Positions 1-64,000 of a stretch of DNA of 64,000 bases are shown in pieces. Numbering within the stretch: the first letter of the stretch is position 1; each line of letters opens with the position of its first letter. Made by a program: the position numbers and the translations under genes. The stretch spans positions 31,806,001 through 31,870,000 of the forward strand of contig OZ024740.1 in assembly GCA_964016885.1 (NCBI GenBank), given 5' to 3'. The DNA comes from Eledone cirrhosa (Eukaryota). The notes under the pieces are model-generated. The model was not told the origin of the DNA. It did not search any database and saw nothing but the letters and a program-made list of their open reading frames with translations.

Positions 1-3000
1 TGATATCAGTACAACATATAACACTAATGTACAGACACAGTTGACTATATATGATATCAGTACAATATATAACACTAATGTACAGACACAGTTGACTATA
101 TATGATATCAGTACAATATGTAACACTAGTGTACAGACACAGTTGAATATATATGATATCACTACAATATGTAAAACTAGTGTACAGACACTGTTGACTA
201 TATATAATATCAGTACAATATGTAACACTAATGTACAGACACAGTTGACTATATATGATATCAGTACAATATATAACACTAGTGAACAGACACAGTTGAC
301 TATATATGATATCAGTACAATATATAACACTAGTGTAGAGACACAGTTGACTATATATGATATCAGTACAAAATATAACACTAATGTACAGACACAGTTG
401 ACTATATATGATATCAGTACAACATATAACACTAGTGTACAGACACAGTTGACTATATATGATATCAGTACAATATATAACACTAGTGAACAGACACAGT
501 TGACTATATATGATATCAGTACCATATATAACACTAGTGTACAGACACAGTTGATTATATATGATATCAGTATAATATATAACACTAATGTACAGACACA
601 GTTGACTATATATGATATCAGTACAATATATAACACTAATGTACAGACACAGTTGACTATATATGATATTAGTAAAATATATAACACTAGTGTACAGACA
701 CAGTTGACTATATATGATATCAGTACAATATATAACACTAGTGTACAGACACAGTTGACTGTATATGATATTAGTACAATATATAACACTAGCGTACAGA
801 AACAGTTGACCATATATGATATCAGTACACTATATAACACTAGTGTACAGGCACAGTTGACTATATATGATATCAGTACAATATATAACACTAATGTACA
901 GACACAGTTGACTATATATGATATCAGTACAACATATAACACTAATGTACAGACACAGTTGACTATATATGATATCAGTACAATATATAACACTAATGTA
1001 CAGACACAGTTGACTATATATGATATCAGTACAATATGTAACACTAGTGTACAGACACGGTTGAATATATATGATATCACTACAATATGTAAAACTAGTG
1101 TACAGACACTGTTGACTATATATAATATCAGTACAATATGTAACACTAGTGTACAGACACAGTTGACTATATATGATATCAGTACAATATATAACACTAG
1201 TGTACAGACACAGTTGACTATATATGATATTAGTATAATATATAACACTAGTGTACAGACACAGTTGACTATATATGATATCGGTACGATATATAACACT
1301 AGTGTACAGACACAGTTGACTATATATGATATTAGTACAATATGTAACACTAGTGTACAGATACAGTTGACTATATATGATATCAGTACAATATATAACA
1401 CTAATGTACAGACACAGTTGACTATATATGATATCAGTACAATATGTAACACTAGTGTACAGACACAGTTGAATATATATGATATCACTACAATATGTAA
1501 AACTAGTGTACAGACACTGTTGACGATATATGATATCAGTACAATATGTAACACTAGTGTACAGACACAGTTGACTATATATGATATCAGTACAATATAT
1601 AACACTAGTGTACAGACACAGTTGACTATATATGATATCAGTACAATATGTAACACTAGTGTACAGACACAGTTGACTATATATTATATCAGTACAATAT
1701 GTAACACTAGTGTACAGACACAGTTGACTATATATGATATCAGTACAATATATAACACTAATGTACAGACACAGTTGACTATATATGATATCAGTACAAT
1801 ATATAACACTAGTGTACAGACACAGTTGACTATATATGATATCAGTACAATATATAACACTAGTGTACAGACACAGTTGACTATATATGATATCAGTACA
1901 ATATATAACACTAGTGTACAGACAAAGTTGACTATATATGATATCAGTACAATATATAACACTAGTGTACAGACACAGTTGACTATATATGATATCAGTA
2001 CAATATGTAACACTAGTGTACAGACACAGTTGACCATATATGATATCAGTACAATACATAACACTAATGTACAGACACAGTTGACTATATATGATATCAG
2101 TACAATATATAACACTAGTGTACAGACACAGTTGACTATATATGATATCAGTACAATATATAACACTAATGTACAGACACAGTTGACTATATATGATATC
2201 AGTACAATATATAACACTAATGTACAGACACAGTTGACTATATATGATATCAGTACAATATATAACACTAGTGTACAGACACAGTTGACTATATATGATA
2301 TCCGTACAATATATAACACTAATGTACAGACACAGTTGACTATATATGATATCAGTACAATATATAACACTAGTGTACAGACACAGTTGACTATATATGA
2401 TATCAGTAAAATATATAACACTAGTGTACAGACACAGTTGAGTATATATGATATCAGTACAATATATAACACTAATGTGCAGACACAGTTGACTATATAT
2501 GATATCAGTACAATATGTAACACTAGTGTACAGACACAGTTGACTATATATGATATCAGTACAATATATAACACTAGTGTACAGACACAGTTGACTATAT
2601 ATGATATCAGTACAATATATAACACTAGTGTACAGACACAGTTGACTATATATGATGTCAGTACAATATGTAACACTAGTGTACAGACACAGTTGACTAT
2701 ATATGATATCAGTACAATATATAACACTAATGTACAGACACTGTTGACTATATATGATATCAGTACAATATATAACACTAATGAACAGACACAGTTGACT
2801 ATATATGATATCAGTACAATATATAACACTAATGTACAGACACAGTTGACAATATATGATATCAGTACAATATATAACACTAATGTGCAGACACAGTTGA
2901 CTATATATTGTGCAGACACAGTTGACTATATATGATATCAGTACAATATATAACACTAGTGTACAGATACAGTTGACTATATATGATATCAGTACAATAT

Positions 3001-6000
3001 GTAACACTAGTGTACAGACACAGTTGACTATATATGATATCAGTACAATATGTAACACTAGTGTACAGACACAGTTGACTATATATGATATCAGTACAAT
3101 ATATAACACTAGTGTACAGACACAGTTGACTATATATGATATCAGTACAATATATAACACTAATGTACAGACACAGTTGACTATATATGATATCAGTACA
3201 ATATATAACACTAGTGTACAGACACAGTTGACTATATATGATATCAGTACAATATGTAACACTAGTGTACAGACACAGTTGACTATGTATGATATCAGTA
3301 CAATATATAACACTAATGTTCAGACACAGTTGACTATATATGATATCAGTACAATATATAACACTAGTGTACAGACACAGTTGACTATATATGATATCAG
3401 TACAATATATAACACTAGTGTACAGACACAGTTGACTATATATGATATCAGTACAACATATAACACTAGTGTACAGACACAGTTGACTATATATGATATC
3501 AGTACAATATGTAACACTAGTGTACAGACACAGTTGACTATATATGATATCAGTACAATATATAACACTAATGTACAGACACAGTTGACTATATATGATA
3601 TCAGTACAATATATAACACTAGCGTACAGAAACAGTTGACCATATATGATATCAGTACACTATATAACACTAGTGTACAGGCACAGTTGACTATATATGA
3701 TATCAGTACAATATATAACACTAATGTACAGACACAGTTGACTATATATGATATCAGTACAACATATAATACTAATGTACAGACACAGTTGACTATATAT
3801 GATATCAGTACAATATATAACACTAATGTACAGACACAGTTGACTATATATGATATCAGTACAATATGTAACACTAGTGTACAGACACAGTTGAATATAT
3901 ATGATATCACTACAATATGTAAAACTAGTGTACAGACACTGTTGACTATGTATAATATCAGTACAATATGTAACACTAATGTACAGACACAGTTGACTAT
4001 ATATGATATCAGTACAATATATAACACTAGTGTACAGACACAGTTGACTATATATGATATCAGTACAATATGTAACACTAGTGTACAGACACAGTTGACT
4101 ATGTATGATATCAGTACAATATATAACACTAATGTACAGACACATTTGACTATATATGATATCAGTACAATATATAACACTAGTGTACAGACACAGTTGA
4201 CTATATATGATATCAGTACAATATGTAACACTAGTGTACAGACACAGTTGACTATGTATGATATCAGTACAATATATAACACTAATGTACAGACACAGTT
4301 GACTATATATGATATCAGTACAATATATAACACTAGTGTACAGACACAGTTGACTATATATGATATCAGTACAATATATAACACTAGTGAACAGACACAG
4401 TTGACTATATATGATATCAGTACAATATATAACACTAATGTACAGACACAGTTGACTATATATGATATCAGTACAATATATAACACTAGTGTACAGACAC
4501 AGTTGACTATATATGATATCCGTACAATATATAACACTAGTGTACAGACACAGTTGACTATATATGATATCAGTACAATATGTAACACTAGTGTACAGAC
4601 ACAGTTGACTATATATGATATCAGTACAATATATAACACTAATGTTCAGACACAGTTGACTATATATGATATCAGTACAATATATAACACTAGTGTACAG
4701 ACACAGTTGACTATATATGATATCAGTACAATATATAACACTAGTGTACAGACACAGTTGACTATATATGATATCAGTACAACATATAACACTAGTGTAC
4801 AGACACAGTTGACTATATATGATATCAGTACAATATGTAACACTAGTGTACAGACACAGTTGACTATATATGATATCAGTACAATATATAACACTAATGT
4901 ACAGACACAGTTGACTATATATGATATCAGTACAATATATAACACTAGTGAACAGACACAGTTGACTATATATGATATCAGTACAATATATAACACTAGT
5001 GTAGAGACACAGTTGACTATATATGATATCAGTACAATATATAACACTAATGTACAGACACAGTTGACTATATATGATATCAGTACAACATATAACACTA
5101 GTGTACAGACACAGTTGACTATATATGATATCAGTACAATATATAACACTAGTGAACAGACACAGTTGACTATATATGATATCAGTACCATATATAACAC
5201 TAGTGTACAGACACAGTTGATTATATATGATATCAGTATAATATATAACACTAATGTACAGACACAGTTGACTATATATGATATCAGTACAATATATAAC
5301 ACTAATGTACAGACACAGTTGACTATATATGATATTAGTAAAATATATAACACTAGTGTACAGACACAGTTGACTATATATGATATCAGTACAATATATA
5401 ACACTAGTGTACAGACACAGTTGACTGTATATGATATTAGTACAATATATAACACTAGCGTACAGAAACAGTTGACCATATATGATATCAGTACACTATA
5501 TAACACTAGTGTACAGGCACAGTTGACTATATATGATATCAGTACAATATATAACACTAATGTACAGACACAGTTGACTATATATGATATCAGTACAACA
5601 TATAACACTAATGTACAGACACAGTTGACTATATATGATATCAGTACAATATATAACACTAATGTACAGACACAGTTGACTATATATGATATCAGTACAA
5701 TATGTAACACTAGTGTACAGACACAGTTGAATATATATGATATCACTACAATATGTAAAACTAGTGTACAGACACTGTTGACTATATATAATATCAGTAC
5801 AATATGTAACACTAGTGTACAGACACAGTTGACTATATATGATATCAGTACAATATATAACACTAGTGAACAGACAGAGTTGACTATATATGATATTAGT
5901 ACAATATGTAACACTAGTGTACAGACACAGTTGACTATATATTATATTAGTATAATATATAACACTAGTGTACAGACACAGTTGACTATATATGATATCG

Positions 6001-7665
6001 GTACGATATATAACACTAGTGTACAGACACAGTTGACTATATATGATATTAGTACAATATGTAACACTAGTGTACAGATACAGTTGACTATATATGATAT
6101 CAGTACAATATATAACACTAATGTACAGACACAGTTGACTATATATGATATCAGTACAATATATAACACTAGTGTACAGACACAGTTGACTATATATGAT
6201 ATCAGTACAATATATAACACTAGTGTACAGACACAGTTGACTATATATGATATCCGTACAATATATAACACTAGTGTACAGACACAGTTGACTATATATG
6301 ATATCAGTACAATATGTAACACTAGTGTACAGACACAGTTGACTATATATGATATCAGTACAATATATAACACTAATATTCAGACACAGTTGACTATATA
6401 TGATATCAGTACAATATATAACACTAGTGTACAGACAAAGTTGACTATATATGATATCAGTACAATATATAACACTAGTGTACAGACACAGTTGACTATA
6501 TATGATATCAGTACAATATGTAACACTAGTGTACAGACACAGTTGACCATATATGATATCAGTACAATATATAACACTAATGTACAGACACAGTTGACTA
6601 TATATGATATCAGTACAATATATAACACTAGCGTACAGACACAGTTGACTATATATGATATCAGTACAATATATAACACTAATGTACAGACACAGTTGAC
6701 TATATATGATATCAGTACAATATATAACACTAATGTACAGACACAGTTGACTATATATGATATCAGTACAATATATAACACTAGTGTACAGACACAGTTG
6801 ACTATATATGATATCCGTACAATATATAACACTAATGTACAGACACAGTTGACTATATATGATATCAGTACAATATATAACACTAGTGTACAGACACAGT
6901 TGACTATATATGATATCAGTACAATATGTAACACTAGTGTACAGACACAGTTGACTATATATGATATCAGTACAATATGTAACACTAGTGTACAGACACA
7001 GTTGACTATATATGATATCAGTACAATATATAACATTAGTGTACAGACACAGTTGACTATATATGATATCAGTACAATATATAACACTAGTGTACAGACA
7101 CAGTTGACTATATATGATATCATTACAACATGTAACACTAGTGTACAGACACAGTTGACTATATATGATATCAGTACAATATGTAACACTAGTGTACAGA
7201 CACAGTTGACTATATATGATATCAGTACAATATGTAACACTAGTGTACAGACACAGTTGACTATATATGATATCAGTACAATATATAACACTAGTGTACA
7301 GACACAGTTGACTATATATGATGTCAGTACAATATATAACACTAGTGTACAGACACAGTTGACTATATATGATATCAGTACAACATGTAACACTAGTGTA
7401 CAGACACAGTTGACTATATATGATATCAGTACAATATGTAACACTAGTGTACAGACACAGTTGACTATATATGATATCAGTACAATATGTAACACTAGTC
7501 TACAGACACAGTTGACTATATATGATATCAGTACAATATATAACACTAGTGTACAGACACAGTTGACTATATATGATATCAGTACAATATATAACATTAG
7601 TGTACAGACACAGTTGACTATATATGAAGTCCGTATCATAAGCATACAGACACAGTTGACTGTAT
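1..7665. repeat. 51-bp minisatellite array, about 150 copies, open at the window edge
   Basis: Unit TGATATCAGTACAATATATAACACTAGTGTACAGACACAGTTGACTATATA. One 25-bp partial unit near 2900; the array degenerates at 7620-7665. Confidence 0.98.
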
Positions 7666-7675
7666 CTAAACTTAA

Positions 7676-7892
7676 CCCTTTAACATTTACATTACTATAT
7701 ACTATGGTATTTTCACAGTAAAGGCTTTATTTTACATAATTATCTCACATAATATTGAATCTCTGAGATTTTGATATTATTTATTTTGAGAACAATACCT
7801 TAACATCAGTATGAGTGGCAAGTTACAGCTGGTTTGAACAGAAAGAAGTGAGATAATTCTTGCTGGATATGGCCGGTTTAAATGCTAGAGGG
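7676..7892. mobile_element. piggyBac-type MITE, copy 1
   Basis: TTAA-CCCTTTAACATTTA ... TAAATGCTAGAGGG-TTAA. CCC/GGG termini with TTAA target site; homologous to 15083-15290 and 41393-41612. Confidence 0.75.
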
Positions 7893-8062
7893 TTAATAAA
7901 TAGCCTTGGTATACAAACCCAATACCTTATATATGAAGCCAATACAATAAGTATCCCTAGTGCATAGAATCAGTTCCCTATATCTGGAGTTACTAAAACA
8001 GTGGTGCTGGTTCAAATGACAAATGTCCTTCCTCAACAAACTTGTAACTTTATCTCTATATA

Positions 8063-8609
8063 CGAGAGGGCTTTAAAAAGTTCCTGGAAAAAGGACAGTT
8101 GGAAAAAAAAACAGTGTAAGTTATGATGTTTATTTTTCAACATATGTTCCACCAAGGTCAATACACTTCTGCAAGTGTTGATACCAGCCTGTATGTCCAT
8201 CTGTGTAAAACTGAGAGCCATGTGATTTAAACCATGTCAAAGCAGATTGTTTTACATCTTCAACTGGGGATCATCTTCAACCTCATCTCTTCCACTTCTA
8301 AAACGACTTATCCATTTGTAGGTTGTTGATTTCTTTCGGGCATTGTCCCCATAAACTTGCTCCAGATCGTCAATGATTTCGCTGTTCTTCCACCCTAGCT
8401 TCACCATGAATTTGATGTTTTGATTGAGGTTATGTTGTTGGTGCGGGTGCTGACTTTTGACAGGCGGCACCGCAACATGTACTTAAGGGTTCATATTTGA
8501 ACATGTTATGACACGTTAGTATAAGAACATTCAGGTGCATTGAGATCAAAATCCCTACATATGATTTTAAGCTATGTACTTTTTCCACGAACGTTTTGAA
8601 GCCCCCTCG
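8063..8609 (-). mobile_element. internally deleted mariner (Tc1/mariner) element
   Basis: TA-CGAGAGGGCTTTAAAAAGTTCCTGGAAAA ... TTTTCCACGAACGTTTTGAAGCCCCCTCG-TA inverted ends. Minus ORF 8252-8470 (NIKFMVKLGWKNSEII...VYGDNA...YKWISRFRSGRDEVED) matches the mariner transposase N-terminal HTH. Confidence 0.88.
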
Positions 8610-8693
8610 TATATAACATTTCTTTGTTGTAAAAAAAAAGAGTTTATTGAAATTTTAAATATAATTAAAAATATCTCTTTAAAACTATTTCAG

Positions 8694-8818
8694 TTTAATG
8701 GGAGAAATAGCTGATCATATTGATGTTCTCATAGAAGAATGGTACCCAGGATTACTGACTACTGATGTATTTGGAATGAAAACACTACAAATACTTGCTC
8801 CATGTCCACAGTGTCCTG
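8694..8818 (+). CDS. LRRK2: LRRK2-like kinase exon a (COR C-terminus)
   Basis: tttcag acceptor, gtttgt donor. LMGEIADHIDVLIEEWYPGLLTTDVFGMKTLQILAPCPQCP resembles the LRRK COR motif DHIDxLxEEWFPGL. Confidence 0.9.
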
Positions 8819-8834
8819 GTTTGTAAAATTGCAG

Positions 8835-8932
8835 TCTTCTTCTTCTTCATCTTCTTCTTCTTCTTCTTCTTCTTCTTCTTCTTCTTCTTCTTCTTCTTCT
8901 TCTTCTCCTTCTCCTCCTCCTCCTCCTCCTCC
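8835..8932. repeat. (TTC)n/(TCC)n microsatellite
   Basis: Seen directly. Confidence 0.9.
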
Positions 8933-9348
8933 TTTCACATAGTTTTAAAATATAATTTACTTATTTTTTTTACATTTCTTTATACCCAATTACTTGTTCT
9001 ATCCCATGGGCTGCAGCCATGTTAGGACATTGTTTCTTTTTATCATAAATTCACATTTGTCTGAGCACATGCCAATATATGTGTGCATCAGTGCTTGCAT
9101 TTTGTGTGTGTGTGTGTATGTGTTTGTGGTTATGTGTATTGTTAAGTAATGATGTTTTATCTTTGTAATGTATGTATGGTCCCGTAACTCCTGATAGAGT
9201 CGTAGGAGCACCATATTGATATACAGTGTTTCTTGGGCATTTTAAGCCTGGCGGAGCCTATCCCTCTCCAGGCCTAACTTATAAAACTTCAATTAAATAT
9301 TCTATTCATATATATATATCTATATATATTTTTTTTTTTTTTTTTCAG

Positions 9349-9455
9349 AAGAAAACAAACATCTTTTTGATTTTGAATATTTAATAGAACAATCAAATAT
9401 GACAGATTTTTTGGAGTGCCCCAACCATGATGACATTGTCTTACTATCATTAGTG
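9349..9455 (+). CDS. LRRK2: LRRK2-like kinase exon b (COR-kinase linker)
   Basis: Poly-T-cag acceptor, gtaaat donor; phase compatible with exon a. ENKHLFDFEYLIEQSNMTDFLECPNHDDIVLLSLV. Confidence 0.85.
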
Positions 9456-9587
9456 GTAAATATAAGAAGATTGCTATTCATTATTGTGTTCTTTCTTTCT
9501 TTTAAATATGTTTATAAAAACTACATCTCAGATTTTTCAGTTATTAATTCTTTTCTATAAATAATTGCTTCCATTATTGCATGAAAA

Positions 9588-9805
9588 GGGCGGTGGATTG
9601 GCAGAATCGGTAGAGAGTCGGACACCATGCTTTTCAGCATAGAGTTACGGCCCTTTATGGTCTGAGTTCAAATCCCGCTGAGATTAACTTTGCCTTTCAT
9701 CCTTACTGGGGTCGATAAAATAAAACACCAATAACGTACTGGGGTCGATTTAATTGACATTCCCCCCCCCAAAAAAAAAAATTACTGGCCTCGAAATCAT
9801 TATTG
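9588..9805 (+). mobile_element. tRNA-derived SINE, family A
   Basis: GGATTGGCAGAATCGGTAGAG (A-box-like), GAGTTCAAATCCCGC (B-box-like), core TTGCCTTTCATCCTT..GGGGTCGATAAAATAAA; many copies in the window. Confidence 0.8.
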
Positions 9806-9859
9806 CATGAAAATATCAGAGTAAACAAATCTTTCAACCTAGCAATCAAGTCAAATCTT

Positions 9860-10255
9860 CTTCATCAATATTTCACCATCATTATCAACATTTAACGTCA
9901 ATTGTCCATGCTTGCAGCAGTTAGATAGGTTCTCACAAGTTGAGGTCAGACCAGTCAGGTGATCACACCCTGCTTGTATGCTCTGTTTTGGTTGGATACC
10001 CTTCCTAATGTCAAGCACTTTACAGCATATACTAGAGAACATTTTATCATTACTCCAGTCCTGCCACCTTGCAAAGTAGACTAGGTGTTTTTTGTCATGG
10101 CACCAGCACTACCACCTTTACAGGCTGCACTGAGTGTTTTTCATTGTGGCACCAGTACTACAACTTTACAGAGTGGACTAGGTGCTTTTCATCATGGCAC
10201 CAGCACTACCACATTACAGAGTGGACTTGGTGCATTTTATCATGGCACCTGCACT
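9860..10255 (-). mobile_element. decayed RTE-tail element with about 4 tandem units related to the 47-bp satellite
   Basis: Reverse complement of the RTE 3' end (GGACGTTAAATG/GAT-like), plus ATGGCACCAGCACTACCACATTACAGAGTG units at about 10070-10250. Confidence 0.65.
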
Positions 10256-11360
10256 ACCTCATCTAATAACAAATACTAATGATAATGTGAAACCATCTTT
10301 AAAATCAGTGGCTGATTATCTTAAATGTTGGTGCAAGATGTTCAGCAGAAAGATCACACAGCTATTATAGCTGATTGAATTTTGAGTAAATGCTTTGTTT
10401 TTATTTATATATTTTAGTCTGGGTGGGGGAACAGTATATATAAACTTTACAGGTTTTCAGCATGAAAATATCTTTGCAGTTGATATTCAATTTGAGTTTT
10501 TGAAGCAAATATGTAAGAAAAAAGAAAGTTGCAGAGGGTTATAATTTTGTGATGAAAAAAGGTTTAGACAAAGTGTTTGGTGCATAGTTTTGTGGGTAAG
10601 ACATGGTAGGAATAACAAATTGATGAGTCAGGTTGCATACAGTTCATTAGCTCAATGAACTGGGAATTGTTATTGTAACAACAATGGAGAGAACGTGAAG
10701 ATACAACACATCGGTTAAGGTTTAGCAATTAGTTGAATAATACTTTTTGGCTTTGATATACAATGTATGTGCATGCATGTGTGTGTGTATAACAGCTGTC
10801 TCATCTTAGATATATAAACAGTACTTTAGTGTCTGGAGCATTTCTCAGAATAAAGAGTTAGTAACTGTTCAGATCCAAAGTTCTTCCTGACACTGAAGAA
10901 AAGAGCTAACTTTACTTTTGAGGTACAGATTTGGCTATGTTATATATATGTTGTCACAATGGTAGTTCATCAGAAATTATGAGACTCAGCATTTATATAG
11001 TTTGTAAAGATTTGTTTGTCAATGCATAGAGAAGATACAGCATTGTGTAGAAAGATTGTTGTGAGGGAGACCCAGGTTGTCATCTCTTCATCATACAATA
11101 AAGGCTAGTGTTCAATGTCTTCACAACCCAACTACCACCAACTCTGTTTTAATATTCCATTGTTCATACTCAAAACTATCTTCTTAGATTTTCTAGAAGA
11201 TGAAAACAACATCATTCTTTTTTCCTGTTCATATTAAGCAATATATTTAATTGTTCAACAATGCTTATTAGGTTGACTGAGAATTCCTTAGTTGAAAAGA
11301 AATAACTGACTCATTACTCCATCTTGCTTGTAATATTATTTGCTATTATTATTTTTCAAG

Positions 11361-11434
11361 GCACCAGATATTACTCTCAATGATTTGGATGAAGAATTTC
11401 AGTTACAACAAGAGCAATTTCAACTGCAAGAAAT
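11361..11434 (+). CDS. LRRK2: LRRK2-like kinase exon c
   Basis: ttttcaag acceptor, gtaatg donor. APDITLNDLDEEFQLQQEQFQLQE (compare human LRRK2 IAPDLILADL). Confidence 0.88.
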
Positions 11435-11969
11435 GTAATGATATTTTTTTTGTCATATTTTTCAGTATATTTGTGCTTGCATGTCAGTGTGCATATGTCA
11501 GTTTAAGGTATTTTTTTTAAATGTCCATTCACAACAAATTAATTTGTAGCAGTTTTCTTGCTACCATTAGATGAATCTCTAAATCTCAATTAATTTTTTT
11601 TCCTATGCACTCAGATAAACTGTTAAATGTTTACTTCATAATTAATAAGTTCATATCCTTCTGAAAATATTTTGTTGTTTTGAACTGTGATATTTTATAT
11701 TACGTACCTCCATTTAAGTTGTTTTGAAGAATAAGTAGCAGATTTGGGAATGCTATCTGTGATAGAGTGGTATCTGTTTCAAGAGATTTCTTTGTCATCC
11801 CCTTCATGTTATATATGCTACAGTAAAATGTTGAACTTTTTAACTTAAATTGTATTATATTTTGAGAGATGATGTGTTGAAAAGGGTCTGTCAAAATCAT
11901 GCGAGCATGGAAAAGCGGATTTAAAAACTGTAATGATGAGGATATACTATATGATTGTATAAATAAATA

Positions 11970-12310
11970 GGGCTCCATCAGTTTCTATGATGATTGTTCC
12001 TGTTGTTCAGTCAACAGAACTCCCTACTCATTAAATTGATGTGACTGAGTATTCCACAGATATATATATACCCTTAATATAATTTGCATGGATATTTAGT
12101 ATGTGAGGGTGAATGACAAGACTGGTTCTTTGAATTACAGCTACAGCCGATCTAACAGATTTCCAAACAGTTTTCTTCTATCCAATTTCATTCGCAATGC
12201 TTGAATTGACCTAAGGTTATGGTAAAAGATACTTGCCTAAGACAGTATACTCTGAGATTGAACAAGGAATCCAATAATTGTGAAGGGAACTTCTAAACCA
12301 ATCAACCATG
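11970..12310 (-). mobile_element. tRNA-derived SINE, family B; unexpanded relative of the 45-bp satellite host
   Basis: The reverse complement aligns with both flanks of array 18307-24276 and carries one copy of its unit (CTGTAGCTGTAATTCAAAGAACCAGTCTTGTCA). Confidence 0.7.
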
Positions 12311-12689
12311 TTACATCTATGACTATAATAATCTACTTCTAATACATCATATACCTTATCAACATCATGTTTACGTTCACCTTTCCATGCTGGCATGGGT
12401 TGAAGGGGATGATTTGAGACAATGTTTTACAGCCAGATGCTCTTCCTGGCACCAACCCTTTTAGTCATGTCTTATGACATCTAGGGATATAGTGTATGGA
12501 TACTAAAAAGTGGGATACACATGGCAAGTAAAAATGCTTTAATCATCACATCCCTCTAAATATCTACTAGTTGTTATACAAAGGTTGACTGAAAGGTTCA
12601 CAGGTTGACCAAGATACTCTCATGGAATGACCAAATGAGATTTATTTTTCAACTCAACATAGAAACTGGAAAGAAACAATGCAGTTAAA

Positions 12690-13310
12690 ATAATAATGAA
12701 ATATTGTGTACAGTGCTCAGATGCACTACAACTCATCAAAAAGTGTATGTATAGTACATAGGGTAATGTACAAACGTCAGGAAAATGAACAGTGCATGAG
12801 TCATGATACACACATGTGTGCATGTGTATGGAAGGAGTACATCAGGTGTAGTTTTGGCGTATTTCGGGAAGCATGAATGTCTTAAAGGATGCAGTGTCTT
12901 GGCAGCTAACAACTGACGCAGGCAGTTTGTTCCATGCTTCAGCAACTCTGAGCATGAAAAAATGTCTACAAAAGTCATGGGAGCTGTGCTGTTTTCTGAT
13001 TTTGTAGGCATGTCCACGTGTGTTAGACACATAGAGATCAAAAAGGTGCTCAGGGTTGTTGTTGGCGAGATGGTTAATAGCTTTGTGGGTATTTACCAAG
13101 TCCATTGCCAGACGTCGGAGCTTCAATGAATCCATGCCCAGGGAAGCAAGGCGTTCAGAGTATGGTAGGTGTCTGATGGAGGGTATGCGCTTGGTTGCAC
13201 GTCTCTGAACAGTTTCCAGGAGGTCAATGTTCTGAGCAAGATAGGGGTTCCAGACTGATGATGCGAATTCCAAGTGTGGTCGTACCACAGCTGTATACAT
13301 AGCTGTATAC
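12690..13310 (-). mobile_element. CR1-group LINE, 3' fragment
   Basis: Minus ORF YTAVVRPHLEFASSVWNP...VQRRATKRIP...TRGH...FFMLRVAEAWNKLP is a CR1 ORF2 C-terminus; followed by a 3' UTR and (ATT)n tail. Confidence 0.9.
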
Positions 13311-13484
13311 AGTTATTAATAAGAAGGGTGGAAATTAATTTATACAAGATTTCACAGCTCTAGCATCACTCTTTCATAGTCAAACTATGAACTTTTCAGC
13401 TGACCCTTGTACACTGAAGCTATTCTGATATTGGTGGTTTTACTATCAATACTGATGTTATAATTTTTTCTATTTGCTTTGCAG

Positions 13485-13548
13485 CCCCAAAAACTTGCTT
13501 GGCAAAGGAGAATATGGTGTAGTTTATCAAGCCACATATCAAAATAAT
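13485..13548 (+). CDS. LRRK2: LRRK2-like kinase exon d (Gly-rich loop)
   Basis: ttgcag acceptor, gtaagt donor. PKNLLGKGEYGVVYQATYQNN. Confidence 0.93.
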
Positions 13549-14339
13549 GTAAGTATATCTCATACATTCCAATTAAAATACTTCATTTATTTTTTATAAT
13601 TAGTGTAAATTTTATTTACCGTATTCTCCTAAAATCAGTCTCAAAAATCTACCATGCGTCCTGGAGACCGAAGGTTGTTTATTAGTTTTTTTCAAATTTT
13701 TGGTTGTCAAAATTATGGTGTGTCCTCAAGGACGAAGCATCTTTGGCACCAGGAAATACAGTAGTTCTTTTCCAGTTCAGTTTATAAATGTAATACACTT
13801 CCTTCTTATCTCTCTATTGATATGTTGATGAAATGTAAACAAGTCAAAGATATCAATTTAAGATTTTCTTTTACACAAGAAATATGATGGGTGTCACTTA
13901 GTGATTCATTTTACTCCTGGTTTTCCTACTAGATTGTATACCCTGTGTTGTTGTTAAATAGCAATAGTTAACTCTGCTAGAACAGGCTTATGTTACAATA
14001 AAAGCTAATTGAAAGTTTTGAAGTACTCTACTGTTTAACGTTTTTGATACCAGTCTGTCCCAAACTGCCTCTGATTCTATGAAACAAAATCACCCATTTT
14101 AAAGGTTTCCTATTTAAATTAAAATCTTCCAACATAATTTTATATAAGAACATTTTGTTAGAAATCTTAATAATGACATAATTAATCATTTTAGTAAATG
14201 ATTTCAAATTCATCATTAATTAATTGAAATAGAGTGTATGCTATTAAAAATATGGTAACAATGTTTTTACTATTGTTTTTCAATTTTTATTGAGGGCATA
14301 TTGTGTAAGAGAGGAGTTGGCAGTGTTGTTAGAGTGTAA

Positions 14340-14662
14340 GGGCACAGGGCTTAGTGGTTAGAGCATTGGCCTTGTAATCGAAAGGTTGTGAGTTCCATTC
14401 TCAGACCAGGTGATGTTGATTCCTTGAGCAAGACGCTTTATTTCACATTGCTCCAGTTTACTCAGCTGTAGAAATGAGATGATAGGGACTGGGGTCCCTA
14501 TCATTCCACTGCAAAGTGGTCGTAGAAGTGTCACAGCAAAAAAGCACCCAGCACTCACTGTAAATGAGGTTGGTGTTAGGAAGGGCATCCAGCTGTAGAA
14601 ATCAAGCCAGAATCAGTTCCCGTCCCACCCTTGCAAGCAGGGAAAAGCAGACGTAAAATGAT
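14340..14662 (+). mobile_element. SINE family C: tRNA head, CORE-like body, RTE-derived tail
   Basis: GGCTTAGTGGTTAGAGC..GAGTTCCATTCTC head; CCTTGAGCAAG..CTCAGCTGTAGAAATGAG body; tail AGGAAGGGCATCCAGCTGTAGAAA...GACGTAAAATGAT shared with the RTE copies. Confidence 0.8.
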
Positions 14663-15082
14663 ATATATATATATATATATATATATGCATTTATGGCCTC
14701 AACCGGCTGAAATATGTAAGAGAGTAATATATATATATATATATATACAGGGTGTCCCCAAAACTGTATACACACACACCTGGTAGTGTTTATTCAAAAG
14801 TGAAAATAGTTCAGTGATCACTTGGTACTTCATATCTAAGAATGTGTCACATGAATAACTACTTGTAATAAAATAGAAATACAAAGTACTTCTCATAGAC
14901 TAAATGAAAACTGGAATATTGAGAGCTTTTTTTAAATGAACAAGAAAACTGAATTAATATTTTTAAAAATATAAAACCAGAAAGGTAGTATTTTCATTAA
15001 AAGAGAGGACTAGTCAAGAATTATATGTATGATATAAACAGTGTAACAAATGTTGACATTTTAATTGAATTAAATATTTGAA

Positions 15083-15290
15083 CCCTTTAGCATTTACATT
15101 ACTCTATATCTACTATTGTATTTTTGTGGTAAACGCTTCACCTCACATAATATCAAATCTATGAGATTTTGATATTATTTATTTTGAGAACAATACCTTA
15201 ACATCAGTATGAGCAGCTGGTTACAGCCAGTTTGAACCGAAAGAGGAAAGAGAATTCTGGCTGGATATGGCCGGTTTAAATGCTAAAGGG
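15083..15290. mobile_element. piggyBac-type MITE, copy 2
   Basis: CCCTTTAGCATTTA...TAAATGCTAAAGGG-TTAA; same orientation as copy 1. Confidence 0.75.
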
Positions 15291-15424
15291 TTAAACTGAT
15301 TGAGAAAACAATTTCACATCCATCTACTTGAATTTATTAATAATCATCTTGTCATCTATACCACTACCAACTATAACCATTAACATCTCATGTTTTCACA
15401 ATATTTCTACTATACTATTTCCAG

Positions 15425-15490
15425 CCTGTCGCTGTGAAACTATTTCTCAACAATGCTATGAACCACCCGCATAAAATACTAAGAAAAGAG
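15425..15490 (+). CDS. LRRK2: LRRK2-like kinase exon e (beta3 Lys, alphaC Glu)
   Basis: tttccag acceptor, gtaaga donor. PVAVKLFLNNAMNHPHKILRKE. Confidence 0.93.
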
Positions 15491-15651
15491 GTAAGAAACA
15501 TTAAATCAGTTCAAACTTTTATACAAATCTTTATTTCAAAGAATTCTACAGTATTATAAAACTCTCTTACATGAAGCATTATCAATTCTTAATACCCTGT
15601 AATTATGTAGCAGAAAATATATTTTTAAATTATTATTGTCATAGGCAAAAA

Positions 15652-16092
15652 CCAGTGGATTGGCAGAATCATTAGAATGTCTGGAAAAATTTTTTACAAT
15701 ATGTATTCTGGCTCTTTACATTCCAAGAACAAATCTTACTGAGGTCACTTTGGCTTTTCATCCTTCAGAGGTTAATAAAATAAAGTTCTACTCATGTCCT
15801 GGAGTCAATATAATCCACCTTCCATATCACTCAAAATTGCCTGCCTTGGCCTTGTGACAAAATTAGAAGCCATTATTATTACAGATAATAACAGATAGAG
15901 TGGTGGATTAGTAGTATCGGAGGGCAGTGGATTGGCAGTATCAGTAGAGCATAGAGTTATGGCCCTTTACGTTCTGGGTTGAAATCCCGCCGAGGTTGAA
16001 TTTTCTTTTCATCCTTACAGGGTCGATAAAATAAAGCACCAGTAATGCACTGGGGTAATTGCAGACTTTGTGCCATAAGTAACAATTATTAT
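15652..16092 (+). mobile_element. two tandem family A SINEs
   Basis: GGATTGGCAG heads at about 15657 and 15929, each followed by the TTTCATCCTT core. Confidence 0.7.
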
Positions 16093-16241
16093 CATACATA
16101 TTAACCATTCACTCTCTATATCTCCCTCTGCCCTCCTTTTCCTCTATATCCCACCCACTTCTCTCTCTCTCTCACACACACACACAATTATATATTTACA
16201 ATGAAGCTTTTCTGACTATTATAAACATTTTTGTCTGTTAG

Positions 16242-16409
16242 ACAACCTTACTGCGAAGGTTAAAACATCCCAGTGTTGTATGCCTGCTTGCGGTTGGCTT
16301 CCGACCACGGATGATGGTCATGGAACTTGCAACTTTTGGCTCTTTGGGACATGCTTTGGCATCTAGAAAAATCTTCAGTCCTGCACTTACCCATAGAATA
16401 GCTTACCAG
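16242..16409 (+). CDS. LRRK2: LRRK2-like kinase exon f (hinge)
   Basis: tgttag acceptor, gtaagt donor. TTLLRRLKHPSVVCLLAVGFRPRMMVMELATFGSLGHALASRKIFSPALTHRIAYQ (compare human RPRMLVMELASKGSL...LQHRIA). Confidence 0.95.
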
Positions 16410-16411
16410 GT

Positions 16412-16725
16412 AAGTTGTTGTCATTGTTGTTGTTGTTGTCACTCTTCTTCTTCTTCTTCTTCTTCTTCTTCTTCTTCTTCTTCTTCGTTTTCTTCTTCTT
16501 CTTTTTTCTTCCACCCCACTCGCTCTCCTCTTCCTCCTCCTCCCCTCTTCTTTCTTCACTTTCCTTCATCTCCACCCACCCCCTTTACCACTGGTTGTTG
16601 TTCTATTTTCCTGCTCTTCTCCAGACCTCCTCTCCTCTTCTGCTTCACATCTTTCTTTTTCTTTTCCTTCTCTTCTCCTGCACCACTTCCTTCTCTTTTT
16701 TTTCTTTTTTTCTTTTCCCCTCTTC
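16412..16725. repeat. (GTT)n, (TTC)n and polypyrimidine low-complexity tract
   Basis: Seen directly. Confidence 0.85.
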
Positions 16726-16988
16726 GCATCTACTGTCTACATATATGTACCATCGCCATTGGCATCGTTTTCCACCATTATCTGTCCACTACAAGACAAG
16801 GCCTCCCCAAGTAGGTGGCAACTGTTTTTCTCTGACTGTCATCTATAAAAATCTCATCCTCCATCTTGTCTTCCACAACTGACTTTGTGAATTTACCTCC
16901 CTTAGTTTCTATTAATTTCATAACTGTATACATCTTGTGTCATTCGTTTGTAAATGTCATATGCCCTCTTCACTTCCCCTTTCTCTTC

Positions 16989-17360
16989 TTAACCCTTTTA
17001 ATAAGAAACCAACTGAAATTGCCTCAGGTTCTATAATAAATACTAAAGTAATTATTTTAATGTGGTTATATTTATCAAAAAACCATCCATAAGAAAATTC
17101 TATGTAAGAACCATTGTTAAATTACACTAAAAAACACCAATGATAATGAGAAAGTTAATTATATTACTAAATCCTTATTTTCAAAATTACTTGACAACTA
17201 TAGGCAATGTCTTTCATTAGAAATATGATAGTGAAAGGGTTAGAAATGGTTAAAAATGAGAAAGTTAGTTATAAACCTCTTCAAATTTTTTATTGTTTTC
17301 AAAATTATTAAAAACTATAGGTAGCATTTTTCATTAGAAATATGGTAGCATAAGGGTTAA
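16989..17360. mobile_element. second TTAA/CCC-terminated MITE family with a duplicated 3' end
   Basis: TTAACCCTTT ... AAGGGTTAG (about 17240) and AAGGGTTAA (17360); related sequence at about 14030-14270. Confidence 0.45.
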
Positions 17361-18147
17361 TATGCTCCATCATATTTAATGTATATATTTGTTAAAATTT
17401 AAAATGTAAAGAAAGTGGTGATAGCATGCAACAACAATCCAAAGGAAAATTCTAGAAGAGTGTGATGAATTTAATAGTAGTGAGGGGTGAAGAATATAAC
17501 ATATCAGATGGTTACCTTTTGTCTGAGGGTAAAGAGGAGAGTGAGAGAGAATGTGGCATTGTTGCATTCCACCCTCTCTCTCTTTCCCTTAGTAAATCTA
17601 AGAAGAGTGTTGGTGGTAGTGGTGTACATTTCAGTTTTTGGCATAGTTTCTATAACTGGATGCCCTTCCTAATATCAACCACTGAAAGTCTACTGGATGC
17701 ATTTTATCATTGCACCATCACCAGGGAGATTATTATTATGTCCTTGGCAAAACTAAAGAATCCGTTCTACCCTATGTTGCTTCCATTTTATTGTCAGCCT
17801 CTTTACAGAGTGTACAGGGTGCATTTTATGAAGATGCCAACATTAGAGAAGTTGTCTTGCTCTTATATAACAAAAGAGTCCTCTGTGCTCTCCTTCATCT
17901 CCATTCTTTCACGGCAAAATAAATTTAGTATGGTATCATCATCATCATTTTACGTCCGCTTTTCCCTGCTTGTAAGGGTGGGACGGGTCCTATTCAGCAC
18001 AGCATCTCTCCACTTGTCACGGTCCGTCATCATCTCCTCCGTGAGTTTCAGCGATCGAGGTCTGCTCTCACTACCTCCGCCCATGTTTTTCCTGGTCTTC
18101 CTCTACTGTTATTTTATTATGTTTATAAGTATTGTATGTAGATACAT

Positions 18148-21100
18148 CATGGCTAAATGGTTAGAAAGTTTGTTTAACGATCACAAGTTCCTGGGTTCAA
18201 TCCCACTGTGCAGCATCTTAGGCAATTTTCTTTGACGATAGCCTTGGTCAAACCATGTTTTGTGAGAGAAACTGAGTTAATGGAAACTGTTTGGAAATCT
18301 GTCGCTTAGACTGTACCTGTTATTCAAAAGGCCAGCCTTGTCACACTATTGATAGACTGTACCTGTTATTCAAAAGGCCAGCCTTGTCACACTATTGATA
18401 GACTGTACCTGTAATTCAAAGACCAGCCTTGTCACACTATTCATAGACTGTACCTGTAATTCAAAAGGCCAGCCCTGTCACACTATTGATAGACTGTACC
18501 TGTAATTCAAACGTCCAGCCTTGTCACACTATTGATAGACTGTACCTGTAATTCAAATGCCCAGCCTTGTCACACTATTGATAGACTGTACCTGTAATTC
18601 AAAAGGCCAGCCTTGTCACACTATTGATAGACTGTACCTGTAATTCAAACGTCCAGCCTTGTCACACTATTGATAGACTGTACCTGTAATTCAAAGACCA
18701 GCCTTGTCACACTATTGATAGACTGCACCTGTAATTCAAATGCCCAGCCTTGTCACACTATTGATAGACTGTACCTGTAATTCAAAAGGCCAGCCTTATC
18801 ACATTATTGATAGACTGTACCTGTAATTCAAAAGGCCAGCCTTCTCACACTATTGATAGACTGCACCTGTAATTCAAAGGCCAGCCTTGTCACACTATTG
18901 ATAGACTGTACCTGTAATTCAAAGGCCAGCCTTGTCACACTATTGATAGACTGTACCTGTAATTCAAAGGCCAGCTGTGTCACACTATTGATAGACTTTA
19001 CCTGTAATTCAAAGGCCAGCCTTCTCACACTATTGATAGACTGTACCTGTAATTCAAAGGCCAGCCTTGTCACACTGTTGATAGACTATACCTGTAATTT
19101 AAAGGCCAGCCTTGTCACACTATTGATAGACTGTACCTGTAATTCCAAAGGCCAGCCTTGTCACACTATTGATAGACTGTACCTGTAAATCAAAGTCCAG
19201 CCTTGTCACACTATTGATAGACTGTACCTGTAATTCAAAAGGCCAGCCTTGTCACACTATTGATAGACTGTACCTGTAATACAAAGGCCAGCCTTGTCAC
19301 ACTATAGATAGACTGTACCTGTAATACAAAGGCCAGCCTTGTCACACTATTGATAGACTGTACCTGTAATACAAAGGCCAGCCTTGTCACACTATTGATA
19401 GACTGTACCTGTAATACAAAGGCCAGCCTTGTCACACTATTGATAGACTTTACCTGTAATTCAAAGGCCAGCTGTGTCACACTATTGATAGATTTTACCT
19501 GTAATTCAAAGGCCAGCCTTCTCACACTATTGATAGACTGTACCTGTAATACAAAGGCCAGCCTTGTCACACTATTGATAGACTGTACCTGTAATACAAA
19601 GGCCAGCCTTGTCACACTATTGATAGACTTTACCTGTAATTCAAAGGCCAGCTGTGTCACACTATTGATAGATTTTACCTGTAATTCAAAGGCCAGCCTT
19701 CTCACACTATTGATAGACTGTACCTGTAATTCAAAGGCCAGCCTTGTCACACTATTGATAGACTATACCTGTAATTTAAAGGCCAGCCTTGTCACACTAT
19801 TGATAGACAGTACCTGTAATTCCAAAGGCCAGCCTTGTCACACTATTGATAGACTGTACCTGTAAATCAAAGTCCAGCCTTGTCACACTATTGATAGACT
19901 GTACCTGTAATTCAAAAGGCCAGCCTTGTCACACTATTGATAGACTGTACCTGTAAATCAAAGTCCAGCCTTGTCACACTATTGATAGACTGTACCTGTA
20001 ATTCAAAAGGCCAGCCTTGTCACACTATTGATAGACTGTACCTGTAATTCAAAGGCCAGCTGTGTCACACTATTGATAGACTGTACCTGTAATTCAAAAG
20101 GCCAGCCTTCTCACACTATTGATAGACTGTACCTGTAATTCAAAGACCAGCCTTGTCACACTATTGATAGACTGTACCTGTAATTCAAAAGGCCAGCCTT
20201 CTCACACTATTGATAGACTGTACCTGTAATTCAAAGGCCAGCCTTCTCACACTATTGATAGACTGTACCTGTAATTCAAAAGGCCAGCCTTCTCACACTA
20301 TTGATAGACTGTAGCTGTAATTCAAAAGACCAGCCTTGTCACACTATTGATAGACTGTACCTGTAATTCAAAGGCCAGCCTTCTCACACTATTGATAGAC
20401 TGTACCTGTAATACAAAGGCCAGCCTTGTCACACTATTGATAGACTGTACCTGTAATACAAAGGCCAGCCTTGTCACACTATTGATAGACTTTACCTGTA
20501 ATTCAAAGGCCAGCTGTGTCACACTATTGATAGATTTTACCTGTAATTCAAAGGCCAGCCTTCTCACACTATTGATAGACTGTACCTGTAATTCAAAGGC
20601 CAGCCTTGTCACACTATTGATAGACTGTACCTGTAATTCAAAAGGCCAGCCTTGTCACACTATTGATAGACTGTACCTGTAAATCAAAGTCCAGCCTTGT
20701 CACACTATTGATAGACTGTACCTGTAATTCAAAAGGCCAGCCTTGTCACACTATTGATAGACTGTACCTGTAATTCAAAGGCCAGCTGTGTCACACTATT
20801 GATAGACTGTACCTGTAATTCAAAGGCCAGCCTTCTCACACTATTGATAGACTGTACCTGTAATTCAAAAGGCCAGCCTTGTCACACTATTGATAGACTG
20901 TACCTGTAATTCAAAAGACCAGCCTTGTCACACTATTGATAGACTGTACCTGTAATTCAAAGGCCAGCCTTCTCATACTATTGATAGACTGTACCTGTAA
21001 TTCAAAAGGCCAGCCTTCTCACACTATTGATAGACTGTACCTGTAATTCAAAGACCAGCCTTGTCACACTATTGATAGACTGTACCTGTAATTCAAAAGG

Positions 21101-24100
21101 CCAGCCTTCTCACACTATTGATAGACTGTACCTGTAATTCAAAGGCCAGCCTTCTCACACTATTGATAGACTGTACCTGTAATTCAAAAGGCCAGCCTTC
21201 TCACACTATTGATAGACTGTAGCTGTAATTCAAAAGACCAGCCTTGTCACACTATTGATAGACTGTACCTGTAATTCAAAGGCCAGCCTTCTCACACTAT
21301 TGATAGACTGTACCTGTAATTCAAAAGGCCAGCCTTGTCACACTATTGATAGACTGTACCTGTAATTCAAAAGGCCAGCCTTGTCACACTATTGATAGAC
21401 TGTACCTGTAATTTAAAGGCCAGCCTTGTCACACTATTGATAGACTGGACCTGTAATTCCAAAGGTCAGCCTTGTCACACTATTGATAGACTGTACCTGT
21501 AAATCAAAGTCCAGCCTTGTCACACTATTGATAGACTGTACCTGTAATTCAAAGGCCAGCCTTGTCACACTATTGATAGACTGTACCTGTAATTCAAAGG
21601 CCAGCCTTCTCACACTATTGATAGACTGTACCTGTAATTCAAAGACCTGCCTTGTCACACTATTGATAGACTGTACCTGTAATTCAAAAGACAAGCCTTG
21701 TCACACTATTGATAGACTGTACCTGTAATTCAAAAGGCCAGCCTTGTCACACTATTGATAGACTGTACCTGTAATTCAAAGGCCAGCCTTCTCACACTAT
21801 TGATAGACTGTACCTGTAATTCAAAAGGCCAGCCTTGTCACACTATAGATAGACTGTACCTGTAATTCAAAGGCCAGCCTTCTCACACTATTGATAGACT
21901 GTACCTGTAATTCAAATGCCCAGCCTTGTCACACTATTGATAGACTGTACCTGTAATTCAAAGACCAGCCTTGTCACACTATTGATAGACAGTACCTGTA
22001 ATTCAAAGGCCAGCCTTCTCACACTATTGATAGACTGTACCTGTAATTCAAAGACCTGCCTTGTCACACTATTGATAGACTGTACCTGTAATTCAAAAGA
22101 CCACCCTTGTCACAATATTGATAGACTATACCTGTAATTCAAAGGCCTCCTTGTCACACTATTGATAGACTGTACCTGTAATTCAAAGACCAGCCTTGTC
22201 ACACTATTGATAGACTGTACCTGTAATTCAAAAGCCAGCCTTGTCACACTATTGATAGACTGTACCTGTAATTCAAAGGCCAGCCTTGTCACACTATTGA
22301 TAGACTGTACCTGTAATTCAAAAGGCCTGCCATGTCACACTATTGATAGACTGTACCTGTAATTCAAAGGCCAGCCTTGTCACACTATTGATAGACGGTA
22401 CCTGTAATTCAAAGGCCAGCCTTGTCACACTATTGATAGACTGTACCTGTAATTCAAAAGGCCTGCCATGTCACACTATTGATAGACTGTACCTGTAATT
22501 CAAAGGCCAGCCTTGTCACACTATTGATAGACTGTACCTGTAATTCCAAAGGCCAGCCTTGTCACACTATTGATAGACTGTACCTGTAATTCAAAGGCCA
22601 TCCTTGTCACACTATTGATAGACTGTACCTGTAATTCAAAGGCCAGCCTTGTCACACTATTGATAGACTGTACCTGTAATTCAAAAGCCAGCCTTGTCAC
22701 ACTATTGATAGACTGTACCTGTAATTCAAAAGCCAGCCTTGTCACACTATTGATAGACTGTACCTGTAATTCAAAAGCCAGCCTTGTCACACTATTGATA
22801 GACTGTACCTGTAATTCAAAGGCCAGCCTTGTCACACTATTGATAGACTGTACCTGTAATTCAAAGGCCATCCTTGTCACACTATTGATAGACTATACCT
22901 GTAATTCAAAGACCAGCCTTGTCACACTATTGATAGACTGTACCTGTAATTCAAAAGGCCTGCCATGTCACACTATTGATAGACTGTACCTGTAATTCAA
23001 AGGCCATCCTTGTCACACTATTGATAGACTATACCTGTAATTCAAAGACCAGCCTTGTCACACTATTGATAGACTGTACCTGTAATTCAAAAGGCCTGCC
23101 ATGTCACACTATTGATAGACTGTACCTGTAATTCAAAGGCCAGCCTTGTCACACTATTGATAGACGGTACCTGTAATTCAAAGGCCAGCCTTGTCACACT
23201 ATTGATAGACTGTACCTGTAATTCAAAGGCCTGCCATGTCACACTATTGATAGACTGTACCTGTAATTCAAAGGCCAGCCTTGTCACACTATTGATAGAC
23301 TGTACCTGTAATTCAAAAGCCAGCCTTGTCACACTATTGATAGACTGTACCTGTAATTCAAAGGCCAGCCTTGTCACACTATTGATAGACTGTACCTGTA
23401 ATTCAAAGGCCAGCCTTGTCACACTATTGATAGACTGTACCTGTAATTCAAAAGCCAGCCTTGTCACACTATTGATAGACTGTACCTGTAATTCAAAGGC
23501 CATCCTTGTCACACTATTGATAGACTGTACCTGTAATTCAAAGGCCAGCCTTGTCACACTATTGATAGACTGTACCTGTAATTCAAAAGCCAGCCTTGTC
23601 ACACTATTGATAGACTGTACCTGTAATTCAAAAGCCAGCCTTGTCACACTATTGATAGACTGTACCTGTAATTCAAAAGCCAGCCTTGTCACACTATTGA
23701 TAGACTGTACCTGTAATTCAAAAGCCAGCCTTGTCACACTATTGATAGACTGTACCTGTAATTCAAAAGCCAGCCTTGTCACACTATTGATAGACTGTAC
23801 CTGTAATTCAAAGGCCAGCCTTGTCACACTATTGATAGACTGTACCTGTAATTCAAAGGCCATCCTTGTCACACTATTGATAGACTATACCTGTAATTCA
23901 AAGACCAGCCTTGTCACACTATTGATAGACTGTACCTGTAATTCAAAGGCCATCCTTGTCACACTATTGATAGACTATACCTGTAATTCAAAGACCAGCC
24001 TTGTCACACTATTGATAGACTGTACCTGTAATTCAAAAGCCAGCCTTGTCACACTATTGATAGACTGTACCTGTAATTCAAAGGCCAGCCTTGTCACACT

Positions 24101-24380
24101 ATTGATAGACTGTACCTGTAATTCAAAGGCCATCCTTGTCACACTATTGATAGACTATACCTGTAATTCAAAGACCAGCCTTGTCACACTATTGATAGAC
24201 TGTACCTGTAATTCAAAAGCCATCCTTGTCACACTATTGATAGACTGTACCTGTAATTCAAAGGCCAGCCTTGTCAGACACCGTTTCATAATGAATTTCA
24301 ATTACATGTGCCTGTGAAATACTCTGCTACTTACATACCAATTTCATGAGCAAGCTGAAATCAATGGATGAAGGTCCATT
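18148..24380 (+). mobile_element. family B SINE interrupted by internal satellite expansion
   Basis: A-box-like TGGCTAAATGG (18150) and B-box-like GGTTCAATCCC (18194) before the array; SINE 3' part after 24276. Confidence 0.7.
18307..24276. repeat. 45/46-bp minisatellite array, about 131 copies
   Basis: Unit TAGACTGTACCTGTAATTCAAA(A)GGCCAGCCTTGTCACACTATTGA. Confidence 0.98.
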
Positions 24381-24486
24381 CCATTCTCTATGTGTAATTT
24401 ATATTCATTCATCTACTTTACACACCATTGTAACTGAAGCCATTTCTATAGACTGACTATGTATAATGAGAATGCTGATAGTGAAG

Positions 24487-24648
24487 CTGGTGGTGGTGGT
24501 GGTGATGTTGATGGTGAAGTGGTGCTGGTGGTAATGAGGAGGCTGATAATGAAGCTGATGGTGGTGGTGGTGGTGGTGATGCTGATGCTGATAGTGAAAC
24601 TGATGGTGGTGGTTGTAGTAGTGGTAGTGGTGATGATGATGATGATGA
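24487..24648. repeat. (GGT/GAT)n trinucleotide tract
   Basis: Seen directly. Confidence 0.85.
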
Positions 24649-24689
24649 TTTTTCATTTAATTATGCTATTGTAATTTTTCTGAATTCAG

Positions 24690-24788
24690 ATTGCTGAAGG
24701 TCTCATGTATTTGCATGGTCTCCAAATAATATACCGAGATCTTAAACCAGCCAACATACTAGTATTCAGTCTATCGACCAGATCTCTG
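24690..24788 (+). CDS. LRRK2: LRRK2-like kinase exon g (catalytic loop)
   Basis: aattcag acceptor, gtgagt donor. IAEGLMYLHGLQIIYRDLKPANILVFSLSTRSL. Confidence 0.96.
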
Positions 24789-24990
24789 GTGAGTTTATTT
24801 ATTCTTTTACTGGTTCCAGTCAGTGGGCTTTGGCCATGCTGGGACTAAATTCTTCTTTCATAATTTGTTGAAAATTGACTACCATTTAATTTTTATTGGA
24901 TAGTAATGGATTAACAGAATTGGTAAAGTGCTGGACATGTCTTGCAATATTTAATTACTTCATGTCACATTATGTGTTTAACCTTTCCAT

Positions 24991-25230
24991 TACCGGTCGC
25001 TCTCTGACAAGTTTGTGGTCGTGCCCTTGGCAGTGGAGACCTCTGGTCTCCTTGGTCCTAGGACTACTTCCCTACTCACCACCATAGCCACTGAGCTGGC
25101 CAGCCGCAGGTGTGAGCCTCGCGATATGGAATGATTCTTCCAGCGCATCTCCCTTACCATCCCCCGAGGAAACACCTTCTCTATTCTGTCCACCAGAGCT
25201 GTTGGGAGGCCAGCACGTGGGACCCCATTT
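24991..25230 (+). mobile_element. CRE-type non-LTR retrotransposon 3' fragment (C-terminal part of the restriction-like endonuclease region)
   Basis: Translates as YRSLSDKFVVVPLAVETSGLLGP...RCEPRDME*FFQRISLTIPRGNTFSIL, matching the PxAVETxG..QRxSxAxQRGN pattern; one in-frame stop. Confidence 0.72.
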
Positions 25231-25687
25231 GACAAAAATATAACTATTTCCTTTTCAAAGTTCTGACTGCAGTTTCGCTGAATCAGTTTGCAGCAATTTA
25301 TGCACTATAGAAGTGCACCATCACTCTGAACTTAATAAGGCTTATCAAGAGATCCCTCAGTTAGTGGACTGTTTCTTGATCGTTCGTAGCAAGTGAGAAA
25401 TTCTTGAGAGGTAGAGAGAGAGTTTTATAGCCAATACGGTACTCGTTTATTGTCCTCTTTTACTATCCTTCCGTGACCAGTGTATCATGTGTTAATTTCT
25501 CCCTCCGCCCCTCGAGAATTTCTCACTTGTTACAAACATGGCAAGAATCAGTCCAACTGAGGGGGTCTCTTGATAAACCTTGTTAACCTCACAGCGATGG
25601 TGCACTTCTATAGTGCGTAAATTGCTGCAAACTGATTTGGCAAAGCTGCAGTCGGATCTTTGAGGAAAAAATAAGTATATTTTTGTC
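25231..25687. mobile_element. fold-back MITE with about 180-bp inverted arms
   Basis: GACAAAAATATA...GTGAGAAATTCTTGAG mirrors CTCGAGAATTTCTCAC...TATATTTTTGTC. Confidence 0.85.
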
Positions 25688-25904
25688 TATTATTTCCTTG
25701 TATTTTTAATTTGATATATATATATATATGTTTCTCTGGAAGAAATCACTTATTTTCCAACCTGAAGAAGAATGGGCTCCACCAAGTTTAAAATACCCAT
25801 GTAATGACAGCACCCCTATAACTCTACCAGGAGTTAAGGTATAATAGAATGGTAGTTATCTTTGAATCACTGAAATCAAAGACTTATTTTCTATTTACCT
25901 TCAG

Positions 25905-26030
25905 ATTAACGTCAAAATCTCTGATTACGGCATTTCACAGTTAAGTGCTTTGTATGGTCTCACAGCAAATGAAGGAACACCTGGTTATCAAGCCCCAGAA
26001 GTTATCAGAAAGGAAAACTATTCCTTCCAA
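25905..26030 (+). CDS. LRRK2: LRRK2-like kinase exon h (DYG motif and activation loop)
   Basis: ccttcag acceptor, gtaagt donor. INVKISDYGISQLSALYGLTANEGTPGYQAPEVIRKENYSFQ; DYG in place of DFG is diagnostic of LRRKs. Confidence 0.97.
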
Positions 26031-26056
26031 GTAAGTATTTCTATAAATATGTAATT

Positions 26057-29000
26057 GGTTCCACAAGAAAACGCAATCAGCCCCCACTGTAAAGTGGTAG
26101 TTCTGGTGCCACAATAAATGTACCCAGCACTCACTGTAAAGTGGTAGTTCTGGTGCCACAATAAATGTACCTTGCACTCACTGTAATGCGGTAGTTCTGG
26201 TGCCACGATAAATGTACCCAGCACTCACTGTAAAGTGGTAGTTCTGGTGTCACAATAAATGTACCCAGCACTCACTGTAAAGTGGTAGTTCTGGTGCCAC
26301 AATAAATGTACCCAGCACTCACTGTAAAGTGGTAGTTCTGGTGCCACAATAAATGTACCCAGCACTCACTGTAAAGTGGTAGTTCTGGTTCCACAATAAA
26401 TTTACCCAGCACTCACTGTAATGTGGTAGTTCTGGTGCCACAATAAATGTACCCAGCACTCACTGTAATGTGGTAGTTCTGGTGCCACAATAAACGTACC
26501 CAGCACTCACTGTAAAGTGGTAGTTCTGTTGCCATGATAAATGTACCCAGCACTCACGGTAAAGTAGTAGTGTTGGTGCCACAATAAATGTACCCAGCAC
26601 TCACTGTAATGTGGTAGTTCTAGTGCCACAATAAATGTACCCAGCACTCACTGTAATGTGGTAGTTCTGGTGCCACAATAAATGTACCCAGCACTCACTG
26701 TAATGTGGTAGTTCTGTTGCCATGATAAATGTACCCAGCACTCACTGTAAAGTGGTAGTTCTGGTGCCACAATAAATGTACCCAGCACTCACTGTAAAGT
26801 GGTAGTTCTGGTGCCACAATAAATGTACCCAGCACTCACTGTAATGTGGTAGTTCTGGTGCCACAATAAATGTACCCAGCACTCACTGTAATGTGGTAGT
26901 TCTGGTGCCACAATAAATGTACCCAGCACTCACTGTAAAGTGGTAGTTCTGGTCCCACAGTAAATGTACCCAGCACTCACTGTAAAGTGGTAGTTCTGTT
27001 GCCACAATAAATGTACCCAGCACTCACTGTAAAGTAGTAGTGTTAGTGCCACAATAAATGTACCCAGCACTCACTGTAAAGTAGTAGTGTTAGTGCCACA
27101 ATAAATGTACCCAGCACTCACTGTAAAGTGGTAGTTCTGGTGCCACAATAAATGTACCCAGCACTCACTGTAAAGTGGTAGTTCTGGTGCCACAATAAAT
27201 GTACCCAGCACTCACTGTAAAGTGGTAGTTCTGGTGCCACAATAAATGTACCCAGCACTCACTGTAATGTGGTAGTTCTGGTCCCACAGTAAATGTACCC
27301 AGCACTCACTGTAAAGTGGTAGTGTTGGTGCCACAATAAATGTACCCAGCACTCACTGTAAAGGAGTAGTGTTGGTGCCACAATAAATGTACCCAGCACT
27401 CACTGTAAAGTGGTAGTTCTGGTGCCATGATAAATGTACCCAGCACTCACTGTAAAGTGGTAGTGTTGGTGCCACAATAAATGTACCCAGCACTCACTGT
27501 AAAGTAGTAGTGTTGGTGCCACAATAAATGTACCCAGCACTCACTGTAAAGTAGTAGTGTTGGTGCCACAATAAATGTACCCAGCACTCACTGTAATGTG
27601 GTAGTTCTGGTGCCACGATAAATGTACCCAGCACTCACTGTAAAGTGGTAGTGTTGGTGCCACAATAAATGTACCCAGCACTCACTGTAATGTGGTAGTT
27701 CTGGTGCCATGATAAATGTACCCAGCACTCACTGTAAAGTGGTAGTGTTGGTTCCACAATAAATGTACCCAGCACTCACGGTAAAGTAGTAGTGTTGGTG
27801 CCACAATAAATGTACCCAGCACTCACTGTAAAGTAGTAGTGTTGGTGCCACAATAAATGTACCCAGCACTCACTGTAATGTGGTAGTTCTGGTGCCACGA
27901 TAAATGTACCCAGCACTCACTGTAAAGTGGTAGTGTTGGTGCCACAATAAATGTACCCAGCACTCACTGTAAAGTGGTAGTGTTGGTGCCACGATAAATG
28001 TACCCAGCACTCACTGTAAAGTGGTAGTGTTGGTGCCACGATAAATGTACCCAGCACTCACTGTAAAGTGGTAGTTCTGGTGCCACAATAAATGTACCCA
28101 GCACTCACTGTAAAGTGGTAGTTCTGGTGCCACAATAAATGTACCCAGCACTCACTGTAATGTGGTAGTTCTGGTGCCACAATAAATGTACCCAGCACTC
28201 ACTGTAAAGTAGTAGTGTTGGTGCCACAATAAATGTACCCAGCACTCACTGTAATGTGGTAGTTATGGTGCCACAATAAATGTACCCAGCACTCACTGTA
28301 AAGTGGTAGTTCTGGTGCCACAATAAATGTACCCAGCACTCACTGTAAAGTGGTAGTTCTGGTGCCACAATAAATGTACCCAGCACTCACTGTAAAGTGG
28401 TAGTTCTGGTGTCACAATAAATGTACCCAGCACTCACTGTAAAGTGGTAGTTCTGTTGCCACAATAAATGTACCCAGCACTCACTGTAATGTGGTAGTTC
28501 TGGTGCCACAATAAATGTACCCAGCACTCACTGTAAAGTAGTAGTGTTGGTGCCATAATAAATGTACCCAGCACTCACGGTAAAGTAGTAGTGTTGGTGC
28601 CACGATAAATGTACCCAGCACTCACTGTAATGTGGTAGTTCTGGTGCCACGATAAATGTACCCAGCACTCACTGTAATGTGGTAGTTCTGGTGCCACAAT
28701 AAATGTACCCAGCACTCACTGTAAAGTAGTAGTGTTAGTTCCACAATAAATGTACCCAGCACTCACTGTAATGTGGTAGTTCTGGTGCCACAATAAATGT
28801 ACCCAGCACTCACTGTAAAGTGGTAGTTCTGGTGCCACAATAAATGTACCCAGCACTCACTGTAATGTGGTAGTTCTGGTGCCACAATAAATGTACCCAG
28901 CACTCACTGTAAAGTGGTAGTGTTGGTGCCACAATAAATGTACCCAGCACTCACTGTAAAGTGGTAGTGTTGGTGCCACAATAAATGTACCCAGCACTCA

Positions 29001-32000
29001 CTGTAAAGGAGTAGTGTTGGTGCCACAATAAATGTACCCAGCACTCACTGTAATGTGGTAGTTCTGGTGCCATGATAAATGTACCCAGCACTCACTGTAA
29101 AGTGGTAGTGTTGGTGCCACAATAAATGTACCCAGCACTCACTGTAAAGTAGTAGTGTTGGTGCCACAATAAATGTACCCAGCACTCACTGTAAAGTAGT
29201 AGTGTTGGTGCCACAATAAATGTACCCAGCACTCACTGTAATGTGGTAGTTCTGGTGCCACGATAAATGTACCCAGCACTCACTGTAAAGTGGTAATGTT
29301 GGTGCCACAATAAATGTACCCAGCACTCACTGTAATGTGGTAGTTCTGGTGCCATGATAAATGTACCCAGCACTCACTGTAAAGTGGTAGTGTTGGTGCC
29401 ACAATAAATGTACCCAGCACTCACGGTAAAGTAGTAGTGTTGGTGCCACAATAAATGTACCCAGCACTCACTGTAAAGTAGTAGTGTTGGTGCCACAATA
29501 AATGTACCCAGCACTCACTGTAATGTGGTAGTTCTGGTGCCACGATAAATGTACCCAGCACTCACTGTAAAGTGGTAGTGTTGGTGCCACAATAAATGTA
29601 CCCAGCACTCACTGTAAAGTGGTAGTGTTGGTGCCACAATAAATCTACCCAGCACTCACTGTAAAGTGGTAGTGTTGGTGCCACGATAAATGTACCCAGC
29701 ACTCACTGTAAAGTGGTAGTTCTGGTGCCACAATAAATGTACCCAGCACTCACTGTAAAGTGGTAGTTCTGGTGCCACAATAAATGTACCCAGCACTCAC
29801 TGTAATGTGGTAGTTCTGGTGCCACAATAAATGTACCCAGCACTCACTGTAAAGTAGTAGTGTTGGTGCCACAATAAATGTACCCAGCACTCACTGTAAT
29901 GTGGTAGTTATGGTGCCACAATAAATGTACCCAGCACTCACTGTAAAGTGGTAGTTCTGGTGCCACAATAAATGTACCCAGCACTCACTGTAAAGTGGTA
30001 GTTCTGGTGCCACAATAAATGTACCCAGCACTCACTGTAAAGTGGTAGTTCTGGTGTCACAATAAATGTACCCAGCACTCACTGTAAAGTGGTAGTTCTG
30101 TTGCCACAATAAATGTACCCAGCACTCACTGTAATGTGGTAGTTCTGGTGCCACAATAAATGTACCCAGCACTCACTGTAAAGTAGTAGTGTTGGTGCCA
30201 CAATAAATGTACCCAGCACTCACGGTAAAGTAGTAGTGTTGGTGCCACGATAAATGTACCCAGCACTCACTGTAATGTGGTAGTTCTGGTGCCACGATAA
30301 ATGTACCCAGCACTCACTGTAATGTGGTAGTTCTGGTGCCACAATAAATGTACCCAGCACTCACGGTAAAGTAGTAGTGTTGGTGCCACAATAAATGTAC
30401 CCAGCACTCACTGTAATGTGGTAGTTCTAGTGCCACAATAAATGTACCCAGCACTCACTGTAATGTGGTAGTTCTGGTGCCACAATAAATGTACCCAGCA
30501 CTCACTGTAATGTGGTAGTTCTGTTGCCATGATAAATGTACCCAGCACTCACTGTAAAGTGGTAGTTCTGGTGCCACAATAAATGTACCCAGCACTCACT
30601 GTAAAGTGGTAGTTCTGGTGCCACAATAAATGTACCCAGCACTCACTGTAATGTGGTAGTTCTGGTGCCACAATAAATGTACCCAGCACTCACTGTAATG
30701 TGGTAGTTCTGGTGCCACAATAAATGTACCCAGCACTCACTGTAAAGTGGTAGTTCTGGTCCCACAGTAAATGTACCCAGCACTCACTGTAAAGTGGTAG
30801 TTCTGTTGCCACAATAAATGTACCCAGCACTCACTGTAAAGTAGTAGTGTTAGTGCCACAATAAATGTACCCAGCACTCACTGTAAAGTAGTAGTGTTAG
30901 TGCCACAATAAATGTACCCAGCACTCACTGTAAAGTGGTAGTTCTGGTGCCACAATAAATGTACCCAGCACTCACTGTAAAGTGGTAGTTCTGGTGCCAC
31001 AATAAATGTACCCAGCACTCACTGTAAAGTGGTAGTTCTGGTGCCACAATAAATGTACCCAGCACTCACTGTAATGTGGTAGTTCTGGTCCCACAGTAAA
31101 TGTACCCAGCACTCACTGTAAAGTGGTAGTGTTGGTGCCACAATAAATGTACCCAGCACTCACTGTAAAGGAGTAGTGTTGGTGCCACAATAAATGTACC
31201 CAGCACTCACTGTAAAGTGGTAGTTCTGGTGCCATGATAAATGTACCCAGCACTCACTGTAAAGTGGTAGTGTTGGTGCCACAATAAATGTACCCAGCAC
31301 TCACTGTAAAGTAGTAGTGTTGGTGCCACAATAAATGTACCCAGCACTCACTGTAAAGTAGTAGTGTTGGTGCCACAATAAATGTACCCAGCACTCACTG
31401 TAATGTGGTAGTTCTGGTGCCACGATAAATGTACCCAGCACTCACTGTAAAGTGGTAGTGTTGGTGCCACAATAAATGTACCCAGCACTCACTGTAATGT
31501 GGTAGTTCTGGTGCCATGATAAATGTACCCAGCACTCACTGTAAAGTGGTAGTGTTGGTTCCACAATAAATGTACCCAGCACTCACGGTAAAGTAGTAGT
31601 GTTGGTGCCACAATAAATGTACCCAGCACTCACTGTAAAGTAGTAGTGTTGGTGCCACAATAAATGTACCCAGCACTCACTGTAATGTGGTAGTTCTGGT
31701 GCCACGATAAATGTACCCAGCACTCACTGTAAAGTGGTAGTGTTGGTGCCACAATAAATGTACCCAGCACTCACTGTAAAGTGGTAGTGTTGGTGCCACG
31801 ATAAATGTACCCAGCACTCACTGTAAAGTGGTAGTGTTGGTGCCACGATAAATGTACCCAGCACTCACTGTAAAGTGGTAGTTCTGGTGCCACAATAAAT
31901 GTACCCAGCACTCACTGTAAAGTGGTAGTTCTGGTGCCACAATAAATGTACCCAGCACTCACTGTAATGTGGTAGTTCTGGTGCCACAATAAATGTACCC

Positions 32001-35000
32001 AGCACTCACTGTAAAGTAGTAGTGTTGGTGCCACAATAAATGTACCCAGCACTCACTGTAATGTGGTAGTTATGGTGCCACAATAAATGTACCTAGCACT
32101 CACTGTAAAGTGGTAGTTCTGGTGCCACAATAAATGTACCCAGCACTCACTGTAAAGTGGTAGTTCTGGTGCCACAATAAATGTACCCAGCACTCACTGT
32201 AAAGTGGTAGTTCTGGTGTCACAATAAATGTACCCAGCACTCACTGTAAAGTGGTAGTTCTGTTGCCACAATAAATGTACCCAGCACTCACTGTAATGTG
32301 GTAGTTCTGGTGCCACAATAAATGTACCCAGCACTCACTGTAAAGTAGTAGTGTTGGTGCCACAATAAATGTACCCAGCACTCACGGTAAAGTAGTAGTG
32401 TTGGTTCCACGATAAATGTACCCAGCACTCACTGTAATGTGGTAGTTCTGGTGCCACGATAAATGTACCCAGCACTCACTGTAATGTGGTAGTTCTGGTG
32501 CCACAATAAATGTACCCAGCACTCACTGTAAAGTAGTAGTGTTAGTTCCACAATAAATGTACCCAGCACTCACTGTAATGTGGTAGTTCTGGTGCCACAA
32601 TAAATGTACCCAGCACTCACTGTAAAGTGGTAGTTCTGGTGCCACAATAAATGTACCCAGCACTCACTGTAATGTGGTAGTTCTGGTGCCACAATAAATG
32701 TACCCAGCACTCACTGTAAAGTGGTAGTGTTGGTGCCACAATAAATGTACCCAGCACTCACTGTAAAGTGGTAGTGTTGGTGCCACAATAAATGTACCCA
32801 GCACTCACTGTAAAGGAGTAGTGTTGGTGCCACAATAAATGTACCCAGCACTCACTGTAATGTGGTAGTTCTGGTGCCATGATAAATGTACCCAGCACTC
32901 ACTGTAAAGTGGTAGTGTTGGTGCCACAATAAATGTACCCAGCACTCACTGTAAAGTAGTAGTGTTGGTGCCACAATAAATGTACCCAGCACTCACTGTA
33001 AAGTAGTAGTGTTGGTGCCACAATAAATGTACCCAGCACTCACTGTAATGTGGTAGTTCTGGTGCCACGATAAATGTACCCAGCACTCACTGTAAAGTGG
33101 TAATGTTGGTGCCACAATAAATGTACCCAGCACTCACTGTAATGTGGTAGTTCTGGTGCCATGATAAATGTACCCAGCACTCACTGTAAAGTGGTAGTGT
33201 TGGTGCCACAATAAATGTACCCAGCACTCACGGTAAAGTAGTAGTGTTGGTGCCACAATAAATGTACCCAGCACTCACTGTAAAGTAGTAGTGTTGGTGC
33301 CACAATAAATGTACCCAGCACTCACTGTAATGTGGTAGTTCTGGTGCCACGATAAATGTACCCAGCACTCACTGTAAAGTGGTAGTGTTGGTGCCACAAT
33401 AAATGTACCCAGCACTCACTGTAAAGTGGTAGTGTTGGTGCCACAATAAATCTACCCAGCACTCACTGTAAAGTGGTAGTGTTGGTGCCACGATAAATGT
33501 ACCCAGCACTCACTGTAAAGTGGTAGTTCTGGTGCCACAATAAATGTACCCAGCACTCACTGTAAAGTGGTAGTTCTGGTGCCACAATAAATGTACCCAG
33601 CACTCACTGTAATGTGGTAGTTCTGGTGCCACAATAAATGTACCCAGCACTCACTGTAAAGTAGTAGTGTTGGTGCCACAATAAATGTACCCAGCACTCA
33701 CTGTAATGTGGTAGTTATGGTGCCACAATAAATGTACCCAGCACTCACTGTAAAGTGGTAGTTCTGGTGCCACAATAAATGTACCCAGCACTCACTGTAA
33801 AGTGGTAGTTCTGGTGCCACAATAAATGTACCCAGCACTCACTGTAAAGTGGTAGTTCTGGTGTCACAATAAATGTACCCAGCACTCACTGTAAAGTGGT
33901 AGTTCTGTTGCCACAATAAATGTACCCAGCACTCACTGTAATGTGGTAGTTCTGGTGCCACAATAAATGTACCCAGCACTCACTGTAAAGTAGTAGTGTT
34001 GGTGCCACAATAAATGTACCCAGCACTCACGGTAAAGTAGTAGTGTTGGTGCCACGATAAATGTACCCAGCACTCACTGTAATGTGGTAGTTCTGGTGCC
34101 ACGATAAATGTACCCAGCACTCACTGTAATGTGGTAGTTCTGGTGCCACAATAAATGTACCCAGCACTCACTGTAAAGTAGTAGTGTTAGTGCCACAATA
34201 AATGTACCCAGCACTCACTGTAATGTGGTAGTTCTGGTGCCACAATAAATGTACCCAGCACTCACTGTAAAGTGGTAGTTCTGGTGCCACAATAAATGTA
34301 CCCAGCACTCACTGTAATGTGGTAGTTCTGGTGCCACAATAAATGTACCCAGCACTCACTGTAAAGTGGTAGTGTTGGTGCCACAATAAATGTACCCAGC
34401 ACTCACTGTAAAGTGGTAGTGTTGGTGCCACAATAAATGTACCCAGCACTCACTGTAAAGTGGTAGTTCTGGTTCCACAATAAATGTACCTTGCACTCAC
34501 TGTAATGTGGTAGTTCTGGTGCCACAATAAATGTACCCAGCACTCACTGTAATGTGGTAGTTCTGGTGCCACAATAAATGTACCCAGCACTCACTGTAAT
34601 GTGGTAGTTCTGGTGCCACAATAAATGTATCCAGCACTCACTGTAAAGTAGTAGTGTTGGTGCCACAATAAATGTACCCAGCACTCACTGTAATGTGGTA
34701 GTTCTGGTGCCACAATAAATGTACCCAGCACTTACTGTAAAGTAGTAGTGTTAGTGCCACAATAAATGTACCCAGCACTCACTGTAAAGTGGTAGTTCTG
34801 CTGCCACAATAAATGTACCCAGCACTCACTGTAAAGTGGTAGTGTTGGTGCCACAATAAATGTACCCAGCACTCACTGTAATGTGGTAGTTCTGTTGCCA
34901 CAATAAATGTACCCAGCACTCACTGTAAAGTGGTTGTTCTGGTACCACAATAAATGTACCCAGCACTCACTGTAATGTGGTAGTTCTGGTGCCACAATAA

Positions 35001-38000
35001 ATGTACCCAGCACTCACTGTAAAGTGGTAGTTCTGGTTCCACAATAAATGTACCCAGCACTCACTGTAATGTGGTAGTTCTGGTGCCACAATAAATGTAC
35101 CCAGCACTCACTGTAATGTGGTAGTTCTGGTGCCACAATAAATGTACCCAGCACTCACTGTAAAGTGGTAGTTCTGGTGCCACAATAAATGTACCCAGCA
35201 CTCACTGTAAAGTGGTAGTTCTGGTGCCACAATAAATGTACCCAGCACTCACTGTAAAGTGGTAGTTCTGGTGCCACAATAAATGTACCCAGCACTCACT
35301 GTAAAGTGGTAGTTCTGGTGCCATGATAAATGTACCCAGCACTCACTGTAATGTAGTAGTTCTGGTGCCACAGTAAATGTACCCAGCACTCACTGTAAAG
35401 TGGTAGTTCTGGTGCCACAATAAATGTACCCAGCACTCACTGTAAAGTGGTAGTTCTGGTGCCACAATAAATGTACCCAGCACTCACTGTAAAGTGGTAG
35501 TTCTGGTGTCACAATAAATGTACCCAGCACTCACTGTAAAGTGGTAGTTCTGTTGCCACAATAAATGTACCCAGCACTCACTGTAATGTGGTAGTTCTGG
35601 TGCCACAATAAATGTACCCAGCACTCACTGTAAAGTAGTAGTGTTGGTGCCACAATAAATGTACCCAGCACTCATGGTAAAGTAGTAGTGTTGGTGCCAC
35701 GATAAATGTACCCAGCACTCACTGTAATGTGGTAGTTCTGGTGCCACGATAAATGTACCCAGCACTCACTGTAATGTGGTAGTTCTGGTGCCACAATAAA
35801 TGTACCCAGCACTCACTGTAAAGTAGTAGTGTTAGTGCCACAATAAATGTACCCAGCACTCACTGTAATGTGGTAGTGTTGGTGCCACAATAAATGTACC
35901 CAGCACTCACTGTAAAGTGGTAGTTCTGTTTCCACAATAAATGTACCTTCAACTCACTGTAATGTGGTAGTTCTGGTGCCACAATAAATGTACCCAGCAC
36001 TCACTGTAATGTGGTAGTTCTGTTGCCATGATAAATGTACCCAGCACTCACTGTAAAGTGGTAGTTCTGGTGCCACAATAAATGTACCCAGCACTCACTG
36101 TAAAGTGGTAGTTCTGGTGCCACAATAAATGTACCCAGCACTCACTGTAAAGTGGTAGTGTTGGTGCCACAATAAATGTACCCAGCACTCACTGTAAAGT
36201 GGTAGTTCTGGTGCCACAATAAATGTACCCAGCACTCACTGTAATGTGGTAGTTCTGGTGCCACAATAAATGTACCCAGCACTCACTGTAAAGTAGTAGT
36301 GTTGGTGCCACAATAAATGTACCCAGCACTCACTGTAATGTGGTAGTTCTGGTGCCACAATAAATGTACCCAGCACTCACTGTAAAGTGGTAGTTCTGGT
36401 GCCACAATAAATGTACCCAGCACTCACTGTAATGTGGTAGTTCTGGTGCCACAATAAATGTACCCAGCACTCACTGTAATGTGGTAGTTCTGGTGCCACA
36501 ATAAATGTACCCAGCACTCACTGTAAAGTAGTAGTGTTGATCCCACAATAAATGTACCCAGCACTCACTGTAATGTGGTAGTTCTGGTGCCACAATAAAT
36601 GTACCCAGCACTCACTGTAAAGTGGTAGTTCTGGTGCCACAATAAATGTACCCAGCACTCACTGTAAAGTGATAGTTCTGGTGCCACAATAAATGTACCC
36701 AGCACTCACTGTAATGTGGTAGTTCTGGTGCCACAATAAATGTACCCAGCACTCACTGTAAAGTGGTAGTTCTGGTGCCACAATAAATGTACCCAGCACT
36801 CACTGTAATGTGGTAGTGTTGGTGCCACAATAAATGTACCCAGCACTCACTGTAAAGTGGTAGTTCTGGTGCCACAATAAATGTAGCCAGCACTCACTGT
36901 AAAGTGGTAGTTCTGGTGCCACAATAAATGTACCCAGCACTCACTGTAAAGTGGTAGTTCTGGTGCCACAATAAATGTACCCAGCACTCACTGTAATGTG
37001 GTAGTTCTGTTGCCATGATAAATGTACCCAGCACTCACTGTAATGTGGTAGTTCTGGTGCCACAATAAATGTACCCAGCACTCACTGTAATGTGGTAGTT
37101 CTGGTGCCACAATAAATGTACCCAGCACTCACTGTAATGTGGTAGTTCTGGTGCCACAATAAATGTATCCAGCACTCACTGTAAAGTAGTAGTGTTGGTG
37201 CCACAATAAATGTACCCAGCACTCACTGTAATGTGGTAGTTCTGGTGCCACAATAAATGTACCCAGCACTTACTGTAAAGTAGTAGTGTTAGTGCCACAA
37301 TAAATGTACCCAGCACTCACTGTAAAGTGGTAGTTCTGCTGCCACAATAAATGTACCCAGCACTCACTGTAAAGTGGTAGTGTTGGTGCCACAATAAATG
37401 TACCCAGCACTCACTGTAATGTGGTAGTTCTGTTGCCACAATAAATGTACCCAGCACTCACTGTAAAGTGGTAGTTCTGGTACCACAATAAATGTACCCA
37501 GCACTCACTGTAATGTGGTAGTTCTGGTGCCACAATAAATGTACCCAGCACTCACTGTAAAGTGGTAGTTCTGGTTCCACAATAAATGTACCCAGCACTC
37601 ACTGTAATGTGGTAGTTCTGGTGCCACAATAAATGTACCCAGCACTCACTGTAATGTGGTAGTTCTGGTGCCACAATAAATGTACCCAGCACTCACTGTA
37701 AAGTGGTAGTTCTGGTGCCACAATAAATGTACCCAGCACTCACTGTAAAGTGGTAGTTCTGGTGCCACAATAAATGTACCCAGCACTCACTGTAAAGTGG
37801 TAGTTCTGGTGCCACAATAAATGTACCCAGCACTCACTGTAAAGTGGTAGTTCTGGTGCCATGATAAATGTACCCAGCACTCACTGTAATGTAGTAGTTC
37901 TGGTGCCACAGTAAATGTACCCAGCACTCACTGTAAAGTGGTAGTTCTGGTGCCACAATAAATGTACCCAGCACTCACTGTAAAGTGGTAGTTCTGGTGC

Positions 38001-40600
38001 CACAATAAATGTACCCAGCACTCACTGTAAAGTGGTAGTTCTGGTGTCACAATAAATGTACCCAGCACTCACTGTAAAGTGGTAGTTCTGTTGCCACAAT
38101 AAATGTACCCAGCACTCACTGTAATGTGGTAGTTCTGGTGCCACAATAAATGTACCCAGCACTCACTGTAAAGTAGTAGTGTTGGTGCCACAATAAATGT
38201 ACCCAGCACTCATGGTAAAGTAGTAGTGTTGGTGCCACGATAAATGTACCCAGCACTCACTGTAATGTGGTAGTTCTGGTGCCACGATAAATGTACCCAG
38301 CACTCACTGTAATGTGGTAGTTCTGGTGCCACAATAAATGTACCCAGCACTCACTGTAAAGTAGTAGTGTTAGTGCCACAATAAATGTACCCAGCACTCA
38401 CTGTAATGTGGTAGTGTTGGTGCCACAATAAATGTACCCAGCACTCACTGTAAAGTGGTAGTTCTGTTTCCACAATAAATGTACCTTCAACTCACTGTAA
38501 TGTGGTAGTTCTGGTGCCACAATAAATGTACCCAGCACTCACTGTAATGTGGTAGTTCTGTTGCCATGATAAATGTACCCAGCACTCACTGTAAAGTGGT
38601 AGTTCTGGTGCCACAATAAATGTACCCAGCACTCACTGTAAAGTGGTAGTTCTGGTGCCACAATAAATGTACCCAGCACTCACTGTAAAGTGGTAGTGTT
38701 GGTGCCACAATAAATGTACCCAGCACTCACTGTAAAGTGGTAGTTCTGGTGCCACAATAAATGTACCCAGCACTCACTGTAATGTGGTAGTTCTGGTGCC
38801 ACAATAAATGTACCCAGCACTCACTGTAAAGTAGTAGTGTTGGTGCCACAATAAATGTACCCAGCACTCACTGTAATGTGGTAGTTCTGGTGCCACAATA
38901 AATGTACCCAGCACTCACTGTAAAGTGGTAGTTCTGGTGCCACAATAAATGTACCCAGCACTCACTGTAATGTGGTAGTTCTGGTGCCACAATAAATGTA
39001 CCCAGCACTCACTGTAATGTGGTAGTTCTGGTGCCACAATAAATGTACCCAGCACTCACTGTAAAGTAGTAGTGTTGATCCCACAATAAATGTACCCAGC
39101 ACTCACTGTAATGTGGTAGTTCTGGTGCCACAATAAATGTACCCAGCACTCACTGTAAAGTGGTAGTTCTGGTGCCACAATAAATGTACCCAGCACTCAC
39201 TGTAAAGTGGTAGTTCTGGTGCCACAATAAATGTACCCAGCACTCACTGTAAAGTGGTAGTTCTGGTGCCACAATAAATGTACCCAGCACTCACTGTAAA
39301 GTGGTAGTGTTGGTGCCACAATAAATGTACCCAGCACTCACTGTAAAGTGGTAGTTCTGGTGCCACAATAAATGTACCCAGCACTCACTGTAATGTGGTA
39401 GTTCTGGTGCCACAATAAATGTACCCAGCACTCACTGTAAAGTGGTAGTTCTGGTGCCACAATAAATGTACCCAGCACTCACTGTAATGTGGTAGTGTTG
39501 GTGCCACAATAAATGTACCCAGCACTCACTGTAAAGTGGTAGTTCTGGTGCCACAATAAATGTAGCCAGCACTCACTGTAAAGTGGTAGTTCTGGTGCCA
39601 CAATAAATGTACCCAGCACTCACTGTAAAGTGGTAGTTCTGGTGCCACAATAAATGTACCCAGCACTCACTGTAATGTGGTAGTTCTGTTGCCATGATAA
39701 ATGTACCCAGCACTCACTGTAATGTGGTAGTTCTGGTGCCACAATAAATGTACCCAGCACTCACTGTAATGTGGTAGTTCTGGTGCCACAATAAATGTAC
39801 CCAGCACTCACTGTAATGTGGTAGTGTTGGTGCCACAATAAATGTACCCAGCACTCACTGTAAAGTGGTAGTTCTGGTGCCACAATAAATGTACCCAGCA
39901 CTCACTGTAAAGTGGTAGTTCTGGTGCCACAATAAATGTACCCAGCACTCACTGTAATGTGGTAGTTCTGTTGCCATGATAAATGTACCCAGCACTCACT
40001 GTAATGTGGTAGTTCTGGTGCCACAATAAATGTACCCAGCACTCACTGTAATGTGGTAGTTCTGTTGCCAAGATAAACGTACCCAGCACTCACTGTAATG
40101 TGGTAGTTCTGTTGCCAAGATAAATGTACCCAGCACTCACTGTAATGTGGTAGTTCTGGTGCCACAATAAATGTACCCAGCACTCACTGTAATGTGGTAG
40201 TTCTGTTGCCAAGATAAATGTACCCAGCACTCACTGTAATGTGGTAGTTCTGTTGCCACAATAAATGTACCCAGCACTCACTGTAATGTGGTAGTTCTGG
40301 TGCCACAATAAATGTACCCAGCACTCACTGTAATGTGGTAGTTCTGTTGCCAAGATAAATGTACCCAGCACTCACTGTAATGTGGTAGTTCTGTTGCCAA
40401 GATAAATGTACCCAGCACTCACTGTAATGTGGTAGTTCTGTTGCCAAGATAAATGTACCCAGCACTCACTGTAATGTGGTAGTTCTGTTGCCAAGATAAA
40501 TGTACCCAGCACTCACTGTAATGTGGTAGTTCTGTTGCCAAGATAAATGTACCCATCACTCACTGTAAAGTGGTAGTTCTGGTGCCATGATAAATGTACC
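26057..40600. repeat. 47-bp minisatellite array, about 309 copies, with higher-order duplications
   Basis: Unit GGTGCCACAATAAATGTACCCAGCACTCACTGTAA(A/T)GTGGTAGTTCT. Confidence 0.99.
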
Positions 40601-40779
40601 AAAGCCTCCAACAAGAACACTATGTAACTAATGATTATTTCTTAAATGTTTCTTTCTGCTGACCTGCATTCCTAGATTAGGAAATTATTGTAGGTTATAT
40701 TATATTATATTGTTATATTATATCATTATATTATATTACATTACATATTATATTGTTATGTTATGTTATGCTATTATTA

Positions 40780-41235
40780 TTGGATTGGCAGTATCGGTAG
40801 AGGGTCGGATGCCATGCCTTGCAGCAAAGAGTTACGGCCCTTTATGGTCTGAGTTCAAATCCCGCCAAAATTAACTTTGCCTTTCATCCTTACGAGGTCA
40901 ATAAAATATAGTACCAGTAATACACTGGGATAATTGCTTGTCTTGTGCCAAAAGTAGAAACAATTATTATGTTACATTATGTTGTTTTGTTATGTTATAT
41001 TATTATATTATATATATATTATTATATATATTATATAAGGGTGGTGGATTGGCAGTATCGGTAGAAGGTCGGACACCATGCTTTGACGCATAGAGTTACG
41101 GCCCTTGCCATTCTGAGTTCAAATCCTGCCAAGGTTAACTTTGCCTTTCACCATCCTTATGGGGTCGATAAAATAAAGTACCAGTATGCACTGGGTAATT
41201 GCTGTCCTTGTGTCAAAAGTAGAAACAATTATTAT
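40780..41235 (+). mobile_element. two family A SINEs separated by (ATATT)n
   Basis: Heads GGATTGGCAGTATCGGTAGA at about 40782 and 41046; tails CAAAAGTAGAAACAATTATTAT. Confidence 0.8.
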
Positions 41236-41275
41236 ATTATATAATATATTATATTACTTTTTTACTTTGTTTCAG

Positions 41276-41383
41276 GTGGACATATTTTCCTATGGAATTT
41301 TGTTATACTTCCTTCTCTCTGGTGGAAAACATCCATATGGCTACCTCCGTCATCCATCTGAAATGGAAGAAGCAATTATCTCT
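41276..41383 (+). CDS. LRRK2: LRRK2-like kinase exon i (alphaF)
   Basis: tttcag acceptor, gtaagt donor. VDIFSYGILLYFLLSGGKHPYGYLRHPSEMEEAIIS. Confidence 0.95.
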
Positions 41384-41392
41384 GTAAGTTAA

Positions 41393-41612
41393 CCCTTTAG
41401 CATTTAAACCGGCCATATCCTGCCATAATCTCTCACCTATGTTTGTTCAAACTGGCCGTAACTGGCCACTCTTACTGACATTAAGGTATTGTTCTCAAAA
41501 TAAATAACATCAAAATCTCATAGATTCGATATTATGTGAGATAATTATGTAAGATAAAGCCTTTACAATGAAAATACAATAGTAAATATAGAGTTATATA
41601 AATGCTAAAGGG
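41393..41612. mobile_element. piggyBac-type MITE, copy 3 (inverted relative to copies 1 and 2)
   Basis: TTAA-CCCTTTAGCATTTA...TAAATGCTAAAGGG-TTAA. Confidence 0.78.
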
Positions 41613-41765
41613 TTAAACATTCCTGAATGAAGTCCTTTTCAGAGGTGTAACTTCTGGATGATTAACTCTTTAACTGGAGATGTTATCTAATATTTTCAGC
41701 AGTTTATTACAGTTAATTGGGAGCCATATCAATATAACATTGAAAAAAATTCTCTCTCTCTTGCA

Positions 41766-41813
<48 letters not shown>

Positions 41814-41844
41814 AAGAATCAAAGAACTGTTCAAAACATTATTG

Positions 41845-41891
41845 TGCTTACAGCTGTTTCCTCCAAACCGAGGTTTGGATTCTTCGGAGCA
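41845..41891 (-). ncRNA. minimal type-I hammerhead ribozyme motif (Penelope-type)
   Basis: Minus strand: UGCU-CCGAAGA-A-UCCAAAC[CUCG]GUUUGGA-G-GAA-ACAGCUGU-A-AGCA. Stems I and II pair and stem III is palindromic; U4 is replaced by C. Confidence 0.65.
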
Positions 41892-42627
41892 ATTTATTAA
41901 TGCATGGACAGTTATATGACCTCCTTTTCAGCATGGACAGTTATATGACCTCCTTACATAACCATAAATAGTATAACTAATACTATATATATATATATAT
42001 ATATATAATGAAGAATAACATGTATAAGCTATACAGTAGGGTTTATGCCAAGTATTAGCAAATGTTTCATTTGCCCAGTGTGTATAAAAATCGTTATTTG
42101 TGGTGCTGCTTTGACAATTGATTTTAAATACAGTCACCACCAGCCAAATTATCAAAATACTAGTTTGGTACTGGTGTTACAACACATTTATACTGGGGTG
42201 TACATTTGCACACATACATGCGTGTGTGTGTGTTTATATATATATGTATACATACATATGCGCTGGCTAGTTCACCCCTTCAATCACTCCCTTCTCTCTC
42301 TCCAAATATAAATAAACCTGTAGCGAGGTAAGAATCCCAGAATTTGTCAACGCTCAAAAATGGTGAGACCTCGTTCCTGCGAATTATAATGTAAATGCCA
42401 TTTTTCTGATCTCTCTCCAGCCTATCAGTTCATTCATTCATATTTATTCTATTCTATAATTCTGTCTGGTTGTTTCTAAATAATCTTCTTGTATTTTTAA
42501 CTATATTTTTAACTACCCCACTTTGCTAACTACCCCATACCCCTCCCTCCCTCCCCCACTCTCCACCTTATTATTTGGACCAATCACAAGTCAACAGCCT
42601 ATGCTATCACTTCTGGCTGCTTTTCGA

Positions 42628-42775
42628 TATGATGATAATAATGATAATAATAATGAAATTATTGTGTACAGTGCTCAGGTGCACTACAACTCATCAAAGG
42701 TGCATGTATAGTACATAGGGCAATGCACAAACATCAGTAAAATGAACAGTGCACGAGTCATGATACACACATGAT
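42628..42775 (-). mobile_element. CR1-group LINE 3' UTR fragment
   Basis: Near-identical to 12690-12815. Confidence 0.8.
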
Positions 42776-42779
42776 ACAT

Positions 42780-45700
42780 CTATGATGGATGGACTAAGGA
42801 ATTTCTGGAGAGTCTGATGAATCTGGACACTCGATGACAATGCCAAAGATAACGACAAATTCACCTCATGCTGCCGGACGAAAGGGCAAGTCCCCCTCCT
42901 CTTTGTTTCGGCCGCGGAAGGCCAACATAACCCCAACCCCATCCCCTCACCCATCCTCCAAACACAATCCAAAACTTCAGAGTTGGTACCATAAATGTAG
43001 GCACCTTAAAAGGCCACTCTAACGAGGTTGTAGAAATGCTTGAACATAAGGAGGTTGATGTTTGCTGTATCCAAGAGACCAGGTGGAGGGGTAGGTCTGC
43101 TAGATTCATTGTGGGTAAAAAACGTTGCTATAAGCTCTTCTGGGTGGGAAATGACAATGGGATAGGTGGGGTAGGAATCATGTTAGCAGAAAAATGGGTG
43201 GATAAGATAATAGATGTAAATAGAGTAAATGACAGAATAATTAAAATAAGACTTGTTCTAAATAGAACTACTGTGACAGTAATGTCGGCATACGCGGCCC
43301 AATCCGGACTGCCTGGCGCTATAAAAGACAGATTCTATGAGACACTGATGCTCACTACCTCCCAAATAACCGACAGTGACTATATAATTATTGCTGGCGA
43401 CCTAAATGGCCATGTTGGTCAACATTGTGACGGCTATGACGGAATCTACGGAGGCTATGGGTTTGGTACTAGAAACGAGGAAGGCTCCAGAATCCTGGAA
43501 TTCTGTGATGCAAACAACCTAACTATCTGTAACACTAACTTCAAAAAACGAGACAATCACTTGATCACCTACAGATCGGGGGAACATACCAGCCAGGTAG
43601 ATTATATCCTTACCAGAGGACGTGACAGAGTGTCTGTTGTAAACACTAAATCCCTCCCCCATGAAGAATGCACCTCCCAACATAGACTGCTAATTAGCGA
43701 CCTCATAGTCAGGACGAGACGTACTAGACAACAGAAGAGGACTATCCTCAGGAGAAAAATATGGAAGTTAAAGGACCCCACAGCCAGAAATAAATTTCAA
43801 AGCATGTTACTTGATGCTTTCGACAGTAAGGAAGAGCAATTAGAGTCAGATAATATAGAGGAACAGTGGGAATTCCTGAAAGCAAACCTGCTGACGGTGG
43901 CAGACGAAGTCTGTGGCTGGAGCAGGCCTGTAGGCAGGAGGAGAGTAACATGGTGGTGGAACAGTAAGGTGGAGGAGTCAATTAAGGCCAAAAAGCAGGC
44001 TTGGAAAGTATGGCGGGATGGGGGAAGTAGAGAAGACTATCAAGTGGCCAGGAGGGAAGCTAGGAGACAAGTGTACTTCGCAAGAAGAGAAGCAGAGGAA
44101 AGAAAGTTCAAGCATGTTCTACAACGTGAGGACCAAAAACGTGGGTGTTCAGGATTGCTAGGCAATGTGTCAAGGAAAACCGTGATATTGTCGGGGATAA
44201 GTGTGTACTTAATGATGATGGTGTACTTGCCATCACTGATGCTGATAAGAAGGTAGCTTGGAAGTGTCACTACGAAAGGCTTCTAAATGAGGAGAATAAA
44301 TGGGAGAAAGACAGTCTCCCCCACATCGACCTGATAGAGGGACCGGCAGTGTTAGTCGAAGGTAGTATAATAAGTAAGGCAATCAAAGATATGAAGATGG
44401 GTAAGGCGGCTGGGCCTTCGGAAATAGTTGCTGAGATGCTGAAAGCCTCTGGAACGGTGGGACACACCATGGTCACCCGGATAGTAAACCAAGTCATACA
44501 GAATGGGGTTGTTCCGAAGGACTGGCGTAGCAGCATCATCATTAACTGTTACAAGGGTAAAGGAGATGCCCTAGATAGGAGTAACTATAGAGGCATTAAA
44601 TTAATCGACCAGGTCATGAAGGTCACGGAAAAAGTTATAGCGCAACTAATGAGAGAGCGAATTGATCTAGATGAAATGCAGTTCGGTTTTGTGTCAGGCA
44701 AAAGTACCACAGATGCTCTTTTCATTGTACGACAACTACAGGAGAAGTACCTAGCTAAAAGTAAACCCCTATACTTAGCTTTTGTCGACTTGGAGAAAGC
44801 CTTCGACAGAGTCCCCCGTTCCATTATCTGGTGGGCTCTTAGAAAACTAGGTGTTGACGAATGGCTTGTGAGAGCTATACAAGCCATGTATAAAGAAACA
44901 GTCAGCAAGGTTAGAATTAACAACGAATATAGTGAAGAGTTTAGTGTAAAAGTTGGTGTACATCAGGGCTCTGTTCTTAGCCCCCTACTATTTATTATTG
45001 CCCTTCAGGCTATAACAGTGGAGTTCAAGACCGGCTGCCCATGGGAACTCCTATACGCAGATGATCTAACACTCATAGCTGAATCAATGGCCGAGCTAGA
45101 GAAGAAATTCCAAACATGGAAGCATGGCCTAGAATCAAAAGGGCTTAAAATTAACCTAGCTAAGACTAAAGTTCTAGTTTGTAGGAAAGAAAATAAAGCG
45201 ACGGTCCCTTCCGGGAAATGGCCATGCTCAGTGTGTAGGAAAGGCGTAGGTAGAAACTCCCTTTTATGTCCCAAATGCAAAGTATGGGTGCATAAAAGAT
45301 GTAGTGGGATCACAGGTAAGCTAACTAAGAACATAGATTTTACATGTGGCCGGTGCTCTGGTGCAATAAGTAGCAGCAAATGCCCACAAAATACTAGCTC
45401 TTCCAATTGCGCAGAGGGTTCTATAGAAATAGTGGACAGCTTCGTTACCTGGGTGACAAAATCAGCAGTGGGGGAGGGTGCTCTGAAAGTACAGTAGCTA
45501 GAGTCAGAACTGGATGGAAAAAGTTCAGAGAGCTTATACCACTATTAGCCACTAAAGGGTTCTCCCTAAAAATGAAAGGCAGGTTGTATGATGCCTGCAT
45601 ACGAACAGCAATGTTGCATGGCAGTGAGACCTGGGCATTGTGTGCAGAGGATATACGCAGACTAGAGAGGAACGAAGCTTGCATGCTCCGCTGGATGTGT

Positions 45701-46232
45701 AATAGTAACATACGTGAATGGCAAAGCATAAGCGAACTAAGGAAAAAATTAGAAATAAGAGGGATCAGATGTTGTTTACTCGAGAGAAGGCTACGTTGGT
45801 ATGGTCACGTGATGTGCATAAAAGACGACAGCTGTATAACAAAGTGCAGAGCAATAAAGATAGACGGTAGCTACGGAGTAGGCAGACCCAGAAAAACCTG
45901 GGACGAGCTGATAAATTCCGACCTCATGCACTTACACCTCTCAGCCCCACACTGTAAATGTGGTTGGTGTTAGGAAGGGCATCCAGCTGTAGAAAACCCG
46001 CCAGACAGTCCACGCTGTAATGTGGCCGTGTAGGCAACACGGTAAAAACCTCCCAGCCCCACACTGTAAATGTGGTTGGTGTTAGGAAGGGCATCCAGCT
46101 GTAGAAAACCCGCCAGACAGTCCTATGCGAGCAAGACAATCACTCTTGCCTCAAGTGGGAAAACCCCCATCCAAACCCATGCAAGCGTGGAACACGGACG
46201 TTAAACGATGATAATGATGATGATGATGATGA
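42780..46232 (+). mobile_element. near full-length RTE-clade LINE (APE, RT, PHD-like finger), frameshifted
   Basis: APE motifs (VGTINVGTL, CIQETRW, GDLNGHVG, QVDYIL, SQHRLL) and RT motifs (FVDLEKAFD, GVHQGSVLSPLLF, LYADD). Frameshifts at about 44145 and 45440; 3' UTR with an internal direct repeat; (GAT)n tail. Confidence 0.95.
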
Positions 46233-46559
46233 CATATACACTATATTTCTCTCTCTCTCTCTCTCTTACACACACACCACAAAATAAAAAAGAAATTGTT
46301 CATACACGTATTTTCCAAAAATAACCCCTCTCCAAATTCCTGATTGAAAGCCATCACTAATACTATACTCTGTTTTTTTAACTACCCACCATAAAAAGAC
46401 CTGTGACAAACAAACCAGCTAAAACACACACACACCACACTACAAAAACAAACAAATATATGTGTGTGTATACTCTGGGAATGTATCTTACATTGCCCAT
46501 TGAGTATGCTGAGATACAACTGGCATTGATAAATATGCTGGGTCCGTCAACTCCATATT

Positions 46560-47580
<1,021 letters not shown>

Positions 47581-47592
47581 CGGAAAATACTG

Positions 47593-47650
<58 letters not shown>

Positions 47651-48044
47651 CCTAAAAAACCCTTTTTTTTTCTTTCTTTCCCCCCAAAATATTTCTCTAA
47701 GTTTTGATCCCATCACACTTACAATAACACACACACACACATTTATATACACACTCACACATACACAATCATACCCTCTAAAACCGTATTCCTAAAATAG
47801 AATTTTTTTTTAAATCCTATATACCTCTTTCCCCTATAGCAATTGTGTCTAGCTTACATTTCTCCTCTTCACCACAATTCAGATAGACACACTTATATAC
47901 AAAAAATTTCCTCTCCCTAAAAATAATTTTGTTCTGTGAAAAGACACAACTACCACCACTACTATCACTACCACTCTCTATCTAAAGTAAGGAGTGCGGG
48001 ACTGCGTATGGTTTGTAATTTTTTGTCCTATTAGTAAAATAGGA

Positions 48045-48297
48045 CGCCCTTCTTAACACCAACCTCATTTACAGTGAGTGCTGGGTGCTTTTTTGCCATG
48101 GCACCTCCACGACCACTTTGCAGTGGAATGATAGGGACCCCAGTCCCTATCATCTCATTTCTACAGCTGAGTAAACTGGAGCAATGTGAAATAAAGTGTC
48201 TTGCTCAAGGAAACAACACATCACCTGGTCTGAGAATTGAACTCACAACCTTTCGATTGCAAGGCCAATGCTCTAACCACTAAGCCATGTGCCTCCA
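48045..48297 (-). mobile_element. family C SINE, 3'-truncated
   Basis: Near-identical to the copy at 46650-46894. Confidence 0.8.
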
Positions 48298-48321
48298 TGT
48301 GTATGTGTATGTGTATATATG

Positions 48322-48352
<31 letters not shown>

Positions 48353-48379
48353 GTGTATATATATATATATAGATATACA

Positions 48380-51300
48380 GAAAGAAAATGAGATACCCAC
48401 CACCACAGTCAGGGAGGGCAGGCCAAGCAACCAACAAGCAAACAGTAAAGGTGGGAAGCGAAATCACCTTCCGAAGGAGAACCAAGCGGAGAGGGACCAG
48501 TGGACAATTGTCCAAAGGAAGAACAGAAAGCGCCGAGACACTGGGAGCAAGAAAATCCAGGTAATGTGCAAGTTCTTCAGGAACGGGACCTGCTGGAATG
48601 GAGAGACAGGGACAGGCTGCAGATTCGCTAACCCCAGGCCCCAAGCAAACTATGCCCATCCTACTCTCACAACATGCCCCAGCCAAAACCAAAACAAGCT
48701 GCCCCAGAAGTATGCTGATGTCACGCGTGCCGCTCCAACAAAGAGAAGGCACGCATATGCCGACGAGATACAGATGGCAGCAGCAGAGCAGAAAAAATTT
48801 TTGGTGATGGCAGAGAAGATTGTGGGACAGCTGACCTGGCTGCATCATTTTCAGAGCCAGGGTCACTCACACCAGCACTTGAGACCACCACAATTAAGGG
48901 ACCCATAGTGGCCGCCGCTGACACCAGACCAGGTGTCATACCGACAGCCATTGCTGGCACCCCAAAAGTCACACCAGTGCTGCTGCTGAATGTCAGAGGC
49001 CTGGTGAAACTCACTAACATGAGTAAAATTTCCTACCTGGGAGACTTAGCTATAACCAATCAAGAATTATGCATGGCACTAACCAAAACACACCTGCAAG
49101 CAGTATAGCAAATGCGGAAATACATATACCAAAATCCTGTATTTCATTCGGACAGGAAGGAGAGAACTCATGGTGGGGTTGCTCTGTATATCCGTGAAGA
49201 TGTCACACCAATTATACTGTTGACACATTCAAACTCATCTGTGACACACTGATAGTACATATGAAGCAACTAAAGACAGTAATATGTGTCACATATCGGC
49301 CGGCCGATGTCCCCAGTCATGAGGGTAAATTTGAGGATGGCCTCAGTAGGATAGAAGAGGTCCTTGACAACCTGGACCAGGGTCTCAACATTCTACTGCT
49401 GGGAGACTTCAACCTGCCAAAGGTCAAATGGCCTGAGGGCCACCTCCTCCCTGGAATGACATCAATAGAACAGAGATAGACGGAGTCCCTGCTGGCCCTC
49501 ACACACAGGCTGTTCATGGAACAAGCAGTACTCCTCCCAACAAGAGGCGAGAATGTCCTAGACCTCTGTTTTACAAACAACGAAGTTCTCATCCACAATG
49601 TAAAGGTGACACTAACAATTTTCTCAGATCATAACTTAGTAGAACTAATGATATGTGGTCCGAGAGAATCAACAGAGACACAACCATCTAGAAGCACCGG
49701 GACCTTATCCAGCCTTAACTTCTACAAGGCTAACTGGAAAAAGATCAAGAGAGAAATCCGGAAGCAAATATGGAGCGAAAACACCGCCACACAAGACACC
49801 AACACACTTCATGACAATAATACAAACTATATGCCAAAAGTTTGTCCCGGAGAAAAAGGCCAACAGACACAAATATCTTATTCCCAGAGATAGGAAAATC
49901 CTTATGAGACGACGAACCAAGCTCTCAAACCAGTTGAATGCACAAGAAGGAATCCTATTTGAAACGTGCACTACTTGACACCGAGATTGCACTCAAACTT
50001 TCCCATGAAAATGAGAGGGCAAAGAAAGAAAGTAGGACCGTAGAAAATATTAAAACAAACCCTAAGGCCTTCTTTAAATTTGCAAAAGAAACTGCCTCAG
50101 TACACTGCAAGATTGGGCCATTCTTCCATAGAGACGGTTCATTAACCAAGAATCCTCAAGAGATAAGTGAAATACTGAACGAACAGTACAAAAGTGTCTT
50201 CACATGTCCACTGAGGCACATGTGAAGACACTTTGTACAAATAACAAAGCCAGAGGAGTTCTTTGATGCCACAACACTCCATGAAGAAATGGCGACCATC
50301 AACCACATAGACATAACGGAGGAGGATGTGGTATACGCCATAGATGAAATTAGAACAGACTCAGCTGCTGGACCTGATAGATCCCCAGCAGTCCTCTTAA
50401 AAACATGTAAGCAGGCCTTAGCAACTCCACTGAAGATGCTCTTCAGAAGCTCCTTGGCTAGCGGTATACTACCCAGGAAGCTGAAAGAAGGCACAATATG
50501 CCCTATCCATAAAGGAGGTAGCAGAGCGGAGGCCAAAAGCTATAGGCCAGTCTCCCTGACATCACATATCAGTAAGGTCATGGAGCGAATCATCAGAAAG
50601 AAACTGATCACTTTCCTCGAGGAAAATGACCACCTGACTAGCACGCAGCATGGCTTTCGCCCAGGAAGAAGCTGCTACATCACTACGACTGGGTACAGAA
50701 ACAACTGCTAGACAGCTCACATGTGGACATGATATATCTTGACTTTGCGAAGGCCTTTAACAAGGTCGACCACAGAATGATATGTCACAAACTACATGGA
50801 CTCGGCAAAACTGGAAAAGTAGGTGAGTGGGTGCATGACTTCTTAAAGGACCGAAGCCAGACAGTCGCAGCAAACGGGGCCTTCTCAAAGGAAACATCAA
50901 TAACAAGTGGGGTGCCCCAAGGCACAGTCCTGGGACCACTACTGTTTTTGGTGGCTCTCTCAGACATGCCCTCTGTAGTGCATACAACAACATCCCTCAG
51001 TAGCTATGCAGATGGCACTAAGGTAGCACAGGCAATCAAAAACCCGGCTGATGCTGCCCTTTTACAACAAGATCTGGATGCCATATACAAATGGGCGGAA
51101 GACAACAACATGCAGTTTAATGCTGGCAAATTCCAAGCCCTACAATACTAACCGGCAAACACAAATACAGTACAACACAGTTATGCCAGACCAGGAGGGA
51201 CCGATATCCCTGTGTCGAAATAGATACGAGAACTGGGTATAGACATGAGCAATGATGCATCTTTTTCCTCACACATCATGAAAGTGGCGACAATGTGCAG

Positions 51301-51985
51301 ACGACTCGCTGGCTGGATCTTGAGGAATTTCCAGACAAGAGACCGAGACACCATGTTGACACTATGGAGGACATTTGTCCTAAGCCACCTGGACTATTGC
51401 TCCCAGTTGTGGTCACCCCATAGTGTCAAACTAACCACGGAGCTTGAGGCAATCCAGCGAAGCTACACCAAGGGTATTGCCACGATGAAGGAGACAAGCT
51501 ACTGGGAGAGGCTAAAGGAACTGAACCTCTACTCCTTGGAGTGAAGACAGGAGAGATACGCAGTGATCTACATGTGGAAAATCCTGGAGGGACTAGCGCC
51601 GAACTTTGGCATTGGGAGCTGGACCAACCGTCGAACAGGACATCACTGTGTGGTGCCAAAGGTCCCGTCTTCTACATCTAGAATAAGGAGCAGATATTGC
51701 AATAGCCTGGGGTTCAAGGGCCCTCAACTCTTCAACAAGCTGCCGAGGGATCTGAGAGATCTGCATGGTGTGGAGATGGATGTTTTCAAGAAACATCTCG
51801 ACACTGCTATCCAGGATCCCGGATGAGCCCACAGCAAGGCACGAGGGAAACCTAAGGGCAGCAGCAACGAACTCCCTCTTGCACCAGTGGCCAACCAATA
51901 CAGGCGGGAGATAAAATGTGTAGCAGCAAGGGCAGTGCCCCAGCATGGCCTCAGCCGGATGGCTGGAACAGGTAAAAGAGTAAGA
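48380..51985 (+). mobile_element. degenerate CR1-group LINE (ORF1 remnant, APE, RT)
   Basis: GDFNLPKVKW, LDLCF, SDHNLV, YRPVSLTS, YLDFAKAF, GVPQGTVLGPLLF, LDYCSQLWSP; many stops and frameshifts; flanked by (TA)n. Confidence 0.93.
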
Positions 51986-52015
51986 GATATATATATGTAT
52001 GTATGTATGTATGTG

Positions 52016-52066
<51 letters not shown>

Positions 52067-52094
52067 ATGTATGTATATATGTATATATATATAT

Positions 52095-52625
52095 GTCAGG
52101 TCACTCTTGAGTGCTACTGGTAACATGTAACCCAGTACAACCTGTCACATGGTCGAGTCGTCGGTGACTAAACCGGCAACCCAACAAAGTTTACTTGGTG
52201 AGGAGGGTGATTTTGGACACGCTGCAGGACAAAAAACAAAACCTGACAAAGGGCGGAAGAACTCATACGAGTCAACGGCCATCCAAAAGTATTTAAATAT
52301 GTATATACACATGTACCACGCGGTTAAACCGCTGGGAGTGAAGGACCCCTAGCCTTTGTCAGGGCATTCTTCTAGGAGAAGGCAACTCAGGAAACTAGGA
52401 TAACTCCAATATAAAACCTGTGGCTCAGTAGTTACCGATGATGTTGATCTTTTCTTCTTTTCGGGTTATAGCTACTGTCGCTCAGAGAATGGGATTGGCT
52501 CAGTCCACAGTCTTTCCTCACTTTAAAAAATATCTTCACGCACAGGCATTGCACGATAGAATTAATTAATAATTATTAATAATGGTATATTGTGCAATGG
52601 CCATACTCGATAACGAGGGGGCAGC
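52095..52625. other. unidentified GC-richer, structured non-coding repeat-like segment
   Basis: Several hairpins and an 11-bp long-range complement; starts at a (TA)n tract; no convincing ORF. Confidence 0.35.
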
Positions 52626-52639
52626 CATCATCATCGTAT

Positions 52640-54700
52640 ATATCATCATCATCATCATCATCATCATCACCGTTTTACGTCCGTTCTTCCACGCTAGCAT
52701 GGGTTAGACGGGTTGTCCTGTTGTGGGCAGTGTCTGGTCGGCTGACCATGCCTTGCTCATACAGGAACTGATCTGGCTTGATTTCTACAGCTGGATGCCC
52801 TTCCTAACACCAACCTCATTTACAGTGAGTGCTGGGTGCTTTTTCGTGGCGCCTACACGTCCACTTTACAGTGTGGGCTGGGTGCTTTTTTGCCGTGGCA
52901 CCTCCACGGCCACCTTGCGGTGGGGGGGGGGGGGGGGGGGCATATTGTTTATATGCTTCAGCATGTACCCATGGGAGGTCGGGTACCCTGTATTACTGCG
53001 TGACGCCAGAAGTCACGGTCGTGTGTCATTGACTTTGAGAGGTGTAGTTGGGTAAGGTCGGCTTTTATCACCTCATCCCAAGTCATCTTGGGTCTCCCCA
53101 CTCCGCGGTTTCCATCAACTTCTAGTGCTCTGCACCTTTTTATGCAGCTGTCATCCTTCATACGCATCACATGTCCATACCAGCATAACCGCCTCTCCTG
53201 CACGCAGCATTTGATTCCTCTTATGCTCAGTCTCTCTCTCAATTCCTTTATGCTTTGTCGTTCACGTATATTACTGTTACACATCCATCGGAGCATGCAG
53301 GCTTCGTTTCTCTCTAATCTACGTAAGTCTTCCACCTTCAGCGCCCAGGTCTCACTACCATGCAACATCGCTGTTCGGATACACGCATCATACAGTCTGC
53401 CTTTCATTCTGAGGGAGAAGCCTTTTGCAGCTAGCAGTGGTAGTAGTTCCCTAAACTTCTTCCATCCCGTTCTTACCCTAGTTATTGTACTTTCTGAGCA
53501 CCCACCTCCGTTGCTAATTCGGTCACCTAGGTAGCAGAAGCTGTCTACTGTTTCTACAGGGCCCTCCCAGAGATTGGTGGTACTTGTTTCCTGTGGCTGT
53601 TTGCTTGCTGTTTCAGCACAGCTGCTGCATGTGAATCCTACATTCTTAATTAAGCTTCCTGAGATCCCGCTACATCTCTTGTGTACCCATTGTTTGCATT
53701 TGGGGCAGAGAATGGAGTTCCTACCTACACCTTTCCTACATACTGAGCAAGGCCATTTCCCTGAGGGGATCTGGGTTCTGTTTTCTCATCTACTTACAAG
53801 GACCTTAGTCTTTGTCATGTTGACTTTGAGGCCCTTTCTCTCTAGTCCCTGCTTCCAGGTTTGGAATTTATTCTCTAGTTCTACCATAGATTCAGCTATG
53901 AGTGCGAGGTCATCAGCATACAGGTGTTCCCATGGGCATCCGGTCTTAAACTCCTCCATTATTGCCTGCAGGACTATGATGAACAGGAGAGGGCTAAGAA
54001 CAGAGCCCTGGTGGACCCCAACCTGTACGCTAAATTCCTCGCTATACTCATTGCCAATCCTAACTTTGCTGACTGCTCCCCTATACATGGCTTGTACCGC
54101 TTTCACAAGCCATTCATCTACTCCTAGTTTTCTAAGAGCCCACCAGATTACTGCACGTGGAACTCTGTCAAAGGCTTTCTCAAGGTCGACAAATGCCAAG
54201 TAGAGTGGCTTACTTTTAGCTAGGTACTTTTCCTGTAATTGCCTCACAAGGAAGAGGGCATCAGTGGTGCCTTTCCCTGGTACAAACCCAAATTGCATCT
54301 CGTCTATATTCACCCGGTCCCTAATCAGCTGTGCTATAACTCTTTCTGTTACTTTCATGACCTGGTCCATCAACTTTATACCTCTATAGTTTCCTCTATC
54401 TAGTGCATCGCCTTTACCTTTGTAGCAGTTGACAATGATGCTACTGCACCAATCTTTTGGTATGGCCCCCTCTAGTATTACCTGGTTAACGATACGTGTG
54501 GTTATAGTGTGACCTACAGACCCAGATGCCTTCAGCATCTCGGCAGCTATACCCGATGGACCGGTTGCCTTCCCTATCTTCATATCTCTGATTGCCTTAC
54601 TTACTACGCTGCCGCTGACTTGTACTGCTGGTCCCTCTATAGGGTCTACGTGGGGTAGGGTCTCTTCTTCCCATGCATTCTCCTCATTTAGTAATCTATC
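52640..54700 (-). mobile_element. 5'-truncated RTE-clade LINE
   Basis: Minus ORFs 53786-54583 and 52958-53407 are homologous to the RT and C-terminus of the + strand RTE; 3' UTR and (GAT)n tail. Confidence 0.95.
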
Positions 54701-54707
54701 ATATATA

Positions 54708-54780
<73 letters not shown>

Positions 54781-56027
54781 TTATATATGTATATATATAT
54801 AATTATTGGGGTGGGGTTTGTTCTGTAACTCAGTGGTTCAACAAATAGAGATCAACAGAGTAAGTATGAGACTTGAAAGAAAATAATGAGGTTGATATGA
54901 TTGGTTAAATGAAGGCAATGCCCTAGCATGGTCGCAGTCTTATGACTGGAACTAGCAAAAGAATAAAAGAAAATACATAGATAATATATTTCTGTATAAA
55001 TTGTTGAATTGGCAGAGATGTTAGGCTATCAGAAAATAAATGCCTAGTGGTATTTGTTTTAAGTCTGTAACAAGCAATGGCACTATTTTATCACTGCAGA
55101 GTAATTTGGTCATACTTTGTCACTCGCCACCCCTTAGGGTTGGAGGCGTATGAACACAAAAGACGACTTCTGCCCAGCAGTTGCTTCGCGCTTTTTTTCA
55201 GTTTTAGCTAGTAGTTGCGCCTAGCCTTTCGTCGACACCAGCAACTCAAAAATGGCTATTCCAGTCGAGACACCATCTTTCGAAACTACCTGGCAGTTAC
55301 GTAACTTTCTACTGAGCAGTGCTATGTAACTCACTTCCTTATTTTCTTGCTCTTGCCTTGAGAATTACATTTATCGTTCAACTTGATTATGCGATATATT
55401 TTGAGCTCTTCACTCACCTTGTATTTGTATTAATATGAAGAAGAAAATAAACCTTTATTATGTTTTGAAATGTGCCCTCTGATCTTTTCCTCAACCATGA
55501 AACACACAACCTTACCTCTATATCTTCTTTAAGGATATAAAATCTTTGCTACCCAAAATAGAATTACAGCAAATGTTTACGCTAAAAGTCTCTGTGCTCT
55601 GCATTTAAACCCCATCAAGGTCAACTTTACCTTTCATCCCTTCTGAGTTGATAAATAAGGTAACAGTCCCACCTACTGTGATTGGAAGACCAGTAACCCT
55701 TCTGCCAGGAGTTGAGTTCAGTAGATGGTATCAGCAATGGAAAGACCAGTGAAAACATAGTTTCCTTGGTTTAATCTGTTAAATTGACTTTTTTTCCTCT
55801 GTGTGTGAGTGTGTATGGCTTTAAACAACTGAGAGTACAATACTTCCCCCTGGTACTCATTTTCAACTGAGTGTAGTGAAGCAATATGAAAGGAAGTGTT
55901 TTGCTCAAGAACACACACACACACACACACACACGCACGCACATATACATGATGATGATGATGATGATGAGAATAATGCTGATGATAAATGTACAAACTT
56001 TTCGGTGTGTGTTTTTTTTTTTATTAG

Positions 56028-56132
56028 GGTGAGCAAATACCACTGTTATGTTGTAAGAAACTGGGTAACTGGCCTGATATGATTGATCTTCTACGTCAGT
56101 GCCTCATGTATGCTCCAAATGACAGACCAACT
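56028..56132 (+). CDS. LRRK2: LRRK2-like kinase exon j (alphaH, RP motif)
   Basis: Poly-T-attag acceptor, gtaagt donor. GEQIPLLCCKKLGNWPDMIDLLRQCLMYAPNDRPT. Confidence 0.93.
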
Positions 56133-56197
56133 GTAAGTCTTGAAAACAAGTTCTTTTTTTACTTATAGATATTTAATATTTTGTTGTGTCATATTAC

Positions 56198-56985
56198 CCA
56201 TGCAATATCGGTGGAGGGCCAGACGCCATGCTTTCCAGCATAGTTACGTCCCTTTATGGTCTGAGTTCAAATCCCGCCGAGGTTAACTTTGCCTTTCATC
56301 CTTATGGGTGATAAAATAAAGTACCAGTAATGTACTTGGGTAATTGCTGGCCTTGTGCCAAAAGTAGAAACAATTATTATTAAACAAGTTTGAGGGCAGA
56401 GTGTTGGCAGTGCCATCAGAGCATTGGACTAATCCTTAGCAATATCTGTTCTGACTCTTTAGATTCTGAGTTCAAATCCTTCCACAGTTAATAAAATGAA
56501 GTACCAGTCAAGTACTGGAGTCAAAATAATCAACTTTTCTCCTACCTACAAATTGCTAGCCATATGCCAATGTTAGAAATAATTATTAAACAAGGCATTC
56601 TTAGAGCATTGGATACAATGTTTTATGGCCTTTGTACCAGCTATCCTAGAAACACCAACCCCCAGACACACAGCTTAACATACAAAACTCACCTTACCAA
56701 TATCTTATAAGTTCACTGTCCTACAAATCTTATACAAAATCCTCACCCACATCTTTTCCCACCAAATTACTTATTCATATTATGTGTACCCCTTGGTATT
56801 GGATTGGCAGTATCGGTAGAACGTCAGATACCATGCTTTGCAGCATAGAGTTATGACCTTTTACGTTCTGAGTTCAAATCCCGCCGAGGTTATCTTTGCC
56901 TTTCATCCTTACGGGGTTGATAAAATAAAGCACCAGTAATGCACTGGGTAATTGCTGGCCTTGTGCCAAAAGTAGAAACAATTAT
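56198..56985 (+). mobile_element. cluster of three family A SINEs
   Basis: Copies at about 56198-56380, 56395-56590 and 56800-56985, each with TTCTGAGTTCAAATCC and shared tails. Confidence 0.75.
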
Positions 56986-57315
56986 ATGTACCCCTTCTTA
57001 CTCAAGATGGATTAACATACACATTTGCTTAAAATTTAGGCACAAATCCAGCAAACATTACCTAAAATTTTCTGGCTCTATGGTTAAATTAAAAAAATGA
57101 AAATGGATGTTAATCCATGTTGGGTAAAGAGGGATACATACAAATCCATTCAGTGTAGCCGTCTTATGATTGAAACAAGTAAAACAACTAAAAAAATAAG
57201 AGAAAAATCAACATATTTAATATTTCCATTCAACTTTAAATTTTAATTTATGCTTGTTTATCATGTTTCAAATGTTTGTGTTTTTTTTTGTATGTGTTCT
57301 ATAAATATATTATAG

Positions 57316-57417
57316 TCTAAAGAATTATGCACGTGCTTGAAAAATCCAGAAATGTTGTGTTTGAAAGATGTGAGACCTGTTTCAAAGTCCTTTCCACCAG
57401 ATTACATGACTATCCGA
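57316..57417 (+). CDS. LRRK2: LRRK2-like kinase exon k (kinase end, linker to WD40)
   Basis: ttatag acceptor, gtaagt donor. SKELCTCLKNPEMLCLKDVRPVSKSFPPDYMTIR. Confidence 0.87.
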
Positions 57418-58248
57418 GTAAGTTTTTTATAATTTTTATTGTAATACATTGATCAAATCGTATTAGTAAGTTAGAGATAATTTTACCTCCATTTTTCTAT
57501 TAGGGGTATGGGCATTAAGTGACTGGATGGCATGCCTGTTCATCTCAAGACTAACCCACACTGCTGTTGGTACTAATTTTCAGCTGAGTGAACTAGAGCA
57601 ATGTAAAATGAACTGCCTTGCTCAAGGATTCTATGCAACACTTGGTCTGGGTATCAAAACCACAACCACATACTCATGTGCCCAATACCTTAACCACTAG
57701 ACCTGAGCCTTCACTAATTGATAAGTTTTAGCAGATTGGAAAAAGTGTGAGAGCACCAGATGAAATACTTTGCAATATTTAATTAGTTCCTGGCATTCTG
57801 AGTTCAAATCCTGCAGAGATGAACTTTACCTTTCATCCTTCTGGGATTGAAAAATAAGGTACCAGACTGTAGTGTTAAGCTTGTGGAATTGTTGAAGCAT
57901 TGGATAGGATGTCTTGCAGCATTTATTCTACCTCTTTGCATTCTGAGTTCAAATCCTAGTGTGGCCCACATGAGAAGCAGACTTAATTGGTCACTCAGTT
58001 TAACACTCTTCCCACCTGCTCCTTTGGTGCTTTAACAGAATCTGCTCTCCTGCAAGCATTCAATCCCCTTTCTGGTTTAAGGATAACTTCTAATCCCCCT
58101 TCCCACTCATCTTAGAGACTCTGAATGAGTCATGAGCATTGCCTTCTGTATCTCCTGTATTTTAGCAATCTGAGTCCAAATCCTGCCATTACATACTTAT
58201 CCAATAGACTTAATCCATCACCTGGCTTAATACCACCAGTTGAACCAT

Positions 58249-59741
58249 GAGTACCTTTATCAGAGTCCACTCTGTTACAAGCAACACCACCATCTGACTC
58301 TTGAGTGCCTTTATCAGAGTCCACTCTGTTACAAGCAACACCACCATCTGACTCTTGAGTGCCTTTATCAGAGTCCACTCTGTTACAAGCAACACCACCA
58401 TCTGACTCTTGAGTACCTTTATCAGAGTCCACTCTGTTACAAGCAACACCACCATCTGACTCTTGAGTGCCTTTATCAGAGTCCACTCTGTTACAAGCAA
58501 CACCACCATCTGACTCTTGAGTGCCTTTATCAGAGTCCACTCTGTTACAAGCAACACCACCATCTGACTCTTGAGTACCTTTATCAGAGTCCACTCTGTT
58601 ACAAGCAACACCACCATCTGACTCTTGAGTGCCTTTATCAGAGTCCACTCTGTTACAAGCAACACCACCATCTGACTCTTGAGTACCTTTATCAGAGTCC
58701 ACTCTGTTACAAGCAACACCACCATCTGACTCTTGAGTACCTTTATCAGAGTCCACTCTGTTACAAGCAACACCACCATCTGACTCTTGAGTGCCTTTAT
58801 CAGAGTCCACTCTGTTACAAGCAACACCACCATCTGACTCTTGAGTGCCTTTATCAGAGTCCACTCTGTTACAAGCAACACCACCATCTGACTCTTGAGT
58901 ACCTTTATCAGAGTCCACTCTGTTACAAGCAACACCACCATCTGACTCTTGAGTACCTTTATCAGAGTCCACTCTGTTACAAGCAACACCACCATCTGAC
59001 TCTTGAGTGCCTTTATCAGAGTCCACTCTGTTACAAGCAACACCACCATCTGACTCTTGAGTGCCTTTATCAGAGTCCACTCTGTTACAAGCAACACCAC
59101 CATCTGACTCTTGAGTGCCTTTATCAGAGTCCACTCTGTTACAAGCAACACCACCATCTGACTCTTGAGTACCTTTATCAGAGTCCACTCTGTTACAAGC
59201 AACACCACCATCTGACTCTTGAGTGCCTTTATCAGAGTCCACTCTGTTACAAGCAACACCACCATCTGACTCTTGAGTACCTTTATCAGAGTCCACTCTG
59301 TTACAAGCAACACCACCATCTGACTCTTGAGTACCTTTATCAGAGTCCACTCTGTTACAAGCAACACCACCATCTGACTCTTGAGTACCTTTATCAGAGT
59401 CCACTCTGTTACAAGCAACACCACCATCTGACTCTTGAGTGCCTTTATCAGAGTCCACTCTGTTACAAGCAACACCACCATCTGACTCTTGAGTGCCTTT
59501 ATCAGAGTCCACTCTGTTACAAGCAACACCACCATCTGACTCTTGAGTACCTTTATCAGAGTCCACTCTGTTACAAGCAACACCACCATCTGACTCTTGA
59601 GTACCTTTATCAGAGTCCACTCTGTTACAAGCAACACCACCATCTGACTCTTGAGTACCTTTATCAGAGTCCACTCTGTTACAAGCAACACCACCATCTG
59701 ACTCTTGAGTACCTTTATCAGAGTCCACTCTGTTACAAGCA
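58249..59741. repeat. 54-bp minisatellite, about 27.6 copies
   Basis: Unit GAGT(A/G)CCTTTATCAGAGTCCACTCTGTTACAAGCAACACCACCATCTGACTCTT. Confidence 0.98.
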
Positions 59742-59831
59742 TTCATTTCAGATCTCTGGTTTTAAGATACCTTTTCCCTCCTTTAAACTTTCTGACTAAG
59801 CAATAATGTGTTTTTTTAAATATATATTCAG

Positions 59832-59930
59832 AAAAATAACACAGAAAATGAGTTGTGGCTGACGTGTGATTCAGAGACAGAAATGCAACTTTCCTGGCTA
59901 GAACTTAGTGATACAACGGGCAATCTTCAG
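59832..59930 (+). CDS. LRRK2: LRRK2-like kinase exon l (WD40 start)
   Basis: attcag acceptor, gtctgt donor. KNNTENELWLTCDSETEMQLSWLELSDTTGNLQ (compare human IWLGCG...QLSFLDL). Confidence 0.85.
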
Positions 59931-60342
59931 GTCTGTTTTCTTCAATTCTAAATGATTTTCATTTCCAGAATAATCATTTTCTTTACTTTTATATTTATAT
60001 AATTAGTCGTCGCTATAAATATGGTCGGTGTTTGGAAGGGCACCCAGCCATAGAAACCAAGCCAGAAACAGTTCTGTATGAGCAAGACATGGTCGCCTGA
60101 CCTGACTTGTTTCACAACAGGACAACTTGTCTAACTCATGCTATCATAGAAAAATGAACGTTAAACAGTGATGATGATCATGATGATTTAAGTGGAAAAT
60201 TGACAGAGTTCTTAAAGCATTGCATTTAAAATACCTTAGTATTTGTTCTGACTTACTGCACACTGGTATCAAATCCCGTTGAGGTTATCTTTGCCTTTCA
60301 TACTTTTGAGCCCAATAAATAAACAGTCCAGAACTGGAGTTG

Positions 60343-60344
<2 letters not shown>

Positions 60345-60402
<58 letters not shown>

Positions 60403-60445
60403 CTCTCTCTCTCTCTCTCTCGTCTCTCTCGTCTCTCTCTCTCTC
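60345..60445. repeat. (CT)n microsatellite
   Basis: Seen directly. Confidence 0.95.
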
Positions 60446-60944
60446 CATTCTGACCTGAAGAAGACAGGACTCTGCCAGATTAAAAATGCTCAAGACAAGC
60501 CATGGGTTAGATGGGTTAGACGATTCTCAACTTTTTGCATAGACCCGTCTAACCCATGCTAGTGTGGAAGATAGACGTTAAACAATGATGATGATGATGA
60601 AGCCATGTACCAGAACTGTGTCTGTATGACCCCATCAGAAGTTAAGGGTCCTTTTCTTTACTTTCTATTTTGTCTCTACCAATGTACAACAGGTTACTGA
60701 ATGGTACAACATTATTAAATGCATAAATATAGATTCTAACTTTAAGTTAGATCATAATACTTTTAGTCTTTTACTGGTTTCAGTCAATGGACTATGACCA
60801 TGCTGGGGCACTACCTTCAAACTTATATCAGTCTGGTGTTAATTTTAGTGATCTTTATTTGTTGAATTACTAAATAAACTGTAAATACAAATAGAACAAA
60901 GCAGACATAAAATGGTGATGATGATTTGATATATATATTTGATA

Positions 60945-61736
60945 TATGCTTCAGCTTCGGCTTGTATCCGTGGGAAGTCGGATCTTCTGTGTTACTGCAT
61001 GAAGCCAGAGGTCGTGATCATCTGTCATCGACTTTGAGAGGTGCAATTGGGTAGATTAGAAAGAAACGAAGCCTGCATGTTCCGATGGATGTGTAATAGT
61101 AATATACGCGAACAGCAAAGCATAAACAAACTGAGAGAGAGACTGAGCATAAGAGGAATCAAATGCTGTGTGCAGGAGAGGAGGTTGTGTTGGTATGGAC
61201 ATGTGATGCATATGAAGGATGACAGCTGCATAAAAAGGTGCAGAGCACTAGAAGTCAATGGAAACCACGGAGTGGGGAGACCCAAGAAGACCTGGGATGA
61301 GGTGATAAAAGCCGACCTTACTCAATTGCACCTCTCAAGGGCGATGACACACAACCGTGACTTCTGGAATCACGCAGAAATACAGAATACCTGACACCCC
61401 CACCCACCCCACCCACCCACGGGTACAAGCCGAAGCTGAAACGTAGAGACAATATGCCCCCCCCACTGCAAAGTGGTTGTGGAGGTGCCACGGCAAAAAA
61501 GCACCCAGCCCACACTGTAAAGTGGACGTGTAGGCGCCACAGAAAAAAAGCACCCAGCACTCACTGTAAATAAGGTTGGTGTTAGGAAGAGCATCCAGCT
61601 GTAGAAATCAAGCCAGAATCAGTTCCCATATGAGCAAGACAAGGTCAGCCAACCGGACACTGCCCACAACAGGACAATCCGTCTAACCCATGCTAGCTTG
61701 GAAGAATGGACGTAAAATGGTAATGATGATGATGAT
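60945..61736 (+). mobile_element. RTE 3' fragment preceded by an inverted RTE fragment
   Basis: ORF 61041-61394 is the RTE C-terminus, followed by the 3' UTR and (GAT)n. 60945-61052 is an antisense copy of about 61320-61440. Confidence 0.88.
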
Positions 61737-62149
61737 ATATAATTCCGAATACAAAAAACAGACAACACAGGAGTACATGTTACAAATAGTATTAGTTTCA
61801 CGCTTAGTGAGAGTGCGGGATGTGGGTGCGATGTTTCGGGTATAAGCTCTTCATCAGTTATAAAAAGTTATAAAAAGATGAGAGCGGTGTAGGGATCGGT
61901 TAGGGCACGGGTGTGGTGGTGCGTGAGGGGTGGATGGAGGGTGAAAGAGAGAGAGAGGAAGAAAAAATGGAGACCGAGCTGGGATGGCAGAAGGTGAGGT
62001 GTGTGTGTGTGTGTAGATGTATGTGTGTGTGTGTGTGTAGATGTACATGTGTGTATGTGTGTATGCGTGGATGTAAGTGTGAGAGTCTGTGGGAGAGCGG
62101 TGGGTATGTGCTTGTGGGTTTTGAAAAACCATTGTGTGTGTTGGAGTGG

Positions 62150-63168
62150 AGTGTGTGTGTGTGTAGTCCCTGTATGGGGATAGGTGTGTGTGTAGTCTCT
62201 GCATGGGGGTAGGTGTGTGTGTGTGTGTGTGTGTGTAGTCTATGTATGGGGGTAGGTGTGTGTGTGTGTGTGTGTGTAGTCTCTGTATGGGGGTAGGTGT
62301 GTGTGTAGTCCTTGTATGGGGGTAGGTGTGTGTGTGTAGTCCCTGTATGGGGGTAGGTGTGTGTGTAGTCCCTGTATAGGGGTAGGTGTGTGTGTGTGTA
62401 GTCTCTGTATGGGGGTAGGTGTGTGTGTGTGTGTAGTCCATGTATGGGGGTAGGTGTGTGTGTGTGTAGTTCATGTATGGGGGTAGGTGTGTGTAGTCCC
62501 TGTATGGGGGTAGGTGTGTGTGTGTGTAGTTCATGTATGGGGGTAGGTGTGTGTGTGTGTAGTTCATGTATGGGGGTAGGTGTGTGTAGTCCATGTATGG
62601 GGGTAGGTGTGTGTGTGTGTAGTTCATGTATGGGGGTAGGTGTGTGTAGTCCATGTATGGGGGTAGGTGTGTGTGTGTGTAGTTCATGTATGGGGGTAGG
62701 TGTGTGTAGTTCATGTATGGGGGTAGGTGTGTGTGTGTGTAGTTCATGTATGGGGGTAGGTGTGTGTAGTCCATGTATGGGGGTAGGTGTGTGTGTGTGT
62801 AGTTCATGTATGGGGGTAGGTGTGTGTAGTTCATGTATGGGGGTAGGTGTGTGTGTGTGTAGTTCATGTATGGGGGTAGGTGTGTGTAGTCCATGTATGG
62901 GGGTAGGTGTGTGTGTGTGTAGTTCATGTATGGGGGTAGGTGTGTGTAGTCCATGTATGGGGGTAGGTGTGTGTGTGTGTAGTTCATGTATGGGGGTAGG
63001 TGTGTGTAGTCCCTGTATAGGGGTAGGTGTGTGTGTGTGTAGTCTCTGTATGGGGGTAGGTGTGTGTGTGTGTGTAGTCCATGTATGGGGGTAGGTGTGT
63101 GTGTGTGTAGTTCATGTATGGGGGTAGGTGTGTGTAGTCCCTGTATGGGGGTAGGTGTGTGTGTGTGT
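62150..63168. repeat. G-rich 27/33-bp minisatellite with a 60-bp higher-order period
   Basis: (GT)n-AGT(T/C)CATGTATGGGGGTAG units with alternating (GT)n length. Confidence 0.93.
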
Positions 63169-63609
63169 GGATGGAAAGGGGTCGGATGAGGTGGGGAGAT
63201 CGGGTGGGATCTGGAGGCACTGTGGGTGTAAGTGAGGATGTGCACATATGTGTGTGTGTGTGTTTGTAGTGAAGAGAGGGTGATGTGGGTTCGTGTGGAA
63301 TGTATGGTTGCGTGTGTGCGGAAAAGGTGCAAGTGTGTGTGTGTGTCTAAGTTTCTGAATGGTGGTGTGTGTGTGTGTGTATAGTCCCTCTATGGGGGGG
63401 GGCAGTTACAAGGTGAAATCACATCGGTGTCCGAGGATGTAGGTCCTTGGGGTAGGGCCATAGGAATGGTGAGGAGGAAGTGGTATGTTATGGGGCACAC
63501 GCAACAGGAAGTGGTCAAGATAGTGAAGTGAAGGAGTGAGAGGGAGGGTAGCAAGGGTGGAGATGGCAGAACAGAATGGTGAGGGATGGGGGAGTAATAT
63601 TGCTGTGTA

Positions 63610-64000
63610 GGTGTATGTGGGTGAGAGTGGCATGTGTGTAAGTATGTGTGTGTGGAGTTGTGTGTATGTGTGTGTGGAGCTGTGTGTATGTGTGTGTAGA
63701 GTTGTGTGTATGTGTGTGTGGAGTTGTGTGTATGTGTGTGTAGTGTGGTGTGTATGTGTGTGTAGTCTGGTGTGTATATGTGTGTATGTGTGTGTAGAGT
63801 TGTGTGTATGTGTGTGTAGTGTGGCGTGTATGTGTGTGTAGTGTTGTGTGTGTGTGTGCTAGTGTGCTGTGTATATATGTGTAGTGTGTGTAGAGTTGTG
63901 TGTATGTGTGTGTAGTGTGGTGTGTATGTGTGTGTAGTGTTGTGTGTGTGTGTGCTAGTGTGGTGTGTATGTGTGTGTAGTGTTGTGTGTGTGTGTGCGC
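63610..64000. repeat. degenerate (GT)n-based repeat
   Basis: Seen directly. Confidence 0.9.

What the first reader, a model, noticed from the sequence alone, without database searches (positions are those of the whole stretch)
26057..40600. 14.5-kb array in which most units resemble a complete sense-strand polyadenylation signal, starting right after the DYG exon
Seen: the array begins 27 nt after the exon h donor. The consensus unit has AATAAA (first at 26113; a minority of units have GATAAA or AGTAAA). It also has two TGTA motifs, CA dinucleotides about 7-15 nt after the hexamer and a GU-rich stretch (GTGGTAGTTCTGGTG) about 25-40 nt after it. Reading into the intron gives VSISINM-stop. Established: UGUA, AAUAAA and a downstream GU-rich element define the metazoan cleavage/polyadenylation signal. 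Inference: hundreds of tandem sites could act as a copy-number-tunable attenuator producing LRRK without the kinase C-lobe and WD40. Otherwise the locus must suppress them strongly, for example by U1 telescripting or heterochromatin-coupled read-through.
Basis: partly seen in the sequence, partly recalled or inferred. Interest (0 to 1): 0.75.

Follow-up and report, generated by a model that had tools for sequence, protein, structure and literature searches.

The report
Retroposon-derived minisatellite in LRRK2 intron
A 47-base repeat, likely grown from a piece of a common jumping gene and copied 309 times, fills an intron of an octopus-type LRRK2-like kinase gene with 249 stop-signal look-alikes, yet a likely RNA-derived contig joins the exons across it, so it is likely a tolerated passenger, with only a weak hint that long repeats of this kind are costly when they point along a gene.

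Summary
Observation confirmed: 47 bp x 309, 249 AATAAA, first at 26113, two TGTA and a GU-rich tract per unit; read-through gives VSISINM-stop. Interpretation only partly supported. The unit is homologous to a 48-49-bp piece in the 3' UTR of an endonuclease/RT LINE and its partner SINE, and seeds arrays on many chromosomes; 18 of 19 other arrays examined also carry AATAAA (query-biased). One 7,685-nt contig of run X4 (likely RNA) joins exons g-h and continues into exon i; its length fits the intact 469-codon remainder. The same gene holds three other arrays without AATAAA, one about 181 kb. Short sense-strand family arrays sit in NBAS, RMC1, TRAP1, SLC25A26-like and other introns. No evidence of a truncated isoform or tunable device. 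The scan noted giant intronic minisatellites elsewhere in this genome before; none with this poly(A) angle turned up.

The parts
24690..24788 (+). LRRK2-like exon g (catalytic loop, YRDLKPAN)
   Evidence: open joined frame; Pkinase E 1.2e-7; joined to exon h over GT..AG in X4
25905..26030 (+). exon h (DYG to APE); donor CAA|GTAAGT, 8 of 9 matches to the U1 consensus
   Evidence: (70% to Haliotis LRRK2-like P0044)
26031..26054 (+). read-through codons VSISINM and TAA; would end the kinase after the APE motif
26057..26112 (+). degenerate first unit, closer to the retroposon form (A-run instead of AATAAAT)
26078..40600 (+). 47-bp minisatellite, 309 copies, 249 AATAAA; 4.0% mean divergence from its consensus
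28604..34149 (+). higher-order duplication: 37 identical units repeated 81 units (3,807 bp) later
34949..39178 (+). higher-order duplication: 36 identical units repeated 54 units (2,538 bp) later
41276..41383 (+). exon i (VDIFSYG, subdomain IX); its first letters follow exon h in the X4 contig
14340..14660 (+). SINE-like copy (tRNA-like head, body, one unit homologous to the array unit, tail shared with the LINE)
61455..61720 (+). 3' UTR of a 5'-truncated LINE with two to three tandem 48-49-bp units homologous to the array unit, then the shared tail and (ATG)n
52660..54802 (-). LINE fragment (RVT_1, PHD) whose 3' UTR carries the same tandem units
10042..10258 (-). old 4.5-copy array of the same family, antisense, no AATAAA, followed by the retroposon tail

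Best explanation
The 14.5-kb block is a young 47-bp minisatellite, homologous to a short internal repeat of a LINE 3' UTR and its partner SINE, that likely expanded in place inside the h-i intron of an intact LRRK2-like gene, and a likely RNA-derived contig splices across it, so its 249 poly(A)-signal look-alikes are likely read through. Steps: (1) shown: the unit aligns with the retroposon's 48-49-bp internal repeat, and arrays of the family lie on many chromosomes, often still followed by the retroposon tail; (2) shown: AATAAA is the common state of the family's array lineage, interconverting with CACGATAAA and CATGATAAA as CpG decay would predict (the decay route is inferred); (3) shown: recent block duplications of 54 and 81 units; unequal exchange or slippage is inferred; (4) shown for one run: exon h is joined to exon i; (5) inferred: suppression comes from general machinery (U1 bound at a strong donor and travelling with Pol II, co-transcriptional splicing) acting on weak sites (U-poor downstream element, next hexamer only 47 nt on, cleavage zone predicted partly paired). 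If half of the transcripts get through, the mean leak per site must be under 0.3% (arithmetic).
For: Alignment of array, LINE 3' UTR, SINE and three other arrays shares 28 invariant columns. Family search: 1,187 candidates, 39 scored, arrays on C1, C2, C3, C4, C5, C6, C9, C11, C14, C18, C23, C28; further loci. 18 of 19 arrays outside the window carry AATAAA, three of them over 100; 7 of 21 arrays have the retroposon tail by a strict pattern. States at the hexamer: CACAATAAA 248, CACGATAAA 27, CATGATAAA 19, CAAGATAAA 8, other 7; the first A is among the variable positions (53 of 308), so it is not held. X4: one 7,685-nt contig, depth 28, joint 24787-25904 GT..AG, loose end behind 26032 = exon i letters. 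Exon i to stop = 1,410 nt, 469 open codons over 11 exons; the contig has 1,390 nt from exon i on. The gene has other arrays without AATAAA: 45 bp x 132, 54 bp x 28, and 51 bp over about 181 kb. Sense-strand AATAAA arrays between exons of NBAS (13 sites, from 139 nt after a donor), RMC1 (9), TRAP1-like (34), SLC25A26-like (14), CDC7-like (5). Overall orientation 11 sense: 8 antisense, p 0.65.
Against: The unit passes a loose poly(A)-site test far more often than other intronic AATAAA (247 of 249 against 2 of 28) and the hexamer is predicted unpaired (0.95). Among other arrays with an assigned host, those with 20 or more AATAAA are antisense in 6 of 7, and all 3 with over 100 are antisense (TRPA1-like 136, SGLT 130, CDC14-like 160); Fisher p 0.006 on 19 loci, 0.029 on the 13 with exons on both sides, rank test p 0.04 and 0.07 (threshold post hoc, 19 of 57 loci assigned). 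X4 is one run, not on record as RNA, kept as contigs that drop rare forms, and from another sample code than the DNA runs, so it may not carry the 309-unit allele; k-mer depth in X1 suggests 40-59 copies where the assembly has 91. Folding z-scores were unremarkable in 6 of 7 pieces, so structural masking is weak support.
Confidence: 0.68

Rival explanations
1. Unselected leaky attenuator: the units are weak but real poly(A) sites, losses add up with copy number, long sense arrays are usually purged, and LRRK2 tolerates a partial loss of full-length mRNA.
For: Size-dependent antisense skew of other arrays; unit passes the loose site test; most of the array lies many kb from the donor; antisense bias of intronic elements with processing signals is known for ERVs (PMC1794541, abstract read); TE-derived intronic poly(A) sites exist and are used less than conserved ones (PMC2553571, section 9 read).
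Against: Skew rests on 7 long arrays and a post hoc threshold and falls to p 0.10-0.22 on the both-sided set once LRRK2 is added; TRAP1-like carries 34 sense sites; the X4 contig is unbroken at the exon h end.
Confidence: 0.22
2. Adapted, copy-number-tunable switch that makes a kinase-dead LRRK2 lacking the C-lobe and WD40.
For: Position right after the DYG/APE exon; early in-frame stop before the first AATAAA; all signals on the sense strand.
Against: Unit is a family-wide retroposon fragment; array is young and still duplicating; hexamer not conserved within the array; NBAS has the same donor-proximal layout; named LRRK2-like isoforms of Acanthaster, Pecten and Haliotis asinina are 2,587-2,748 aa, and the two short snail models end after exon f in run-on sequence, not at exon h; a kinase cut after APE would likely not fold (own knowledge).
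Confidence: 0.04
3. The 309-copy length is partly an assembly or single-allele feature; most alleles are shorter, so the puzzle is smaller than it looks.
For: Long identical blocks at lags 54 and 81; X1 depth ratio 40-59 against 91 expected copies.
Against: Blocks are interleaved with 56 unit variants and no indels, as in real VNTRs; even 40-59 copies of one variant means a multi-kb array; library bias may explain the gap.
Confidence: 0.06

Closest known systems
SINE-derived satellites (sSats) of squamates (Vassetzky et al. 2023, PMC10702118; abstract and discussion read)
   Same: Tandem units taken from an internal part of a retroposon, many independent loci, a few to hundreds of units, often with the rest of the element left at one end, longer arrays more uniform.
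   Different: Here the source is shared by a LINE 3' UTR and its SINE in an octopod; arrays lie in introns of active genes; the LRRK2 array has lost the terminal tail; unit carries AATAAA.
TE-derived intronic poly(A) sites (Lee, Ji, Tian 2008, PMC2553571; abstract and section 9 read)
   Same: Retroposon sequence supplying hexamer and downstream elements inside an intron, species-specific.
   Different: Those are single sites with EST support; here 249 tandem look-alikes with no observed use.
U1 suppression of cryptic poly(A) signals (passage in PMC12216098; the primary papers were not held)
   Same: Strong donor directly upstream; full-length mRNA made despite intronic AAUAAA.
   Different: Not tested in octopods; array extends 14.5 kb with one site per 47 nt.
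Satellite-filled gigantic introns of Drosophila Y genes (PMC11207136, passages read) and intronic heterochromatin read-through by IBM2 in rice (PMC7145194, abstract read)
   Same: Genes expressed across long repeat-filled introns.
   Different: No dedicated programme or chromatin state is shown here; IBM2 is a plant factor.
Antisense bias of intronic ERVs/LTRs (PMC1794541, abstract read)
   Same: Orientation skew as a footprint of selection against processing signals.
   Different: Here no overall skew (11:8), only a hint among long arrays.

Membership tests
Retroposon-derived minisatellite | Head-to-tail units of 10-100 bp | tested here: met
   47 bp x 309
Retroposon-derived minisatellite | Unit homologous to an internal part of a SINE/LINE | tested here: met
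   LINE carries Exo_endo_phos, RVT_1, PHD
Retroposon-derived minisatellite | Independent loci across the genome | tested here: met
Retroposon-derived minisatellite | Remnant of the element at an array end | tested here: inconclusive
   absent at this array (only a degenerate first unit); present in 7 of 21 arrays by pattern
VNTR | Length varies between alleles | tested here: inconclusive
   depth ratio below assembly count; no second allele read
Functional intronic poly(A) site | AAUAAA hexamer, upstream UGUA, CA, downstream GU/U element | tested here: met
   247 of 249 by loose post hoc criteria; U-poor
Functional intronic poly(A) site | Transcripts ending in poly(A) 10-30 nt after the hexamer | tested here: inconclusive
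   contigs only; none seen among 6 of 31 loose ends shown; contigs cannot show absence
Functional intronic poly(A) site | Dominant termination (loss of downstream exons) | tested here: not met
   exon h joined to exon i in one unbroken contig; one run only
Functional intronic poly(A) site | Activity in a reporter; release on U1 block | not testable with these tools
   bench test
MetaSINE/MESC or CORE SINE superfamily (for the parent element) | 66-bp Meta domain or CORE domain after a tRNA head | not testable with these tools
   consensus is in a figure; text and 2 of 3 supplements gave no sequence; resemblance is recalled only; ARAGORN calls no tRNA in the window
RTE-clade LINE (for the parent element) | Single ORF with APE and RT, placement by RT tree | not tested
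   domains met; clade name recalled, no tree built
LRRK2-like ROCO kinase (host) | COR, kinase and WD40 exons collinear with LRRK2-like proteins, open frame | tested here: met
   ARM/ANK/LRR/ROC exons not located
Known structured RNA or ribozyme | Rfam match | tested here: not met
   only two chance hits, E 3-4.5; none in the LINE 3' UTR

The most novel reading that the evidence does not exclude
This repeat family is a natural dose series of poly(A) signals: short sense arrays are harmless, long ones are purged from the sense strand, and LRRK2 is an escapee that either loses a copy-number-dependent share of its mRNA or is read through 249 signals by an anti-termination mechanism that also carries Pol II over 100-kb octopod repeat introns.
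Probability: 0.15. Interest if true: 0.62.

Novelty: new member of a known kind. Interest (0 to 1): 0.3.

Why it matters
As a passenger it adds an octopod case of retroposon-derived minisatellites and shows how much AAUAAA an intron can hold. If the orientation skew holds genome-wide, the family gives a ready test of how cryptic poly(A) signals add up and how far suppression reaches from a donor, with alleles of different length as built-in controls. A regulated kinase-dead LRRK2 would matter more, but nothing here supports it.

Tried and rejected
No RNA holder listed by the run search; X4 is treated as likely RNA only because it joins exons over GT..AG. X4 has no cover at 26033-26059 and only the spliced contig is 99% or more alike on 25880-26170; contigs drop rare forms, so this is not counted as evidence. 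No poly(A) loose end among 6 of 31 shown. Homolog search with exon f found nothing (only 99-2000 aa searched). Whole-protein search did not find the 5' exons. Structural masking: z-scores between -1 and +0.8 in 6 of 7 folds, -2.8 in one; cleavage zone unpaired 0.31 against 0.45 in other intronic sites, weak. Ribozyme or Rfam RNA: none. Strong cryptic donors inside units: best 6 of 9. Short homologs P0018/P0020 as conserved truncations: rejected, draft run-ons after exon f. DDAH family search gave no match, so that host is one-sided and named from recall. Orientation test: 57 loci examined (10, 40, 7); 19 counted, 13 with exons on both sides and 6 with one side; 38 dropped for lack of a clear host or of AATAAA, among them the long arrays at C28:35.3M, C28:95.1M, C3:14.27M, C1:280.2M, C10:33.96M, C21:7.78M. 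Literature: no paper with octopus+SINE+minisatellite+intron; none relevant for VNTR with intronic polyadenylation, LRRK2 intronic polyadenylation (listing only) or satellite introns with poly(A) arrays (listing only). Kaida 2010, Berg 2012 and Oh 2017 were not held and are recalled only.
Full report
Setting. The window is G000:C1:31,806,001-31,870,000 of a 3.0-Gb genome. That it is an octopod rests on recalled repeat types and on earlier scan notes, not on a test. Twelve exons (a-l) on the + strand join into one open frame that is collinear with LRRK2-like proteins of Pecten and Haliotis. Seven more exons beyond the window lead to a stop near window position 88,440; from exon i to the stop there are 1,410 nt and 469 open codons. 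The gene is intact downstream of the array.

Observation. Confirmed in all particulars. TRF gives 26078-40600, 47 bp, 309 copies, no indels; 249 AATAAA, 54 GATAAA, 6 AGTAAA; a degenerate first unit starts near 26057. By a loose test (TGTA within 60 nt upstream, CA after the hexamer, a 15-nt window of 80% or more G+U) 247 of 249 sites pass, against 2 of 28 other intronic AATAAA and 0.13% of 20,000 shuffled units. The test was set after seeing the unit, and the copies are one event. Outside arrays the introns hold 28 sense and 28 antisense AATAAA in 28 kb, so intronic hexamers are routine in this gene.

Origin. The unit aligns with a 48-49-bp piece present once in SINE-like copies (14340-14660, 46560-46900, 48030-48300) and two to three times in tandem in the 3' UTR of LINE fragments (61455-61570, 52805-52920) that encode endonuclease, RT and PHD domains. 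Searches of the genome with array units returned 1,187, 576 and 1,613 candidates, about 40 scored each, on most chromosomes. Of 19 arrays outside the window that I read, 18 carry AATAAA at the same place, three more than 100 times; 7 of 21 arrays are followed by the retroposon tail by a strict pattern. The queries contained AATAAA, so 18 of 19 overstates the family share; arrays with GATAAA or AACAAA also exist. Within this array the states CACAATAAA (248), CACGATAAA (27) and CATGATAAA (19) are what decay of one CpG on either strand would give (route inferred). Mean divergence is 4.0%, with runs of 37 and 36 identical units at lags of 81 and 54 units: a young, still growing array. This matches the SINE-derived satellites of squamates (PMC10702118, discussion read).

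RNA. Run X4 (kind not on record, 88 million letters of contigs) has a 7,685-nt contig of depth 28 that covers exon g, skips 1,116 nt over GT..AG, covers exon h and continues with the first letters of exon i. It has 1,390 nt from exon i onward, 20 short of the predicted stop, and 6,067 nt before exon g, which implies that it also crosses the 51-bp array of about 181 kb upstream (inferred from length). The contig is not broken at the exon h end; from how such assemblers work I infer that a read-through form is not dominant in that sample, but rare forms are dropped. Related family units are abundant in X4 at 85-95% identity. Limits: one run, one study, another sample code than the DNA runs, no raw reads; X1 depth suggests 40-59 copies of k-mers that the assembly holds 91 times, so alleles may differ.

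Orientation test. If the unit were an efficient poly(A) site, sense-strand copies should be missing from introns. I fetched flanks of 57 family loci, predicted exons with splice matrices trained on this gene and checked them with Pfam. Nineteen could be counted. Sense: NBAS 13 AATAAA (last intron, starting 139 nt after the donor), RMC1 9, TRAP1-like 34, SLC25A26-like 14, CDC7-like 5, ASPH 1, an unnamed C8 gene 1; with exons on one side only ERK-like 10, Vav-like 5, PDE8 1, HINT-like 1. Antisense: TRPA1-like 136, SGLT 130, CDC14-like 160, PI3K-C2 30, NOSIP-like 23, ABCC 1; one side only RRP5-like 4, DDAH-like 22. Overall 11:8 (p 0.65): no general ban on sense copies. But arrays with 20 or more sites are antisense in 6 of 7 and short ones sense in 10 of 12 (Fisher p 0.006; 0.029 on the 13 both-sided loci; rank test 0.04 and 0.07; with LRRK2 added 0.019 and 0.10). 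The threshold was chosen after seeing the data and the loci are best hits, not a random sample.

Mechanism. Most likely (0.68) a passenger: a retroposon fragment seeded the intron, expanded, and is spliced out; general suppression of cryptic sites by U1 (passage in PMC12216098) at a donor with 8 of 9 matches, co-transcriptional splicing and weak site context keep the leak per site small (under 0.3% if half the transcripts pass). These last steps are inferred. Rival (0.22): an unselected leak that adds up. The adapted tunable switch (0.04) has no support: the hexamer is among the variable positions of the unit, the layout recurs in NBAS, and no homolog ends at exon h.

Novelty. A new member of a known kind (retroposon-derived intronic minisatellite). 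Earlier notes of this scan describe giant spliced-out minisatellite introns in other genes of this genome (unchecked leads that agree with what I found in this gene). Searches found no report of this family or of tandem poly(A)-signal arrays in octopod introns; the library lacks most subscription journals, and one MetaSINE supplement could not be read, which bears on naming the parent SINE. Interest 0.3.

Noticed in passing
window 1-7627 and upstream to G000:C1:31,632,371 (L061-L070, L208-L210): The 51-bp array is about 181 kb long (107 kb continuous, rest sampled) and lies between a COR-like exon candidate at C1:31,630,746-808 and exon a; that candidate does not join exon a in frame, so a short exon between them was not found.
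   Followed up: partly
window 18307-24276 and 58248-59741: Two more unrelated intronic arrays (45 bp x 132; 54 bp x 28, 99% identical, with long stop-free frames as a by-product of the period).
   Followed up: no
window 42931-46230 (+), 52660-54802 (-), 60950-61720 (+): LINE copies with APE, RT and PHD whose 3' UTR and tail are shared with a tRNA-headed SINE; the 45,940-46,130 copy has a duplicated 3' UTR piece.
   Followed up: partly
window 48380-51900 (+): A second, broken LINE of another type (endonuclease and RT frames with stops and shifts).
   Followed up: no
L119:9790-L120:415 (C11:31.80 Mb): 13 sense AATAAA units in the 1.6-kb last intron of NBAS, the closest parallel to the LRRK2 layout and a better place to look for real use.
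   Followed up: partly
L034, L035, L081 (C28:35.34-35.365 Mb); L133-L134 (C1:57.69 Mb); L037 (C1:260.84 Mb): Family arrays as long as or longer than this one (over 20 kb with AATAAA; about 250 units without; a GATAAA array over 8 kb); hosts not found.
   Followed up: partly
19 loci: Short family arrays lean sense (10 of 12); unexplained.
   Followed up: no
window 25000-25240: Fragment of a high-copy element with a restriction-endonuclease-like LINE end (recalled), very deep in the DNA runs.
   Followed up: no
L059-L060 (window +137,954 onward): A 36-bp array over 26 kb downstream of the gene.
   Followed up: no
window 25858: 8-bp deletion allele in run X3, 47 nt upstream of the exon h acceptor.
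   Followed up: no
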